A stretch of 64,000 nt of DNA. Source: Mytilus trossulus. Its lineage: Eukaryota. Of the stretch, positions 1 through 64,000 are shown one piece after another. Location of the stretch: the NCBI RefSeq assembly GCF_036588685.1, contig NC_086374.1, positions 54,560,001 through 54,624,000 on the forward strand. The letters run 5' to 3'. Position numbers and translations under genes: made by a program. A model generated the notes under the pieces. It searched no databases. It was not told the DNA's origin and worked only from the letters and a program-made list of their open reading frames with translations. Position 1 is the first letter of the stretch; each line of letters begins with the position of its first letter.

Positions 1-35
1 ACTTTAAGTTTGGGGATTCTGATGTTATAACATAC

Positions 36-1843
36 TCTTGGTACATAGATGTTCATATATAGACAGTCTTCGTTATAGTTGTCAAACCCGGGTCTATGGA
101 AATTTATTTGGGCCCGTTGCTCCTGTGGGCATGCTGGTGGAAGATTTGTTGTGTCTAAAATGCGAGGACTCCATCTCAGAGGCTTCTGTGGTCTCTGTAA
201 ATAATGTATATTTTTATATTCAAATAATCTTGCCAGACATAGTACTCTCATCGTAAATAAAATAGTAAGATATCAAAATTTTCGTAATAAATATTTTTTA
301 GGGGGAAAAATAAGTAATTTAAAGCAATATCGTCTAGTTGATTTACCACAATAAGTAATTATGACAGCTGTTGATTTGAATGTTACGTTCTTTTTTTTCA
401 ACAAGTGAAAAATATACAGCTCGTATATTGATTGTGTAATAATTTACACATTGGTCTTATTCAAATATAAAAACAGAATGAATCAGATAGATATGTGCCT
501 TTCAAGCATCGTGTTATAAAAACAACTGTATCCCACAAGATTTAACTGCAATGATAGTATGTCATGCTGGTCCAATAAGTATTAAGGGGAAAATAAACAT
601 ATGTGATGCAAAAAGCATTCTTAAATTTTTTCACTTTAATCTTTTTTAATATTCCCAAATTGTTATGCCAAACTCAAGTGTTGAACACATCATTTGATGA
701 TCATATCTAACTAATGAAAATCGACTGCAAGTTTCCAAACCTGGTTCAGACATTTTCTTATGTAGAAATGGTGGATTTAACCGGGTTTTAAAGCTAGTTA
801 AATGTATCACTGGTATGACAGTCGCATAGAATTCCATTATATTGACAACAATATGTGAGCAAAACAAACAGACATAATAGGAAAAACCGAAACAAACATA
901 CTTATGTAAACTATGTCTTGTAGTTTTATTATTCTTACTGTGTCATTTTCTTAATTTCATGTATGCAATCAACGCCATTGGAGTATATTTTACATTTACT
1001 TACAATCAAAACGAATACACAGGAAATAATAATGATTCTTAATAAGATATTCACCTGTTTTTATCTACTTATGCAAACATGATATAATACATTCGACTAA
1101 CTCTTATTAACTATGTACTAGCTTATTGCCAATGCATTCAAGCGAGATACTATATTATGTGTATTTCCTATAAAATTCAAACATGTATGTTAAGGCAGAA
1201 TATGGATAAGACTCAACAACTTGTCAGACAAACGAATATTTAAAAAAAATGAACATCTATATCTAACATTCTTAATAACTGCGAACCAAGGGGAAATGCA
1301 GCATTTTCATTGGCATTGTGTGTACATCAATAAAATTTTCAGTACTTTTTCAGTTATTTACATTCCCTTCCCTTATTATTTTGTTTTGCATTAAGGATGC
1401 AAGCGGAACCCCTCTATTAAGAGAAATAAAGTGATTTTTTTAATTCTTCAAAAAAAGAAGTCATGGTATGATTCCCAATGTGACAACAATACAACAGTCT
1501 AAATGACGTAAATTTGCCTCTCTTTTGAACTATTTGAATTTTTCCGGGCTTTGTATTCTTGTTCGAAAATCAGGTTATATATCAAATTTATGCTCATATC
1601 TCAACTGGTCGGGTTAATTGGTGATACTGATCTTTTAACAATTAAATATTCCCCTACCTTGTAACGTAGATGACCCGTTGGAGGAGATGCATATGGAATA
1701 CCTAGATATTCCTCCACTTCTATATGCGGGACACGAAAAGTTATTTTTCCTCGGATTTTTCCATAACACGTTCTTCTTGTGCATGTAGGAGAACACTGAG
1801 ATGTACCCAAAACAAAAGCCAAAAAGATTAAAACCTTGGACAT
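36..1843 (-). CDS. Secreted carboxylesterase (type-B/cholinesterase-like) copy A, first two coding exons (1843-1658, 194-36); gene continues off the left edge
   Basis: Signal peptide MSKVLIFLAFVLG, YLGIPYASPPTGHLRY and EDCLYMNIYVP motifs; GT/AG sites in phase 0; near-identical to copy B exons 1-2. Confidence 0.9.
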
Positions 1844-1883
1844 TTTGTTCCTTGGTGATTTGTCCTGTAACTTCCAGATAAAC

Positions 1884-1910
1884 GACTGATGACAATAACA
1901 GTTACTTATA
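1884..1910 (-). promoter_or_regulatory. Candidate TATA + Inr core promoter of carboxylesterase A
   Basis: TATAAG then TCAGTC about 23 nt downstream, about 40 nt before the ATG; the same arrangement is conserved in copy B. Confidence 0.35.
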
Positions 1911-3947
1911 GTACATAATTATGCAGTTTTTAAATTTTAAAACAGCTAATTGTTTGTTGCAATTGTAACATGTGTAAAATTACAAGGGATTTTTTTTTAG
2001 GGCAACAGGTTTTATTTATTGACAAGTAGAAATGGAAATTATTTTTAAGAAGTTATATCCTTATGTAAACTAAAATGTATACAAGATTGAAGAGTACATC
2101 ATAAGATGTAGAAAGCATATTAAAGTAAAGCTTTATACGATAAGACGACTAAGAAAAAATTTCATAAACTCTTAAACATGTCGAAACAACAGGCAATCCC
2201 CGATCATTAGTCAAATGCCTACAGATCTCAAACCCGCTGGCAGAACTAAATTTAAGACTGGTAGAGCATTCTCAGCACCGACTGTTAATATAAAAGTTAT
2301 CAAATTCAGCTATATATAGGATGTTGTCAAGTTGAAAGGCTAATTCGGACAGAAGACAGAAAATTACAATAAAAAAAGATAATTTCTACAGATTCTCAAC
2401 GATATAAAATTATACATGAATACGAAAAGTAAAATGGTAAATATTTACAAAACATACAACTTGCACTCTAAGAGTACCATTGATGGGTTAAGTTGAGAAT
2501 CATACCGGAAAACAGGAAATACCCTTCTAAGACACTCCCTTTTAATGATTCAAAGCTATTCAGTAATGGAGTGTATTTCAATGTATGGTTTTCTGTAATG
2601 ATACGAGTTTTCTACATTTTCACGGTGGGTATGGTTGTCCTGCGAGAGAACGTACTGTGCTGGTTATTCGGTCCTGGCGGGTGCTGGTGATCAATGAAAA
2701 AATGTAAACAAAGACGAAAATGATGATTTTTGACGTTTTCACTAATAAAAAAATGAAGAAAACAGTTGAGATTTTTCAATTTTGTTTCTTATGGGTTCAT
2801 ATATAAACCATTGAAAAGTTGACCCTCTAAACTGTTTCAGTTAGCCTAACAAAAAAATGCTCATTTTCAGAAAATCTCAAACTGAAAAAATAAAACAAAA
2901 ATGCTCATATAGTCCGCTTTCTATACCACAATCCACACGACAAAACTATTTTGTAAAAAAACATTGCAATTTATAAAAATTTAGCATTTTCTCAATTTAC
3001 TCATGTCCTGATACTGTGCTGGTGGGTCCTGTCATTGTGCTGGTGTGTCCTGATACGGTGCTGGTGATTTTGGATTAGAAGTTGGTCATATTTGAACAAA
3101 TGTTACAAAATCAATAAAATTGGGCAGCTAATTGTTGTCAATAGGATCTATTACTCCTATTTAGCTCTTGTGTATCCATTTGGCTGTTTAATATGTGTTT
3201 TCAAACGATCGTAACTTGTAAAACATAATAACATAAAAGGGCAACATCTTTCGTCCAATATCAGAGAACAATATATAGTATCTAAAATAAGAATAGTTTT
3301 ATTAATATATTAAATGCCCCTTACATTGATGCCTCAACAATGATCAAAGCCCATGCCGCATAGACATGTTTGTCAGCACTCCGCAAACCCTCCCCACTTC
3401 CACCCAACCAACCCTCCTCATTTCCTCCTTCATTGTTACAGTGGTGTACCAACACAACAATTTATCACATTAAATAATTACACAAAGACACACATTATTG
3501 AACAACGAATGCTCGCAGGTACTGAAAGCTAGTTCAAAGCCGCATTTTCAACTAATAGATAAACCATGTTCTCATATACAAAAATCTCAATCGTGTCGAT
3601 TAAAAGTCTCAAAACTTAAGTTCACATTTTAATGTTTGATGAGCGGCAGAAATTTGAAAGTGTGCAGTGAATCTTGTGCTCACAACAGTTATTGTCATAA
3701 ATATGTTTACTTGAGACTTATAAAGGAATTAAGAAGGTACCAAGAAATGTTTTACAGTTCAATTTAATTATCATGAATGGAAGGTGAATGGAAACTGTGA
3801 GGGTCAAAATCTAAAATTGCTTATAAATTTTGCTGGACCCAGTTTCGTTATCTGATCTGAATTTTCTGAAATGTGCAAGGTGGAAAGACATTTTGATTTT
3901 TTTAACCCGGAAAGTTTTGCCCTAATTGCTTGAACTTTTGCAATATT

Positions 3948-4187
3948 AAAGCCGATTTCAATGAATGTGAAGACAAAGGGAATATCTTTGTTTATATTGC
4001 TTGATGAACAGAAAAGTCATTGTTAGGTAATGTAAACTACCCTACTTTAAGAGTATACTAATCCGACAAATGACACATCTTTCTGTCTGTAGGACCAGGC
4101 TACTTCGAAAGGAGGGTACGGTTTAGCTTACAAGCAAGCTAACCAAAGATATTATGTTTGCCTATATACTCGATGGAATCGGCTGTA
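3948..4187. mobile_element. Degenerate hairpin MITE, same family as 53084-54299
   Basis: Shared segments ctactttaagagta, aggctacttcgaaag, caagcaagctaac, aatcggctgta. Confidence 0.6.
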
Positions 4188-4540
4188 ACTAAAAACTCGA
4201 ATACATTTTAACAGACAGTGGTCATATTTGTTGATGAATATTGTTTTTCCTAGATTCACTCTTGAAAAATCATTTGGTAACATTTGATCAAGTAATTTCA
4301 GAAAAGATCTTTTTGTAATTGCGGACGCCAAGACAATACATGAACCTCACACGACCCCTCGACACAGGTGAGCTTATATATGATCTTATAGCGATTCAGG
4401 TTGATAACCATTTGAAATTAAGCCAGTTTTTGTGTGTGTGTAGATTTGTATTGTTTTAAACTGTTATGACCTTTTAAAGTTTAATGTAGGTGTTTAATCT
4501 AAGAATTTCTTTTTTAAACTCAATTGGTAGTATGAAGCTA

Positions 4541-4975
4541 TTGATTGATCGATTGTTGGTTGCTAAACGTCCAGTGGCAAATATTTCATGCATATTCAAG
4601 ACGAGAACATGTTCACAATAAATACAATAGGTAGGTCTTGTCATAAAAGAGGCCAATAGTCGTGGATATTTGGACTGCCACTGAAAAATGAGGATGTATT
4701 GGATAGGAACATAAATTTTGCCTTGTAGCAGGCCACCTACGGACCCATCAAAGAGTTGCTGCAAGGGTTATTAACGTGCAAAGAGCGTGTCGCTCTCTTT
4801 ACACGAGACATAGGATTTAACGTCCCCATTCTGACCGGACGCGACTGCGAACTTGATACATCCCGCACAGCCAAACGGACGCCCCACTTCGGCAAGCGTT
4901 TTACTGCCGGTCAGGAGAAGACCACGTGACCATATTTCTATTTCCCAGTAACCCTTGGGGAATTTTGAAAGGCAC
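4541..4975 (-). mobile_element. SINE-like retroposon nested in the Transib-like element
   Basis: GC-richer block ending (minus strand) in GGACGTTTAGCAACCAACAATCGATCAATCAA, an (AATC)n-type tail. Confidence 0.5.
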
Positions 4976-6191
4976 AATTAACAAAGCAAACTTTAGTTTC
5001 AAATACTTTTAAATAGATTTTTAAGGATAATGTACCCTTGCGTTGATCCAATGCTAAACATAACAAAAATCTTTTTACAAACGTCTGTGAATTTTCTACA
5101 AAAATAGTGATTTTCTTTTCACCAAATTCTCTTTTTCTACTAAAAACAGTAATGAACTATAAATATTAATGCTTTGCAAGAAGTTTCCCCTTGATATATG
5201 TACAAAATTATGTCTCTATTATTCATTGTCTGTGCTGTTTTGATACTTTTGCAGTTTGCACATTTCGTAATTGACAAGCCACAGAAGAGGTCATAAACCA
5301 TACACAAAAAGATAAAATATTGATCTGAGTACTTAATTTGCATCTCTGAACCCCCACCCCGGTTTGTTTTTTAAGAGGGTGTCTAAAAATGATCGATTAC
5401 AGACAGCCGAGTACGCATTTTACTTTCCAGGCGTGTTTACGTTGATTGTTACTGTCCCGAAAACGGATAGATGGATACAAAAATGTTTGATATATCTGGC
5501 TTTAGATTCGTTTTTTTAAAATATAAATTAAGGCTACATTTAAATATAATAATACTAAGAATTCACAATATAAAAAAATGCAAAAAAAAATGGACTACAG
5601 AGATGGTGTGTTTGACACACACAACTTAAAAGCTTAGTGATATTATCAATATTAAAATAAAAGTGTATTTTAGTTAGGTATTTTTTCCATTTACTCATTT
5701 TCAATTATAATTAAGGCACATTTGATTTTTATTCATAAAAATATTTAAATATAGTAAAGTAGGACACATTGTTCACTTCCTCCCCCGTAATTCTTTATCA
5801 AAAATATTTATTTATTTTGGAATTTTGAAATGAAAAAGCTAAGAAATCTTAGTTTTGTTTATAGTGGTCTCTAGGTTAATGAACGGCAATAAAACGACTG
5901 TTTTGTTGCTTAATTTTTCTTTGATGCGTCATAAGTACCATGCAAAGTATATTACAACAATATTATATTGCAAAAGTCGTGCAAGTTCGTTTAACGGAAT
6001 TGTCCTGACGCGGTGCTGGTGATAAGAAAAACTGTCCTGGTTCTGTGCTCCGATGTCCTGGTTTTGTGCCTTTTTATTTTAGTTAAAAGTGGCATATATT
6101 CAAGATCATTGATGCTGTACTGTTATTGACTAATTAACTGTTGCCTGCTTTCTTGAAATTGACATTGTTTTGAATCGGTTTACTGTTATTA

Positions 6192-6300
6192 TGCAAGATC
6201 ACCAAAATACGTTGTAATATATACAATACTTATAAAAAGTAGATGATGTGGTAAGTATGTAAGTATTGTATATATTACAACGTATTTTGGTGATCTTGCA
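6192..6300. repeat. Perfect 41-bp inverted repeat with a 27-nt loop
   Basis: 6192-6232 is the reverse complement of 6260-6300. Confidence 0.85.
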
Positions 6301-7074
6301 AAATGATCGTAATCCCGAAAATCGTAAACATATTTTCTTATCTTAAAAGGGGACAAGAAGGGTTCCATTAACAGGCCAATAATTAAGATTACAGTTAATT
6401 TAAAAAAAAAATTAAAAAAATGGGGTATTTTTTCTTGCATAATATACTTTGCATGGTACTTATGACGCATCAAAGAAAAATTAAGCAACAAAACAGTCGT
6501 TTTATTGCCGTTCTGATACAATGTAAACAAACCCACCAGCACAGAATCAGGACCCACCAGCACCCGTCAGGACCGAATCACCAGCACAGTACGTTCTCTC
6601 GCAAGATAACCATACCCACCGTAATTTTGAAAAGTTTAACTGTTGACTCATTCTTTCGACAATTTTACGAATGCCGATGCAAATAGAAATGTATTCCAAT
6701 TCTCATAACCACATTCCGTCCTCTTTACTTCGAATGTGATTTATCACTAATTTTGTACTTAATGAAAAGCACAAGGAGTGACACAAGTCTGCTTATCCTT
6801 CATAGTACCTGAGATCATGTCCTGTTTTGGAAGTCATCGTGTTGATCAGTCTTTAACTTTTTATGATGTATTTTTTTAGACTGGGATAAGTCTTTTCGTT
6901 GTTTTACGTGTTGTTTTACTTTTTTCGGTCTTCCCCGTCTATTTAGTAACTTAAGGATTTTCTTATCCCAGGAACAGATTACCTTAGTCGTATTTAGCAC
7001 ACCTTATCCAATTTTTTGGTCATCAATGCTTTTCAACTTTGTACTTGTTTGACTTTACAACTATTTTGATCTGA

Positions 7075-7118
7075 GCGTCACTGGTGAGTCTTATGTAGAC
7101 GAAACGCGCGTCTGGCGT
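7075..7118 (+). ncRNA. Type I minimal hammerhead ribozyme with a core mutation (CUGGUGA), in a retrozyme/Penelope-type repeat fragment (~6945-7150)
   Basis: GCGUCA-CUGGUGA-GUC..GAC-GAA-ACGCGCGU-C-UGGCGU; stems I and II and a palindromic stem III form, but conserved A6 is G. Confidence 0.7.
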
Positions 7119-9066
7119 ATTCAATTATTGTATTGGTACCTTTGATAACTAATAAACATTAACAAATATCCTTACTCAGTACTGGTTGTCAGTTTGCCTT
7201 CGACTTACAAGTTTGAATATTCTTTTGGTATCTTCTGCCTCGCTCTTGAAAAAAACTTGTTTATGGGATTTCCCTCTCCTCTCTACAAAAAGAGAGTTGT
7301 TGTTCCAACAGACAAGCCTTTAAATGTATTGTTCTGTATACAAAAATCATAACTGAATTGCCTCACAAAACATCTTTGACCCTTATCATAGATATACCTA
7401 TATCATTGACATTGTTTTTAAAGTAAATCTGAAATATATCCTTTTTAATGTAGAAAAACACGACACAAAACTTTCTTACTTTAGAATTGAGATCCAAAAC
7501 TTTCCAAACAGTCTTTTAAAAATCATATATAGCAGGCAGACCATATTTCTAAAAATGTTTTCTACAGTAAAAGGGGCCTTCACGAATATTGTAATGAATC
7601 ATTCTCAACCATCGATGTAACCTCGATTACTTTTTTAGGTGTTGAGAAAGATAAGAGACAAGGATATAGTTCAACATAGGTGTACGGTCTTCTTACCCTT
7701 TCGTAACACATGCAATCACCCTAGTTTTGTTATGGTCTGTGTCGCTGAGTCTTCATTAATTATAGTTTTTATGGTTTAGTTCGTTCAATGCTATCTCTTT
7801 TTTACGTTTTCTTTTTTTGCATTTACGTTGTCAGTTTGTTTTCGACTAATGAGTTGGAATATCCCTTTGATATATTGGGCATCTCTCATCTCTCTTCTCT
7901 CATGCATGTTTCTGTAGAAGAAACTTACCAACAATTCTTCTGAATTTGTTAGCTTGAAGTGTATTCATCAGTGACAGTGGCGCTCGAATCAAATAGCTCG
8001 AATGCCAAGTCAAATACGAAATTGAAGAGTATAAAAACAAAATATCATAAGCATTGTGCCAAATACAAATAAACCAATCTTTGCCTTGGGTAGAAAAACC
8101 TTAGTATTTGTAAATTTTGAAAACATTTTTTAAAAGATCGTACATGACGTTGGTGTATCTCTATTAATCAGTTTCAAATGTTGATGTTCACTTAATATAC
8201 TGACTTCATTGATATAACTGTTGTCCTTCTTCAAAAACTGCTTCAACAGGAAAACGACTAGATCAAAATTATAAAAGTTTTATGGTCATCATAATGAATT
8301 GGTTGATCTAAGCAATGTGTCTGTGTTTCAACTGATAAGAGATACGTGTCGCGGTCTTAGATCTGAATATATAAAGATATTCGACTGGTGTGTAATTAGC
8401 TGACTGTGACATGTTGCCCAAGTCTGGATTTCCATGGTGGTGATAAATGCAAATCAGCATTTGCTTGGTATATCTACGCTTATGGACTCATTCACTCCTT
8501 ATTGGAGTTTTATTGCAATTCCTACATTTTTGTTAACAATTATTTAACTGAGCTACGCAGTTCTATTGTTGCCTCATATTCAAAGTGACTGTAAAAATGT
8601 ACTCAAATACAACAAAATATTGATATTTTGTCATTGTAATGTTTCTTAAACCTTATATTAAAATCTATAAACTTGTTAAGAAATGATGTTTAAAAATGTT
8701 GATACATAAATATTTGTAATTGATTATACAAGGTGGAAGAGTGCATCATAAGATGTAGAAGGCACTTGAACGTAAAACTTTAAACGAGAATACGACTGAG
8801 AAAAAAATGAATTGGTTATACTCCATAAACTCTCGAAGATGTCGAAACAACAGGCAGTGACCAATAACCCGTCAAATGCCGTCAGATCTCAAACCCGACG
8901 ACAAAACTTAATGAAAGACTTGGAGAGCAATCTCAACACCTACTTCGAGTATGAAAGTAATCAAACTTAGATATATAGGGTGTTCTAAAGTTGAAAGGAT
9001 AACTCAGACGAAATTTTAAACTTCAGACGGAAAATAATAAAGGAAAGATTTAAGATTATATGTATA

Positions 9067-10061
9067 TGTTCCGGACCATATGAGTATTTGGACCATACGC
9101 GTATGGTCATGACCATATGCGTATACTCATATGGTCCGACCATACGCGTATGGTCCGACCGTACGCGTATGGTCGGACCATATGAGTATAATACTCGTTT
9201 GGTTATTAACGGGCCGGACCATATGAGTATTTGGACCATATAGGTATATATATTTTTTTCAAATTACATTATAAACGTTTCAATAATACAAAAACTTTAT
9301 CTAAAAAACAGTGATGGTTTAAAACATAACAATTTTTTTAATTTTATAATCCAAAAAACTACGTAAAAATTTAATATTGATGCCATAGTTAGTTTTCATC
9401 GCTAGTTAGATTCGTGCATATAGGTTTGGATGACACTCACTTCCACACGGTATCATAGCTTTTTTGCACGATCTTTTTCATTTACACATTTTGTTTGCGA
9501 GTGAAAAACAAGCCTTTTTTGCAGCTGCGTACAGTGATACCGAGGTCTTTGGCAATTCTGATGTCTACGGTGTTTTTAAGAAGCTCTAGATCTCAAATAT
9601 CGTAAAATGACTGCAATACACCATTTTCACAACACAACTTAAATAAACTAATAGTATACTACTTTCCAGTGACTTCTTATGTAACAGTTCATTAAGAAAT
9701 TTTTGGAATTTAATTTTTTAGTCGACATATTGCCATTCACTCGAAATAACAAATCGGTAATGACCATCGGTATAAAAGGTGTTTACTTTAAATTTGACAA
9801 TTAAGTAAAATTAACTATGTTAAACTTCTTATTTTTATTTAGCTTATCTTTTTATTATAATATAATGATAAAATTACCTATATGATAGCGTATTTTGAAT
9901 GAACGGTCATATACCATATGAAGTGTTTAGAAGTATTAAAAGTTAACTATAACAGAGTGTTAATTACCCCGACCATACGCGTATGGTCGAACCATATGAG
10001 TATATACCCATATGGTCATGACCATACGCGTATGGTCCAAATACTCATATGGTCCGGAACA
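9067..10061. mobile_element. MITE with TGT...ACA ends and TIRs built from palindromic units (Ginger-like)
   Basis: TGTTCCGGACCATATGAGTATTTGGACC...GGTCCAAATACTCATATGGTCCGGAACA; TATA on both flanks; flanks rejoin to match the uninterrupted paralogous block at ~2400-2470. Confidence 0.75.
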
Positions 10062-11769
10062 TATATAAGAAAAGGGAATTGGGAAAAATTTACAAAACAT
10101 AAAACTTGCACCTTTTAAAGACTTACATTGATGTGTTAAGTTGATTATCATGCCTGAAAACAGGTTACGTGCTATTAAGATTAATGATGTCACATCGAAC
10201 AGTTTTGACTAACCGGTTAATCGGATAAATGTTCGGTCGATAATCAGTTGACCGATATTTTAAGTTGTTGTTTGGAGACTTTATCTATAGTACCCTACAA
10301 ATGTCACTTTAAATAATACGATAAAATGATGTTTGTCCTTTGATAATTAATCGTACATGTTGTATGAATTTCTATAAATTGTATAAATTTCCCTTTGATT
10401 TTGATTTGTTTTGAATTGATTTTAAATCTTTTTTCGTCTATTGTTTTAAAAACAAATCAAAATAATACTCTTGAAATCATACAAATTCTTTGATGGAAAC
10501 TCATATAATTTATGGAAACTCACACAATTTATAGAAATTTATACAATTTATCGAACATCAATAAATATGTTAAACTTTTACTCAAACTTTATGTAGTTGA
10601 AACTAAACAAATTTATTTTTTATAGAACATGAATATATATGTTATACTCTCACTCAAATTTTGTGTAGTTTATTCTACGTCAGAAATATATTTACGCTTA
10701 GGAGCAATACCAGTTTAATGAGAACTTCACAAGCGACAACTATCCATGTTCTACTCTTTATTATAAAATAAAACCATGTTCAATCCACCATTTTCTACAT
10801 TAGAAAATGCCTGTACCAAGTTAGGAATACGAAATACGTTTGATGTGTTTGGACTTTTGATTTTGCCTTTTTATTTTTGATTTTCCTTTTTGAATTTTCC
10901 TCGGAGTTTAGTATTTTTGTGTTTTTACTTTTTTTATCAGCCAAAAATCAAACTCTTCTAGACATTTTTCAACGCCAATCATCAATCAGTCTTGACAATC
11001 CAAAAAGTTTCTTCTTTTGTGCAATGAAAAAACTCCAATTATACAATCTTCCATATATATGGAAACTTCAAAGCAATCTGCCTATCAAATCTAGATGGAA
11101 AACATTAGTAAACCTTAAAATGTTCAACTACTGGAATAATGCTCTTCAAACTGATACAGTCCAAAAGACATCACTTAAGTATCCAGCTATAAACTAACTG
11201 AAAAGCCGCATATCTCCTACACAACATTGCAACCCACAATTAAAGATGAAAGATGTTTGAAAAGGTATAATCAAAAGTAAGATGATGACACGAACATATA
11301 CCCTACAAGCTGTTCTGCCTAAATTCAGCATACCTGCACAGCATTAAGTGTGACAAGAAAATAAACTTTCAATTCAATCAAAACTTATATAACCAAATTC
11401 ATTGGAGAAATGAAAGAAAATCGAAAGAGAAATTTAAAGATAGACATAAAATCACAGTCCTTATAATGGATTGTACAAATTTCACACATATATTTAGTGA
11501 TAACAAGCTCATTATAGAAGAACTAGAAATGATCATAAGAGATGTGTGCTACAAGATGCATAAATCAAAACTTAATTGATAAGTTTGTAATGGCTGTTGA
11601 CAATTTTCACTCAACTTCAACAAAAGTGCAAACGCTGAAATGTCTCGCCTTCTTTGCTAACCACTGATAGTATGTTGATAGTCCTAAATATCAAGCTTAA
11701 CTACAACTATCAAATGCACTTTGTATGATTCAAGAAAATGAAGCCAGGATCATATAAACCAAACGAGAA

Positions 11770-12487
11770 ATACATGTATACCTTAAAATCATTCAATACA
11801 CAAAGTATAGTTGAACTATTGCTGATTGTTTCTAAGAAACAGAAATAACCAATATATGTACACTCTACAATCGTTCAATACACTAAGTATAGTTGAACTA
11901 GATCTTATAGTTTCTGAGAAACAGACTTAACCAACACAACTAACCATTGACCAATGAAATATAAAAATGAGGTCAATGTCAGATGAACCATGTCAGGCAG
12001 ACGTTTGTAGCTAACAATCCTTTTATACAACAAATATAGTTGACCTATTGATTATATTTTAAGAAAAACAGACTAAAACAAAAAAAACGTATCACTAAGC
12101 AATGAACCGTGAACATGAGGTAAAGGTCAAATTAAACCTGCGAGACTGACGTGTACATCATTAAATATTGCCATACACCAAATATAGTTGACATGTTGCA
12201 TAAAGTAATAGAAAAAAATCATAAAATAAACTTTGACCATTGAACCATGCAAATGAGGTCAAGTTCAGATGACACCTACCGTTTGAACATGTACACCTTA
12301 CATTCATTCCATACATCACATATAGTATATAGTATGTTTGACAGGCATAAGGACTTTGCAAGGTATGCGCATACCAAATATAGTTATCATTTCACTCAAC
12401 CGAGGGCAACGCATTTAACGCCGCCGCCGCCAGATCACTATCACTATGTCGAGTTTTTTGTCATCAAAGACGCAGGCTCAACAAAAA
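11770..12487. repeat. HINE/Helentron-type non-autonomous element with an internal degenerate tandem array
   Basis: Recurring aaatatagttga...aatgaggtcaa units, a (CCG)n tract and a terminal hairpin-like tail. Confidence 0.45.
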
Positions 12488-14289
12488 GTATATTACAAAG
12501 AAACAAGCAAAAATGTTCTTCGAGAGAAGATCCTTAACTAAGACAAAAAGGAGGAAATCGTCTGTCGACTACTTATTACAGGTATTGCTCTTTGATCATT
12601 ATAACCAGTTGTTCGCATTTTTGCCTCATGTCTTTAAAATCATAATAGATAGATATTATCTTTTAAACATAAGCAAAATAAGACCAGCAAGACAATATCT
12701 TCGATTAAGAAATTATGGAAAAAAATCGTCCTACAACTCCTGTTTGCCCTTTAATGACGATTTTGACCAATTTCTTTTTGTTTTGCCCTTCTATGATGAA
12801 AATTGTTATAAATAAATAAAAACTGGAATGCCAAAAAAAATCAGCATTGATATTCTACAAGCAAGTCAAATTTTAACAATACACTTCGTAGACTGTCACT
12901 CTTTATAGGAGTGATTGCCCTTAACTGATCTTTTTTTGTTGTTGAGCAAACCGTAAATCAAATAAAGATAAACTAAACAGACAAATACTATCAGCAATGC
13001 AAGATCATTAAAAAAGAGATTTTTGTCATGATTTCTATTGTTGTCTACAATGTTGAATAATGTCCTTTAAATATTAACATAGTTGAACAACACATCCTCT
13101 TTATAGCTTCTTGTTTATAATTGAGTTTTAACCTGACAAGCTAATATTTCTTAATATCAAAGTTTTGGTTATGTAGTTCTCAACATTCTGAACATTTCTG
13201 TAACTGTTAGATTTATCTATAGGGATTTTCAATGTAATAGACTTGAAATTACCCCTATATTCTTTTCTTTTGTCATGTCAGCTATGCTGGTTGGAAGTCC
13301 AGATCAACAGACATAATATTTAGACATGTTACAAAATGTATGGTTGTGGACAAATTTGGTTCAAAATTGGCCTAGTAGTTTCAGAGGAGAATATTTGGCA
13401 AAAGTTCACGACCAATATATGTCAAGTGTTGAAAATAGCTTACTTGCCATTTTGGTCCAGGTGAGCTAAACAATTAATTCATTTGGTTAAAATGGAATGT
13501 TTGATTATCAAAGGCTGGTATAACGGCACCAAATCAATTTAAAACTTCTTAATAAAGGCACTATAGGTCTGTATCATTTAATTATTGGAAAATTAGTATT
13601 CTTGGTGCAAAAAATAAAATTGAAACTATACTTACTTTAATAATTCAGGACAACACACAGGTAGCAAACCCATGTGAAGCTGTTATCCTAAAAGTCAAAG
13701 GTCAAACATACAAAGTGTAGAGTGACAACACTAAAAATGACATTAACTCCAATGAGTGTGATCACTTGCATGGAGACAGACCAAGCATTTGCTACGAATG
13801 CTATATTTTGTCGCACATTATTCTCACATCCAGCCTTATGTGTCAATGCCAAAAATAGCAATAACATAACAACGAAGTCTGTAGATATGATTGATTCATG
13901 ACAGAGTCACTTACACACACTAGCACCCATGCAATTCAGGAAATAAAACAGTAATTTCTTCCCAACAGCTTAGCTGGATTATTTTGTTTAGTAAAGAGAA
14001 TATATTCAGTAATTGTCAACATTTTTAAAAACTCTAATACCTTTTGAAATATATTGGCTGGCAGATAGTATATGGTATTTATTAAGAGCGGAAAGTTGAC
14101 AATAGGAAAACTGAAACTAATATTTGTAATCCTAAATTCTAGGTGTTTTGTCTACATCAGTCTCAAGAAAAAGATCTCATATCATCTCAGAATTTAAATT
14201 CTATGCTGGAAATATCAAGAGTGGTGCTGGGAATCTTTGCCAATGCTGGTGGTATGAAAACCCTTAAATAGGATAAGGTTATCCCTCGT

Positions 14290-14860
14290 TGTTGATGGTT
14301 TGATACTAAACCCCTAACGGGAAGGATTGTGCCTGATGTTCATATGATGAAATCATAATCTTTCAGTCAGTTTAATTGAAGTCTGGAGCTGGCATGTCAG
14401 TTAACTGCTAGTAGTCTGTTGTTATTTATGTATTATTGTCATTTTGTTTATTTTCTTTGGTTACATCTTCTGACATCGACTTCTCTTGAACTGAATTTTA
14501 ATGTGCGTATTGTTATGCGTTTATTTTTCTACATTGGTTAGAGGTATAGGGGGAGGGTTGAGATCTCACAAACATGTTTAACCCCGCCGCATTTTTGCGC
14601 CTGTCCCAAGTCAGGAGCCTCTGGCCTTTGTTAGTCTTGTATTATTTTTATATTAGTTTCTTGTGTACAATTTGGAAATTAGTATGGCGTTCATTATCAC
14701 TGAACTAGTATATATTTGTTTAGGGGCCAGCTGAAGGACGCCTCCGGGTGCGGGAATTTCTCGCTACATTGAAGACCTGTTGGTGACCTTCTGCTGTTGT
14801 TTTTTATTTGGTCGGGTTGTTGTCTCTTTGACACATTCCCCATTTCCATTCTCAATTTTA
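14290..14860. repeat. Dispersed repeat, probably Penelope-associated
   Basis: GC-richer block ending ...GACACATTCCCCATTTCCATTCTCAATTTTA; its cccaagtcagga segment recurs elsewhere in the window; family assignment from recall. Confidence 0.5.
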
Positions 14861-15039
14861 TTATGTAAAACTGCTCAACAATAGCCTATAACCCATACAT
14901 AATAATAATAAACATTAAGTTGGAACCAGCTTCAATTCAGAAACGGGACCACCAAATACTGATTTTCTTGACTTTTTAATGAGACAAATGATAAAGAAGT
15001 GTGGAATGTGTCCATGGAATACAGATGATGTCCTCGTTT

Positions 15040-15585
15040 GCTTTCAGCTTCCACATTGTGAACTTTCCATTTATATGTAGCAACATTCCAGGCAGCAGCG
15101 CTTGCATACGGATTACATATCTCCAAATTGATATGATAGTTCCGCGCTTATATAACGTATAATGATTTCCTTGATAGAGGGTTGCTCCTCACAAGATAGC
15201 TATTAAACCAAGAGTTCCAAATGGTGAAGTTGAATTCATCCCTTCTTAATTTTTTTGGCCGTTATGGAATAACTGTATCAAATATGTTCCTTATGTCGCA
15301 ACTACAATCCCCTTCCCTTTTCACGAATGAGACCTGCCGAATAAGACTATTTACCTTGTTTGCAATAACATGAGCAACACGGCGTTTGCTACATGTGGAG
15401 CACGATCTGCTTATCCTTCCGGAGCACCTGAGATCACCTCCAGTTTTTGGTGGGGTTCTTGTTGCTTAGTCTTTTATTTTCTATGTTGTGTCTTGTGTAC
15501 TATTATCTGTCTGTTTGTCTTTTTCATTATAAGCAATGTCGGTGTCAGTTTATTTTCGATAAATGAAGTTTACTGTCCCTTTGGG
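15040..15585 (+). mobile_element. Degenerate 3' fragment of a Penelope-like retroelement
   Basis: Translates as IVNFPFICSNIP...ISKLI...DFLDRGLLLTR..LNQEFQMVKL with lesions; same family as 30888-31405. Confidence 0.65.
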
Positions 15586-15794
15586 TTGCAGTTATGCGTC
15601 TGAAGTTTAAGAAAAATCATTATGATATGAGTTTTAAAAGCAAAATCACTGATCTCAAATTTCCGTTGAATGGGACTATCGTTATATGATGCTGTTTAGA
15701 TAATCATAAAAAAGAGAAAAAAAAACAAATATTATTTGATAGATAACTTTTAATTCTTCATCATGTCGTTATTGCTTTGATATACACGAATGCA

Positions 15795-18700
15795 TTACAT
15801 ATAACCTTTGTATTTTTTATAACTAAAGGGACATTTGAAATTAAAGGGATACAAATATTTGTACCAAAAGTCAAGTTTTGGTTGTTTAAAGTTGAGTTCG
15901 TTGGTAATAACTGTATTGCCGTTGACATAATTCAGCTTGTTGATTGATTTTTTCTCCGAACTGTACTTCTTCAATCTCAAATCACAGGATCGCCAGTTTC
16001 TAGAATGCATCAAAATTAAAGAACAAATATATATGTGTAATCAATATTTGTTCACTTATCTATTCCCTGTTATATGTATAAGGTTCTTTTTTAATGTCTA
16101 ATTTTTCTATTTTAACTATTAAATTTATCCAAAACTATAGCACAGATATACATTTACACAGACAGCACTTGTTTTGTTTTATGCTTTTTTTCCTTTGACT
16201 GCTTTTATTTGTGTAAGTTTGCTGAATTTTGTTACATTCATTTTACCATTGTGCAACTGATGTTGGCTTGAATTAATCGTTGAAGGAAAGTAAGTTACCC
16301 TCATGTTCACATAGTTAACAGTTTAGAATGGATTGTCCTCCCATAGAGGTCATACTAATGGCTAATATCGACATTTGTAAATTGCACTCAAACTTAAGCC
16401 GAAAACAGCACTTCGTAGTATGCATTTTCAGCCTTACAGGGATATGTAGAAATAGTAGACCAATTTGTTATACAAAATTCTTATTTTATCCATTATATTC
16501 ATTGGACACACGGGATTTGTTAATTTTCACTTAGTAGTAATACCTTGCATAATCATTGGTTGGAGGTGTACGGTTGATTAAAAGGTAAAATCACAAAAAT
16601 ACTGAACTTAGAGGAAAATCAATTCGAAAAGTCCATAATCACATGGCAAAATCAAATAACAAAACTCATCAAAAACGAATGGACAAGAACTGTCATATTC
16701 CTGACTTGGAACAGGCATTTAACACACTCAGTGAAGAAAAAAAAAATACACAACTTCGTCTTTGGTGATATTGTTTTCTTGCGTGTATTCATCTACTCTA
16801 ACACCGTCATCTAAGGGCAGTATTTACATAATATCATACCCTTCTTTGACAAAATTGCTGATTAGTTGCATCGTCACTTTAGAAACCTCTGCATCACGTG
16901 CTGTATATGAGAACTTTGGATGTCCTATTGTCGGTACACCAAATACATAAAATACATCCCATCCATGCTGTACTCCTTATAAGAGAATAATTAGAATTAA
17001 AATTTAAACTGAATCTCATAAGTAGGATAAAAAAAATCAAGTATAAAGAGCACTTCCCTTCATTGAAAATTCTTTCGAGTTTATATGGTCTTTAAAATTG
17101 GTCATTCACATCAGCTGCATTATATTTAAAAGAATAAGTGAACATGATGTCATATCCTTCAAGCAGGACTTACTTGTAAAAATGGGATATAGAACGATAC
17201 AGCAGAGCCAAGTTAACTAATTTACACTTATGTTTGCTTTTAGCAGTAGAAGAGACTGTATTACCTATCCAATCAGGTCCTGGTACGTTTTGAGAAACAT
17301 AATCAAAACTGAGTGTATAAACTTTCTTCTGCCATTTAGACATCATGTCTGCTAGTTTCATCATTGGCGCAAAGATTCCTAAATCTGCCCTGACTTGTAA
17401 GGCCTGAAATAATAATACGTTTTCGGGTATATTTGGTAAATTATTTCACTTTCAAATCTTTATATCAGACGTTCTTTTCCTAGATTTGCGTAACTGCTCT
17501 AAAAATTCTTTTCTCTTACTTTTGTGTTACTTTCACATTTCTTGAGAAGTGTGAGAAAAACAGTTCTCATAACTAGTGAAATATCTATTATCAGCAAACA
17601 TTGGTCGAAATCAAATTATGACGTTAGATTATTTTCAATTTCTCCCGAATATCATATTGTGACGTCCTGAAAAAGGTGACCATGTATGATGACGTCACAT
17701 ATAAATGACACAACAGTCTGTAAATTTTTGAAAAGTGATAATAAAAATCGTTACAGAAACAGATTCCCATAACTATAACTCTAGTATACCAATATATATT
17801 TCTCCACTCTAAACTGTTAAATTCTTATTATTTAAAAAGCTCGGCAAGCCTCGCGCTTTAAGTTTCAAGTGGAAAAATATCGTAATACACTTGTTGCAGT
17901 GATGGAATTTATATGTTTCAAGTTTGTTCTTTTTGGATATTTTTAACATTGATATGTGCTTGTTATTATCCAAACAAACATTTATTGTCGTTATAACTTC
18001 CGATAGCAAGTAAACAACTTACTGAAGGATAACTTGATAGATTCAAACTCCCCCAGATCTTTATTTCTTTTTTCACGTTATCTGCAAAATAGATATTCTT
18101 GACAAAAACCTATATCTTATCAGAACATAATTTGTTTCAACAGATTTTGATATGTTTTTTTTTATGATGGTGTTTTTTTATTAACTCTACGCTTTTATTC
18201 AAATATGTCTATTTATTATGTTTAGCATTTTTTGTTTTGACTCCAAACATGAGTAACTGGTGCATTGAAAATGTAACGGGTTATGTTCTTCTATCGAGTA
18301 CGACTTACAACCGGATTTTCTTTTTAAGATCTGAGTATAGGTGAATCATTGTTCATGTAGTAATTTTGAGATAATCCTTCTTTACAGTTACTCCTAATTT
18401 GTCAAGACAATCAATCACAAAGATTTTTAAGATAACGTGTATTCTCAATGTTATTCAAGTATTTTTTCTACATGTTATTTAATTTGAAGTGGATTGTTGG
18501 AACTTTGAAAAAGCTTTTCAGTGCATTATATTGCTTTGTTAAATTTGAAACTTGTCGAATTTTTAAAAGAGGGACAAAAGATACCGGAGGGACAGTCAAA
18601 CTCATAAATCGAAAACAATCTGACAACGCCTGGCTAAAAATGAAAAAGACAAACAGACAAATAATATAAAACATGACACAACATAGAAAACTAAAGAATA

Positions 18701-21700
18701 CGCAACACGAACCCTAACCACAAACTAAGGGTGATCTTAGGTGCTCCGGAATGGTAAGCAGATCTGCTTCACATGTGGCACCTGTCGTGTTGCTTATGTT
18801 ATAACAAATCTGGTATATAGTCTAATTCGGTAGGTCACATTGAAAGAATCATGGTTGATAATCCAACACTACGCCATTTGACATTTATCATCTATTTTCC
18901 ATTAACCTAATAAATAATTATCTAAAGTACCTGCAAAATCAGAATTTTCTGCAAAAAGATTTGGCCCGTAAAATCCGAGTGCCCGGTCTAAATTTGGTTC
19001 TCTGAATGCTGAAATAAAGCGGGACATTAATTTATAGTGTAATTCATTGATTTTTACAGCTTTATTCAGATCTTATTTTAGAATACGTTAACACCTTGCA
19101 TACACTTTTTATTTGTATGCTCGATTTCTACGCATGTTAAATAAAGCAGTTCATCCTTAGCAGTGTCTTTCTCGGTAAATATCTTGGGAATACGCCTTTA
19201 CCAAGTCAGGAATATGTCCGTTGTTTTGCATTCGTTTTGTTGTACGTATATTGGTGGGTTAAGGAAAACTAACATGGTCCTGGATATTTATTTTCGTGGT
19301 TTTGTTGAAGTCTGCAGATACGCCTATAGAAAATTTGTTATCCGTTGAATATTTAATTTCGTTGTTAACCTGTATCTCCGAAATCCACGAAAATTGGTGT
19401 ACAACAAATAATAATGAACCCACATTATGTCGAGTGCTCTATTAATGACTTGAGGATATTGTCTAAAAATCGTACGTTAGAAAAACTCAAAACATTCAGC
19501 AATTATAGGACATAATTTCACAAAACATAACAGACTCCTATATTGATTACCATGTTTATCTTATGTCCCGTTATGTTATATCTTCTTTTTATTAAAAAAA
19601 ATAATTTCGTTAGTTGCATGTTTATTTATGGTACGTTATTTTGATTGAACAACAGCAATATTTCTATTTCTATACTATGAAATTAACATTCATTTCAAAA
19701 TGAATTGTAAACTTCATGACGACACACGTTTTCACAAGAAAGTGGAGTGAAAACCAATGTGTGAAAAACACTACAAAGAACAGTTAAGGGGGCTCCTGGG
19801 TATAAATGATTTTTTTTTATCTAATATATAATTTCACTATATTTTTTCATAAATGAACTTTATCATATACTTAAAAGAAAAATGAAATAAAAAAATGAGG
19901 TCACCGTTCATTTAAGCTAAAATCTGCCTCTGGAAGAAGCATACATTTTTGTTAATGTCCTTTTTTTCTGTTGAACTAATAGGAGAAAAAGAGGAAATAT
20001 CGAAATAAAAAAATAACCTAATATAAGAAATCACTTAAATTTTACAATTATTTAGTTTATGTACAGCTTATTTGAAAACAATAATAAGAAATATAGGTCA
20101 CCGATGAGTTTAAAAAGATATTTCAAAATTTAAGGCCAAAAAATGGCATTTTTGCACCAAAGGCAGATAATTTGGAGCTTTTTCAATTTTTAAAGTCATC
20201 TGGGGCCAAACCAAATCATTTTTTTGGGTTGTTTTTTGTACCATATCATAAAGTAACAACTAATAGTGTAATAAATAAAATTTGTAATGAAAAAATAAAG
20301 GTTTAATTTTTGGCTAAAATTTTTGTACCCACGAGCCACCTGAATTGTTAACATAACATGCTTTTGTTTATAGATATGGTCTTTGAAGCAGTCTGATTGC
20401 AGAGACAATGTATGTATGCATGCATGTATATATGTATGATTGTATAACATTGATGAAAGATTGGATGGAAAATATACATAGAGCCATTTCAGTAGTTTGT
20501 TTCTAATACATACTTGATATATCTAATGGGTGCCCTTCATCCCGTGACATCATTAACAACACTGGACCAGCATGGAATTTTCCACAAGTATACAGTTTTT
20601 CTGGACTGCCTTTCAGAAATTCTCCATCAATTATAACCCAATTAATCTATTAAATCATAAAAGAAATAAGAAAAAAGTAAAAAAGTACACATCGTCGTTT
20701 GTTTATCTGAGCCTTAGTTTTTATGTCGTCTTGACATACGTTTTAAATTTCTTGTTTGAGGTAAAACAAATCCTTTATCAAATAAATATTCCTTTTATTT
20801 GTGTATTGTTTTTTTTTTATCTTTGATAATTAAGTTTCGTCTTGAAAATATGGTGTTTAACGCCAACCTTTTTAAGGTAAAATTATAAAGGATTTAAAAA
20901 CTGCAATAATCTATTTTTGATATATGTGTTTATGTAGTAAAGCCGAAGTGACTCCCGCTACCACGATACTATTTTCTTTTCGTTTTTGTTAGTTGGAAGA
21001 AAGTACAATGATAATGAATCTACGGTGACATTTTGTACAGGAAATAAACTTAAGTGTGACAGATTGACTTCCATTTTCATATTTCAAATTCCTTAAATTA
21101 AAACATATCCGTAACTTTATTTTTATATACAAGTACATATACACAGTTGAATGCTCCGAAACAAACAAAAAAACATAAGACAAATGAGACTTTAGCTTAT
21201 GTAGGCATATTTTAGTTGAATTGTGTTAGCCGTTATACTCTCGAACAGTGGTGGTATCTCAAATAATGAACTGGAGACTAAAGTTGCACTGTTAGAGATA
21301 TTTTTTTATCCATCAGTTATTTTTTTCATCGATATGGCGCCATACATGACGTTTGATGAATTTTCTTTTAGCAAGAAAGCTTATTCTTCTACTCGATAAC
21401 AGGAAATGAAAAAAGTACAGCTATACACTTCCAGATATGAAATCAATTCAAAATTTGAAGTGAATTCTGGCAAATATTTCGGTAAAACAAATATTTTTAG
21501 GGTGGAATGTTGTGTGTTTATTTTATTTTCACAATGACAATGGGCGCATCAGAATGAAATGTCTCTTCATGCAAAGAACTTGGTTTGGACATGTTGACTT
21601 GCCAACAGTGCAGGAACTCATTCACTTTAAACTGTCCTTCCCCTACTCAATAAATACATGTATCCATTAATACGTACTTGTATATTACCTCCTTGAACTG

Positions 21701-24700
21701 GTTGATTGTTTCAAATTATCCCAAAATTAGTAAAACTAGCATCTATTGCACAATGTTTATCTGTTTTAGTTTTGTAAAAGTTAGGGCTGTACTCATATAT
21801 ACATATCGAAATTCAAAATTACTCGAAAGTTTCCTATGAAAAATAAATACATCTATAATGTGTAAATGTACATGCATCTTAAGCCAATGTTAACAATGTT
21901 TGTGTACGGTTAAAATAATTCAAAAGAAAGTTTACCAATTTGTGTTGTTATAACTTAACAACGAACTACCAAGGAGAACACATATACGAAGTTAACAGAA
22001 TTCAAACGTCATACGTTGTCACCTTTCCAACGTTATATTTAGCTACTTTAAAGAACTTGTTAACCAGATCATTACTCACCTGTTGTGGCTCTGTAGTGAT
22101 CAGACTGTAACCCGGTCGACAATTTTGAGGAATAGTTGAGACTCTACTGGTTTTTATACACTTTGAAAGAAGCCAGTGCGAAATCGGTGCGCCACTATGG
22201 ATTATTGAATTTCTAAATAACCCTATTAGAGTGGATAAAAGCATATATGAATAAACACTTATTAATGACAATAAAACATATCATTATTTTGTATAATTCC
22301 ATATCAGACTTCGTGTCATGACATTGATATTGAGATAATTATGTTAAGATATCTAAATAACAAAATAAAGGAATACACAGAGCCATAAACAGTATGCCTA
22401 GTCTGTCGACAATAAAGGCATCTAGAACATAGATAGGAGTGAAAACATTTCAAATGTACTCTAACTTGAATGACACCTAGTCTGTCAACAATTAAGGTAC
22501 ATTTTAAAACATCAATATGAGAAAATACAATCCGAAGTTACTTTAATTGGTACGACGCCAAGACTGTCAACATTTCAGACACAAATAGAAGTAAAATCAT
22601 TTACAATATACTGCATTAAGAATGACGCATAGTATATCGACAAAGCATGCACTTTTTATTATGCACGTTTAGGACAGTGTTTTTTTTTCTCAGTTTAATT
22701 GTGCCCAGGGAATGAAACATTTTGTTTGACTTCAGAATTTCTAAAGACTGCACATTACATTATTTATATTGTATGGTATATTTTTCTTAGTATTTTCAAA
22801 CCTTTAGTCAAATCTGATAGTAAGTGAACACCAACGTCACCAGCTCCAGCACTATGTCCATATAAGGTAACTTTAGACGGATCACCATTGAAATACTTGA
22901 TGTTTCTTTGTATCCATTTCATAACCAATACTTGATCCATAAGACCATTGTTGCCCTTTATACCTTTACTTGGATCGGCAAAAAACCCTGATAAATATAT
23001 AATTTATGGTCATATTCGTATTTTGTACAAATTCAATTTGTTCTTTGTATTTGTCCTGTGAAAGTTTAAAATTGAAATAAACATTAAGAACTTTTGGCAG
23101 AAAACCAGATTTTTGAAGTACATGTACATGTATCTGGAAAGGTATGTTTTCATTTGCCATTGGAAAAAGTTGTAACCACAAACAGAATTGTGAAATACAC
23201 TAAAAGGAAATAAAGAATACAATATACCGATGTTAATTTTATAAGAATACTAGTAGAAATTTCGTAAATAAACTGGAATTCAGATGGAAAATAAAACCAA
23301 AGACACTCAGTAAAAATATAATAAAGAATGAACAAACTATGTTGAAATACGAAAATGATTTCCACTGGAGACGATAACTAATGTTAAGAAAGTAGGGGAT
23401 GAAACTAAAAAACCTTAAAGTTGAAATTTGAGAAATTTCCAGGAGATTAATATACATAATCGTATCTGAAAGTCATATGCTTTGCTTGCGAAAAGAAACC
23501 CCAAAAATAGTCAACAAAATAACATGTGTAATGTTCAACAAACGCAGGATGAATGCTATATTTTGTATTATGATTTATAACAGTGTGGAAGTCGCGATTT
23601 AACCCATATGATAAGGAAAATCGGTGAATTAGTTATCGGATATTTGTCCTGAATAATAGGGTTTTAGATTGTAACGTTTGTGCTGATTTATATATACATT
23701 ATACCTAGATTATCGAGTCTATAGTTGAATGTGATGACAATAATTTCTCCGTGTGCAGCTAAGATGTCACCATCAAACACAGCCCCCATTCCTTGATTAT
23801 TAGAACCTCCATGTATGAACATCAGAACCGGCAGTGCCCTTTTATTGATCTGTGATTACACAAAAAATGATAAATTGTTTGAAAATACTCTTTACTTTCC
23901 ATAAAGTATTGGTTACAATTTAACTACAACTTAAATTGTATTCGTCTTTATCATAAATATATATCATTAATTTTTGTTTGAATTTTATGTTGAGATAGAA
24001 TTATCGATGTTGTATAAATTCATTGAATTGTATTTATTGAATAACTAGACTTAATGATGAATATAAATTCCTTAAATAAAAATACCAAGTCATAAATCTG
24101 TTTTACAGCATCAGATAAACACTTTAATTAAGAAGATTCTGAAGCGCTTTTCTTTTTACAAAAGACAAAATTATAACATACCCTTGGTAGATAGATGTTC
24201 ATATATAGACAGTCTTCGTTAAAGTTGTCAAACCCGGGCCTATGAAATTGTATTTGGCCCCGTTGCTCCTGTGGGCATGCTGGTGGGAGATTAGTTGTTT
24301 CTAAAATGCGAGGACTCCATTTCATAGGCTTCTGTGGTCTCTGCAAATAATTTAAGATTAATAATAACATATTCCTTTACTCTGATTGTGACATTGTAAA
24401 TTATATAGAAAAAATGATTATGTTCTATAATCTTGCCAGACATAGTACTCTTATCGTAAATAAAAAAGTTAGATATTAGAATTTTCGTAATAAACAATAT
24501 TGTTTAAGGGAAATAATTCAGTTGGAGTGATATTGTCTAGTAGATTTACCACAACAATTTATCATTGCAAAAGTAATTTCAATGTTACAGGTTTTTTTTC
24601 TGATTCAATAAAGGCAACAGTAGTATACCGCTGTTCGAAATTCATAAATCGATAGAGAAAAAACAAATCTGGGTTACAAACTAAAACTGAGGAAAACGTA

Positions 24701-27700
24701 TCAAATGTAAGAGAACTACGACACAACAGAAACGCAACACAGAACGCGAAACAAATACAAATCGTAAATGTATTCTGCTATGTTCACATTTACATATTTG
24801 TCTTATTCAAAAATTGAAACAGAAGTAATCAGATTGATATGTTAATTTCTAATACAATGTTTTTGTATACTCCTATATCCCACAAGAAATTAAAAACAAG
24901 CATGCTACAGTGCTAGTATGTCATTCAAATCGGGTCCAATGAGCGTTAAGGGAAAACTAGACATATGTGATGTCAAAGACTTTCTTGGATTTTGCACTGA
25001 GTTTTTTTTTTTTTTTAAATATTCCCCATTTGTTATGCCTTCACTAAAGAGCGGATCTCCTCGTGTGATGATCACCGGTGTAGAGGACTAATTGCATGAC
25101 CAAAAAGGATATATATCACATGATTAGATTTAAACATATCCTATTCCAATAATCATTCCTGTGACTATCTGTGACAGTCGGTAGAAATTGTTAATCCTAA
25201 TAAAACTTGTTCCGTTTTAATGCGTGTTCAATTGGGTCGATATTCGATTTTGTCGATTGAATTTCCAGATAGCAATGAAACTTTACATAAGGTGAAATAG
25301 AATATCCGAAAATCGCACTGTGAAACCATACCAACATTATACCGTTGTTTAATCGATTTAGAGAAAACAAGTCCGGGTTACAAACTAAAACCGAGGTCAA
25401 CTATAAGAGGAAAACAACGAAACAACAGAAACGTTGAAGTGCATAAAAAACAAAAGGACAATGCAACGTACATAGAAACGAACTATTATATAACAACTGC
25501 CATATTCCTGACTTGGTACAGGACAATTTTAGGATTTGATGGGTTGGTCCTGGTTTGTAGCTAGCCAAACATCGCGCTTTATGGCAATGTACAAATAAAT
25601 GCAATAACATTCAGGACAAGAAAACATAAATAAATAACATAGTAGTACATTTCGACATGTTACCTAAAGAATAAAAACGATACGTAAAATAATTTAGGAC
25701 AGTACACAAAAACAGCATAATAGGATTACGAACTGTTCGTCACACTAATGTATCAACGCCACAAAAAGTGACGTCATAGTTAATGTTTTTAAAAAAATAT
25801 ATAAATCAAGATTAGGTTTTGTAATTGCATGTAAAATGTATGTTATTTGATGTATTTTATAACAATTACAGGCAGGAATATTTATATATACTGCGCATGT
25901 GCGATAAGAAAAAAGTCGATTTTTTTGCAGAGAAATATAAATGTGGATTTATTGTGTTATATTGAGTTACATTGTGAAATTATAACGAACTTTGGATTAA
26001 TCTGTTTCTCTACTATATATGTATCCTGTCATAAATAAGAAAGAAGCAAACACCCGGTAGAAAAAGAAAAAGATCGAGTCGAACTGTCTCAGACACTGAA
26101 CAAGAACTAGTGCCTCTGTCAAAGCGCGCAGATACCAATTCAAGTCCTGTATCACCACCCACAACTATGGAAAATAAAGCCGATTCACGAAAAACAAGGT
26201 CAGTGAATGAAATTTACGATTTATTAGTCAAAGTCAGTGAAAATCAAAACACTCTCAAACAGTCACTAGAACAACGTATTACTGATCTGGAAATCGGTCT
26301 CAGAAACGATATAACCATCAAAATGAGAACTTTAAAAGAAGAAATAGATCTGGAATTTACAAATGTCGATAATAAAATAGAGAGCTTAAAACATAAGATT
26401 GAAACACTTGAGAATAGCCAAGCCAATACACAAGCTCCACAAGCCGTAAACACAGAGATCATATCTCACTATAAACTTGTATTTAAAAATGTACAACAAA
26501 ACGACCTCGGTGAAAGTGAAAATGCCCTAAAGGATTATGTTAACGATGTGATAAAAGCCATTGGATTAGGTTTTAGTGTATTGTCCGTAGATAGTCTAGG
26601 ATCACAAAGTCAACATGAGAACAATACAGATCAATCAGGTTTGCGCCGTAAACGTCCAATATTGGTAACATTAGAAAACGACACACAACGGTCCGAAGTG
26701 TTGAAAAACAAACGGAAATTAAAAGATCACGAACATTATAAAAACATATATATTGAACCAGACTAGTCACGTCATGAGCGTATACAAGAGGCTAACATCA
26801 GACAAATAGTCAAATCTATGCCGAATTTTCAGATCCGAGGAGGGCGGGTTGTGAAAAAATAGGAAATATGCCAGCTTTCACAGTGTTTAAAAATCGGTAG
26901 TTGGAACTGTAAGGGATGGTACCTATCAGATAGTACTGTACAGAGCAGAATTTTAAGGGAAGATATCATAAATTCACTAAATTTGGATATTATTGGTATA
27001 AATGAAACCCACTTGATTGGTAATCAGAATGTATTCATAAATGGCTACAAATGGTTTGGGAATAACCGGAAGGATATTTGCAATAATGCATGGAGAGGAT
27101 CAGGAGGTGTCGGATTCTTAATTTCAAACGAAATATTGGAAAACTTTGACTGTGGAATTTTAAACAGTTCATATGACGATATATTATGGATATATCTTAA
27201 GTGTAAATATGATTCAGAATTTGTTATTCATCTTTGCATATCATATCTTCAACCAGAGCATTCTTGTAGAGGAAATATTGCACACGAGTTCTTCGATTTT
27301 CTGCTTTCACAAATATATTTGTACAGTGATGCTTCACACGTCTTAGTATGTGGCGGATTGGTGATAGACAGGACTTTGATGATCAAATAGACTTCATACC
27401 GACAAAGTTTAGTGTTGACTCGTCGAAAACAAATTTGGAGATTACTTGATTAATTTTCTGAAGGATGCTAAATATTGTGTATTAAACGGGAGAGGCGACC
27501 AGATATAGGAAGACTTCACCTTTGTTTCTACTTTAGGAAAATCCGTTGTGGATTATATTGCTGTTCCATATACGGATCTCACTAACTACTCGAATTTTAA
27601 AGTTAATTTGATTTCGGACATTATCAGTGAATTTGAAATACAACCTGCTGCTGGGGCAACTTTGCCAGACCATTCTGTGCTAACTTGTGAACTATCTCTA

Positions 27701-30700
27701 TCGGATTACTTGCAATAAACAAAACGAACATACAACGAAAACAACATAGATCAAGGTCGGATGATTGAACGGAAACGTGTTTATCAAGTAGGAAACATCC
27801 CAAATGATATATTTACAAACGAAAGGTGCAAACATGCAATAGCCAACGTAATTGAAGCAATAGAATGTTTCCAAAGCGGACTCCGTGAAATTGACAATCT
27901 TTATAAACTATTCGTTGACACACTTCATAGTGAAATGGACCAACGGCTTGTCTACAAGGATAAACATAGTGGACATAACGGCAAAAGGAGGCGAAAAATA
28001 GGAAAACCATATTGGAACAGTAATCTTAATGAACTTCTCAATAAAACTTACAGGTCGGAAAAAGATTGTCTACGATGTAACGGCAACAGACGCACACGAG
28101 ATAGGCTGAAGCAGATTTTTATTGTGAATCGGAAAAGCTTTGATAAATGTCTGAGACAAGCGGAACGACAGTATCAGGCGGAACAACGCAACAAGTTAAA
28201 AACACTAAATACGCAAAATCCTAAAGAATTTTGGAAGGAAGTAAACAAATTGGGACCGCAAACCACAAAACAAAACATTGATTCAGTTTTTCGGGAAGAT
28301 GGAACAATTTCATATGACACAAACGAAATTCTGGAACGTTGGCGAAGCGAGTTCTCGAAGCTTTTTTCAGCAGACATTACGGAAGTTGATGACTTATTTA
28401 TATCCAACATTGAACAGTTAAATGCGCAAATGGAGGCCGAAATCGATAATCTAGATCTAAATGAAAGTAAAACCAAAGTTACGGATGCTACACTAAACGA
28501 TGATATTAACATTGAAGAGACTAAATGTGCCATGAAAAGACTGAAATCAGGAAAATCAGTAGGAGTTGATAATCTACCAAATGAAATTCTTAAAAACGAA
28601 AACTTAGTACATATCTTAACAAAATTGTTCAATCTGTGCTTCACTAGTGGAATAGTACCAAGTTCGTGGTGTAAATCAATTATATGTCCGATTCTGAAAT
28701 CTGGAAAGGACTATCGTGACCCATACGGATACAGAGGAATCAGTCTTATATCAACGGTCGCTTAACTATTTAGTTCAATTCTTAACAGTCGAATGGTGAG
28801 TTTCTTTGAAAGTGAAAATATTTTATGCGAGGAACAAAATGGATTCCGTAAACTCAGATCATGCCTCGACCACATATACAGCTTATGTACCATTCTAAGA
28901 AACAGAAAAACACTCAAACTGGAAACATTTATGTGCTTTGTTGACTTTTCAAAGGCTTTTGACTCTGTTGACCACACTTTACTGTGGCACAAACTTATGA
29001 CTGCCGAATTCACGGGCATATGCTTAAAACAGTCCAAAGTATGTATTCCGTTTTGAAAAGCTGCGTCCGCATAAACGAGCAATATACAGATTGGTTTTCT
29101 ATTGGTAAAGGAGTCCGTCAGGGTGAGAATTTAGCGCCGACGCTATTCGCCTTATTCATAAATGATCTGGTACCTGAAATAAACGCTCTGGGCTGTGGAG
29201 TTTTACTAGAAAATGACTTTTCACTCAGTACGTTGCTATATGCCGATGACATAGTTTTCATTTCTAGCTCTGTCGCTGGCCTACAAACACAACTAGACAC
29301 GTTAGACAACTGGTCGAGACGATGGCGCTTAAATGTGAATATTGACAAAACTAAAGTACTGCACGTAAGGAAAGCTACAGTTGCACGAAGCGAATATGTG
29401 TTTAAAATTGGCGAGAAAATTGTTGACTATACTTCACAGTACCGCTACCTAGGTCTTACAGTGTCAGAAACAGTAGACTACAACATCAGTGTAAACGAGT
29501 TGATTACTGGTAGCAGTCGTGCTTTGGGTTCCCTTGTTTCGAAATATTACAGTACAGATGGATTTGATTATGATACGTATACTAAACTTTTTGAAAGTAC
29601 AGTCGCCCCAATTATGACCTACTGTACTGGAGTATGGGGGTTTAAATCATATGAAGGACTAGACAAACTGCAAAATAGGGCTATACGATCTCTCTTAGGA
29701 GTCGGAAAGTTTACACCGATACCGGGAATGACAGGTGAAATGGCATGGATTCCAGTCTCCATCCGAAATCATTGTCAGATGATAAAGCTTTGGTGTCGTA
29801 TTGTAAATATGCACTCGGAAAGATTACCATCACGAATATATGCTTGGGACTGTAGTTTTTCACGAAATCATAAGGATACGTGGTACAACAATATAAAATC
29901 AATTATGAGCGAAAGTGGACTAGATACTTTATTTAACTCGAAATGTACGGATGGACTTAGTACCAAGTTTATTAGTAGTTTTGCAAAAGACATGCTAATG
30001 CAAAAGTAACAGATCACATGGGAAAAAGCCGTAGAAGCTATGCCAAAACTCCGCACGTATAGAGACTTGAACACCACATACAGTGTTCAGCCGTATCTAA
30101 AATCAGACATTTCACGCCATGAAAGATCAGCAATTGCAAGACTGAGATGTGGTGTTTTCCCCCTTGAAATCGAGAAAGGGCGTTTTCGGGGAGTTCCAGC
30201 TGATAGACGACTTTGTAAAGTTTGCAGAACTGGAAGCGTAGAAGACGAAAACACATTTTACTACATTGTCCTACCTATTCGTTACAGAGAAATCGCATGT
30301 TTATGGACTGTCAACAGAGATATAACTGTAATTTTGATAACATGTCTGACATGGATAAATTAAAATTTTTACTCAGTGCCGGTGTTAAAATAGTGTCAAA
30401 ATTTATCACTAACATTTCTGATATTAGAACACAAACATTAATGAGAAAAAATTAATTACTTATTTATTGTACATTTAAATTGATATTTGATAATTGTAAC
30501 AGATAACTATGGGAATTTTATAGGTACAGTGCATCATAAGCCTATGAAGGCTGGCTGACATAAAATATTGTTTCATAATTGTATTATAATGTTATATCAG
30601 GCTGCACTTTAATAAAAGAATATATATATATATATAGAATTGTGTTATCTAGCTATGTCAGTATTTCTTATTTATCAAACTGTAAAACAAATAAATCATG

Positions 30701-32442
30701 TACATAGTTGCTTTAATTGCTAAAATCATATAAATAAACTGGGTGATCAATAAACGATTAGAAAATAAAAAATAGAATTACAACTACAAACGATAAGACA
30801 TGTAACAATATCCAATCAGAATTACAAAAACCACATCATGACTAAATATAGAATGTTGGATAAGCAAATATTTTGACGCGTCTTATAGCCCAATTGATAC
30901 GATATTCCCGTGCTTGCATTTCCTATCATGATTTTCTTGATAGAGGGTTACTGCTCACAAGGAAGCTATTAAACCAAGAGTTCCAAATGGTGAAGTTGAA
31001 ATCATCCCTTCGTAAATTTTACGGACGCCATCACGAGTTGGTTGACCGTTATGGAATAACCGTTTCACAAATGATATCGGATATGTTCCTTACGTCGTAA
31101 CTACAACCCCCTTCCCTTTCATGAATTTGACCTACCGAATTAGACTATTTACCGGATTTGTAATCACATAAGCAACACGACGGGTGCCGCATGTGGAGCA
31201 GGATCTGCTTACCCTTCCGGGGCACCTGAGATCACCCCTAGTTTTTGGTTGGGTTCGTGCTGTTTATTCTTTAGTTTTCTATGTTGTGTCATGTGTACAT
31301 GTACTATTGTTTTCTGTTTGTCTTTTTCATTTTTAGCCATGGCGTTGTCAGTTTGTTTTAGATTTATGAGTTTGACTGTCCCTTTGGTATCTTTCGTCCC
31401 TCTTTTATATCAATGCGAATGCACACTCAGCAAAACTATCATATAAATCAGACTGTGATTACTTTAAAAAAAGTTATAAACGACTGTAACTAACATTCTA
31501 ATTAACTGCGAACAAAGAGGAAGTGTGGCTCTTTCGTCGGATTTGTGTATACTAATACATCTATATAATTTCCAAAACTAATTACTCAATGTTCAAATTT
31601 TCTTCCATAGTCAGTTAATTTGAGATAAATTTTCAATTGTGCGCTACACATATTTGCCAGCATTTTTTATGTCATTATTAAAAATATTCGATAACAAAAT
31701 CCTACCAATTTTAACATGAACAAACGAATCGCTAGCTTTTTTGTAGTTGTGGGTGTAAATGACTAAAAGAGGGACGAAAGATACCAAAGGGACAGTCAAA
31801 CTCGTAAATCTAAAACAAACTGACAACGCCATGGCTAAAAATGAAAAAGACAAACAGAAAAACAATAGTACACATGACACAACATAGAAAACTAAAGAAT
31901 AAACAACACGAACCCCACCAAACTGCACAACATTGTGTGATTTTTTTTAAACTCCCCTACTTATGTTGTTTGGCAAAAGGATTCCAGCTCTCAAAACCCC
32001 TATATTAAAAGAAGTGTCATCGTAAAGTAATTTTTTTAATTGTTAGAAAAAAAGAGACGTGGTATGATTCCAAATGAAACATCAATACTACAGTGCCAAG
32101 ACGAAGTGAATTCGCTCTCTTTAAATTATTCTCATTTTCTCCGGACTGTGTAATCTTGTTTCAGAATCAGGTTATATATTTTTAATTTATACTCAGATAT
32201 CAACTGGTCAGGACAATTGGTGATACTGACATTTTTATAACAAAATATTCTCCTACCTTGTAGCGTAGATGGCCCGTCGGAGGAGATGCATATGGAACAC
32301 CAAGATATTCCTCCACTTCTACTTGCGGGACGCGGGTAGTAACTTTTCCGCGAACTTTTCCGTATCGTGTTCTTTTAATGCATGTAGGAAAACAGTAGGA
32401 CGTACTCAAAACAAAAGTAAAAAAGATTAAAATCTTAGACAT
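15795..32442 (-). CDS. Secreted carboxylesterase copy B, ~522 aa, 11 coding exons: 32442-32257, 24340-24182, 23849-23705, 22987-22802, 22222-22080, 20646-20514, 19008-18931, 18081-18023, 17403-17265, 16975-16840, 15999-15795
   Basis: All junctions GT-AG with consistent phases; LPVLMFIHGGS oxyanion hole, NYRL, GLMDQ..WIQRNI..FNGDP..VTLYGHSAG (catalytic Ser), RDEG (Glu), GVQHGWDVFYVFG (His); signal peptide, no transmembrane segment. The 3' end of exon 5, or a possible extra exon before 20646, is uncertain. Confidence 0.85.
18565..18840 (-). repeat. Penelope-family 3' repeat fragment
   Basis: Reverse-complement match to 31130-31405 (aagagggacaaaagatacc...gtaggtcaca); further copies at 31767-31920, 33460-33800 and 51510-51660. 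Confidence 0.65.
19788..20340. mobile_element. MITE at a TTAA-type site (Kolobok/piggyBac-like)
   Basis: ttaa-GGGGGCTCCTGGGTATAAA...TTTGTACCCACGAGCCACC-tgaa imperfect TIRs. Confidence 0.55.
26110..26862 (+). pseudogene. LINE ORF1 (premature TAG at 26764; probable natural stop at 26860-26862)
   Basis: Heptad coiled coil, RPILVTL...VLKNKRKLK...IYIEPD, then a plausible continuation ending IRGGRVVKK*. Confidence 0.8.
26863..30455 (+). pseudogene. LINE ORF2 (endonuclease + reverse transcriptase), disrupted
   Basis: ORF pieces 26983-27390, 27761-28765, 28793-29056, 28984-30009, 30040-30363 and 30222-30455 join into one APE-RT polyprotein. Confidence 0.9.
30888..31405 (+). mobile_element. 3' fragment of a Penelope-like retroelement (RT C-terminus plus 3' repeat)
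   Basis: QLIRYSRACISYHDFLDRGLLLTRKLLNQEFQMVKLKSSLRKFYGRHHELVDRYG; several other copies in the window. Confidence 0.7.
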
Positions 32443-32482
32443 TTTGTTCTTTAGTGATTTTTCGTGTTACTTCCTAATAAAT

Positions 32483-32510
32483 GACTGATGAATATAACAG
32501 TTATTATATA
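32483..32510 (-). promoter_or_regulatory. Candidate TATA + Inr core promoter of carboxylesterase B
   Basis: TATATAA about 24 nt before TCAGTC, about 40 nt upstream of the ATG; conserved with copy A. Confidence 0.4.
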
Positions 32511-34237
32511 TCAGTACATATGCAGTTTTTAAATCCCAAAAAATAATAGTGTTTGATGTAATTGTAACATGTGTAAAATTACACGGGATTTTTTTTTTGC
32601 AACAGGTTTTGTTCATTGAAGAGTAGGATTTGTGAAAATATGTTTCAGAAGTTCTATCCTTGAGTAGATTAAATTGTTATATTTTCCATTGGATCTAAAG
32701 CTAAACAAAAAATGGAATCTTAAAACACCCAAACTTCAAAGTATAAGTGATGAATCAACTGTGTATCAATTTAAAATGTTCAACTATAATTTACTACACA
32801 AGATGAATGAGAACATTATAAGATGCAGAAAGCAGCTTAAAATAAAGTTTTATACGAGAATACTACTTAGAACAATTTCAAATTGAATGGGTTCTATTCA
32901 GTAAACTTTCGTACATGTCGAAACAACGGCAGGCCCTGATAACTAGTCAAATACCTACAGATCTCAAACATTTTGCATTTGCGTTGTCAGTTTGTGTTCG
33001 AATTATAAGTTGGGAAAAACTTTATAGTATCTTGGACAACTAGATCTTTTCAGTATCAGAACCTCGTCAAAGATTCCTGGATTATAATTGTGTACTCCAG
33101 GAGCGCGTATAGAATATTCATCAGTGGCACTCGAAACATCACTGTTTGAATGCCTACTCAAATGTGAAACTGAATAGTTTCAAGAACGAAATTCATAAAC
33201 AATGTGCCAATTATGCCTTGTGTGATCTGAAAATCATTTTGCAACATTTTATACAATCGTATATGACGCTGGATTATCTATTGGAATATTGTACGTGCTG
33301 ATGTTCACTTTTAACTGACTTCATTGATAAAACTGTTGTCCTTTTAATCGGCTCGTGTTTAGCTAACTTTTACTGACTATGCTCAGTTCCCTATAGTGAA
33401 AGTCTGGATTTGCATTGCGGTGATAAATCCAAAGCAAGAGCCGCTTTGCATATTTACGCATAGACTCGCTCCTCTTTCACAGATTACGATGGGTATGTTC
33501 CAATTGTCGTAACTACAACTTCGTCCCCTTTTCCCTAAATATGACCTACCGAATAAGACATGCGCCTTGGTTTGTACTAACATGATCAACAGGACGGTTG
33601 TCACATATGGGGCAGGATCTGCTTATCATTCCTAAGTACTAAGATCACCTCCAGTTTTTGGTGGGGTTCGTGATCAATTGCACAGTGTTTGGTTTTCTAT
33701 GTTGTGATTTGTGTATTGTTGTTTCTCTGTTAGTCCATTTCTATTTTTAGCCATGTCAGATGATTTTCGTCTTATGAGTTCGATGTCCCTTTATTGTCCT
33801 TCGTATTTATTGTACTGGGGTTTATTCAATTGGGGTCAATGCCCTTCATAATTGTCAACAGTAAATTGGAAATAGTGTATTGCTTTTTATTAAAATTACT
33901 GTAAAAATGTACTCTAGAACAGCAAAATATTGATATTGTGTCATTGTAATGTTCGTAAAACCTTATATTAGATGTAAGTTTAAATTATCAACCATGATAA
34001 AATCTATAAACGTGTTAATGCATGGTGTATTTAACTTTGTAAAAAGGCATGTCAAACATAGGAATTTAACTTTTATATGTCATCCGAAAATAAGCCTTCT
34101 TTATATTTGTAATTCCATATATAGAAACATACAAAAAATCCATTTTACTTCTATTTGAACTAGGTGTTGTCTTTAATTTAGTTCAGTCATTTATATGCAT
34201 TTTCTGGATCACGTTAGCCTAATGGCTTGGTTTTTCT

Positions 34238-34296
34238 TATAGGGAAGCGCCGAGTCGTACTACAAGCAAAAGCTAAGATGATTAAATCTTAAACAT
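34238..34296 (-). pseudogene. Frameshifted remnant of a third carboxylesterase exon 1
   Basis: aagaacaaaATGTTTAAGATTTAATCATCTTAGCTTTTGCTTGTAGTAC aligns to aagaacaaaATGTCTAAGATTTTAATCTTTTTTACTTTTGTTTTGAGTAC of copy B with a 1-nt deletion. Confidence 0.6.
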
Positions 34297-34561
34297 TTTG
34301 TTCTTGTCCTGGTTACTTTCTAACGTAAAAATAATAAAAATAACCGTTAATACCTGTAAATAATTATTTTGTGTTATTAAAAAAAAATCATAGCTGCTAA
34401 ATTTACTGTAAGGTTACAAGATTTTTTTCTTGATTTTAATTGCAAATGTTTGTTTGTGTGTATTAGACTTATAAGTAAGTTAAATTGGGTCAATAAATTC
34501 TTTGCTATATATTAAGAAAATTGTTTTTTTAGTAGAAAATGTGTGAGAAGCTTTATCTAAT

Positions 34562-34597
34562 CAAGGAGGTTATATTAGATCTAATATAACCTCCTTG
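34562..34597. mobile_element. 36-bp perfect palindrome with a 7-bp TSD: probable P-superfamily excision footprint
   Basis: ATCTAAT-CAAGGAGGTTATATTAGA|TCTAATATAACCTCCTTG-ATCTAAT. Confidence 0.6.
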
Positions 34598-35366
34598 ATC
34601 TAATCAACCATTAAAATAGTTTACATTTATATTTCCACGTACTTTGTTATTCGTTAACATCTAAAATTAAGTATTATGTCGAGAAGGTCAAGTTCAACAT
34701 GATGGATTTTGAATAAAATAAAAAAAAAAAAAAAAAAGTGTAAAATTGCCAAAGGAAATATTTATGAAAATATTTTTTTTAACACATCCTTTCACGGATA
34801 ACCCATGAATCCAACTTCATTTTTCTTACTAAGTATGGATTATAGCCCGTTGTTGAACATTTTAACATAAGATATTAAAAAAAAAAGTGAGCATCTCAGG
34901 CTATTTAAAAGTTGTCATAGCACCTTCCTTTACAAAGATTTCAAGCACCATAATTTAATATTTTTATCATAGAATTTAAATTTTGAGATGATATATGAGA
35001 TTTTTTTCTTGAGATTGATGTTGACACAGTACTTACATGTAGGATTTCAGTTTTCCTTTTGTCAACTTTCCAATCTTGATAAGTATTAAACTATAAATTC
35101 AAGCCTATGTCTTCGTTAAGGTGTTAGAGGTTTTAGTCAGTTTGACAATTACTTAATTAAAAGTGCTGACTTCGCATTTTGATCTAGGTGAGATTTCAAT
35201 TTTCTTTACTTGGCATTCATTTTTCATGAACTTTTACTAAATCTTCTCCTCTGAAACTTCAAGGCCAATTTGAACCAAACTTTCCCATAATCATCTTTTT
35301 TGTAAGTACAATGTAGTACAATGTAGTCTAGATATTTATATGTTTGTTCATTTGAATTGCAAACAG

Positions 35367-35515
35367 CAGAGGCGGATTTAGGGGGGGGACCGGACCCCCT
35401 TTTTGGGAAAAAAAGTGGTTGCTTATATAGAGAATCACTGAAGCATGACTGGAGCGAGCCCCCTGTTAGGCAGTCAGTGGGCCCCCACTTATGAAAATTT
35501 CTGGATCTGCCACTG
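35367..35515. mobile_element. Small MITE
   Basis: Imperfect TIRs CAGAGGCGGATTTAG...CTGGATCTGCCACTG; related partial copy at ~60319. Confidence 0.6.
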
Positions 35516-35885
35516 AACAGCTTGGCTGACAAGGCGAAAAGAACATTTATAGGGTTAATTGCAAGTTTTGTCTTAACCTTGAAAACATCTGCAGATTAAT
35601 CTGACAGTGACAGAAATGTTTAGAATGTTGAGAGTTACACACCATAAACTTAAATATTAAAAACTATTAACTTGTCAGGGAAGAGGCCTTGTTGTCACCT
35701 TGGGTCTATTTGCATACTCAACAAGGGGGACACACCAACATTGTAGGCAATGAAGTGGGCTTTCGAAGATCAGGCAAGTGGTTGAATATCCCACTGGTTT
35801 AAACAATTCTGTTAGCATTTCTATTTTTTTTTTTTTATTCAAATCACTTTTATCTATAATAAATAAATATATAAAATCTTCAAAC

Positions 35886-36834
35886 TTATTCAGCTGATTG
35901 AACACCTTTTTTTCTCTCTTCTAAAATTCTTTTCAAACAGTATTCAGCTTGTCCCTGAGCATGTTTATTTTTGTTTTCTTTTGCTTTTTTCAGTGCTATC
36001 CCACAATTTGTCTCAGCTTCATTCAATTTCGAAGTCCTCAAATATATGGCTCCTAAATTTGAATAAAGTGCTGGAAGTTCTGGTACATTTGATGCTGTCC
36101 CAACTTCAACAGCTTGAAATAATGTTGACTCTGCTTCTTTTAGATTGTTTTGCATAATTTGTACAGTAGCAATGTCATTTAAAAGAACTATTCTCTGTGG
36201 ATGTTCTTCTCCTAAAACTCTCCTAGCTATACTTTCTGATCTAACAAGTAATGGTTGGGCTTCTGCCAATTCTTTATGATACATTAGGAATCGGCCATAA
36301 CTTTCTAGAGCAAGACCAAGCAAGGCATATGTATTGTTGTCAGACTCTGGATTTTCCTTGACCTTCACTTCCATAATTTTAACTGCTTCTCGATATCCCA
36401 TCTCTGCCATTTCATCTTTATTTGTCATTGCATAAAGACTTCCTAATTTAATGGTTATTTCAACAAAAGCATTACTGGTTTTTTCCATTCCCTTTTGAAG
36501 GCAAGCTTTCATTGTTTCTTTATATAAAACCTCAGCTTTTGAGAATTGTCGTTGATTTAAAGCTATATTAGCCAAATCGTCATATACTGTCACTTTTGCA
36601 TTAAAGTATTCTTCTCTCTCCATTTCTTTGCTTTTGAATTTATTCTCTATGTCGTATAGAGCCTCATGATAAATTCTTTCTGCAGCTTGATTTTCATTTC
36701 GCATGGCTGCCAGTTTTGCCCGTTTTATACTCATAACAATAGGGTCTTCTTCTGTTTTGCTTGAAAATCCAAGGAAACATCTTGATACACCAATTAATCC
36801 AAAAGAAGAAACAATTGTTGACAAGGAACTGGTT
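35886..36834 (-). CDS. TTC19: TTC19 homologue (mitochondrial TPR protein, complex III quality control), large terminal exon; 5' exon(s) unresolved (candidate 39280-39214)
   Basis: IKRAKL...AERIYHEAL, YDDLANIAL..QFSKAEVLYKETM, NAFVEITIKLGSLYA, LGEEHPQRIVLLNDIAT TPR repeats; ttacag acceptor immediately before 36834. Confidence 0.85.
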
Positions 36835-36934
36835 CTGTAAAAGAAACAATAATTTTAAAATGACATTTTTAAATGCTAACTCAAGGATCACATCTCCCGG
36901 TGGGGTTACTTCCTATATTTTTAGTCATGTTAGT

Positions 36935-37262
36935 GGTAGGATTGTGCCTCAAAACAGGGTTGCTTTTTCATTTTCAGCTGGTTAGAACAGGATCCCTTTT
37001 TCATGTCCTGAGGGTCACTTCTTTGTGCCCTGCTGGTGAGAACAGTGTCTTTTTTAAACAAAGTATTTGTCTAGAACAGGAACACTTATTTAACTGTTTA
37101 AGATATAGTCTAGAACCTGTTCTAGAACAGCATCTATTTTATACCATCTAGAACAGGGTATACTTTTCTGAGCGTATCTAATACCGGGTATGTTTTTCAA
37201 TAATATTTCTGTTTAGAACAAGGTATGTTTTTCAATGTTTTCTGGTTAGAACAGGGTACAAT
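36935..37262. repeat. Degenerate minisatellite of tctagaacagggta units
   Basis: About 9 copies of (t)agaacaggg-like cores at irregular ~20-35 bp spacing. Confidence 0.6.
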
Positions 37263-37379
37263 TTGGCAAGTGCTGTTTGCACAGTTATATCGAAAGAATA
37301 GTCAGCAACCAGCCCGGATAACATCTAAAGATTATTTAAATTAACTCATCATAGAAACCAGAATTGAAATTTTGTGTTT

Positions 37380-37423
37380 ACGCCAGACCTGCGTTTTGTC
37401 TACAAAAGACTCATCTGTGACGC
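37380..37423 (-). ncRNA. Degenerate hammerhead ribozyme motif (probably inactive)
   Basis: GCGUCA-CAGAUGA-GUC..GAC-AAA-ACGCAGGU-C-UGGCGU; two core substitutions. Confidence 0.5.
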
Positions 37424-39591
37424 TTGAATAAAAAAAAGTTAAAAATAGATAGTCATGATAGTGTCCAATTCATTTTTAAATTGTCTTTGAAAAATCTTTA
37501 CAATGTATCTTTTCATGTGCATCTTTTATCTTTAACAATGTATTATCTGTACACATTATAAATGTATTGTCTTAGTCAATGTAGATGTTTTAAGGATGTT
37601 TGTTGCATGTGTTACTCTTTGGTTCTTTGTAAAACTTCTGAGATTTTGCAGAAACAGTCATTCCATAAATATATACATGTATAATACATCATAAAGGCAA
37701 TACATGATTAATATCTGATGTCTACAAGAGAAATAAGCTTGATTTAACATTAAACTACATGTACTAATTTTGTATTGAATGAATAATTCATTTGTTTTAC
37801 TTTAGTAGTACTTGTGCTAATATACAAAAAATGTAATAATATAAAGTTGATTCTTAATTTTACTTTCATTTAATGATTTATATCATGTATTTTGTTGCAG
37901 ATGAACATTCTGCTAAAACAATAACTAGGCAATGAACAGGTAAAAAGTCTGCTTTAACCATAAATATAGCTCCATACAGGTGGCTTGGACACCCTGGCCC
38001 TAACCCTAAATCTGCCTTTGCTTTTTAAAGACAAAATACACCTACATGCTATTTATCAAATTTTGATGAAATTTTGTATGAATTTAGAACTCAACTACAT
38101 GTACCTGCACTGAGCTGTATCTGGATATTGAAATACATAATACATGTAGGTTATATAGAGATATACAGGCAATTAATAAATTGCTTCGCTGAGTGCAGCT
38201 GGATGTGACCGCAGATGTCCAACCCTGAAAAGTTGGGACACAATATTCACGCTTGATACGGGTTTGAATTTCAATTGTAAATAAATTTTTAACACATAAT
38301 AGGTTTCTGACACAGAATAACTGTAGTCAAAGAACTTCAAATTGGTTATATGATTTAAATTTATATTCATTTCTGTGCATTTGTGCAATACACTATGTTG
38401 TTGCAAATTAATCTCTCATTCCCTCCTCCCCCCCCCAAAAAAAAAGAAGTTTACCCCTATTTTTTTGGCTTTTGTACAATACACCATGCTGTTGAATAAT
38501 AATCCCCCACCTAAAAAAAATATTTGATTTTTTTTTTTAATTTCTGATATATCTGAAATGGGAAAAATTGTCCCCCATTCCAATTTTTTTCACCTTCATC
38601 ATGTTCATCCTTTCCTTTATTCTAAAAAAAAATCTTTCCATCAAAATATGGTCAATATTTCAATTTCCCTCAAACCTTGACCTAATTTTCTCTTTTTTTG
38701 AACCAGGACCTCAAATCAAAAGATGATTGGGTCCTTGGTCTCTATAACTTATGGTTTATCAGTTAGAAAGGCATCACTAATATCAAATGCATAAAGGGGA
38801 ATAATTATCATATAGCTTCTCCAGATAGCTTAGGTCAAAGTAAAATGTAACATCTTACATGTCCTATATGAGTATAATGAGCACTTTGAAAAAATAAATC
38901 ATTTGCTTTCTTTTACAGTTGTGAATTCGAAGGAGATCTAATAACAAGAAAAACAGCGTTTGGGGGGGATAACTCTAACAAAGAAAAGTGTTGGCTAAAC
39001 AGGGTTAGTTTGAAAGCGTTTATACAAAAACAAATAAGCTACATCTTCTGAAACAAAACAAAACAGTGTAAGAAAAAATTGGGCAGAAAAAAATAAATAA
39101 AAAAATAATCAGACAAAATCAATTGGTCTTTCAACGTAAAAGTTCCATACTTTCATACTATTTCCACCTCTTTCTAAAAAAATCTGCATCCTATCAAATA
39201 TGGTCGAACTTACCGTGAAGAACCCTCTTACGAATGCTGAATGTTATTGGTACAATGTAAATGATTTTATTTCGAAACATGTTCAAAATTTTAAGTAGTG
39301 TGTCCATCATGTCCATAAATACACCAACACACCGTATTCTGGTAAGAGTTAAATAACTACATGTGTTAGATGTGACATTGACATACAATTTAAAAGCTTT
39401 ATCTTTTTTCTATCACATACATGTAGTGTTGGTTTAATGAAAATGGTGATAAAAACAAATTTGCTATGATTTTTTAAATTCCCATGTTTATATTTCACAT
39501 TGGCGCCTTATCATTGCTTATTGTTCAGTCAAATTTCACACGGACGAAGTCGAAATTACAGACAAAGAATGTATACAGTATAAGACTTCAA

Positions 39592-39998
39592 ATAGACCAC
39601 TTTCGAATTCATCCGTCACCTGAAAAAACTTGTCAATTATATGCCCCTTTGTGACGTCATATAAATGTACCAGATAGAGGGGCTCACCTGTATCCCTGCA
39701 CTATAAACGTTCAGCAAGCGTCTTAGTGATCATCATTGTGCAGGATAAACTAAAAATAAAGTTTGTTCAGTAGGTACTTAATCACAATTCCCTAAGGACA
39801 GCGGTGCTGATTCTAAATTATGAGAATTTAATTTGCCGAATAATTGATGCAATAGAGTTTTATAGTTTTTCAACCACTCGCTCAACATTGAAATGGAAAT
39901 CACAACGCACCTAAACATTTGCTAAATGTAAATGCACGTGTGACTTTTACTAAAACCAAAGTTTTTGACGGAATGCATCGAACTTGAAAGTTGTCTAT
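39592..39998. mobile_element. MITE (Harbinger-like ends)
   Basis: ATAGACCACTTTCGAATTCATCCGTCA...TGACGGAATGCATCGAACTTGAAAGTTGTCTAT. Confidence 0.6.
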
Positions 39999-40024
39999 TG
40001 GGATTGATTGTGTAGTTTTATACG

Positions 40025-42532
40025 CTGCTGGATAACTCGGACTAAAACAAAGTCGGACTATAACAAAATCGGACTATAACTAACTCGGACTATAACAAAC
40101 TCGGCCTACCATTATTCATATGCAGAAATATATTGAACCAACTCGGACTACGATTAGAAGATTGTTTTTTTTTACTGTAATAAAAAAAAATCTTATATAT
40201 TAAAATTATACATGTTATATACGAATTTATGGATTATAATGAATATTTTTGAATAAAAAAGATCGTATATAGAAATGATTAATATTTGTTATATGAGTTG
40301 AATTAGATATGTTTAGATGAGGGTAATTAACTTATACTTGAAGAAATGTTATTGTGATTTATGATGTTTATTGACAAAAGAAATGCTAATGGTTGGCGTG
40401 TGTTCTTGTTTTTATTGTGTTTAATCCTTGGTGTTTATGATTAGTAAATAAACAAAGACAAATTTGATTGACAGTGAATGGCTTCTTAACAATTTCACTA
40501 ATCTGTAATTGATTCAGCAATTGAAAAGTAATTATATTCAAATGGTCACATCAAACAGATACAATGTTTTTAGAAAGGCAAGCCGAGGCAAACATTTATT
40601 ATACATGTATCCAAAAATAGATTTGGAGTAAAATTGAAAAAACAACAGAGATTTCTTTGATCTTACCAAATACTTCTATAAAATAACATGAAAAAAAATC
40701 CATTATCATTTTCAACATGGGTATTGACTTCTTGATAAACTTCTAAAATATTGTTCAAAATGGAACATTGAAATGAACAAAGATAAAACTGAAATAATTG
40801 TATTCCGTAATGGATGGCAACAAGTCAATCACAGTTGGTATTATGACAAGCACGAGCTCAAAGTTGTGAACTCTTTTGTTTACTTAGGGAATTTATTTCA
40901 CTATAACGGAAAATTTCAGCAAACCCAAAAGAGACTATCCCAGCAAGCTAATAAAGCTCTTGCGTCACTCTTTATTTCATTTAAGATGCTGTACATATCA
41001 ACTCAACAGAAATGTGAAATGTTCGATAGTCTTGTTGGATCGATCTTAAGCTACGGTTCTGAGATATGGGCATTTCATCATGCCAAGGACATTGAACAGG
41101 TTCATAATAAATTTTGTAGATTTGTACTTAAAGTTGGTAAAAATTCACCTATTTGTGCTGTTATCGGTGAACTTGGACATTTGCCAATGTATATTATTAG
41201 AAAACAAAGAATACTTAAATATTGGTTGAAAATTGTTGCCAAGAAACCTCCTATTGTATTTGATGTATATAAAATGTTGGTTAATGATGCTGAGAATGGT
41301 AAAACAAACTGGGCGTCAAATGGTCGTACCTTGTTAAATGATCTTGGTTATAATTTTTTATGGTATAACCAAGAAAATGTATTTTTTTCATATGATGTTT
41401 TGAAACTACGCCTCTATGATCAGTTTATACAAAGCTGGCGTTCTAGTATGTTCAATTGTGAAAAATTGGATATTTTGAAAATGTTCAAAATTGACTTTTG
41501 TTTAGAAAAATATTTACTTCTTGATGTCAATGTTAAACTCTTAGCACAACTTAGATGTGGTTCACTTAAACTCAACATTGAAACTGGACGATATAATAAT
41601 GTGCCTCATAATGAAAGACTTTGTCAATGTTGCAATATGAAAGCTATTGAAAATGAATATCATTTTGTAATGATTTGTCCAGCCTATAGACATCTGCGTT
41701 TAAGATTTTTGCCTAAATATTATTGTTCTTGGCCTAATATGTCAAAATGTTTATCACTTATTCAAACAAGTTCAAGGACTTTGGTATTAAAACTTTGTTG
41801 TTTGTTAAATGAAAACTGGAAACTACGGTCACAACTGATAAAGTAGATTATATATGGTACTATCTGTTTAATGTGTGGTGGGTTTTTTTTGTTTTTTTTT
41901 GTGTTATTATTTTGCTTTCTGTTTTCATTTATATTATGTCGCTTACTATATTATATATGTTGTTGATGCTATAGCATTATATTATATGCTGATTTGCAAT
42001 AAACTTATTACAATTACTTTTAATTGGACATTTAGTTCCCAATTCCGTGTAATAACAGGTACTTGGGTGGTTAGATAGGTGTCAACAGTACATGTGCCAG
42101 TTGTTTGTTTAACCTATGGTGATTAAAAAGGTGTCAACTATACACGTGGCATGATGTCATAATCAATTAAGATATGCATATAATAACAATTTATTCTGAG
42201 AGGGACATTATTACAATTAATACTGCAAAGACAAATCAGTGGTAAATTTTCAATATAAATATCAAAAAGATTTTTTTTGGTGTTTTTATTTTTAAATATA
42301 TCTTGTTAACATATTTTTTTTATCCCCATCAAAAATGTTCAAAAATAAATTATTTAATAAATTAAAGATAAAAAATCATTTTGAATTAAGAATTGAAAAT
42401 TAATTTCCAATAACAACAACAACCAACATTATACTTAAATTCTTCTAGTAGTCCGAGTTTGTTATAGTCCGATTTCCGGAGGCCGAGTTTGTTATAGTCC
42501 GATTTTGTTATAGGCCGAGATATCATGGATTC
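40025..42532. mobile_element. Non-autonomous element with inverted arrays of 16-bp subterminal repeats, carrying a nested LINE fragment
   Basis: Five TCGGACTATAACAAAA-type units at 40037-40110 and the inverted array at 42449-42520. Confidence 0.65.
40730..42020 (+). mobile_element. 5'-truncated LINE (RT thumb and C-terminal zinc knuckle; ORF 40773-41846)
   Basis: FVYLG, LSYGSEIW, GELG, LNIETGRY..RLCQCC..ENEYHFVMICPAY; AATAAA at ~41998. Confidence 0.85.
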
Positions 42533-43306
42533 ATTTTATATAGGACTTTATTCATTTATTTTTTTGTAAAATACTATTTTTATACTTTATAGTTGTTTGG
42601 TATAATTTGAAGTTTGTCATTACTAAACGACTCAGCTTTGCTGCAAATAACTATTAGCTTAGCAGCAAAACAGTTCCTTCCTTTAGACATATAGTTTATG
42701 AAAATACAGTAGCCCAACACCAACACTGGCAACAGGTCAGTTGTTTAGTTGTATTTTCCACATTTTCATGCTACCCTTCCTATCAATTGCATTTTTGCAT
42801 ACCTGGAAAATTTTGATGTATTTTCATGATGTGGAACGCATTCACGTGGATGTAATTTTCTTCTCTTCAATTCATTCAGACATCGTAGTAATGTAAATCG
42901 AAATGCATTTATCACAGTTCTTCCCGATGTTGTCATTGTATAAGTTGTGTTGGTACCCGTACATAACAAAATCGAGGAAAGTATCGATAGGGAAAGGAAA
43001 AATTTTTAAAACAGTAAACCAGATCATAATTGCTAAAATAAAGATTTCCATTCCTAGTGTACAGAAATGAACATATAAAACAAGGTCTCCGACTTAAATT
43101 AAGATTTGTCTATTCAATAAATAATATCATTTACTTGAAATTTTGCATTTAAAATAAAATCATAGTATAATTTTAGTCCTAAATCAGTATTTTTTTGCAT
43201 TTCAGTGTGGGAACCAGTAGGACATAATTTTTCTACAACCACATGGAAGTTAGCAAAATTTATTTTTGATAGGCTGGCGCGAAAGAACTGAAAATAAACA
43301 CTCAAT

Positions 43307-46300
43307 ATGACTGACATTGCAAATAAAAGGCATGAAATTGCCAAGGAGATTAGGGCCTTATTGATGTCAAGTCCTGCAGCCCTGACAATTGATGAACTAA
43401 GGAGAGATTTTCATCAGTTCATGGACAAACCTATTCCCTTTAGGGAACTTGGGTACTCCAATCTTGAAGACCTGTTAAGAGACATGACAGATGTTTTACA
43501 GATTACTTATAGAAAGGGAATGATGTGTCTTGAAGTTATCCCAGATGACACAACCCGCCACATTGCAAAACTTGTGTCTAAACAAAAAATTCCAAACAAG
43601 AACAAATATGCCACAATGAGGAGAGGGCCACCTCCTAGAAGGCAGCAATATAAAGTGACGCCTTCTTTGCCTCGTTATATAAAAGATAACATATCAGAAC
43701 TATTTAGATCCTATTCCAATGGCTTACCGTTAACTCATTTAGATACTGCTTATTCAAAGCGCTTTGGTTCGATGTTTTCATTTAATAGACTTGGCTTTGT
43801 GTCTATTAAAGAGCTTTTATATTCTATTCCTGAATGTGTTTTACTCAAAGAATTTCAAGGTGGAGAGTGGAGAGTTTTACCTGTACATATGAAAGCACCT
43901 GAAGGCAATTGGAGAACAAGAGGACACAAACCAGAAAAAAGAACTTTAAGTCCACAAAACAGACCCCCAGATGGATGGTCTAGGCAGTATGACCAAAGAC
44001 AAGCTGCTGCCGTTGTAGAAACACCACAACAATACAACAGCACCTTGACAAATAGAGTTGAGTCAGGAAGACCTGATACCACTGCTCAACAAAAGCCAAT
44101 CAGAGGAAGAGGGAGAGGTAGTTTGAATTTGTATTAAAACTATAGAAAAAATGTTATATGATATATACAAAAAAGAAAATAATCCGTTAAAAAAAAATAA
44201 TTTGTGGGATATATCACAACCCAAATTGGTGCCATTGGTCTTTACCTTAAAATTCAGTTAGATTAAACCTTAAACTAATGTTACTTCTAAGGTGTTGCAG
44301 GGGTTCAAATTAGTAATGAAATGTCGTCCGAGACTTATTGTTTTTCTGAGATACTATATTTTCGTTTGTTACAAAAGTACTTAACCTTTCAGCCTTTAGT
44401 ACTTTGATGCTGTAAATTGTATACAGGACCTATGGTTGTTCTTAAGTTGGGACATTAAACTTGATAATTCACAAAGTCATGTACCTTTCATTCTTAAAAC
44501 ATTGTAAAAGCAAATTTGAACCCCTGCGTTTATGGTGTTATTTAACAGTTGTTGAATTGCAATTAGTTGTAACCATTTATAAATTAAAAATCATTTTACG
44601 ATGCAATGATGTGTATAGGTCATGTAGGTTTTAATTGAAAAGTCTCTATTTTCAATAATAAAGAAAAAAAAAAAACTTCTTAAACAAAGTTGTTTTTATG
44701 TTCACAATAACAATTTACATGATTAAGACACATGCTTTTTGTTGTTGAAAATTACACACTAAATCTGAACGCTTTTTAACAACCTTTAAATAAATGCACC
44801 AGGATGTTTAATACTTTCATTTGACATGAAACACAGCCTATTAACCCCAAAATACTCATTTCCACTATCACACTTAAGTTTACACTTTTATATGTTCAAA
44901 TGATGGAAGACTAGTTTGTATGTGAAGGAATTTGAAATAAAATAGAAGACACGGATATGAAAAGGGGGAAAAATCTTTGCTTTTGATTGTGTTGTTTGCC
45001 TTACATAAAGACATGTAAATGTATTAATGATTTTCTGTACACATGATTAATATAGTAAATAGATGTTATTTATCATGTTTATCTGGTACAATTATTACCA
45101 TGGTTACTGTTTATGATTACAGGAATGAAGAGAAGCGCCAGCGGTGGAGATCAAGCATCTGTAGGTAGAGAAAGTGAATCCAGTTATAATTCCAATGAAC
45201 CAGAAATAGATCCAGAATGTTGTCTTGAAACAGAACCTAATGATGGAACACAACTACTCCAGACAGAATTAAGAGATGTCAGTTGTATATATTTTTTAAA
45301 TTGATCATATTATCTGTATGACCATCTGACACAATGTCTGACATGTAGGACACATTTCCAATGGTCAGATAGGCCAGACAAAGTATCTTACAAAATGTTT
45401 GATAAACATTACTATGGAACGCCATGACTGTCTTCTGATGTTGATTGCTGAATATGTTAGGTGCTTTATCCATTATGTTCAGTAGTATGTATATTATGTT
45501 CAGTAGATATCCTATTATGTTCAGTAGTTATTACATTATGTTTAGTAGTTTTTACATTATATTCGGTGCTTTGGTTATTATGTTCAGTAGTTTCATTTTT
45601 ATATGCAGTGGTATTTGAATTATGTTCGGTACTTCTGACGTTATGTTCAGTACAGTTCTCATTATGTTCAGTACATTCGACATTATGTTCAGTAGATTCA
45701 ATATTATTTGCAGTACATTATGTAATACCTTCAGTAGTCCCGGTTTCTTTATATTCAGTAGATTATTCATTATGTTCAGTAAAAGCATCGATATTATATT
45801 CGGTTCGTTCAACTTTATGTTCAGTGGTTGTATACATTATGATGATGTAGTAAAAGTCGGGAAGTCAATAACGGAAATTGTCGGAAAAAAACGGACGCGG
45901 ATATTTTTGACGGACGTTTTTTTCCTGGACACCGATATGCAACAAAATGTCGTCTGCTAGATTAAGAGTGTCACTATATAAAGTAGATTTAGGTACTTTA
46001 TATCAAAAATTCCTAGATGAAAAGGTTGAAGATGATAGCTTTAACTTTCTAACGGATGAAGATCTTAAAAGGCTTGGGGTCGAGACAATAGGTGACCGCA
46101 TACGTCTGAGAGAAAGTATGCGGCATCTGGATGTGCCAGAGTCAAACTTACAGCCTGACCAAGGTACCTTTATCAATTGAAAAGACTCGTATAGCACATC
46201 ATTTTAAGGGAATTAGTGTTCTCAAACATTTATAAGTTATATATGGTTCGCTACTCACTCCCCAGTACGGACCCATAGAGGGTTAGTAAAATCCATAGGG

Positions 46301-49300
46301 GGTGAGGCCGAAGTCCGAATACCCTATGGGTTTTATTGCCCCTCTATGGTCCGTAGAGGGTCAGTAGATAACCGTATAAAGAATAAATCGTTCGCTGTAC
46401 TTCTGCTGCGTTTTGATGAAAAATAATCAATTAATTCATTATTTTCAAAACAAACAATTTAGGTTATGGCAAATACATATTTAGACAAAACAAAAATATT
46501 GAAAACTAGACAATATTATCATAGATATAATATAGGGTTATTGCATGAATATTATACAATTACTGTCTTTTGGTGAGGTAAATATGTGGTTTTATTGACT
46601 TTTGAAAAACTGATATTCACTGAGGCCAACATATTTACCGAAACAAAAGACAGTAAATGTTTTATTCCATATTCCGAGAGAAATTAATGTTATGGAAAAT
46701 ATTTACCAAAACCAATTGTACACCAAACGGTTTTTTTACCAAAATTATACACGTAAAAGCACGCGACGTTTTGCGCGGTGAATATCCTTTTTTATTCAAA
46801 ATCCCATTCATATAGAAAAACCTACTAATATTTTATCAATATGGAATAATGGGGAATATTGTCCAGGGTAGAATTTTATATTGCACGAGCATTTTTCTTT
46901 ACTTGGGTGCGATAGGTAGTGTTTCATTTTGTCATTTATATTAGATTTAAGAAATTTGTATAGATGTGTTTATCATTTTCGTTCAAGTTATTTATTTTGT
47001 CATCCATTAGAGTTTGAAAATAGTTAATATAACTTTTTTTTTAATTGGGGTTGAAACTTTTAACGTTTTAGTCTGTTTTAAAGTTTTAGTTTCCTCAATA
47101 AGTTGGATGTCAATGTTATATCTTGTGACACATTTTTTTGCAAAAGTATTCCAAAAGTATGTTCCCTTAGTATCTACATTTTAAGTTAATTAAAGGCTTC
47201 ATTTAAAAGCGAGTTTAGATTTTCATTATTTAATCTAGATAGGTACATCATAGTTTTTTTTTATGAAAGTTTCTAGTCTTAGTTCATTTCTAACAGCTAG
47301 GTTTGTTAGCTTCTTTTTGTCCCCAGTACTTGTTAAATAAAATGTGGCTAGTTTTTTGTTCTAAAATAGTTTTATCAATAAAATGAATAGCATCTGGTGT
47401 TCAGCTATTTTTGTTAGCTCGGAGTTTAGCTCTATAAAATTGTATATAAGTGTCCATATGTGTAACATATTTCACTATTATATATGTTAGAATAGGTTTG
47501 ACCGTTTCAAAAAGGTTGTAAGATACTCTCACAGCGGAAGTTGTCCAAAGCCTGATTAGTAAGAATAAATAGCAAATAAAACTTGAAACACAACACAATT
47601 TATAGATGAAGTCACCATAAACAGCAGATGTGACGTCATGAAGCCCCTATGAAATTTACTGAACCCAAAGTATCCATAAGGGGTCATCACGTGACGGCTA
47701 TTAACCATTTAAAACGTGATAATTTACCCGGGGGTACGATCAATCGGATTATTCAGACAGTCAACTGTGTGTTCACCCTCCCCCTTTTCTCCTTTGATAT
47801 AAAGCGTTCAAATGTATAACAAAATAATTACGCAAGAGACTTTTTAATTTTTTACCGGCCAGTTTAAAGGTGATGGATGGTTTGCGGCTCCTCATCTCTT
47901 ACCCATGAAAACTTAAAATCTTTTGTACCCCCCCCTCTAAATTTAAGCGAATTAAGACAAATTATCCCCTTCTACAGCAGCCTGAAAAAAATTAAAGGCG
48001 ACAATAATAATACATGTAAATCTTGTAAATAATAAAAATGTGTCTGTGTAACTAGCATGGTTTTGGTTTGTTCTTCAAAATACCACCAAAGGGCAGTGTC
48101 TTGCCTGAATAAGAGCTGCATGATAGTGAAGACGTGCCCTTACTCCAAGATCGATTATGAATAGTAAGAAATCATGAACCTCAAGAAATCTGACCATAAT
48201 TGACGGTCCTGACACGAAAAAATCAATTGGTATTTATCCGTTTCAGATCCGTTCATCATCCATTTTATCCGTTATACGTCCGGTAGAAGTCCATTTCACA
48301 TTCGTTCAACATCCGTTAAACCACAGGCAAATGCCGCCAAAGGGCAGTGTCTGGACTGAACATTTTGAGCATGCTCAAAACTTTGAACGGACGTTCAACG
48401 GATAAAATGTCCGTTGAACTCCGTTAAGCGTCGGTTTTGTACATGGTACTCGTCCGTTTCGTTTCCGTTTTGTATCCGTTACGTGTCCTTTATACATCCG
48501 TTGGAGGTCTGGAAGTTAAATTCACCAACGGACGTCTACCGGACGTTTAACGGATAAAACGGACGATGAACGGATCTGAAACGGATAAATGTCAATTGAA
48601 AATTTCGCGTTTATAGAAATGCCAATTATTGGTATTTCAGATTTTTTAAGGTTCATGAAAGGTCAGGATAAATGATCGTTTTCTTGTACCCAAGTAAATT
48701 TTTGGTCATAGTTACCTATTCTCAGAATCGAAATAAAGCTGTAAATGTAACAATAATATAATTACTTGTTGTAGAACACCAAGAAAGGAGTTTATCGACC
48801 ATAGTAAATGAAAGATCAATGCTTTTTAGAAGAGATGGAACTTCCTCAAGTAGAAACAGAAGTAGAAGCAAGCAAACAAAACAGAAAACATGGACAGGAA
48901 CGTTTGTGTGTCTCTCAAACAGAAAACAGTCAAAAATACCAAAAGGAACAGAAAAAACGATTCTTTTCCGATGCGGTTTAGGTTTAAAACGGATTACTGC
49001 CAATCTTAACTTCACTGCTGAACAGTTGTTTAATGCAATAGAAGATATATACCCAAAACTTAAAGGATCAGGAGGCTTTGAATTTCTTAGATGCGGTCAA
49101 AACTGTAGAGATCTTCAAGTCATAGACTGCAATTGGTGTCCAGTTGAACTAAGAAACAATATAGGGTCGCAGGCTAAAATATACTTGAGACCAGTTCAGA
49201 AAGACCTAGAAACTTCACCATTGCACGAAGAGGTAGAAACCATTCAAAAGGAGACATGTACGTTCTGCAAACAAAACGTAAACCTTCGTGAGTTACGAGA

Positions 49301-52300
49301 TCATATCAAGTCATGCAGGATGTACCGAAATTTTGAGTTGCCTGACATTGACCCTCCTTCACCTCAACCGCTGATTGATATAGAAGAGCCAGAAGACACC
49401 AATCTTTCGGTAGGTGTTTCACTTGATATTGGGGCAAGAAACGAGGAGTCGCAGATTGAAATAGATGAGCCAGAAGACGCTATTCCTCCGTTAGGAGTTT
49501 CTCTTGGTGTTGGGACAAGAAACGAGGAGCCGCATATTTCAACTGAGACAGGTACTAAAATAATCACTTCAATGGAAGTTATGAATAACATAATTACCAT
49601 TCTCATCAAAACAGTGTTAATGTCACAGGCACTTGTTTCAGTGATTTTTCGTACGTGTATGGATAGTAGATATTATAAAAAAGAAGATGTGGTATGATTG
49701 CCAATGAGACAACTGTCCACAAGAGACCAAAATGATAAAGGCATTAACAGCTATAGGTCACCGCACGACCTTCAACAATGAGCAAAGCCCATACCGCATA
49801 GTCATGTTTTTTTTTATTTTATATACAATAGAGATAGTCATTGACAGTAAAACCTCGGGTTTTTTTTTATCACTTTTCGTAAAACCTCGGTTGACCCCCA
49901 CTAAACAAGCCCCTTCGGCTAAGGTAGCTCCGGTGTCTTCCTCCATCTTGGATTTTGAAGAAGCAGATAACTTTGGTCTACATATTTAATGAAATGTGAA
50001 AATTTTGAGAGTTATATGTAATTTATATAAAAGATGTTTAATATCAATATAGAAATTTGTGTGTTTCATCATAATTACAGCTGTAATTTCTTAAAAACTC
50101 CTTCTTTGTGTGTTTGATTAGATTTTTATTTCAACTATGCCAAATAAGGAGAGATAACTCAGATAAAGTATTTTTTATAATAGAAAATTATGAATTTACC
50201 TATTTTGAAATGTAGCAAGAAAACAAGTTATGTGACCCATTTTTTCTTCTTTTTTTTTTTTATCTGAAAGTATGTTATAAGAGCAATCTTCTCACATGTT
50301 ATATTAAAGTTCTGAAAGGACGTTTTCTTTTTATAACACAAAATTTATTTTCCATGCATAATCGATACAAAATCTGACAACCTGTAGCGTGACAAAAAGG
50401 TCCGTGACCCATACTTTTTAATATATTTTTGGAAAAAGCATGATAAAAACTTCATTTTGACAAGTTATAAAATATTCTTTCAATTCTAATCAAGACGCCC
50501 TAGGCACCTTATAATATAATAGTGGAACACTTCGACTTTTATATTTTATGGATCGTTATTATTCAATTGATAGAATGTCTGATGACTGTGATTCATTGGA
50601 TTTATCAAAACATCTGAAAGTAAGAAATTGTTTATGGAAGAAAATTCTTGCAACGTTTTATGAAGATCATTAGCTTACGTCATACAAATTTACATGTCAA
50701 ACATCTTACCCCGTGGATTTTTTTTTACATACTTAATTCGCATAGAATTTTTTCAATAAGAAAAAAAAGTCATCAGGTTTAAAGTATTTATGCATTGCAG
50801 AAAAGAATATTTCATCTGATGAATATTCTTTTTATATTAAATACACATCTTATAAAGTTTTTTTCGTAGGCAAGACGTTTCAACTAAGGCACTACACATG
50901 CGTCAAAAGGCTTCATTAGGGAGGAAATATTTATCAGAAAAATAAATAAGCAGCCTAATCATGCGCCAGTGGAAACACTTAATGATTCTTGTGCATTTTT
51001 TTTTAATTTTCGTAGTTTTATTTGGTATTAAAAAAATAAATTTCATGACATATGATTCAGGCTTGTGGGTTGTTCCTCATGGTTCTCCGTCTCCCAACCC
51101 CTTAATGTCTCGAAGAGTGATTTAGATTCCCGCTTATGCTCAAAATTTGATTGTCATGTATTTTTTTAGATTATTCTATTTTCAGAATCATCAAGTTTCA
51201 ATACAGTTTCAACAGAGCAACCATTTGCACAAATAGTGGAAAAAATAATAAAGTTTTGCAAAACCAATGCTATTGTTGATCCTGTAGAAATACTAAGAAA
51301 ATATCAAGAGGAAATGGTCATAGGGAGAGCCCTCGAGATAGAGGATGTAACCCAGTGTGCTGAAGGGGACACAAATTTCATTCTGATAGACAGATTTAGC
51401 CTTCTCCAGACTTCTATTGATGAAATCGGATCAATCTCAGATTTGAGATTAACACTGGAGGTGCAGTTTTACAATGAAGTAAGCTTCACTTGATATTTCT
51501 CAGTAGGAAAATACTAAAGGGACAGTCAAGCTCATAAATCGAAAAAATATGACATCCCCATGGCTAAAAAAAAGCCAACAGACAAAAAATAGTACACCAG
51601 ACACAACATAGAAAACTAAAGACTAAGCAACACCAATCCCACCAAAAAATGGGTGTTATCTTATGTAGTTTATAAGATTTAATTCAATTTGATTTTGTGG
51701 TGTTTTAACGCCAGTTTTAAGCAATGCATTTGAGAGATTTCGTAGCGTCCAGTTTCTAATGGTAGAGGTCGAGGAAGCCGGAGTGCCCGGAAATAACCCA
51801 CCGTCCTACGATAGGAAAACTGACATTCCAAGTCAATTAAGATTGGAGTCGACTGTACCCGCACGAGCGAGGTTCGAACTCACAACCTCAGTGTTGACTG
51901 GCTAGTGATTACATAGTAACTACTTTTAAAATAGACCATTCGACCACCGAGGCCTCTTGTTTATAAGATATCTTATATGGAAACTTTATAAGATATCCTA
52001 AGTGATTTATGAGATATCTTATTAATATTTGGTTATAGGATATGTCATATAATTTTATTTATAAGATATCTTAAAAACTATATATATACAATATATCTGT
52101 AATTTGTGTTTTGCAGAAATAATATAAGCATTGTGTATATAAGTTTGATAAAAACTCAACTTAGAGAAGGTGAACCAATTTTTCTGATAAACATCCATTC
52201 ACCAGTCACGTTAAATAAACCTAATTTGGAAAATCGGAAACTCCATAGTTTCGCATCTATGTATTTTTACATTTAAGTAGAAATGTAGCCAATGTTCACA

Positions 52301-55300
52301 AAATGATTATACATGAGTACCTGCACGTCGAAGACATTAAGCATGGAGTTCCCGAAATTTTCAACAGTGCCAAGTGGTCCTGAAGACATTGAAAATGTGC
52401 ACCTCCTGTTCAGGGCAAATTTGAAAATATTCAATATGAATCTTTCATATAAAATTTTTTATGTTTTCAAAAAATAGGTGGCTTTAGATTATGGAGGCCC
52501 CAGAAAAGAATTCTTCAGACTACTGATGCTAGCAATAAAGGAGAAGTATTTCGACAATGGGCTCAGAGATTTATTGGCAGATCAATACCTATTTGTTGGG
52601 AAAATATTTGGTAAGCGTAATCCGTTAATCCGTTTGTAACAATTTCAAGTTGTGTACCAATACGAAAACAAACGTGACTGTCATAAACAATTTTCGGTTT
52701 TGTTTGATCCATACATGAACTTCATTAATTTTATAACTTTAACCACAAGAAGAGCAATTCTTAACAGGACCATGTCTTTATAAGATTTTAACTTTAGAAA
52801 TTAAAGTTGCATTTTTTTTACAAATAAAAGTTTTGCAATTTATGATAAGACTTTTTAAGTTTTAACCCGCCAAAGTGGATAATTTGAAGCAATTGCATTT
52901 TAGGTTATTTTTATAAAATCAGCAAAAATGATGAAAACACTGTACTAATTATGTTGATGTTGGTACATGATATTGTGTTTCATTATTTAATCTTTGTATT
53001 TTACTTTTACGTGACCATGTCCGTAGTAAGCGAAACAGGCGCAATCAAATAAAAACCAGACAGTGTACTTTGTTGTAAAGTTACAGCAGATTTCATTTAG
53101 TGTGTATCCAAAGATATTACTAATAGTCCAGTCAAACTAAGATTTAACCTCAAACTAATTGCAACAGAAAATGTTTTAGTTCTAATCTATAGCATTATGC
53201 CCTTTATATACACAGAAAAAAGTCCCATAAAATCTAACTTGAGGAAAACTCAAAATCAGCACTTTTAATTTCCTATGGAAATTAACATTGGAAGGGGAGA
53301 TAACTCTTACAAAAATGAGTCTTTTTTGGTCAGTTTTTGGTTGTTTTTCTTGAAATGTATGTACAGTATGATACTTTGATGGGGTTATAAGTTTGTATTT
53401 GACTGAAATATATAATCTTCTGCTCATGAAATGTACAAAACCAAAATGGAATGGGTAGTTTTATTTTTTTCATGCATTTTTCATTAAAGAATTTGCAAAT
53501 TTGAAGCTTTGTAACCATTTTGAAAAAATAATGTGAAAATTTGGTAATGTTTATATCTGTATATTATATTATTTCAGCAACTTTCTTATCTAAAGAAACT
53601 TTAAACCACAAAAAGGAGAATACATGCTTAATTATTTTTATTAAATTTGAGATTCTTTACCTTGACATGTTGAAAAATTCAATAAATGGTCAACTAATGA
53701 ATAACGAAATCTAGATTATAGCTTGATAAAATATATGAAAACACATTAAGAGTTGTTTATTATACTGTAAAGACCACTAAAAATCAAAAATCAATACATT
53801 CTGATGGATAGAAGAGGTAAAGTTATAATTTTGTATCAATTTTTATTGATATTTCTGCCTTTTTTGCAAGAGTTATCTCCCTTTACAATACAAATCTACA
53901 TAGGAATTTTAAATGGTGATTTTTTTAGTCTTCCTCAAGTTAGATTTTATGGGACTTTTTTCTGTGTATATTTGGGGTATAATGCTAAAGATTTAAACTT
54001 TTAAATCTTCTGTTGCAATTACTTTTAGGTTAGGGTCAAAATTATGCTAGATAGACTGGACTATAATATCGTTGGTTAGCTTGCTTGTTAGCTGAACCGT
54101 GAAGTCATTGTTCTGTCAGGTAAACAACCCTCCTTTAAGAGTAGACTAGTCCGGCAGATAACCAATCTACCTATCTGTTGGACTAGGCTACTTCGAAAGA
54201 ATGGTAGTATACCTGACCTGATAATGAGTTCACGGTTCAGCTAACAAGCAAGCTAACTAAAGATACTACCTTTGTCTACATACTCAATGAAATCTGCTGT
54301 AAATGTTTTTTTTTATCTTTTCCTTTTCAAGCATTAAGTTCACTTCAAAATGGAAAACTGCCAACTTTTCTTGAATCTGCTGTTGTGGATGAATTGTTCA
54401 ACAATACTGACAGTAACTCAATATGTATTACAAATCTACGACAAGGAATGGATGCTTTAGGATTTTATACTGTAAGTTGGAATTTTCACTTATACTAGTA
54501 GTTTTACTGTCATATTTCAGAAAATAAGTGCAAGTGTTTCGTGATTATGAAATAAATAAGATGTGTATTCTAAAATGTAAAAACGCGTAATTTATTAAAT
54601 GAAAACTAACTCATTTGTTCAGACATTCAGATGCATTTTGAAGATATGAAACATGTATCAGTTTGCTTTTACAACAACTTGTATTCACGGATGATTGATT
54701 CAGTTACATTACCGGTAATAAATTTAAATTTTTGGATCTTCATTATTTTCATCATTTAATCAAGTGAAAGTTTCTATCTGTCTTTTATTGTTTAAACAAA
54801 ATGTGTCGAAATGGCACGAATGACCCCGTCTCAAAAAGTTGAAAAATTTGCGATTTCAATAACACAGGTAGACACAAACATGATGGTAGTCTAACATATT
54901 AAAACTCAGCTTTATATCTGAAAGCGTTTGGGGGAAAAAAAAATCCGTATAACTGTGATTTCAACAAGTTATCAAAGTTCAAAGCCCGTAATGTCGGCAA
55001 CGATTAGCAATGCAGAACATAACTTAAACTTAATCTGTATCTCATCATTGTTAACTCACATGCGAAAAATCAGGGCAATATCTGAAAGCGTTTAGAAAAA
55101 ACTGATAAAAACATTATTTGCTTGCCTTTCAAGGGTAATTACTCTTACAAGGAGTTGTCCAACAAGTTTGACCCAAAGCACACTTTATCATAAGGATAAT
55201 ATATGCTATCGGAAGTTTCTTTCTATCTACATGTATCAGAGTTTTAAAAAAGGTCATAATTTTTCACCTTTCAAGGGCAATAACTCTATCAAGGAGTTGT

Positions 55301-58300
55301 CCATACTAACTTCTTATATCTAATGACTACCCTTTACTTTTGTTTATTGATAGATTTGCAAGGCATTACCGAGTCTAGTGTTTTTATTTCAAAACAACAC
55401 GCCTGCATTAACCATGAGAGGGATTCTACATGTGTTGAAAGCCCAGTTTAGTGAAGAAGGCAGTAATGCCTATTCTTTTGAAAAGCTGGTATATGGAGCC
55501 TTTGTGAGATATCTAAGAGAAGTTGGAAGTGAGTACAATGTAGACTAAACCAAGTACTTATATAATATATTTTGCATCTCTTGAACAGTTGTTCTCTCTC
55601 ACTTTTTTCTCTGCTATATTACAATACATGGTTAGAGATTTTGTGTAAAGCTCGATAATTTTGAATTGTAATTTATGGTACACGTAGTTCTAGTATAATA
55701 TATCGATCCTTATTTTTATCTCCCTGTGATTTCAAGTCAGTGTCAGATGTATTATAACCCAGTGGTGGAAGTGACATTGTAATATTTTCCATACCGTACT
55801 GTATAGATCTCAGAGAGCATTTACACCAAACAATATATCTTAAATGTCCAGGTTAAGTTTTCAGTAAGATATTATACAATACGTGTATATTATATTTGAA
55901 ATAGGCTTGTTTCTTGGTGTTTGTTTGTGTTTTTAAATTATAATTGTCTAATTGTCTCATTTAAGGTGGACGAAGAAGTGCTGTACTCCTGGAAAGTGTT
56001 CTACAGTTTGTCACTGGAGCGACCGAGGAGCCTGTTTTGGGTTTTAAAATCCATCCTTCTATTACCTTCTATGAAGTGGAGACAACATTTTTACCAACAG
56101 CGAACACGTGTATTAGTAGTTTGGGACTTCCTAGGCCATCTTACAATACTGGATTACCAGAGGATGCAGAATTGTTCGAAACCTATGACTACGCTTTTAC
56201 AAGCACATTTTATGGCTTGAAGTAGGCAAAACACTTACTTGTTCTTCTGGTATTGAAACAGTTTTAATTTTATATCATTATTCAACCTGGAAGAAATAAG
56301 ATTTACAAGTATTGATTATAATTGGTCTTTTGCTTAATTTTATGTTTCTAAATACAGAGTAGTATGCTTATAATTATTGTAATTTTGACATAGTCCTTTC
56401 CAACCAGATTAAAAGAGGTCTTAAAACACAGCTCTGGCAATCCACCATTTTATTTTGTGCTCTTAAGACCTTTAAATGGATCATCGATGAGTCATTTAAT
56501 TTGATACAGCAAATATAATAGTTTACAATTCATAATTACGACTTTATGATTGCAAACGCCTTCAGATATACATCAATACCATGATCGTGTGACCTCCAGT
56601 TTAATGGACAGTTCTGGCGTAATGTTTGAAGTTTATCGTTGGGTACAGAAACTGAAGAAGACAACAATTTTACCCCTTGTGTACCCTGGCCATTTTCTTG
56701 TTCATCGGGGTTATCGTCAGTTACTAATTCATTACTGTCAGGTAGGGGCGGTGATTCATCAACAGTGTTGTTCATCACACTTGTGGTAAACATCTGCATA
56801 GGTGTTTTACGGACAGTTCTGATACGATGGTTCGCCCAAGCAGTTTTCCAAATTCCAAGTTTTTCATTTACTTTGTGCAAATACACATGGTGCAGTGCAT
56901 ACATATTAAGTTCATCTAAAGGATCTAATACTCCGATGTCTTCCATATAATAAAATAAATCATAATAGTATGACAAAACTCCAGCATAAACATCTCGCCA
57001 GAGACGCTCTATGCGCTGGTTATGAACACTTTTTCCAGTTATCATGCTACCTCTTCCTGAACCTCTGTTTTTTATCATGTAATCTGCAATTAAAGTGTTC
57101 TCTCTACCCATATCTGAACGGACTCTGGATGGAAGTCCATATGTACTAACGCCTCTCACAAAGCAATTTAATAAAGTCTCTGCTTTGTTATTATCAACAC
57201 ACTCAAGAAAAGTAATCAAACGACTGAATCCATCGATACCACCAGCTATTATCATATTCCATCGTATAAGCTTGTGGTTCGTGTCTACATGCCACAAAGT
57301 ATTTGGAGATTGCACACTGTAGGTTCTCCTATGTAACCGTCCCTTTTTTCTTTCTAGAATACCTTTTCTGTCTACACGGTACATGCTGTCTCTGAGTCTG
57401 TATCTTTGAATCTAGAATTGATTATTAAAATAATCTTATAAGTTATACCTCAAGTTATTCGCGGATGTGTTCTAGTAAATTAATGATATAAAATGTTTTG
57501 TTGTCTATATACATATAAATAAAAAATCATTAATGTATATATGTACACGAATGTGGAAGAAAATCTCAAGAACGTTAGCCAAAAAAGGATCGATAACTCT
57601 GCATGGATGATAAAACATTTTTAAGCGGGAAAATACGAATGCCTTCTCAAATTCATGCTATTAGAAAAGAAATCAAAATATTACAGAAGAGTATGATCCA
57701 CCATGTTCTTACACTTCACTATAATTAATATAGTAGAATAAAATGATATACAAATGCATGAAAATGATATATACAAGTATTAACATGATTAATGTAATAT
57801 AGAACAGATCTATCATGCTATGGAGGGGTATTTGTGAAAAATTCCAGTCGAGGGACTGTGAAATTTCCCAAGCCGCTAGGTATCTGTTTATTTACACCGA
57901 ATGAGTTTTTATTGAAACTGTTTGTATATAATAGAGAAATCGTAGTCCCGCGGGAATTACTACATGAACTTACATACGCGTTAGTGCTTTTTGTAACCTC
58001 AAGGTATCTAAGTGTGAAAGTCATTGTTATTCCATCTTTAAATCGTACATTTGTATAGACGTCTTTTTCCCCACTTTATATCTGAGATTTTCTTTTTAAA
58101 GGTTTTCGGTTTAACTCAATCAATAGGGCTTAACCACGTTGTCTATAAAATGTTATTTGCCGCAAATTCAACAGCAGTGGTGAAAAACGTTAAAATTCTT
58201 TTGAAATGAGGAAAAAATATAAGAATATGCAAAAATACACAGGCTATCAACCAATCAAAATTTAGCATTCTTATATAAGGTGCAATTAATAACAATCAAC

Positions 58301-61300
58301 CAGTATACTGATTTGTATCACTTCATATTAATAATCATTGTGGTGAGGTTAAATTTCCTGTCATTAATTCATCATCCATGCACGAACTTGTCCCATAAAT
58401 AATCATATCTGTACATTTACCTCACTTTCGGGTTTATAGATGTGATTTTTTTTTCTGAAACAAGTGCTTTTCGGACCATCCTCAAGAACTTGCGGTTATC
58501 CGATGTTCAGTACTTCAGTAATTTGATTATAGTTCGTTATTACGTTCTTACTTGTGTTGAACTTTTACATCACTGTCTCATGTGTTGGGGAGGGATGAGA
58601 TTCCCGCGCTAACATGTCTAACCGTGTCGTATATTCTAAATATATGATAATGTGTCAGTCTCAAATCAGGAGCCTGCAATTCATTGGTTGTCGTTTTTTG
58701 ATGTGTTACATATTTGTTTTTCATTTAATTTTTTTATTACTAATAAGGCCTTAGTTCATTCGTTTTAATTGTTTTATAGATGAATTGCAGTATGGGTTGT
58801 GCTCATTGTTGAAGGCCGTAAGGTGACCTATAGTTGTTAATTTCTGTGTCATTTTGGTCACTCAGTGTGGAGAGTTGTCTCATTGCATTCATACCAAATC
58901 TTTGTTTTTACATTGACCATTTGGTATATGGCCGTGCTTTAAGCGACACGTACATATAGGTCATACTGGTACCGTTAATTTTATTACTACCACTGGGTCG
59001 ATGCATCTGCTGGTGGACTTTTAGTCCCCAAGGGTATCACCAGCCTAGTGGCCAGTACTTCGGTACTGCCATGAAAATACGGATTTTTTGTGTTATTAAA
59101 ATTTGCTGTTACAAATATTAGAAATTATTATAAATTAAGGAATGTATCTCCCTCATGCAAAGCTCTGATTCCTTTCACGGATTTGGCTATACTTTTTGGA
59201 CCTTTTGGATTATAGCTCTTCATCTTTTATATAAGCTCTGGATTTTAAATATTATGGCCACGAGCATCACTGAAGAGACATGTATTGTCGAAATGCGCAT
59301 CTGGTGCAAGAACATTGGTACCGTTAATTTTATTAACTATTTTAAAGAAATCAAATCGTTAACTGATAATGGGTGCCATAGGTGGTTCACCGGAATTTTC
59401 TTAGAGATAGGAAACTAAGGGTGTTACTTAAACAGAAAAGGGGAGTGTCAAATATTTCATGTATATTTTGAACAAAGAGAGGAATACCTCGGCAGCCTTT
59501 GCCAAATCAAAACAATGTACCTTCGGACTTTGTGTTTCGAATTGTAGTTACCTTTTCATACTTAGTATTTATTCTAATTCAAGCTCCATGTGATGCAAGA
59601 AAATACTGAGTATCTTGGAGCAAGGCTATTTTCTTCTTTTCGGGGGGAGGGGGACTCCTAGCAAATAACATGTTTATTATGGCATTGTAGAGATTTTCTG
59701 ATTAAATAAATAAAGTTGCCGATCCGGTACATGAATAGATCGGTTAAAAAGCATTTTTTTAAAATTGCAATTAAATTGGAAAAGCTTAATACGAGGGTTG
59801 GAAATTGAGAGCACAAAAAGGGGGTTGGGGGTTTGTTCCACAGGGAAATTTTTATCTTATGAATTCTACCTTTGAAAGGTTAATATACTATTAGGTAATT
59901 AAAAGAGAAAAAAAAAAAAAAAAATGTGAAAAAAAGATTAATGGTTTTTCTTCCATGCCTAGAATTTGCTTCCATTGAAATTTTGCAAACATCCCAGAAC
60001 AAATCACATGAATGATTAATATTGACCATTTGGTATAAAAAAAAAAATATTCAAATATGATGTAACGTGTTCCGAAATCTATGCATTTTTTGAAACAACC
60101 TGATCCGAACTTTCCGTATCTTAATTATGTTGTAGTATGACCCACACACAGGCGGCAAACAGAGGTCTACCCGGGGGTTGATTTCACTATCAAAATACGA
60201 CGGGAAGGGGCACTTTAAATTTAACCCCCTACCTGAAATTATTCAGGTCATGTGAAATTGTAGATCACAACTTATCCAAAGAAACGAAAATTCTGATCTG
60301 AAATTGTCAAAAAAGGATCAGGGGCGGATCCAGCCATTTTATAAAGGGGGTCCTAACCAAGGTCAAAAAAGGAGAGGGTGTTCCAACTATACATGTCCCC
60401 ATTCAAATGCATTGATAGTCCAACAATCACATTTAAGTCAATCAGTTTTTGATTAATGAAGCAATCTTGCTTCTCTCAGAATATATTTTAAGCATACTAT
60501 GGCTAGTAATATTTGTATACACCAGATCTTTATTTGATTTGAATATATTAATAATGTCAACAATTTCGGCTAAATCAATGTTGATCGGATCAGATACCGT
60601 GATTTTCAGATCTATTGTAAATGTCTGTAATTATCATATCCACATCGTAAAGCCGGGAAATGGATCAGAAACATACTAGTGTTTAAAAATATTCAATTTA
60701 GGACTGGGGTTTTGGAATGTATGGTACAAACCTTAATGTTTTGTTGGGCTAATATCTGCTTTAATAGACTCACTCCACAGCAAGGAAATTCCACTACCTG
60801 TTTTGCAACAACAGCATCTAAATCCTCGTCAGAAATGTTAGAAAATTCAAGTTTGCTCAAATTATACATTTTCATATTTCTATAAATTGTACTCTCTGAT
60901 ACACTAAACATCTCACTAATTTCTATAACAGTTAAATCAATTTCAAGCAGGGACTCCAGTGCTTCTTTGGGAATAAAAAACTTGTTATTACTCTTAGTCA
61001 AAATATTGCTGCTAAAATGAACACACGCAATTCTTAATTCCATTATTTTTCTCCTGTCGTTCATACCTAAATATGCGAAATCTTGAAGCGACAACTTGCA
61101 AATTAAGTCAGGTGTTATTTTTTCCTGGTGAAAAATTCCAACTTGGGAACGTAAACCACACCGATTCAAAACTGCTTCCATTTCTTCCATTTTCATTCAA
61201 TCACTTAAAGGTGTTCATGAATAAAACGTCCGTCAAAAGTATCCGCGTTCGGTTTTTTCCGACAATTTCCGTTATTGACTTCCCGACTTTTACTACATCA

Positions 61301-63401
61301 TCATAATGTATACAACCACTGAACATAAAGTTGACCGAACCGAATATGATATCGATGCTTTTACTGAACATAATGAATAATCTACTGAATATAAAGAAAC
61401 CGGGACTACTGAAGATATTACATAATGTACTGCAAATAATATTGAATCTACTGAACATAATGTCGAATGTACTGAACATAATGAGAACTGTACTGAACAT
61501 AACGTCAGAAGTACCGAACATAATTCAAATACCACTGCATATAATAATGAAACTACTGAACATAATAACCAAAGCACCGAATATAATGTAAAAACTACTT
61601 AACATAATGTAATAACTACTGAACATAATAGGATATCTACTGAACATAATATACATACTACTGAACATAATGGATAAAGCACCTAACATATTAAGCAATC
61701 AACATCAGAAGACAGTCATGGCGTTCCATACATTACCTCAAAACTGCCAATTATTTGGTCAGACAGATTGTAGGCTTTCAATTGGCCTCAGTTTGGTTAA
61801 TGTTTCTCTTTTTAGCTTACCTTGCCCATACCAAAATTATGTAAATATTTAGGTTGAAATTACAAATTGATATGAAATAAATGATAAATAAAAGGATATA
61901 TTCAGTTCAGATAATAAAATAATCAACTATAAGTTATCTGTTATATTACCATGCTAAATATTATTGTGTTTATATACATGTATGTCTAGTTATGAAAATT
62001 TTACTGAACTTTGTATGCTTTCAGTTGCTTGCTGAAAAAACAGAGGGGATATGGGCTAGTCAGTTACCATTCTTATACAAGGTTTGTATAATGCAGTGTT
62101 TCCAACACAGCCTTACACTTTTTTGAGTCCTCTTCATTTTTAGGGTGGTTATTTGGGAAAGATAGCCTAAACATTTATCATTTGTTTATACATGTTATAG
62201 GAAATGATCAAATAAGATTGAAAAAAATAAAAAAATAATTAAAAACTTAAACCCAGAACCATAGAGCTTGATGATTGTCTAAGTTGATAAGTTGATGTGG
62301 TGATAACTTCAAGATGGATGTCAAATTTGATAAAACTCCTTGCAAAAGAAAATACTGTGGATTCTTGATTTTCATCATGTTCATGGATTGAGGAAAAATT
62401 GTATTTTCATGTTTCTAAAGTCAACATTCAGCCCTGTAAATTAAAAATAAAATTGAACATTTTAAATGCATCAATCAACTTACCCATGAAGTCCATGAAC
62501 ATGATGAACAAATGGTAGTCTACATATAATAAGGAATCTAAAGTATCACAATTTATTAGGAGGAATTACACATTTATTGCTGTTCTTCGTCTTAACAGTT
62601 GTTTGAAGGTCTTCAGTAATGAACAAACCAGCTTGCATCTAACAACTGTACCAATGTAAAGATAGCATCTGGCATCTACCTAAATAGTATTTTGATGCCC
62701 CACCTACAATAGTAGAGGGGCATTATGTTTTCTGGTATGTGCCTCTGTTTGTCTGTTTGTTCGTTCCGCTTCAGGTTAAAGTTTTTGGTCGAGGTAGTTT
62801 TTGATGAAGTTGAAGTCCAATCAATTTGAAACTTAGTACACATGTTCCCTATGATATGATCTTTCTAATTTTAATGTCAAATTAAAAATTGACCCCAATT
62901 TCATGGTCCACTGAACAAAGGAAAAGATAGTGTGAAGCTCAGGTTAAAGTTTTTGGTCAAGGTAGTTTTTGATGAAGTTGAAGTCCAATCAACTTGAAAC
63001 TTAGTACACATGTTAACTATGATATGATCTTTCTAATTTTAATGCCAAATTAAAGTATTGACCCCAATTTCATGGTCCAGTGAACATGTAAAATGATAGT
63101 GTGAGTGGGGCATCCATGTACTATGGACACATTCTTGTTTGTTATCTATCACTTGATGTTATACGTTACTTTGGTTTATCGACATTTGTCTTGTAATTGG
63201 TATATGTGTATCAATATTAATTTTAATATTTTTCATTTCAGATGAAATACAGTAAACTCCTCAATTTTAAAGACCTAGGGTACATGAGTGTTATAGAGTT
63301 ATGTAATTCTTTTCCTGACCAGATTTTGATAGAAAGACCTGTATCCAAGGGAGATTGGTTATTGTATGATGCTAGAGTTCCTAGAAAATCACCTAAAAAG
63401 G
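43307..63401 (+). CDS. TDRD5: TDRD5-like (Tejas-type) LOTUS-domain piRNA-pathway gene, 5' exons 43307-44117, 45123-45277, 62025-62081, 63242-63401; continues beyond the window
   Basis: Extended LOTUS1 KEIRALLMS...PFRELGY...DMTDV...[16 protein letters not shown]; LOTUS2 YSKRFG..F.FNRLGF; LOTUS3 assembled across exons 2-4 (LQTELRD|[19 protein letters not shown]|[20 protein letters not shown]); phases consistent. The Tudor domain is not in the window, so TDRD7 is not fully excluded. Confidence 0.75.
44298..44526. mobile_element. Small MITE
   Basis: CAGGGGTTCAAATT...AATTTGAACCCCTG TIRs. Confidence 0.6.
45413..45933 (+). repeat. Left TIR (521 bp) containing 17 units of ~21 bp (45473-45835)
   Basis: Reverse complement of 61210-61730 with about a dozen substitutions and no indels seen; core TTATGTTCAGTA. 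Confidence 0.95.
45947..56225 (+). CDS. Transposon-encoded SAM / UBZ zinc finger / HECT E3-ligase-like protein, 664 aa; exons 45947-46163, 48775-49551, 51186-51478, 52478-52610, 54332-54471, 55354-55528, 55966-56225
   Basis: SAM ([20 protein letters not shown]); CX2CX11HX3C at 49257-49316; HECT motifs LEVQFYNE|[26 protein letters not shown] (catalytic Cys), C-terminal FYGLK; all six introns GT-AG and in phase, no stops. Confidence 0.88.
48212..48610. mobile_element. MITE in intron 1 of the HECT gene
   Basis: ~80-bp TIRs (caattggtatttatccgtttcagatccgttcatc / gatgaacggatctgaaacggataaatgtcaattg). Confidence 0.75.
51679..51958 (-). mobile_element. tRNA-derived SINE
   Basis: Minus strand GGCCTCGGTGGTCGAATGG (A box) and GTGAGTTCGAACC (B box); 11-bp TSD GTTTATAAGAT (51668-51678, 51959-51969). 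Confidence 0.8.
53084..54299. mobile_element. Tc1/mariner-type hairpin MITE (TA TSD) interrupted by a Harbinger-type MITE
   Basis: TA-CAGCAGATTTCATT...AATGAAATCTGCTG-TA; the arms rejoin once 53124-54066 is removed. Confidence 0.75.
53124..54063. mobile_element. PIF/Harbinger-type MITE with ~190-bp imperfect TIRs
   Basis: TAGTCCAGTC...GACTGGACTA; TAA TSD (53121-53123, 54064-54066). Confidence 0.75.
56536..61196 (-). CDS. IS3EU-type DDE transposase with N-terminal SAM and HTH domains, 446 aa; exons 61196-60732 and 57411-56536
   Basis: SAM-like [34 protein letters not shown]; [22 protein letters not shown]; catalytic WHVD...[32 protein letters not shown]; phase-0 GT-AG intron; no lesions. Confidence 0.92.
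58967..59335 (+). mobile_element. Non-LTR retrozyme: one 349-nt monomer plus a 20-nt terminal direct repeat
   Basis: TGGTACCGTTAATTTTATTA at 58967-58986 and 59316-59335; contains a hammerhead ribozyme. Confidence 0.75.
59264..59307 (+). ncRNA. Intact type I minimal hammerhead ribozyme; predicted cleavage after C59301
   Basis: Stem I GCAUCA/UGGUGC, core CUGAAGA, stem II GACA/UGUC, GAA, palindromic stem III AUGCGCAU, AUC cleavage triplet. Confidence 0.85.
61210..61730 (-). repeat. Right TIR (521 bp) with the mirrored ~21-bp array (61308-61670)
   Basis: TACTGAACATAA cores; reverse complement of the left TIR. Confidence 0.95.
62692..63140. repeat. HINE/Helentron-type element with two ~168-bp tandem satellite units
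   Basis: tcaggttaaagtttttggtc...gatagtgtga at 62771 and 62939; short subterminal IR (atgcccc / ggggcat). Confidence 0.6.
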
Positions 63402-64000
63402 GTAAATATTCATCACATTCTACCAAAATTATTAAGCCTATAAATAAAAATAGTGTTAAGGCTACATAGCTCTTGAACCTATTCAAATCAGTCACAACTA
63501 TTAATGAATTTCAGTTTATTAAAGGGCATCGTTGTCAAATTCATGTTCACATATTTATTTTTTTTATTTTTAGCTCACCTGGCCCAAAGGTGACGTCAAT
63601 TGTTGTCGTCGTTAACTTTTACAAAAATCCTCTCAAACTACTGGGCCAAATTTAACCAAACTTGGCCACAATCATCATTAGCGTATCTAGTTTAAAAAGA
63701 AAACCAAGATTGCCGCCATGGCTAAAAATAGAACATGGGGTTATAAAACTTAAACCAAAGCATTTACAGAAAAGCTTTAAAAAAATGTTTATCAAGTCAA
63801 GATCTATCTGCCCTGAAAGTTTCAGATGAATTGGACAACCGATTGTTGAGTTGCTACCCCTGAATTGGTAATTTTAAGGAAATTTAGCCGTTTTGGTTAT
63901 AATCTTGAATATTATTATACAGTACTCTTCAAAAATATCGATTCAATAACTTTTTTCTCCGATTTCCGTGTTTCTCGGAATCACACCGAGTACCGCGGAT

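Follow-up and report, generated by a model that had tools for sequence, protein, structure and literature searches.

Subterminal repeat arrays in a Mytilus IS3EU element and its relatives: candidate binding sites for the transposase

The element and its two genes

The window (the whole stretch of 64,000 nucleotides analysed in this work) contains an intact IS3EU element of 16,318 bp, i.e., about 16.3 kb, that runs from TATGG to CCATA, carries CATTAC duplicated on both flanks and embeds two convergent genes (Table 1).

Table 1. Coordinates of the element, of its terminal features and of its genes in the window
Feature	Position	Strand	Remarks
Target-site duplication, left copy, CATTAC	45407..45412	+	same 6-mer on both flanks
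Left TIR, 521 bp, starts TATGG	45413..45933	+	98% complementary to 61210-61730, 12 mismatches
Terminal box TATGGAACGCC	45413..45423	+	identical 11-mer in L018, L032, L040, L043, L053, L063
Left subterminal array, 17 cores	45473..45835 (last core ends 45826)	+	Tandem Repeats Finder period 21, 63% matches
Second gene, 7 predicted exons, ~664 aa, open frame	45947..56225	+	convergent to transposase
Second gene, exon 1 (SAM-like)	45947-46163
Second gene, exon 2 (C2HC zinc finger)	48775-49551
Second gene, exons 3 to 6	51186-51478, 52478-52610, 54332-54471, 55354-55528
Second gene, exon 7 (HECT C-lobe)	55966-56225
Transposase exon 2: end of HTH2 and integrase-type DDE core (D196, D253, E288)	56536..57411	-	PF24764 rva_4, E 2e-77
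Transposase exon 1: SAM-like domain, HTH1, start of HTH2	60732..61196	-	HTH_23, E 0.001; GT-AG splice
Right TIR, 521 bp	61210..61730	-	pairs with 45413-45933
Right subterminal array, same 17 cores and steps	61308..61670 (last core ends 61317)	-	mirror in TIR
Target-site duplication, right copy, CATTAC	61731..61736	+	6-mer match with left flank

According to the excerpts of PMC10045372, PMC12730594 and PMC8232023 from which the class criteria were taken, IS3EU/GingerRoot elements have TA..TA ends (typically TAYGG..CCRTA), a 6-bp target duplication, two encoded proteins, an integrase-like DDE transposase with its first D located 100-300 residues from the N-terminus and without HHCC, and multiple copies. 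In the window element we found TATGG..CCATA, CATTAC, a transposase of this type (first D at D196, without HHCC) together with a convergent HECT gene, and other flanks before 45413 on 8 contigs of run X1 and 12 contigs of run X12. In its termini, duplication length, transposase type and two-gene plan, the element agrees with the published criteria for IS3EU/GingerRoot, the tree constructed here comprising the fetched loci.

Copies of the element were judged from contigs of four public runs representing three organisms. The flank depth is 0 or near 0 in three of the four runs, and in the four runs the depth, which is a poor measure of copy number, drops about tenfold at 45933, the inner end of the TIR; on this basis, TIR-bearing copies seem to outnumber gene-bearing ones. 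One 480-base contig of run X8 (record 26, on window 45412-45578) consists of two truncated TIRs placed back to back (~166 and ~128 bases), that is, a mini-derivative of ~300 bp with few cores per end; a comparable mini-element of 200 bp lies at 9322-9520 of L059. The length of 16 kb is partly due to inverted-repeat inserts located within introns of the second gene (53145-54032, 54064-54268 and 48212-48610, with arms of 111, 97 and 84 nt), and no target duplication is evident at the printed arm ends of these three inserts. Elsewhere in the window there are a broken LINE-like element with endonuclease and reverse-transcriptase matches (26035-30009, plus strand), a host-like TPR frame (35886-36854, minus strand) and host-like frames at 40728-44137 (plus strand), with an OST-HTH/LOTUS domain at 43298-44137 (E 1e-23) and an unassigned frame of 372 codons ahead of it; the transposon may have inserted in an intron of this LOTUS gene.

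The two exons of the transposase gene, joined by a GT-AG splice at the same junction as in P0002, encode 444 aa with no stop. ATG codons are present at 61196 and 61190, the first of them 13 bp past the inner end of the TIR. The protein gives an rve match (E 1.5e-4), the residues D196, D253 and E288 are invariant in 55 homologues, and the named protein closest to it, from Mytilus edulis, is 94% identical over exon 2 and has the same splice. The initial annotation had assigned a SAM-like domain and HTH domains to the transposase, an assignment borne out both by the profile matches and by a structural model (pLDDT 84), in which a loose linker connects an N-terminal domain of five helices to two helical bundles and a core of the RNase H type. 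The best fold match of this model is IS21 IstA (E 2e-6). The N-terminal domain matches the profile of the SAM domain of tankyrase-1, a polymer-forming one, with E 5e-4 and over profile positions 5-47 only. No zinc-finger match was found in the N-terminus of the transposase (SAM-HTH-HTH), nor any signature of P-element (THAP) or Mutator transposases, the matches being of the rve and HTH types only.

The second gene also has its first ATG 13 bp past the inner TIR end. GT-AG splicing leaves one open frame in 4 near-identical solutions, and the first splice is a predicted one, since the homologue P0121 covers exons 2-7 and starts after the SAM exon. The product matches SAM_2 (E 0.0019, below the cut-off), zf_C2HC_14 (E 3e-4) and HECT (E 8e-9) in Pfam, and its SAM-like exon matches SAM structures (E 4e-4); both proteins of the element begin with a SAM-like domain. 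The last exon keeps the Cys of the HECT catalytic motif. Exon 2 harbors an 81-bp in-frame duplication encoding an acidic stretch of 27 residues (49368-49538).

The array and its conservation

Counting sites with up to 3 mismatches from TTATGTTCAGTA, the left TIR contains 17 cores starting at 45473, 45494 ... 45815, 8 of which are exact and 12 within 1 mismatch, separated by fourteen core-to-core steps of 21 bp and two of 24 bp. In 300 shuffles of the TIR, sites within 1 mismatch numbered 0.01 on average (maximum 1) and sites within 3 mismatches 0.86 (maximum 5), so that the mismatch count and the shuffles confirm the 17 copies and the steps first reported for this array. No site within 1 mismatch was found on either strand of the other 62,958 bases of the window. 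The mirror array of the other end is also present (61670-61317, minus strand), even though it does not represent independent evidence, since it belongs to a pair of TIRs that are 98% identical. The array fills 70% of the 521-bp TIR length, and one step of 21 bp outside the first core, at 45452, there is a possible 18th core, decayed (4 mismatches). A higher-order period of 63 bp proposed by Tandem Repeats Finder was rejected, the identity of units at lag 3 (0.63) not being above that at other lags. Tandem repeats of 21 bp also occur elsewhere in the window.

Two properties originally attributed to the array need revision. The spacers had been regarded as free and non-repeating; however, the first 12 are 44% identical pairwise versus 30 +/- 2% after shuffling (0 of 5000 shuffles as high), the cores being 85% identical, and the core is followed by G or C in 16 of 17 units and preceded by A in 13. 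Since the spacers share identity, what repeats is a 21-bp unit of degenerate sequence, 12-13 bp of which are conserved. As for the location of the cores on one helical face, at 10.5 bp per turn this holds for the outer 13, but not for the inner four, as the two 24-bp steps turn the next two cores by 103 degrees and the last two by 206 degrees. A strict one-face rule is not a general trait either, since relatives also have periods of 8, 12, 13, 14, 19, 23, 24/25 and 28.

To see how widespread these arrays are, relatives were collected with a 55-protein alignment as the query, blind to arrays, and the best 80 of 518 metagenome loci plus 16 genome-bin loci were retained; there were no relatives among viral contigs. 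Arms of the TATGG..CCATA type surround the transposase in 12 of the 65 loci longer than 3 kb. These complete relatives represent 10 families; nine of the 12 elements have an exact 6-bp duplication, two (L033 and L059) do not, and L041 itself stops at the end of its contig. Ten of the 12 carry a homologue of the second gene on the strand opposite to the transposase and convergent with it. All 12 right ends and 11 of the 12 left ends reached a periodicity z of at least 10, versus 43 of 400 random control windows (11%). The refuting observation originally named, a lack of arrays in related elements, is thus contradicted, and arrays are a general trait of these animal-type elements. They are not required by the whole superfamily, since no array is evident by eye in the first 400 bases of two fungal IS3EU consensus ends from PMC12730594, and since the TIRs of REP9 measure 43 bp according to the consulted part of PMC8232023.

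The TATGG terminus is present in all 20 other relative termini printed, and CAAAA near positions 19-24 is a second terminal motif common to SAM-less families, the window element and L006 having ACTGTC instead. Cores are family-specific even on contigs of one assembly prefix (L018, L043, L048, L049 and L063), and L057 and L037 have near-perfect young arrays. In L075 (1395-1650) the steps of the array alternate between 10 and 11 bp, with a mean of one helical turn, which is the cleanest helical signature of the set. Nested inserts were observed in L065 (3566-9151, with an 1862-codon frame) and L040 (13906-15683, with overlapping frames). Eukaryote-type IS3EU elements also occur on contigs filed under bacterial and archaeal genome bins (L081-L096), including a complete one with a 6-bp duplication and a HECT-type gene (L083, 9217-16523); these contigs are probably host DNA binned with symbionts.

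The conservation of the core is best appreciated among the 13 loci that encode a full SAM domain and were found by protein alone. TTAT-type cores in 21-bp steps lie upstream of the transposase in eight of them (L003, L005, L006, L007, L009, L010, L015 and, weakly, L002), the consensus of L009 and L015 being identical to unit 5 of the window array and those of L003 and L006 close to it. Among the others, L001 has a 25-bp version, L008 a 19-bp version and L004 an unrelated 13-bp array; L011 has no array in its 794 upstream bases and L012 is a locus without upstream DNA. The transposases of these SAM relatives are 42-52% identical to that of the window, and four-fold degenerate sites are saturated with respect to it (0.17-0.43 observed, 0.27-0.39 expected by chance). 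In relatives with 45-50% protein identity, both core and step have been kept across this saturated synonymous divergence, which argues for selection on both of them. Moreover, of the array variants among copies from the four runs, 3 fall within 204 bases of core and 11 within 150 bases of spacer (Fisher p 0.01), a count based on 40 of 99 listed rows and including some differences private to the window copy; of the three in the core, two return the site to the consensus, and the remaining one matches a variant that is frequent in the array. These counts lend modest support to a purifying selection that would act on the cores. The idea that selection, rather than mere slippage, maintains the array is therefore upheld, in that core and 21-bp step survive saturation and variants fall mostly in spacers. 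In several loci of the SAM clade (L001-L003, L005, L008, L009 and L015) the start codon of the transposase lies in an ATGGCG context, which resembles the YY1/short-leader initiator and suggests that transcription starts downstream of the array.

The recurrent step and the possible binder of the array

The step of the arrays was compared in a curated set of 35 families, derived from the 96 loci by dropping near-duplicates, loci with little upstream DNA and loci without an array by eye; since arrayless loci were dropped, how many families have arrays can be read from the 12 complete elements only, not from this set. Units of 20-22 bp occur in 20 of the 35 families and, among background tandem repeats taken from these loci and from the window, in 8 of 84, arrays having been delimited and labelled by eye and kin not being independent. 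The other 15 families have units of 8, 12, 13, 14, 15, 19, 23, 25, 30, 33 or 36 bp, and in L059 (the 200-bp mini-element) and L048 (a nested insert) it is doubtful that array and transposase belong together. Of the 10 families collected blind to arrays, only three have 20-22-bp units, and 2 more have higher-order units of 41-42 bp. The 20-22-bp label is scattered over the tree (10 changes versus a shuffled mean of 11.6) and goes with many unrelated cores, so that the step recurs while the core turns over. The two-turn step is favoured, not required, and the space that an HTH pair occupies on the DNA may account for it as much as a common helical face does.

We consider it rather probable, on the comparative analysis carried out here, that the 17 cores are repeated binding sites for the tandem HTH domains of the element's own transposase. 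One transposase would be seated on each 21-bp unit through HTH1 and HTH2, the step of about two turns would give neighbours room and a common face, and the high number of sites would lend specificity to a short motif in a large genome. The sites would load protomers, or raise their local concentration, beside the separate terminal box, where cutting would occur. Array occupancy would probably damp the transcription of both genes, since these begin 13 bp past the TIR, which makes the TIR their upstream region. The SAM domain would be an add-on of one clade, dispensable for the array. Three observations favour the transposase as the binder: families located on contigs of one assembly prefix have different cores; the transposase shares its domain plan with IstA, MuA and TnsB, in which direct repeats are recognised by tandem HTHs; and the Galileo transposase binds repeats in long TIRs, as stated in the consulted part of PMC3688188.

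One check proposed at the outset was whether the core changes with the HTH sequence. Array similarity does track transposase relatedness (rho 0.17-0.23, p 0.001-0.004); however, the recognition helix tracks the core no more than other parts of the protein, ranking 12th of 54 sliding windows for its correlation with array sequence, and the catalytic core correlates equally. A recognition-helix code, attractive by eye, did not stand out in this sliding-window test. Moreover, counter-examples exist in both directions, since L030, L048 and L063 have near-identical recognition helices and unrelated cores, and L047 combines a recognition helix like that of the window element with a different core. 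For these reasons, the identity of the binder is something that we infer.

According to a different hypothesis, a host transcription factor might use the array as a promoter or enhancer, both genes sharing the TIR as their upstream region. The location of the array, ~120-480 bp upstream of start codons that both lie 13 bp past the inner end of a TIR, fits this idea, and a conserved host factor would also account for the conservation of the core in the SAM clade. Nevertheless, family-specific cores on one assembly prefix would demand several factors with similar spacing, and the cores are conserved in TIR-bearing copies, which, with depth as a poor copy measure, seem to far outnumber gene-bearing ones. 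We therefore regard a host factor as a rather unlikely sole reader of the array, even though reading as a promoter and reading as transposase sites are not mutually exclusive.

The initial annotation had favored polymerisation of the transposase, head-to-tail via its SAM domain, with the geometry of the polymer fixing the 21-bp step and the polymer either pairing the two ends or soaking up excess enzyme. This model draws on the SAM-like five-helix domain that heads the transposase, with tankyrase-1 SAM as the best structural match, and on the 21-bp step being held quite faithfully in the SAM clade (7 of 10 rows). The SAM domain marks one branch of the transposase tree (support 100/99; 10 of 35 rows, the clade of L001-L012 and L015). 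However, periods of 20-22 bp, found in those 7 of 10 SAM rows, are also found in 13 of 25 SAM-less families (Fisher p 0.46; one independent contrast), and since SAM-less families share these periods, SAM polymerisation does not appear to be what generates the array or its step. In addition, three SAM families use 13, 19 and 25 bp, the inner four cores of the window array are off the common face after the two 24-bp steps, and the match to tankyrase-1 is confined to the profile positions given above. Nor does the number of sites visibly scale with the length of the element, no relation being evident among 8 elements (e.g., 22-23 sites in the 5.9 kb of L041 and 5 in the 7.5 kb of L049). A polymer of this kind as the origin of the array is, in our opinion, unlikely and is not supported by these data.

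A more elaborate scenario, which we regard as quite unlikely and put forward as a speculation, would retain the polymer in the lineage of the window element. SAM would have been added to both proteins of one animal IS3EU clade; the HTH pair would coat the 21-bp array, SAM would polymerise, and the SAM-bearing HECT ligase would dock on the polymer and ubiquitinate and clear either the polymer or the nearby chromatin. If this were true, the element would possess a self-timed transpososome with a built-in E3 ligase.

It might also be argued that the array is a neutral minisatellite, expanded by slippage inside the TIR and copied between the ends by gene conversion. The homology retained by the spacers, the near-perfect young arrays of L057 and L037, the widely varying periods and the other 21-bp tandem repeats of the window would be in agreement with such an origin. 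Slippage probably multiplies the units, yet it leaves unexplained what is kept: the same 12-mer and step persist where synonymous sites are saturated, variants avoid the cores, and arrays occur at 12 of 12 complete relatives versus 11% of control windows. A wholly neutral origin appears improbable to us. Lastly, an array encoding a heptad-repeat peptide or a structured RNA, which steps that are multiples of 3 (21 and 24) and a 129-codon frame open at 45461-45850 in the left arm might suggest, is hardly credible and was rejected as a family trait, since an ATG appears only among the last codons of the frame, which a stop interrupts in the right arm, relatives step by 13, 14, 19, 20, 22, 23, 25 and 37, and there is neither a folding signal (RNA folding z +1.2) nor an Rfam match.

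Comparison with known systems and significance

Binding of a transposase to many sites near the ends of an element is not new. The CACTA (En/Spm) and hAT (Ac) elements have many short transposase sites near their ends, usually in mixed orientation and with no fixed step, and the TIRs of MuDR are promoters for two convergent genes; all of these belong to superfamilies different from that of the window element.

With respect to the IS3EU/GingerRoot elements described in the consulted parts of PMC10045372, PMC12730594, PMC6839031 and PMC8232023, the window element shares the TAYGG..CCRTA ends, the 6-bp duplication, the integrase-like DDE transposase and the two opposed genes, and differs in its TIRs, which measure 521 bp versus 100-150 bp in GingerRoot and the much shorter ones of REP9. 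A likeness in domain plan, judging from the available part of PMC10122671, exists with IS21 (IstA), Mu (MuA) and Tn7/CAST (TnsB), whose transposases also have tandem HTHs before the DDE core and read direct repeats about two turns apart; in IS21, HTH-1 and HTH-2 of IstA read direct repeats spaced by 23 bp. However, these systems are prokaryotic, have two or few repeats at their ends rather than 17, rely on ATPase partners and contain no SAM or HECT. Galileo/Foldback elements resemble the window element in their long, internally repetitive TIRs, a likeness of structural type and not of lineage, as Galileo belongs to the P-element superfamily, with a THAP domain and a transposase unrelated to that of the window; in the consulted part of PMC3688188, the extra sites bound by this transposase are proposed to give specificity in large genomes. 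The closest precedent for the SAM-filament model is IS1535 (IS607 family), where, according to the excerpt of PMC6188088, cooperative loading on subterminal repeats gives rise to a nucleoprotein filament that captures the other end; unlike the window element, IS1535 has a serine recombinase, no TIRs, no target duplication and asymmetric ends.

Concerning novelty, the consulted part of the GingerRoot account (PMC6839031) makes no mention of tandem repeats, subterminal arrays, a SAM domain, HECT or ubiquitin, and that of PMC10045372 makes no mention of HECT. In the sources consulted, PMC8268682 and PMC10294476 included, no publication describing subterminal arrays, SAM domains or HECT genes for IS3EU elements was found, and Repbase reports and the Kojima 2019 review may hold some; no paper on SAM-bearing DNA transposases was among the literature matches listed. 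The IS3EU superfamily and the principle of multiple end sites in other transposons are already known, and the surprise is limited because that principle is a familiar one; the family-wide array, the conserved core, the favoured step and the SAM clade appear to be undescribed.

The emerging picture is that of a two-tier end design, with a terminal box common to families and a family-specific subterminal array, often with a step of 20-22 bp. This design predicts a transposase binding site in the little-studied IS3EU group. It also offers a means of assigning non-autonomous copies to the element that mobilises them, and the periods of the different families (12 to 33 bp) provide a natural series for the study of spacing rules in an integrase-like eukaryotic transposase.

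What the first reader, a model, noticed from the sequence alone, without database searches (positions are those of the whole stretch)
45413..61730. Intact 16.3-kb two-gene transposon pairing an IS3-type DDE transposase with its own HECT ubiquitin ligase
Seen in the sequence: 521-bp TIRs, TAT..ATA ends, an exact CATTAC TSD and two convergent, uninterrupted spliced genes (SAM-HTH-DDE, 446 aa; SAM-UBZ-HECT, 664 aa, with catalytic Cys in LPTANTC). Established: TAY..RTA ends with a 6-bp TSD and an IS3-like DDE define the little-studied IS3EU group catalogued in Repbase. Inference: the HECT gene, which automated pipelines would probably label as a G2E3-like host gene, is a dedicated transposon module that controls transposase turnover, modifies target chromatin or removes host silencing factors. 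I cannot check how much of this partnership is already published.
Basis: partly seen in the sequence, partly recalled or inferred. Interest (0 to 1): 0.92.

Follow-up and report, generated by a model that had tools for sequence, protein, structure and literature searches.

The report
Mussel transposon carrying its own HECT ligase
This is a real, intact 16.3-kb IS3EU-type DNA transposon in the mussel Mytilus trossulus, and its lineage always carries a second gene for a HECT ubiquitin ligase beside the transposase, a pairing I could not find in the searchable literature.

Summary
The element has 521-bp TIRs (98% identical), TATGG..CCATA ends and a CATTAC target-site duplication. It holds a 2-exon 446-aa transposase (PF24764, DD35E) and a convergent 7-exon 664-aa gene. 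That gene's product is exactly NCBI's XP_063423566.1 (M. trossulus, "uncharacterized protein").

The second protein reads SAM, ubiquitin-like beta-grasp domain, C2HC zinc finger, then HECT. The catalytic Cys is invariant across bivalves, cnidarians, a sponge, an acorn worm and a crinoid.

The pairing is not a one-off capture:
- In this genome, 23 of 30 HECT C-lobe hits lie within 10 kb of a related transposase exon and converge on it.
- Four divergent paralogous elements that I read (about 50% protein identity) each enclose both genes between TATGGAACGCC termini with 6-bp TSDs.
- The two genes have consecutive accessions or locus tags in M. edulis, M. coruscus, Tegillarca granosa and Mactra antiquata.

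Both proteins start with homologous SAM domains (hhalign 94.9%). A SAM-SAM complex prediction gave only weak support.

What the ligase does is not shown. No held paper links IS3EU with HECT; Repbase could not be checked. I rate it a new variant of a known kind, interest 0.7.

The parts
45407..45412 (.). Left copy of the 6-bp target-site duplication, CATTAC
45413..45933 (+). Left terminal inverted repeat, 521 bp. It begins TATGGAACGCC and holds about 15 copies of a 21-bp-period unit with the core ATTATGTTCAGTA.
45947..46163 (+). HECT gene exon 1 (aa 1-72, SAM domain). The ATG lies 14 bp inside the TIR edge.
   Evidence: SAM matches
48775..49551 (+). HECT gene exon 2: ubiquitin-like beta-grasp domain (about aa 110-215), C2HC zinc finger (C234, C237, H249, C253) and the start of a disordered linker
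51186..51478 (+). HECT gene exon 3: end of the linker and start of the HECT N-lobe
52478..52610 (+). HECT gene exon 4 ([10 protein letters not shown] motif of the N-lobe)
54332..54471 (+). HECT gene exon 5
55354..55528 (+). HECT gene exon 6
   Evidence: spliced contig joins 55528 to 55966
55966..56225 (+). HECT gene exon 7: C-lobe with catalytic Cys627 (LPTANTC), plus the stop codon
56536..57411 (-). Transposase exon 2 (aa 156-446) with its stop codon: rva_4/rve integrase-type core. The D, D and E fall at about aa 198, 255 and 290.
60732..61196 (-). Transposase exon 1 (aa 1-155): SAM-like N-terminus, then a helix-turn-helix. The ATG lies 14 bp inside the TIR edge.
61210..61730 (-). Right terminal inverted repeat, 521 bp
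61731..61736 (.). Right copy of the target-site duplication, CATTAC

Best explanation
Shown:
- This is an intact, autonomous cut-and-paste DNA transposon of the IS3EU/GingerRoot superfamily in Mytilus trossulus.
- It belongs to a clade of that superfamily whose elements carry two convergent genes between long TIRs that hold arrays of repeats.
- One gene is a SAM-HTH-DD35E transposase.
- The other encodes SAM, a ubiquitin-like domain, a C2HC zinc finger and a HECT domain, with a conserved catalytic cysteine.
- The second gene has stayed with the transposase through divergence to about 50% protein identity, and it is seen beside it in several bivalve families.

Inferred:
- The ligase is an active accessory factor of the element.
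- It is made from a promoter in the TIR, as the transposase is.
- It is brought to the transposase, which is bound to the 21-bp-period sites of the TIRs, by pairing of the two homologous N-terminal SAM domains.
- There it transfers ubiquitin from an E2 through Cys627 to nearby proteins: the transposase itself, or host chromatin, repair or silencing proteins. That would help or tune transposition.
- Which substrate it acts on, and whether the effect promotes or restrains transposition, is open.
For: Structure:
- TIRs, TSD and both gene models are confirmed.

Linkage in this genome:
- 23 of 30 HECT C-lobe hits lie within 10 kb of a transposase hit and converge on it. 23 of the 28 closest transposase hits have such a partner.
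- Elements on C13, C8, C9 and C10 (17-28 kb) each enclose both genes, with seven colinear HECT exons, between TATGGAACGCC termini. Their 6-bp TSDs are AAATAC, CAATTC and GTATTG (perfect) and one 5/6 match.

Linkage in other species:
- Consecutive accessions or locus tags: M. edulis CAG2199510/11, M. coruscus CAC5420889/90, Tegillarca KUTeg_012286/7, Mactra ACF0H5_006413/4.
Two further pairs share contig lengths of 11,836 and 30,226 bp.

Constraint:
- The catalytic Cys and the four zinc ligands are invariant in 26 homologues from five phyla.
- The Cys is kept in all six M. trossulus copies read.

HECT identity:
- Pfam score above cut-off.
- PDB profile hits AREL1 at 3.8e-16, then E6AP, ITCH and WWP1, on both the N-lobe start and the C-lobe.
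- Foldseek against PDB gives E 4e-11, probability 1.0.

SAM pairing:
- hhalign of the transposase family N-terminus against the HECT family SAM: 94.9%, E 4.5e-8.
- Complex prediction verdict 'weak support': score 0.57, best control 0.00, all contacts agree between runs, partner pLDDT at least 77. That mark was reached by 51 of 78 solved complexes and 2 of 108 mismatched pairs. At 0.60 or under it was reached by only 5 of those 78 and by all 4 mismatches that passed.

Expression hints:
- One contig of a transcriptome-like run joins 55528 to 55966 (GT..AG), the exon 6-7 junction.
- Contigs of two other runs cover only transposase exon 2 and its 3' end, and stop at the exon edge.
Against: - No biochemical or genetic data exist.
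- Pfam matches only the C-lobe. The middle of the N-lobe, where E2 binds, is divergent, and the domain is about 40-60 residues shorter than canonical HECT domains.
- By my own recollection, the HECT domain of human G2E3 is reported inactive, so a conserved fold does not prove activity.
- Co-phylogeny of the two genes over seven lineages was not significant (Mantel r 0.34, exact p 0.14). The two trees share only the C8+C10 clade.
- The SAM-SAM prediction is weak, and it may reflect the model's memory of solved SAM pairs.
- The runs with transcript-like contigs are only guessed to be RNA.
- Linkage in cnidarians, sponge, hemichordate and crinoid is not shown. There the protein could be a host gene.
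- This subfamily has a single coding copy in the genome, so its current activity is unknown.
Confidence: 0.6

Rival explanations
1. The ligase is a self-restraint module. It ubiquitinates the transposase, which it reaches through SAM pairing, for degradation. That keeps transposase levels and copy number low so that the element persists without harming the host.
For: - Full-length copies of each HECT-bearing subfamily are few: 1 to 4 for most.
- The shared SAM domains suggest that the two proteins meet.
- The convergent genes end 313 bp apart, and contigs run across both 3' ends. That could add antisense control.
Against: - One HECT-bearing subfamily has at least 12 near-identical copies, so it spread recently.
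- Nothing shows that the transposase is the substrate.
- This is a version of the best explanation with a chosen direction of effect, not a separate kind of thing.
Confidence: 0.2
2. The HECT domain is catalytically dead. The protein works as an adaptor: its SAM, ubiquitin-like and zinc-finger parts tether the transpososome to ubiquitin-marked chromatin or to host ligases.
For: - The central N-lobe is divergent, and Pfam matches only the C-lobe.
- The three N-terminal modules are well conserved.
- From memory, the G2E3 HECT domain is reported inactive.
Against: - The catalytic Cys and the surrounding PTxNTC motif are invariant across five phyla, and the C-terminal tail is conserved.
- The N-lobe start motif (DxGGxxKEFF) is kept.
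Confidence: 0.1
3. The HECT gene is a captured host gene that rides along as a passenger and does nothing for the transposon.
For: IS3EU elements of fungi carry passenger-like TET/JBP and alpha-kinase genes that moved passively between transposon families (PMC12730594).
Against: - The gene is kept intact, in the same orientation and with the same exon order, in element lineages whose proteins are only about 45-55% identical and in several bivalve families.
- Its N-terminal SAM domain is homologous to the transposase's own.
- No stand-alone host copy was seen among the hits in this genome.
Confidence: 0.07

Closest known systems
[quoted passage not shown]
   Same: TA..TA (TAYGG..CCRTA) termini, 6-bp TSD, long TIRs, and an integrase/IS3-like DDE transposase with no HHCC zinc motif and the first catalytic D 100-300 residues from the N-terminus. 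Reported in oysters, corals, fish, acorn worm and Hydra.
   Different: The held papers describe only a transposase in animal elements. None mentions a HECT gene or a SAM domain on the transposase. Here a whole clade carries a second gene.
Fungal IS3EU elements that encode TET/JBP dioxygenase and alpha-kinase (PMC12730594)
   Same: The same superfamily, with extra enzyme genes between the TIRs. One extra gene lies opposite in orientation to the transposase. The proposed role is escape from host silencing.
   Different: A different enzyme class (DNA demethylation against ubiquitin ligation), in fungi rather than animals. The fungal genes moved between unrelated transposon superfamilies. Here the gene shares a domain with its own transposase.
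Deubiquitinases encoded by Helitrons/Helentrons (OTU and VTD domains; PMC9741609)
   Same: An enzyme of the ubiquitin system encoded by a eukaryotic DNA transposon, widespread in aquatic animals and presumed to help transposition.
   Different: Those remove ubiquitin and are fused into the RepHel protein. This one would add ubiquitin and is a separate gene.
RING E3 domain at the N-terminus of RAG1, a Transib/ProtoRAG-derived transposase (from memory; PMC1131882 and PMC4411706 cover the transposon origin)
   Same: A DDE-type recombinase that works together with a ubiquitin ligase activity, in a two-gene convergent transposon.
   Different: A RING domain fused to the recombinase, not a HECT domain in a second protein. 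The superfamily is unrelated.
Small cellular HECT ligases (AREL1, E6AP, NEDD4 family, G2E3)
   Same: The HECT fold, the N-lobe start motif, and the C-lobe with the catalytic Cys about 35 residues from the C-terminus.
   Different: The SAM, ubiquitin-like and C2HC front end is not that of any of them. The central N-lobe is divergent. The genes are multi-copy and lie inside transposons. G2E3 is not the nearest: TM 0.71, against 0.74-0.77 for SMURF1, NEDD4-like and AREL1 clusters.

Membership tests
IS3EU/GingerRoot DNA transposons | Termini TA..TA, specifically TAYGG..CCRTA | tested here: met
   TATGGAACGCC at both ends of the window element and of four paralogous elements. Definition from PMC10045372 and PMC12730594.
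IS3EU/GingerRoot DNA transposons | 6-bp target-site duplication | tested here: met
   CATTAC here; AAATAC, CAATTC and GTATTG perfect, and one 5/6 match, in the paralogues.
IS3EU/GingerRoot DNA transposons | Integrase/IS3-like DDE transposase with no HHCC motif, and the first D 100-300 residues from the N-terminus | tested here: met
   PF24764 rva_4 at E 2e-77 and a weak rve match. Invariant D43, D100 and E135 of the exon-2 piece, about aa 198, 255 and 290, so D-57-D-35-E. The N-terminus is SAM plus HTH.
IS3EU/GingerRoot DNA transposons | Transposase groups with Repbase IS3EU / GingerRoot proteins in a tree | not testable with these tools
   Repbase sequences are not on hand. PMC6839031 lists the Pacific oyster and corals among GingerRoot hosts.
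HECT E3 ubiquitin ligases | HECT domain recognised by sequence profile | tested here: met
   PF00632 scores 37.6 bits against a cut-off of 23.9, C-lobe only. The family profile hits AREL1 at 3.8e-16, and E6AP, ITCH and WWP1, on both the N-lobe start and the C-lobe.
HECT E3 ubiquitin ligases | Bilobal HECT fold | tested here: met
   AF2 model with mean pLDDT 74 (blocks over residues 345-660 mostly 80-95). Foldseek hits more than 100 HECT structures, best E 4.4e-11, probability 1.0, 340-430 aligned columns. Atlas structure hits are all HECT.
HECT E3 ubiquitin ligases | Catalytic cysteine in the C-lobe | tested here: met
   C627 is invariant in 26 homologues and in six M. trossulus copies.
HECT E3 ubiquitin ligases | E2-binding subdomain and thioester-forming activity | tested here: inconclusive
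   Residues about 480-550 are helical and confidently modelled, but no profile matches them and the domain is short. Activity needs an assay.
G2E3-like ligases | PHD/zf-HC5HC2H fingers before the HECT domain, and closest HECT similarity to G2E3 | tested here: not met
   No PHD match in Pfam. The front end is SAM, ubiquitin-like domain and C2HC finger. The G2E3 cluster is not the nearest by structure, and no source names the protein G2E3-like.

The most novel reading that the evidence does not exclude
Across Metazoa, from sponges and cnidarians to bivalves, echinoderms and hemichordates, there is an ancient two-component transposon. Its transposase and a dedicated HECT ligase co-assemble through homologous SAM domains on the periodic binding sites of the TIRs. 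This would make a transpososome that writes ubiquitin onto itself or onto nearby chromatin or repair factors. The shared promoter and SAM first exon would have arisen by inverted duplication of one element end. Some stand-alone animal SAM-HECT or small HECT genes would then be domesticated copies.
Probability: 0.2. Interest if true: 0.88.

Novelty: new variant of a known kind. Interest (0 to 1): 0.7.

Why it matters
Transposons are known to carry enzymes that remove ubiquitin or SUMO, or that erase DNA methylation. I found no report of one that carries a HECT ubiquitin ligase.

If the ligase acts on the transposase or on host factors, this is a new way for a mobile element to use the host's protein-tagging system, as many viruses do. 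It would come in a simple two-gene form that can be tested with an excision assay.

There is also a practical side. More than 1,200 protein clusters at 50% identity share the ubiquitin-like and zinc-finger region encoded by exon 2. Those whose source names I saw are filed as 'uncharacterized', 'hypothetical', 'HECT domain-containing' or 'SAM domain-containing' proteins. At least the bivalve ones should be counted as transposon genes in studies of gene-family expansion.

The IS3EU superfamily has been little studied beyond Repbase entries (PMC11934779 says so). This gives it a defined clade with a marker gene.

Tried and rejected
Closed or exhausted tools:
I used consecutive accessions, locus tags and matching contig lengths instead.
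I did not try to get the letters another way.
- As a result, TSDs of the short non-autonomous TIR pairs (2.7-12 kb) and the full gene content of the 528-aa subfamily are unchecked.

Tests that were inconclusive:
- Co-phylogeny of transposase and ligase. With redundant pairs the Mantel r was 0.90, but that came from two trivially close pairs. With seven distinct lineages r was 0.34, p 0.14, not significant.
- Complex prediction on the two SAM domains gave 'weak support' only: score 0.57, best control 0.00. I do not count it as evidence of binding.

RNA evidence:
- No listed holder is on record as RNA.
- The raw RNA run I laid (X19) gave almost only reads on an intronic repeat.
- The loose end of the X1 contig is not in the window.

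Literature:
- IS3EU + HECT gave 0 papers.
- Other combinations of HECT, transposon and SAM terms gave nothing relevant.
- Kojima's 2019 review is not held.

Rejected readings:
- A G2E3-like host gene (membership test not met).
- Ginger1/Ginger2: from memory those have other termini and shorter TSDs, and I did not test this.
- A chance inverted repeat: rejected because of the 521 nt at 98%, the TSD, and at least 45 TIR copies in the genome.

Left out by rule:
The spliced HECT product was searched only through the database protein P0272, which is identical to it. The transposase was searched exon by exon.
Full report
WHAT IS THERE

The window is G000:C2:54560001-54624000 of a 1.3-Gb, 32% G+C genome. 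The genome is Mytilus trossulus.

The inverted repeat is real. Its arms are 45413-45933 and 61210-61730, 521 nt, 98% complementary. Both ends read TATGGAACGCC, and CATTAC flanks both sides. Each TIR holds about 15 units with a 21-bp period.

THE TWO GENES

Transposase, minus strand:
- Exon 1 is 61196-60732 and exon 2 is 57411-56539. This is the only GT-AG model whose junction (QQNIK|[10 protein letters not shown]) matches the M. edulis and M. coruscus homologues. It gives 446 aa.
- Exon 2 matches PF24764 rva_4 at E 2e-77 and rve weakly. Exon 1 has weak helix-turn-helix matches.
- In 19 homologues, D43, D100 and E135 of the exon-2 piece are invariant. They sit in the motifs WHxDTNHKL, RSDxGxEN and HNQRIERLW, a D-57-D-35-E pattern of integrase/IS3 type.

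HECT gene, plus strand:
- Seven GT-AG exons (coordinates under parts) translate exactly to the 664-aa protein P0272.
- The two genes converge. Their coding ends are 313 bp apart.
- Both start codons lie 14 bp inside the inner edges of the TIRs.

WHAT THE SECOND PROTEIN IS

- Pfam finds HECT above its cut-off (37.6 bits against 23.9), but only over the C-lobe. It also finds C2HC zinc-finger families below their cut-offs. SAM is weak in this copy and above cut-off in several homologues.
- A profile of 26 full-length homologues hits HECT domains in the PDB: AREL1 at 3.8e-16, then E6AP, ITCH, WWP1 and Rsp5. Two stretches match, the start of the N-lobe and the C-lobe. The profile's N-terminus hits SAM domains of Bicaudal-C, tankyrase and ANKS6.
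- An AlphaFold2 model (mean pLDDT 74, with 10-residue blocks over 345-660 mostly 80-95) matches more than 100 solved HECT domains, best E 4.4e-11.
- Residues 105-260, folded alone (pLDDT 91), give a beta-grasp domain followed by the zinc finger. Its matches are weak and all ubiquitin-like: SAP18, USP7 UBL, RA, RAWUL, PB1 and SUMO.
- The architecture is therefore SAM, ubiquitin-like domain, C2HC finger, an ~80-residue disordered linker, then HECT.
- C627 (PTANTC) and the zinc ligands C234, C237, H249 and C253 are invariant from bivalves to a hydrozoan, an anemone, a sponge, an acorn worm and a crinoid.
- It is not G2E3-like. It has no PHD fingers, G2E3 is not the nearest structure, and no source uses that name.

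IS THE PAIRING A RULE OR AN ACCIDENT?

(a) Within the genome:
- This exact transposase is single-copy. The next hits are 47-63% identical.
- Hits to HECT exons 2, 3 and 7 fall beside those transposase hits.
- 23 of 30 C-lobe hits lie within 10 kb of a transposase hit and converge on it. 23 of the 28 closest transposase hits have such a partner.
- The pairs include a young subfamily of at least 12 near-identical copies.
- The roughly 80 more distant transposase hits (32-37% identity) have no HECT exon nearby. The gene therefore marks one clade of the superfamily, not all of it.

(b) I read five paralogous loci:
- Four are complete elements of 17.3, 22.8, 25.2 and 28.5 kb, with TIRs of 343 to about 875 bp.
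- All four begin TATGGAACGCC. Their 6-bp TSDs are three perfect and one 5/6.
- All four enclose the 2-exon transposase and the seven HECT exons in the same order and orientation.
- The fifth (C4) lacks transposase exon 1, and no TIR pair bounds its two genes.

(c) Other species:
- The two genes carry consecutive accessions or locus tags in M. edulis, M. coruscus, Tegillarca granosa and Mactra antiquata.
Two further pairs share contigs of 11,836 and 30,226 bp.

Outside bivalves I could show only that full-length homologues of the ligase exist and are often multi-copy, not that they are linked.

HOW THE TWO PROTEINS MAY MEET

A profile comparison aligns the N-terminus of the transposase family (columns 11-69) with the SAM domain of the ligase family (4-62) at 94.9% probability, E 4.5e-8. 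Both proteins therefore begin with homologous SAM domains, a fold that often pairs or polymerises (established knowledge).

A complex prediction of the two domains gave 'weak support': score 0.57 against 0.00 for three controls, all contacts agreeing between runs, partner pLDDT at least 77. Scores at or under 0.60 are more often wrong than right unless the guess was likely beforehand, and solved SAM pairs may be remembered by the model.

The symmetry has three parts: the same TIR sequence, an ATG 14 bp inside each TIR, and a SAM-coding first exon at each end. It suggests that one end of an ancestral element, with its promoter and first exon, was duplicated in inverted form. This is inference.

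EXPRESSION

One contig of a transcriptome-like run joins 55528 to 55966 (GT..AG), exactly the exon 6-7 junction. Contigs of two other runs cover only 56247-57411, which is transposase exon 2 and its 3' end, and stop at the exon edge. The run types are guesses and the organisms are coded, so this is a hint and no more.

MOBILITY OF THIS SUBFAMILY

The TIR has at least 45 matches at 85-99% identity. These include about ten inverted pairs 2.7-12 kb apart, and one of them holds a transposase fragment at 96% identity. They look like deletion derivatives moved by this or a sister copy. I could not read their TSDs.

MECHANISM

Shown: an IS3EU-type element, a conserved linked HECT gene with an invariant catalytic Cys, and shared SAM domains.

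Inferred: the ligase is an accessory factor docked on the transposase, and it ubiquitinates either the transposase or nearby host proteins.

I put 0.6 on 'functional accessory ligase of the element'. Within that, a restraining role (0.2) and an adaptor role without catalysis (0.1) are open. A functionless passenger is unlikely (0.07).

COMPARISON AND NOVELTY

Termini, TSD and transposase features meet the published definition of IS3EU/GingerRoot (PMC10045372, PMC12730594, PMC6839031).

Among the precedents I found:
- Fungal IS3EU carry TET/JBP and alpha-kinase genes (PMC12730594).
- Helitrons carry deubiquitinases (PMC9741609).
- RAG1 has a RING domain (from memory).

No held paper has both IS3EU and HECT, and PMC11934779 states that IS3EU structure and function are largely unexplored. 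Repbase entries could not be read, so a note there cannot be excluded. I rate it a new variant of a known kind.

OTHER NOTES OF THIS SCAN

Notes on this same stretch gave four leads that I checked, at least partly, and one that I did not.
- SAM pair: homology confirmed, binding only weakly supported.
- 21-bp TIR period: confirmed.
- ATG 14 bp inside each TIR: confirmed by coordinates.
- Host gene: a LOTUS/OST-HTH gene, which is typical of piRNA-pathway proteins.
- The claim that the HECT domain lacks its E2-binding part was not resolved.

Noticed in passing
window 43307-44137 (+) and 63242-63469 (+): The element lies between exons of a plus-strand host gene with LOTUS/OST-HTH domains (PF12872, E 1e-23). 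Such domains are typical of TDRD5/7-like germline piRNA-pathway proteins. The transposon therefore sits in an intron of a likely transposon-silencing gene.
   Followed up: partly
G000:C5, about 49.7-55.1 Mb (coordinates): About ten degenerate fragments of the HECT gene's exons, most of them with stop codons, cluster in one ~5-Mb stretch of contig C5, with no close transposase hit within 10 kb. This may be a transposon graveyard or heterochromatin. An IS3EU-like repeat marks putative centromeres in Hydractinia (PMC11934779).
   Followed up: no
window 49722-49798 and 58786-58862: A 77-nt inverted pair (84% complementary) lies in HECT intron 2 and in the transposase intron. Related DNA occurs in all five paralogous elements, at other relative positions. 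It may be a common MITE or a conserved cis element.
   Followed up: no
window 57411, and the TIR core at 61362-61659: One contig of run X2 ends at the acceptor of transposase exon 2 and continues with TACTGAACATAAT, the core of the TIR repeat unit. It could be a transcript that starts in the TIR and skips exon 1, or a deletion derivative.
   Followed up: partly
G000: C2:94644725, C3:13672341, C7:15325994 and at least 9 more: A young subfamily has at least 12 near-identical copies, each with an intronless 528-aa transposase frame. Each copy has a HECT C-lobe exon 4.6-7.9 kb away in convergent orientation. It looks like the most recently active two-gene lineage in this genome, but it could not be read.
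   Followed up: partly
window 54825-55139: A short repeat in HECT intron 5 has very high depth in all four runs laid, with rearranged joints. It is an abundant, transcribed or multi-copy repeat unrelated to the element's genes.
   Followed up: no
L010:484-2421 (G000:C8:47345484-47347421): In the C8 paralogue, the linker between the zinc finger and the HECT domain has grown into a ~350-residue Asn/Thr/Gly-rich repeat (NNTNGM-like units) inside one open exon.
   Followed up: no
window 40773-41846 (+): A 357-aa open frame upstream of the host LOTUS exon has no Pfam match. It may be a remnant of another mobile element.
   Followed up: no

What the first reader, a model, noticed from the sequence alone, without database searches (positions are those of the whole stretch)
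45947..61196. Both transposon proteins start with a SAM domain: a possible built-in docking pair
Seen: HECT protein residues ~1-60 (45947-46125, ..[41 protein letters not shown]) and transposase residues ~1-60 (61196-61020, ..[42 protein letters not shown]) both fit the SAM pattern but are divergent from each other. Established: SAM domains form head-to-tail homo- and hetero-oligomers; bacterial IS3 transposases have no SAM. Inference: SAM-SAM contact recruits the E3 to the transpososome, or the E3's SAM caps a transposase polymer. The HECT SAM has a markedly acidic mid-loop ([11 protein letters not shown]) and the transposase SAM a basic end helix (DRRKIMELR), a complementary arrangement.
Basis: inference. 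Interest (0 to 1): 0.85.

Follow-up and report, generated by a model that had tools for sequence, protein, structure and literature searches.

The report
Mussel transposon: two SAM-headed proteins
Both genes of a 16-kb mussel DNA transposon, its transposase and a ubiquitin ligase, begin with the same kind of small protein-assembly (SAM) domain; this is conserved across the transposon family and appears undescribed, but that the two domains bind each other is still only weakly supported.

Summary
The window comes from a Mytilus genome. It holds a 16.3-kb IS3EU/GingerRoot-type DNA transposon at 45413-61730, with 521-nt TIRs (98% identical), TATGG..CCATA ends and a 6-bp CATTAC target duplication. 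It carries two convergent genes, and each ATG lies 14 nt inside a TIR.

Residues 1-62 of both proteins are five-helix SAM domains.
- The transposase N-terminal profile hits the tankyrase-1 SAM (E 2e-5).
- The HECT N-terminal profile hits the BICC1 SAM (E 1e-9).
- The two profiles match each other in the same register (hhalign 97%, E 3e-11).
- The two AF2 models have almost identical helix boundaries, and Foldseek returns mainly SAM domains for both.

The pairing is a family trait. Six diverged subfamilies in this genome carry both a SAM-HTH-integrase-core transposase and a SAM-zinc-finger-HECT gene. The transposase SAM is conserved in other bivalves and a coral. SAM-HECT proteins occur in scallop, Solemya and a hemichordate.

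The docking idea is only partly supported. The hetero-complex prediction gave "weak support" (0.58; best control 0.05). Six pairs showed no co-variation. Both families have an acidic-mid/basic-end charge pattern, so it fits self-polymers equally well.

Derivatives with one gene's first exon at both ends suggest the two SAM exons arose by end duplication.

Sibling notes of this scan cover this same element.

The parts
45407..45412 (.). left target-site duplication CATTAC
   Evidence: Read directly. The same hexamer follows the right TIR.
45413..45933 (+). left terminal inverted repeat, begins TATGG; holds internal sub-repeats
   Evidence: I1: 521 nt, 98% complementary; 97.7%.
45947..46163 (+). 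HECT-ligase gene exon 1. The ATG is 14 nt inside the TIR. The SAM domain is residues 1-62 (45947-46132). GT donor follows at 46164, phase 1.
48775..49560 (+). HECT gene exon 2 (linker and C2HC zinc finger). The AG acceptor is at 48773-48774 and the frame continues from exon 1. The 3' end is approximate.
   Evidence: junction; zf_C2HC_14 E 2.8e-4; collinear with P0126, P0158, P0139.
51185..51490 (+). HECT gene exon 3; limits approximate, taken from homology
52478..52612 (+). HECT gene exon 4 (HECT N-lobe motif); limits approximate
54289..54468 (+). HECT gene exon 5; limits approximate
   Evidence: P0158 residues 590-641, 47% identity.
55354..55530 (+). HECT gene exon 6; limits approximate
55965..56225 (+). 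HECT gene last exon: C-lobe with the catalytic-cysteine motif, stop codon at 56223-56225
   Evidence: 59% identity to the P0158 C-terminus.
56536..57411 (-). transposase exon 2 (291 aa plus stop): rva_4 integrase-core (DDE) domain and C-terminal tail
   Evidence: PF24764 E 2.1e-77; AG acceptor, phase 0.
57412..60734 (-). transposase intron, GT..AG, 3.3 kb. It is absent from the single-exon sister copy on C1.
60735..61196 (-). transposase exon 1 (154 aa). The ATG is 14 nt inside the TIR. SAM is residues 1-62 (61011-61196), a beta-hairpin follows, and the HTH is residues 77-110 (60867-60968).
61210..61730 (-). right terminal inverted repeat, ends CCATA on the + strand
61731..61736 (.). right target-site duplication CATTAC

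Best explanation
The element is an apparently intact two-gene IS3EU/GingerRoot DNA transposon. Both of its proteins carry, at the extreme N-terminus, homologous SAM domains of the polymer-forming kind (closest to tankyrase, BICC1 and ANKS). Both genes start a few nucleotides inside identical TIRs, so they are probably co-expressed from the same promoter and 5' leader.

Shown:
- both N-termini are SAM domains;
- the two SAMs are homologous in the same register;
- the pairing is conserved across six diverged subfamilies in this genome, and each half is conserved in other phyla or classes.

Inferred: the SAMs are assembly modules.
- In the transposase, the SAM sits in front of the HTH and the DDE core. 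It would bring protomers together for synapsis, as the leucine zipper does in bacterial IS3-family OrfA/OrfAB.
- In the ligase, the SAM lets the HECT enzyme self-associate and, most likely, join the same head-to-tail SAM assembly as the transposase. That would place ubiquitin-transfer activity at the transposition complex.

My odds:
- both are SAM: 0.97;
- the SAMs mediate oligomerisation: about 0.7;
- a direct transposase-SAM/HECT-SAM contact: about 0.4.
What the ligase ubiquitinates is unknown.
For: Element anatomy:
- TIRs.
- 6-bp TSD and TATGG..CCATA ends. These match the published IS3EU traits (PMC10045372; PMC12730594: TAYGG..CCRTA, 6-bp TSD).
- rva_4 core E 2e-77.
- Weak IS481/IS3 similarity.

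SAM identity.

Gene models are in frame and collinear with full-length relatives.

Conservation of the pair:
- Complete pairs at the window and at C1, C8:553, C13, C9 and C8:473.
- ATGs lie 14-55 nt inside the TIRs in most of them (213 nt in one).
- About 450-aa transposases from Mytilus, Crassostrea, Pinctada, scallops, Dreissena and the coral Desmophyllum keep the N-terminus, with near-invariant positions including an E-x-I-T-P-D-I motif.
- SAM-zinc-finger-HECT proteins occur in Pecten maximus, Solemya velum and Ptychodera flava.

Cross-family likeness:
- The HECT-SAM profile scores transposase SAMs up to 40.5 bits, against 40.9 bits for its best PDB SAM.
- The transposase-SAM profile scores a HECT SAM at 31.6 bits, against 27.2 bits for tankyrase.
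- The scallop HECT SAM is 40% identical to the window transposase SAM.

Complex test: verdict 'weak support'.
- Score 0.58; best of 3 controls 0.05.
- The mark was reached by 51 of 78 solved complexes and 2 of 108 mismatched pairs.
- At 0.60 or under, it was reached by only 5 of those 78 solved complexes and by all 4 mismatches that passed (of 180).
- The runs agree in at least 100% of their contacts, and the partner's pLDDT is at least 80.
Against: - There is no experimental or RNA evidence.
- The complex score is in the band the tool calls more often wrong than right, and many SAM-SAM complexes are solved, so the pass may come from memory of the generic contact.
- Six pairs show no co-phylogeny (Mantel r 0.04; 310 of 720 permutations as high). 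Within-element SAM identity is no higher than between elements (0.256 against 0.251).
- The charge pattern fits homo-polymers as well as hetero-polymers.
- The transposase SAM lacks the T-I-G-D-R helix-5 motif that is invariant in the HECT SAM.
- One transposase lineage with a SAM (C4:7329659) has no HECT gene within 20 kb downstream, so the transposase SAM may work without the ligase.
Confidence: 0.4

Rival explanations
1. The two SAMs are independent self-association modules. The transposase SAM multimerises the transposase and the HECT SAM oligomerises the ligase (or tethers it elsewhere). The two proteins never touch through their SAMs.
For: - Both families have the acidic-mid/basic-end polarity typical of self-polymerising SAMs.
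- No co-variation among six pairs.
- A transposase lineage with a SAM has no HECT gene within 20 kb.
- The helix-5 motifs of the two families differ.
Against: - Retaining the same domain at the same position in both proteins of a selfish element, across subfamilies only 33-59% identical, is more easily explained by a shared function.
- The hetero model scored far above its controls (weak support).
Confidence: 0.3
2. Historical by-product. The transposon's ends are recurrently homogenised over a stretch that includes the first exon. An ancestral SAM-transposase element acquired a second copy of promoter plus SAM exon at its other end, and that copy was spliced onto a captured HECT gene. On this reading the shared SAM says more about origin than about binding. 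It is compatible with either functional reading above.
For: - Non-autonomous derivatives carry transposase exon 1 at both ends, inside inverted repeats of 766 + 287 nt (L053) or longer (L054). At least ten such inverted pairs appear.
- Inverted pairs of the HECT-type SAM exon 2-14 kb apart appear.
- Both ATGs lie 14 nt from the TIR ends, and both SAMs start at the same residue.
- Each SAM profile ranks the other family at or near the top of all SAMs tested.
Against: - The two SAMs are only 23-30% identical, no closer to each other than the HECT SAM is to BICC1/ANKS6 (30-34%).
- Long conservation of both SAMs argues they are not mere relics.
Confidence: 0.35
3. The SAMs target host SAM proteins (for example Polycomb-type, tankyrase or BICC1/ANKS-type polymers) or RNA. 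They would direct the transposase and ligase to a host compartment rather than to each other.
For: - The closest solved relatives are host polymer SAMs.
- Hetero-SAM pairing between related families is well established (for example PDB 4NL9 ANKS3/ANKS6 and 5J8Y Scm/Sfmbt, both listed).
Against: There is no evidence for any host partner. Sequence identity to host SAMs is low (about 20-34%).
Confidence: 0.12
4. The transposase N-terminus is not a real SAM and only looks like one.
For: The window copy gives no Pfam SAM hit at E <= 1. Foldseek E-values are about 0.1.
Against: - Profile E 2.3e-5 with almost only SAM hits.
- hhalign E 3.4e-11 to the HECT SAM family.
- A confident five-helix model with the same helix limits as the HECT SAM.
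- 16 of 32 relatives give SAM_1 hits, and the best SAM_2 hit is E 5e-6.
Confidence: 0.03

Closest known systems
[quoted passage not shown]
   Same: 6-bp TSD, TA..TA (TAYGG..CCRTA) termini, TIRs, IS3/IS481-like DDE transposase (Pfam rva_4), presence in bivalves, corals and fish.
   Different: The papers I could read describe no SAM domain in the transposase and no HECT gene in an IS3EU element. A search for 'IS3EU' together with 'HECT' found no paper. 'Ubiquitin' occurs in neither of these two papers, and every 'SAM' hit shown was inside another word.
Fungal TET/JBP-carrying IS3EU elements (PMC12730594)
   Same: IS3EU elements that carry accessory enzyme genes beside the transposase, with the transposase and an accessory gene in opposite orientation. 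Same terminal motif and TSD length.
   Different: The accessory genes there are a TET/JBP dioxygenase and an alpha-kinase. No shared N-terminal domain between transposase and passenger is reported.
Bacterial IS3-family OrfA/OrfAB (IS911), which multimerise through a shared N-terminal leucine zipper (my own knowledge, not checked here)
   Same: Two proteins from one IS3-type element share an N-terminal HTH-adjacent oligomerisation motif and can form heteromultimers that regulate transposition.
   Different: There the shared N-terminus comes from one reading frame plus frameshifting, the motif is a coiled coil rather than a SAM, and the second protein is a regulator rather than an enzyme.
Polymer-forming and hetero-pairing SAM domains: tankyrase (5KNI, 8ALY), BICC1 (4RQM), ANKS3/ANKS6 (4NL9)
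   Same: Best sequence-profile and fold matches of both transposon SAMs. Five-helix fold. An acidic mid segment and a basic segment at the start of helix 5.
   Different: Identity is only about 20-34%. Those SAMs sit in host scaffold or enzyme proteins, not in a transposase or a HECT ligase. Polymerisation of the transposon SAMs is untested.
HECT E3 ligases (AREL1, NEDD4/Rsp5 family; G2E3-like)
   Same: The C-terminal HECT domain has the catalytic-cysteine motif. AREL1 HECT is the best PDB sequence match of the scallop relative (E 1.3e-9).
   Different: To my knowledge no human HECT ligase has an N-terminal SAM. SAM+HECT clusters exist only as automatically named mollusc and cnidarian proteins. 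Here the gene lies inside a transposon.

Membership tests
SAM domain (Pfam SAM_1 PF00536 / SAM_2 PF07647) | Sequence match to the family model above the curated cut-off | tested here: inconclusive
   The window copies are below the cut-off: HECT SAM_2 18.8 bits against 20.5, and no hit for the transposase. Relatives pass: P0126 SAM_1 26.9 bits against 23, P0124 33 bits, and the best transposase relative gives SAM_2 E 5.2e-6. Family profiles hit solved SAMs at E 2.3e-5 and E 1.1e-9.
SAM domain (Pfam SAM_1 PF00536 / SAM_2 PF07647) | Compact five-helix bundle of about 60-70 residues with a long C-terminal helix 5 | tested here: met
   AF2 models of both proteins have pLDDT 82.5 and five helices with nearly the same limits. 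Foldseek top hits are SAM domains at probability 1.00, with TM by target about 0.6-0.74 for the listed single-domain SAM chains.
Polymerising / hetero-pairing SAMs (tankyrase, BICC1, ANKS3-ANKS6 type) | Head-to-tail mid-loop/end-helix contact shown by binding or polymer formation | not testable with these tools
   Only a prediction is available: 'weak support', 0.58 against a best control of 0.05. The charge polarity is compatible with such a contact but is not specific to it.
IS3EU/GingerRoot DNA transposons | 6-bp target-site duplication | tested here: met
   CATTAC at 45407-45412 and at 61731-61736.
IS3EU/GingerRoot DNA transposons | TIRs with TA..TA (TAYGG..CCRTA) termini | tested here: met
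   The TIRs begin TATGG and end CCATA. They are 521 nt long and 98% identical. The published motif is in PMC12730594 and PMC10045372.
IS3EU/GingerRoot DNA transposons | IS3/IS481-like DDE transposase core | tested here: met
   PF24764 rva_4 E 2.1e-77 and rve E 1.4e-4. The sister copy matches NCBIfam IS481 (E 1.8e-12) and IS3 (E 5.8e-9), both below the equivalog cut-offs. I did not map the catalytic residues individually.
HECT E3 ubiquitin ligases | HECT domain with a C-lobe catalytic cysteine | tested here: met
   The last exon carries the conserved cysteine motif and is 59% identical to the C-termini of P0126 and P0158, whose HECT hits pass the cut-off (28.4 and 30.7 bits against 23.9).
HECT E3 ubiquitin ligases | Complete N-lobe with the E2-binding subdomain | not tested
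   Pfam matches in relatives cover only profile positions about 214-285 of 306. A sibling note questions the N-lobe. I did not examine it.

The most novel reading that the evidence does not exclude
The two SAM exons are paralogues made by inverted duplication of a transposon end (TIR + promoter + first exon). This would give IS3EU elements a built-in way to hand any captured gene both the element's own promoter and an N-terminal tag that co-polymerises with the transposase. The HECT ligase would be the retained example: it is recruited by SAM-SAM contact to the transpososome, where it ubiquitinates the transposase or nearby host or chromatin proteins.
Probability: 0.2. Interest if true: 0.85.

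Novelty: new variant of a known kind. Interest (0 to 1): 0.62.

Why it matters
SAM domains are classic self- and hetero-assembly modules. In the literature I could search, I found no DDE transposase described with one and no transposon described as carrying its own HECT ubiquitin ligase.

A conserved pair of SAM-headed proteins, both driven from identical TIRs, gives a concrete and cheaply testable hypothesis for how a eukaryotic DNA transposon might couple transposition to the host ubiquitin system. It also suggests how transposon end duplication could create new chimeric genes.

If the SAMs do not pair, the finding still adds a new domain architecture to the IS3EU superfamily. It also corrects database annotations that miss the transposase SAM: only 1 of the 120 listed relatives carried a precomputed SAM hit.

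Tried and rejected
1. Single-sequence Pfam on the transposase N-terminus found no SAM hit. Profiles and structure superseded this.

2. BLASTP of the two window SAMs aligned only 24 residues at E 0.019. It is too insensitive; hhalign was used instead.

3. Co-phylogeny and co-variation across six element-internal pairs gave Mantel r 0.04 (310 of 720 permutations as high). Within-element similarity was not raised. This gives no support, but the power is very low.

4. Charge complementarity as evidence for a hetero-pair is rejected as non-specific.

The only hint is that P0116 (transposase) and P0146 (SAM-HECT family) share a longest-contig length of 11,836.

7. A tree of the two SAM families together with host SAM domains of this genome could not be built.

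Exons were searched one by one, by reference. Intron-less sister copies (L031, L051) or database proteins stood in for the full-length proteins.

It was redone from references.

10. A homo-oligomer prediction for comparison could not be run, because only one complex job was allowed.


Full report
**What is there**

The window is AT-rich animal DNA with few long open frames.

Between 45413 and 61730 lies a 16.3-kb element.
- It is bounded by 521-nt inverted repeats that are 98% complementary.
- The repeats begin TATGG and end CCATA.
- They are flanked by a direct CATTAC hexamer at 45407-45412 and 61731-61736.
- These are the published marks of the IS3EU/GingerRoot superfamily: 6-bp TSD, TA..TA ends, and TAYGG..CCRTA in fungal families (PMC10045372; PMC12730594).

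The minus-strand gene is a two-exon transposase.
- Exon 1 is 61196-60735 and encodes 154 aa.
- A GT..AG intron follows.
- Exon 2 is 57411-56539 and encodes 291 aa, joined in phase 0.
- Exon 2 holds an rva_4 integrase core (PF24764, E 2e-77).

The plus-strand gene has seven exons from 45947 to 56225.
- The exons are collinear, without stops, with 780-786-aa proteins of Pecten maximus and Solemya velum.
- Those proteins carry SAM, a C2HC zinc finger and HECT.
- The exon 1/exon 2 junction (G|GT at 46163/46164, AG at 48773-48774) keeps the reading frame.

Exons were searched one at a time, by reference.

**Check of the observation**

The quoted peptides are the true translations.

Pfam on single sequences is marginal.
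- The ligase N-terminus gives SAM_2 at E 0.0019, just below the cut-off.
- The transposase N-terminus gives nothing except an HTH at residues 83-115.

I therefore collected paralogues from the same genome. The results from their profiles were:
- A profile of nine transposase N-termini hits the tankyrase-1 SAM at E 2.3e-5. Nearly all of the top ~30 hits are SAM domains.
- A profile of seven ligase N-termini hits the BICC1 SAM at E 1.1e-9 and ANKS6 at E 3.7e-9.
- The two profiles match each other at 97.2% probability and E 3.4e-11, starting at residue 1 of both.

AF2 models built on 30-32 sequences have pLDDT 82.5 each.
- Transposase helices: 2-12, 16-24, 29-32, 37-42, 48-61.
- Ligase helices: 4-12, 16-24, 29-32, 37-42, 48-60.
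- Foldseek's best matches for both are SAM domains at probability 1.00.
- For the transposase the top match is the tankyrase-1 SAM, rmsd 2.0 A over 55 columns, TM by target 0.71.

Across relatives, 16 of 32 transposases and 28 of 30 ligase-side proteins give SAM_1 hits at E <= 0.1.

After the SAM, the transposase continues with a beta-hairpin, an HTH at residues 77-110 and two more helices before the catalytic core.

**A family trait, not a one-off**

In this genome I found six diverged elements that carry both genes convergently. In each, a SAM heads both proteins:
- the window copy;
- C1:51.84 Mb, where the transposase is a single 452-aa ORF and the ligase's first exon of 335 aa joins the SAM directly to the zinc-finger region;
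- C8:55.3 Mb;
- C13:48.97 Mb;
- C9:50.69 Mb;
- C8:47.3 Mb.

Their transposase SAMs are 33-59% identical to one another, and their ligase SAMs are 28-45% identical. Where the TIR ends could be placed, both ATGs lie just inside them: 14/14, 55/52, 54/25 and 16/213 nt.

Outside this genome:
- About 450-aa transposases of Mytilus, Crassostrea, Pinctada, scallops, Dreissena and the coral Desmophyllum cover 97-99% of the query and keep the N-terminal domain. Near-invariant positions include an E-x-I-T-P-D-I stretch and M-x-L-R at the start of helix 5.
- Relatives of the ligase N-terminus occur in Pecten, Solemya, Mytilus edulis and the hemichordate Ptychodera. Those long enough also end in HECT.
- An atlas search lists mollusc and cnidarian clusters with HECT plus SAM_1.

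Precomputed annotation flags a SAM in only 1 of the 120 listed transposase relatives.

**How it most likely works**

Shown: two homologous SAM domains of the polymer-forming kind sit at the same position in two proteins. Both proteins are encoded just inside identical TIRs, and the arrangement has been conserved through deep divergence.

Inferred: the SAMs are assembly modules.
- A DDE transposase must multimerise to pair its ends.
- Bacterial IS3-family proteins do this with a leucine zipper next to the HTH, and OrfA and OrfAB heteromultimerise through that shared N-terminus. This is my own knowledge and was not checked here.
- A SAM in front of the HTH could play the same role.
- A ligase with a related SAM, made from the same promoter, would then be able to join the assembly.

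The single complex test (ESMFold2, residues 1-68 of each) gave the verdict "weak support":
- Score 0.58; best of 3 controls 0.05.
- The mark was reached by 51 of 78 solved complexes and 2 of 108 mismatched pairs.
- At 0.60 or under, it was reached by only 5 of those 78 solved complexes and by all 4 mismatches that passed (of 180).
- The runs agree in at least 100% of their contacts, and the partner's pLDDT is at least 80.
- Because many SAM-SAM complexes are solved, and close cousins of true partners also pass, this shows likeness to known SAM pairs. It does not show that these two bind.

I put a direct hetero-contact at about 0.4, independent self-association only at about 0.3, and host-SAM or RNA targeting at about 0.12.

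- Charge pattern. The [quoted passage not shown] is real in this copy: ligase segment 23-43 is -5 and transposase segment 44-61 is +2. The ligase's own 44-61 segment is also basic, however. Across 32 and 29 relatives, both families average acidic in 23-43 (-1.6 and -2.8) and basic in 44-61 (+1.2 and +1.7). That is the usual polarity of self-polymerising SAMs.
- Co-variation. Six cognate pairs show no co-phylogeny (Mantel r 0.04) and no raised within-element similarity. The test has little power.
- Independence. One transposase lineage with a SAM (C4:7.33 Mb) has no ligase gene within 20 kb downstream.

The most conserved surface stretch of the transposase SAM is on the mid-loop side (E-x-I-T-P-D-I). 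That of the ligase SAM is at the start of helix 5 (T-I-G-D-R), although the latter is close to the generic SAM signature.

**A possible origin**

This genome holds many short derivatives in which one end, including the first exon, has been copied to the other end.
- L053 has transposase exon 1 on both sides, inside inverted repeats of 766 + 287 nt.
- L054 is similar.
- One search lists at least ten such inverted pairs.
- One search lists inverted pairs of the ligase-type SAM exon 2-14 kb apart.

Three further observations fit the same idea:
- the ATG-to-TIR distance is equal at both ends;
- the two SAMs are in the same register;
- each profile ranks the other family at or near the top of all SAMs tested (40.5 against 40.9 bits; 31.6 against 27.2 bits).

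Together these make it plausible (about 0.35) that the ligase's SAM exon began as a duplicated transposase first exon that was spliced onto a captured HECT gene. I could not test this with a tree that includes host SAMs.

**Comparison with what is known, and novelty**

The element is a member of IS3EU/GingerRoot: the TSD, terminal-motif and transposase-core tests were all met. Multi-gene IS3EU elements are known in fungi, carrying TET/JBP and alpha-kinase genes (PMC12730594).
- I found no paper linking IS3EU with HECT.
- The two IS3EU/GingerRoot papers I searched for 'ubiquitin', 'HECT' or 'SAM' mention no ubiquitin ligase or SAM domain.
- A third, a broad DDE-transposon survey, holds neither 'IS3EU', 'SAM domain' nor 'ubiquitin'.
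- A full-text search for "sterile alpha motif" with "transposase" found nothing relevant.
- The library is incomplete, and Repbase entries could not be read.

I rate the finding a new variant of a known kind.

**Limits**

- There is no RNA evidence and no experimental evidence.
- Sibling notes of this scan describe the same element: the two-gene transposon, the TIR as promoter, the host LOTUS-domain gene, the TIR sub-repeats and the HECT N-lobe. I checked the first two myself and the third in part.

Noticed in passing
L053 (G000:C8:31910000-31917000) 1337-5306; L054 (G000:C2:59252000-59261999) 1901-7669: These are short non-autonomous derivatives with the transposase first exon (SAM+HTH) at both ends, inside inverted repeats of about 1.1 kb or more. 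One search lists at least ten such inverted exon-1 pairs on C1, C2, C3, C6, C7, C8, C9, C12 and C14.
   Followed up: partly
G000:C2:75466762(+)/75471655(-); C5:57410196/57414967; C4:43093116/43095247; C8:15462842/15464722; C3:63864916/63868191: Inverted pairs of the ligase-type SAM exon lie 2-5 kb apart. They look like derivatives with the HECT-side end copied to both ends. The sequences were not fetched.
   Followed up: no
window 43307-44137 (+) and 63242-63469 (+): The flanking open frames encode OST-HTH/LOTUS domains (PF12872, E 1.3e-23, for the upstream one). The transposon therefore appears to sit inside an intron of a TDRD5/7-like germline gene. The downstream frame was judged by eye only.
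   Followed up: partly
window 45448-45738 and 61362-61695: The TIRs contain internal short sub-repeats, seen as shifted self-matches of 70-78% (I2-I4, I8, I10, I11, I13, I14). The TIRs of the sister subfamilies are also tandem-repetitive. These may be arrays of transposase-binding sites.
   Followed up: no
window 60734-57412; L031:1403-2761; L063; L066; L068: The transposase intron varies among subfamilies. The C1 copy has none (a single 452-aa ORF). The window, C13 and C8:553 copies have one of about 3-3.7 kb at the same place. In the C9 copy, exon 1 is itself split.
   Followed up: partly
window 53145-54032, 54064-54268, 48212-48610: There are nested short inverted-repeat structures inside introns of the ligase gene: arms of 111 nt (86%), 97 nt (81%, 11-nt loop) and 84 nt (87%). 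They are probably MITE-like insertions.
   Followed up: no
P0116 and P0146: A transposase relative and a SAM-HECT-family relative from ENA assemblies both list a longest contig of 11,836 bases, so they may lie on the same contig in another organism.
   Followed up: no
G000:C4:7329659 (L017, L055, L056): A SAM-HTH-rva_4 transposase open frame of 348 aa has no ligase gene in the 20 kb downstream. A related high-copy family of short elements (L025-L030) keeps only the SAM exon behind tandem-repeat TIRs.
   Followed up: partly
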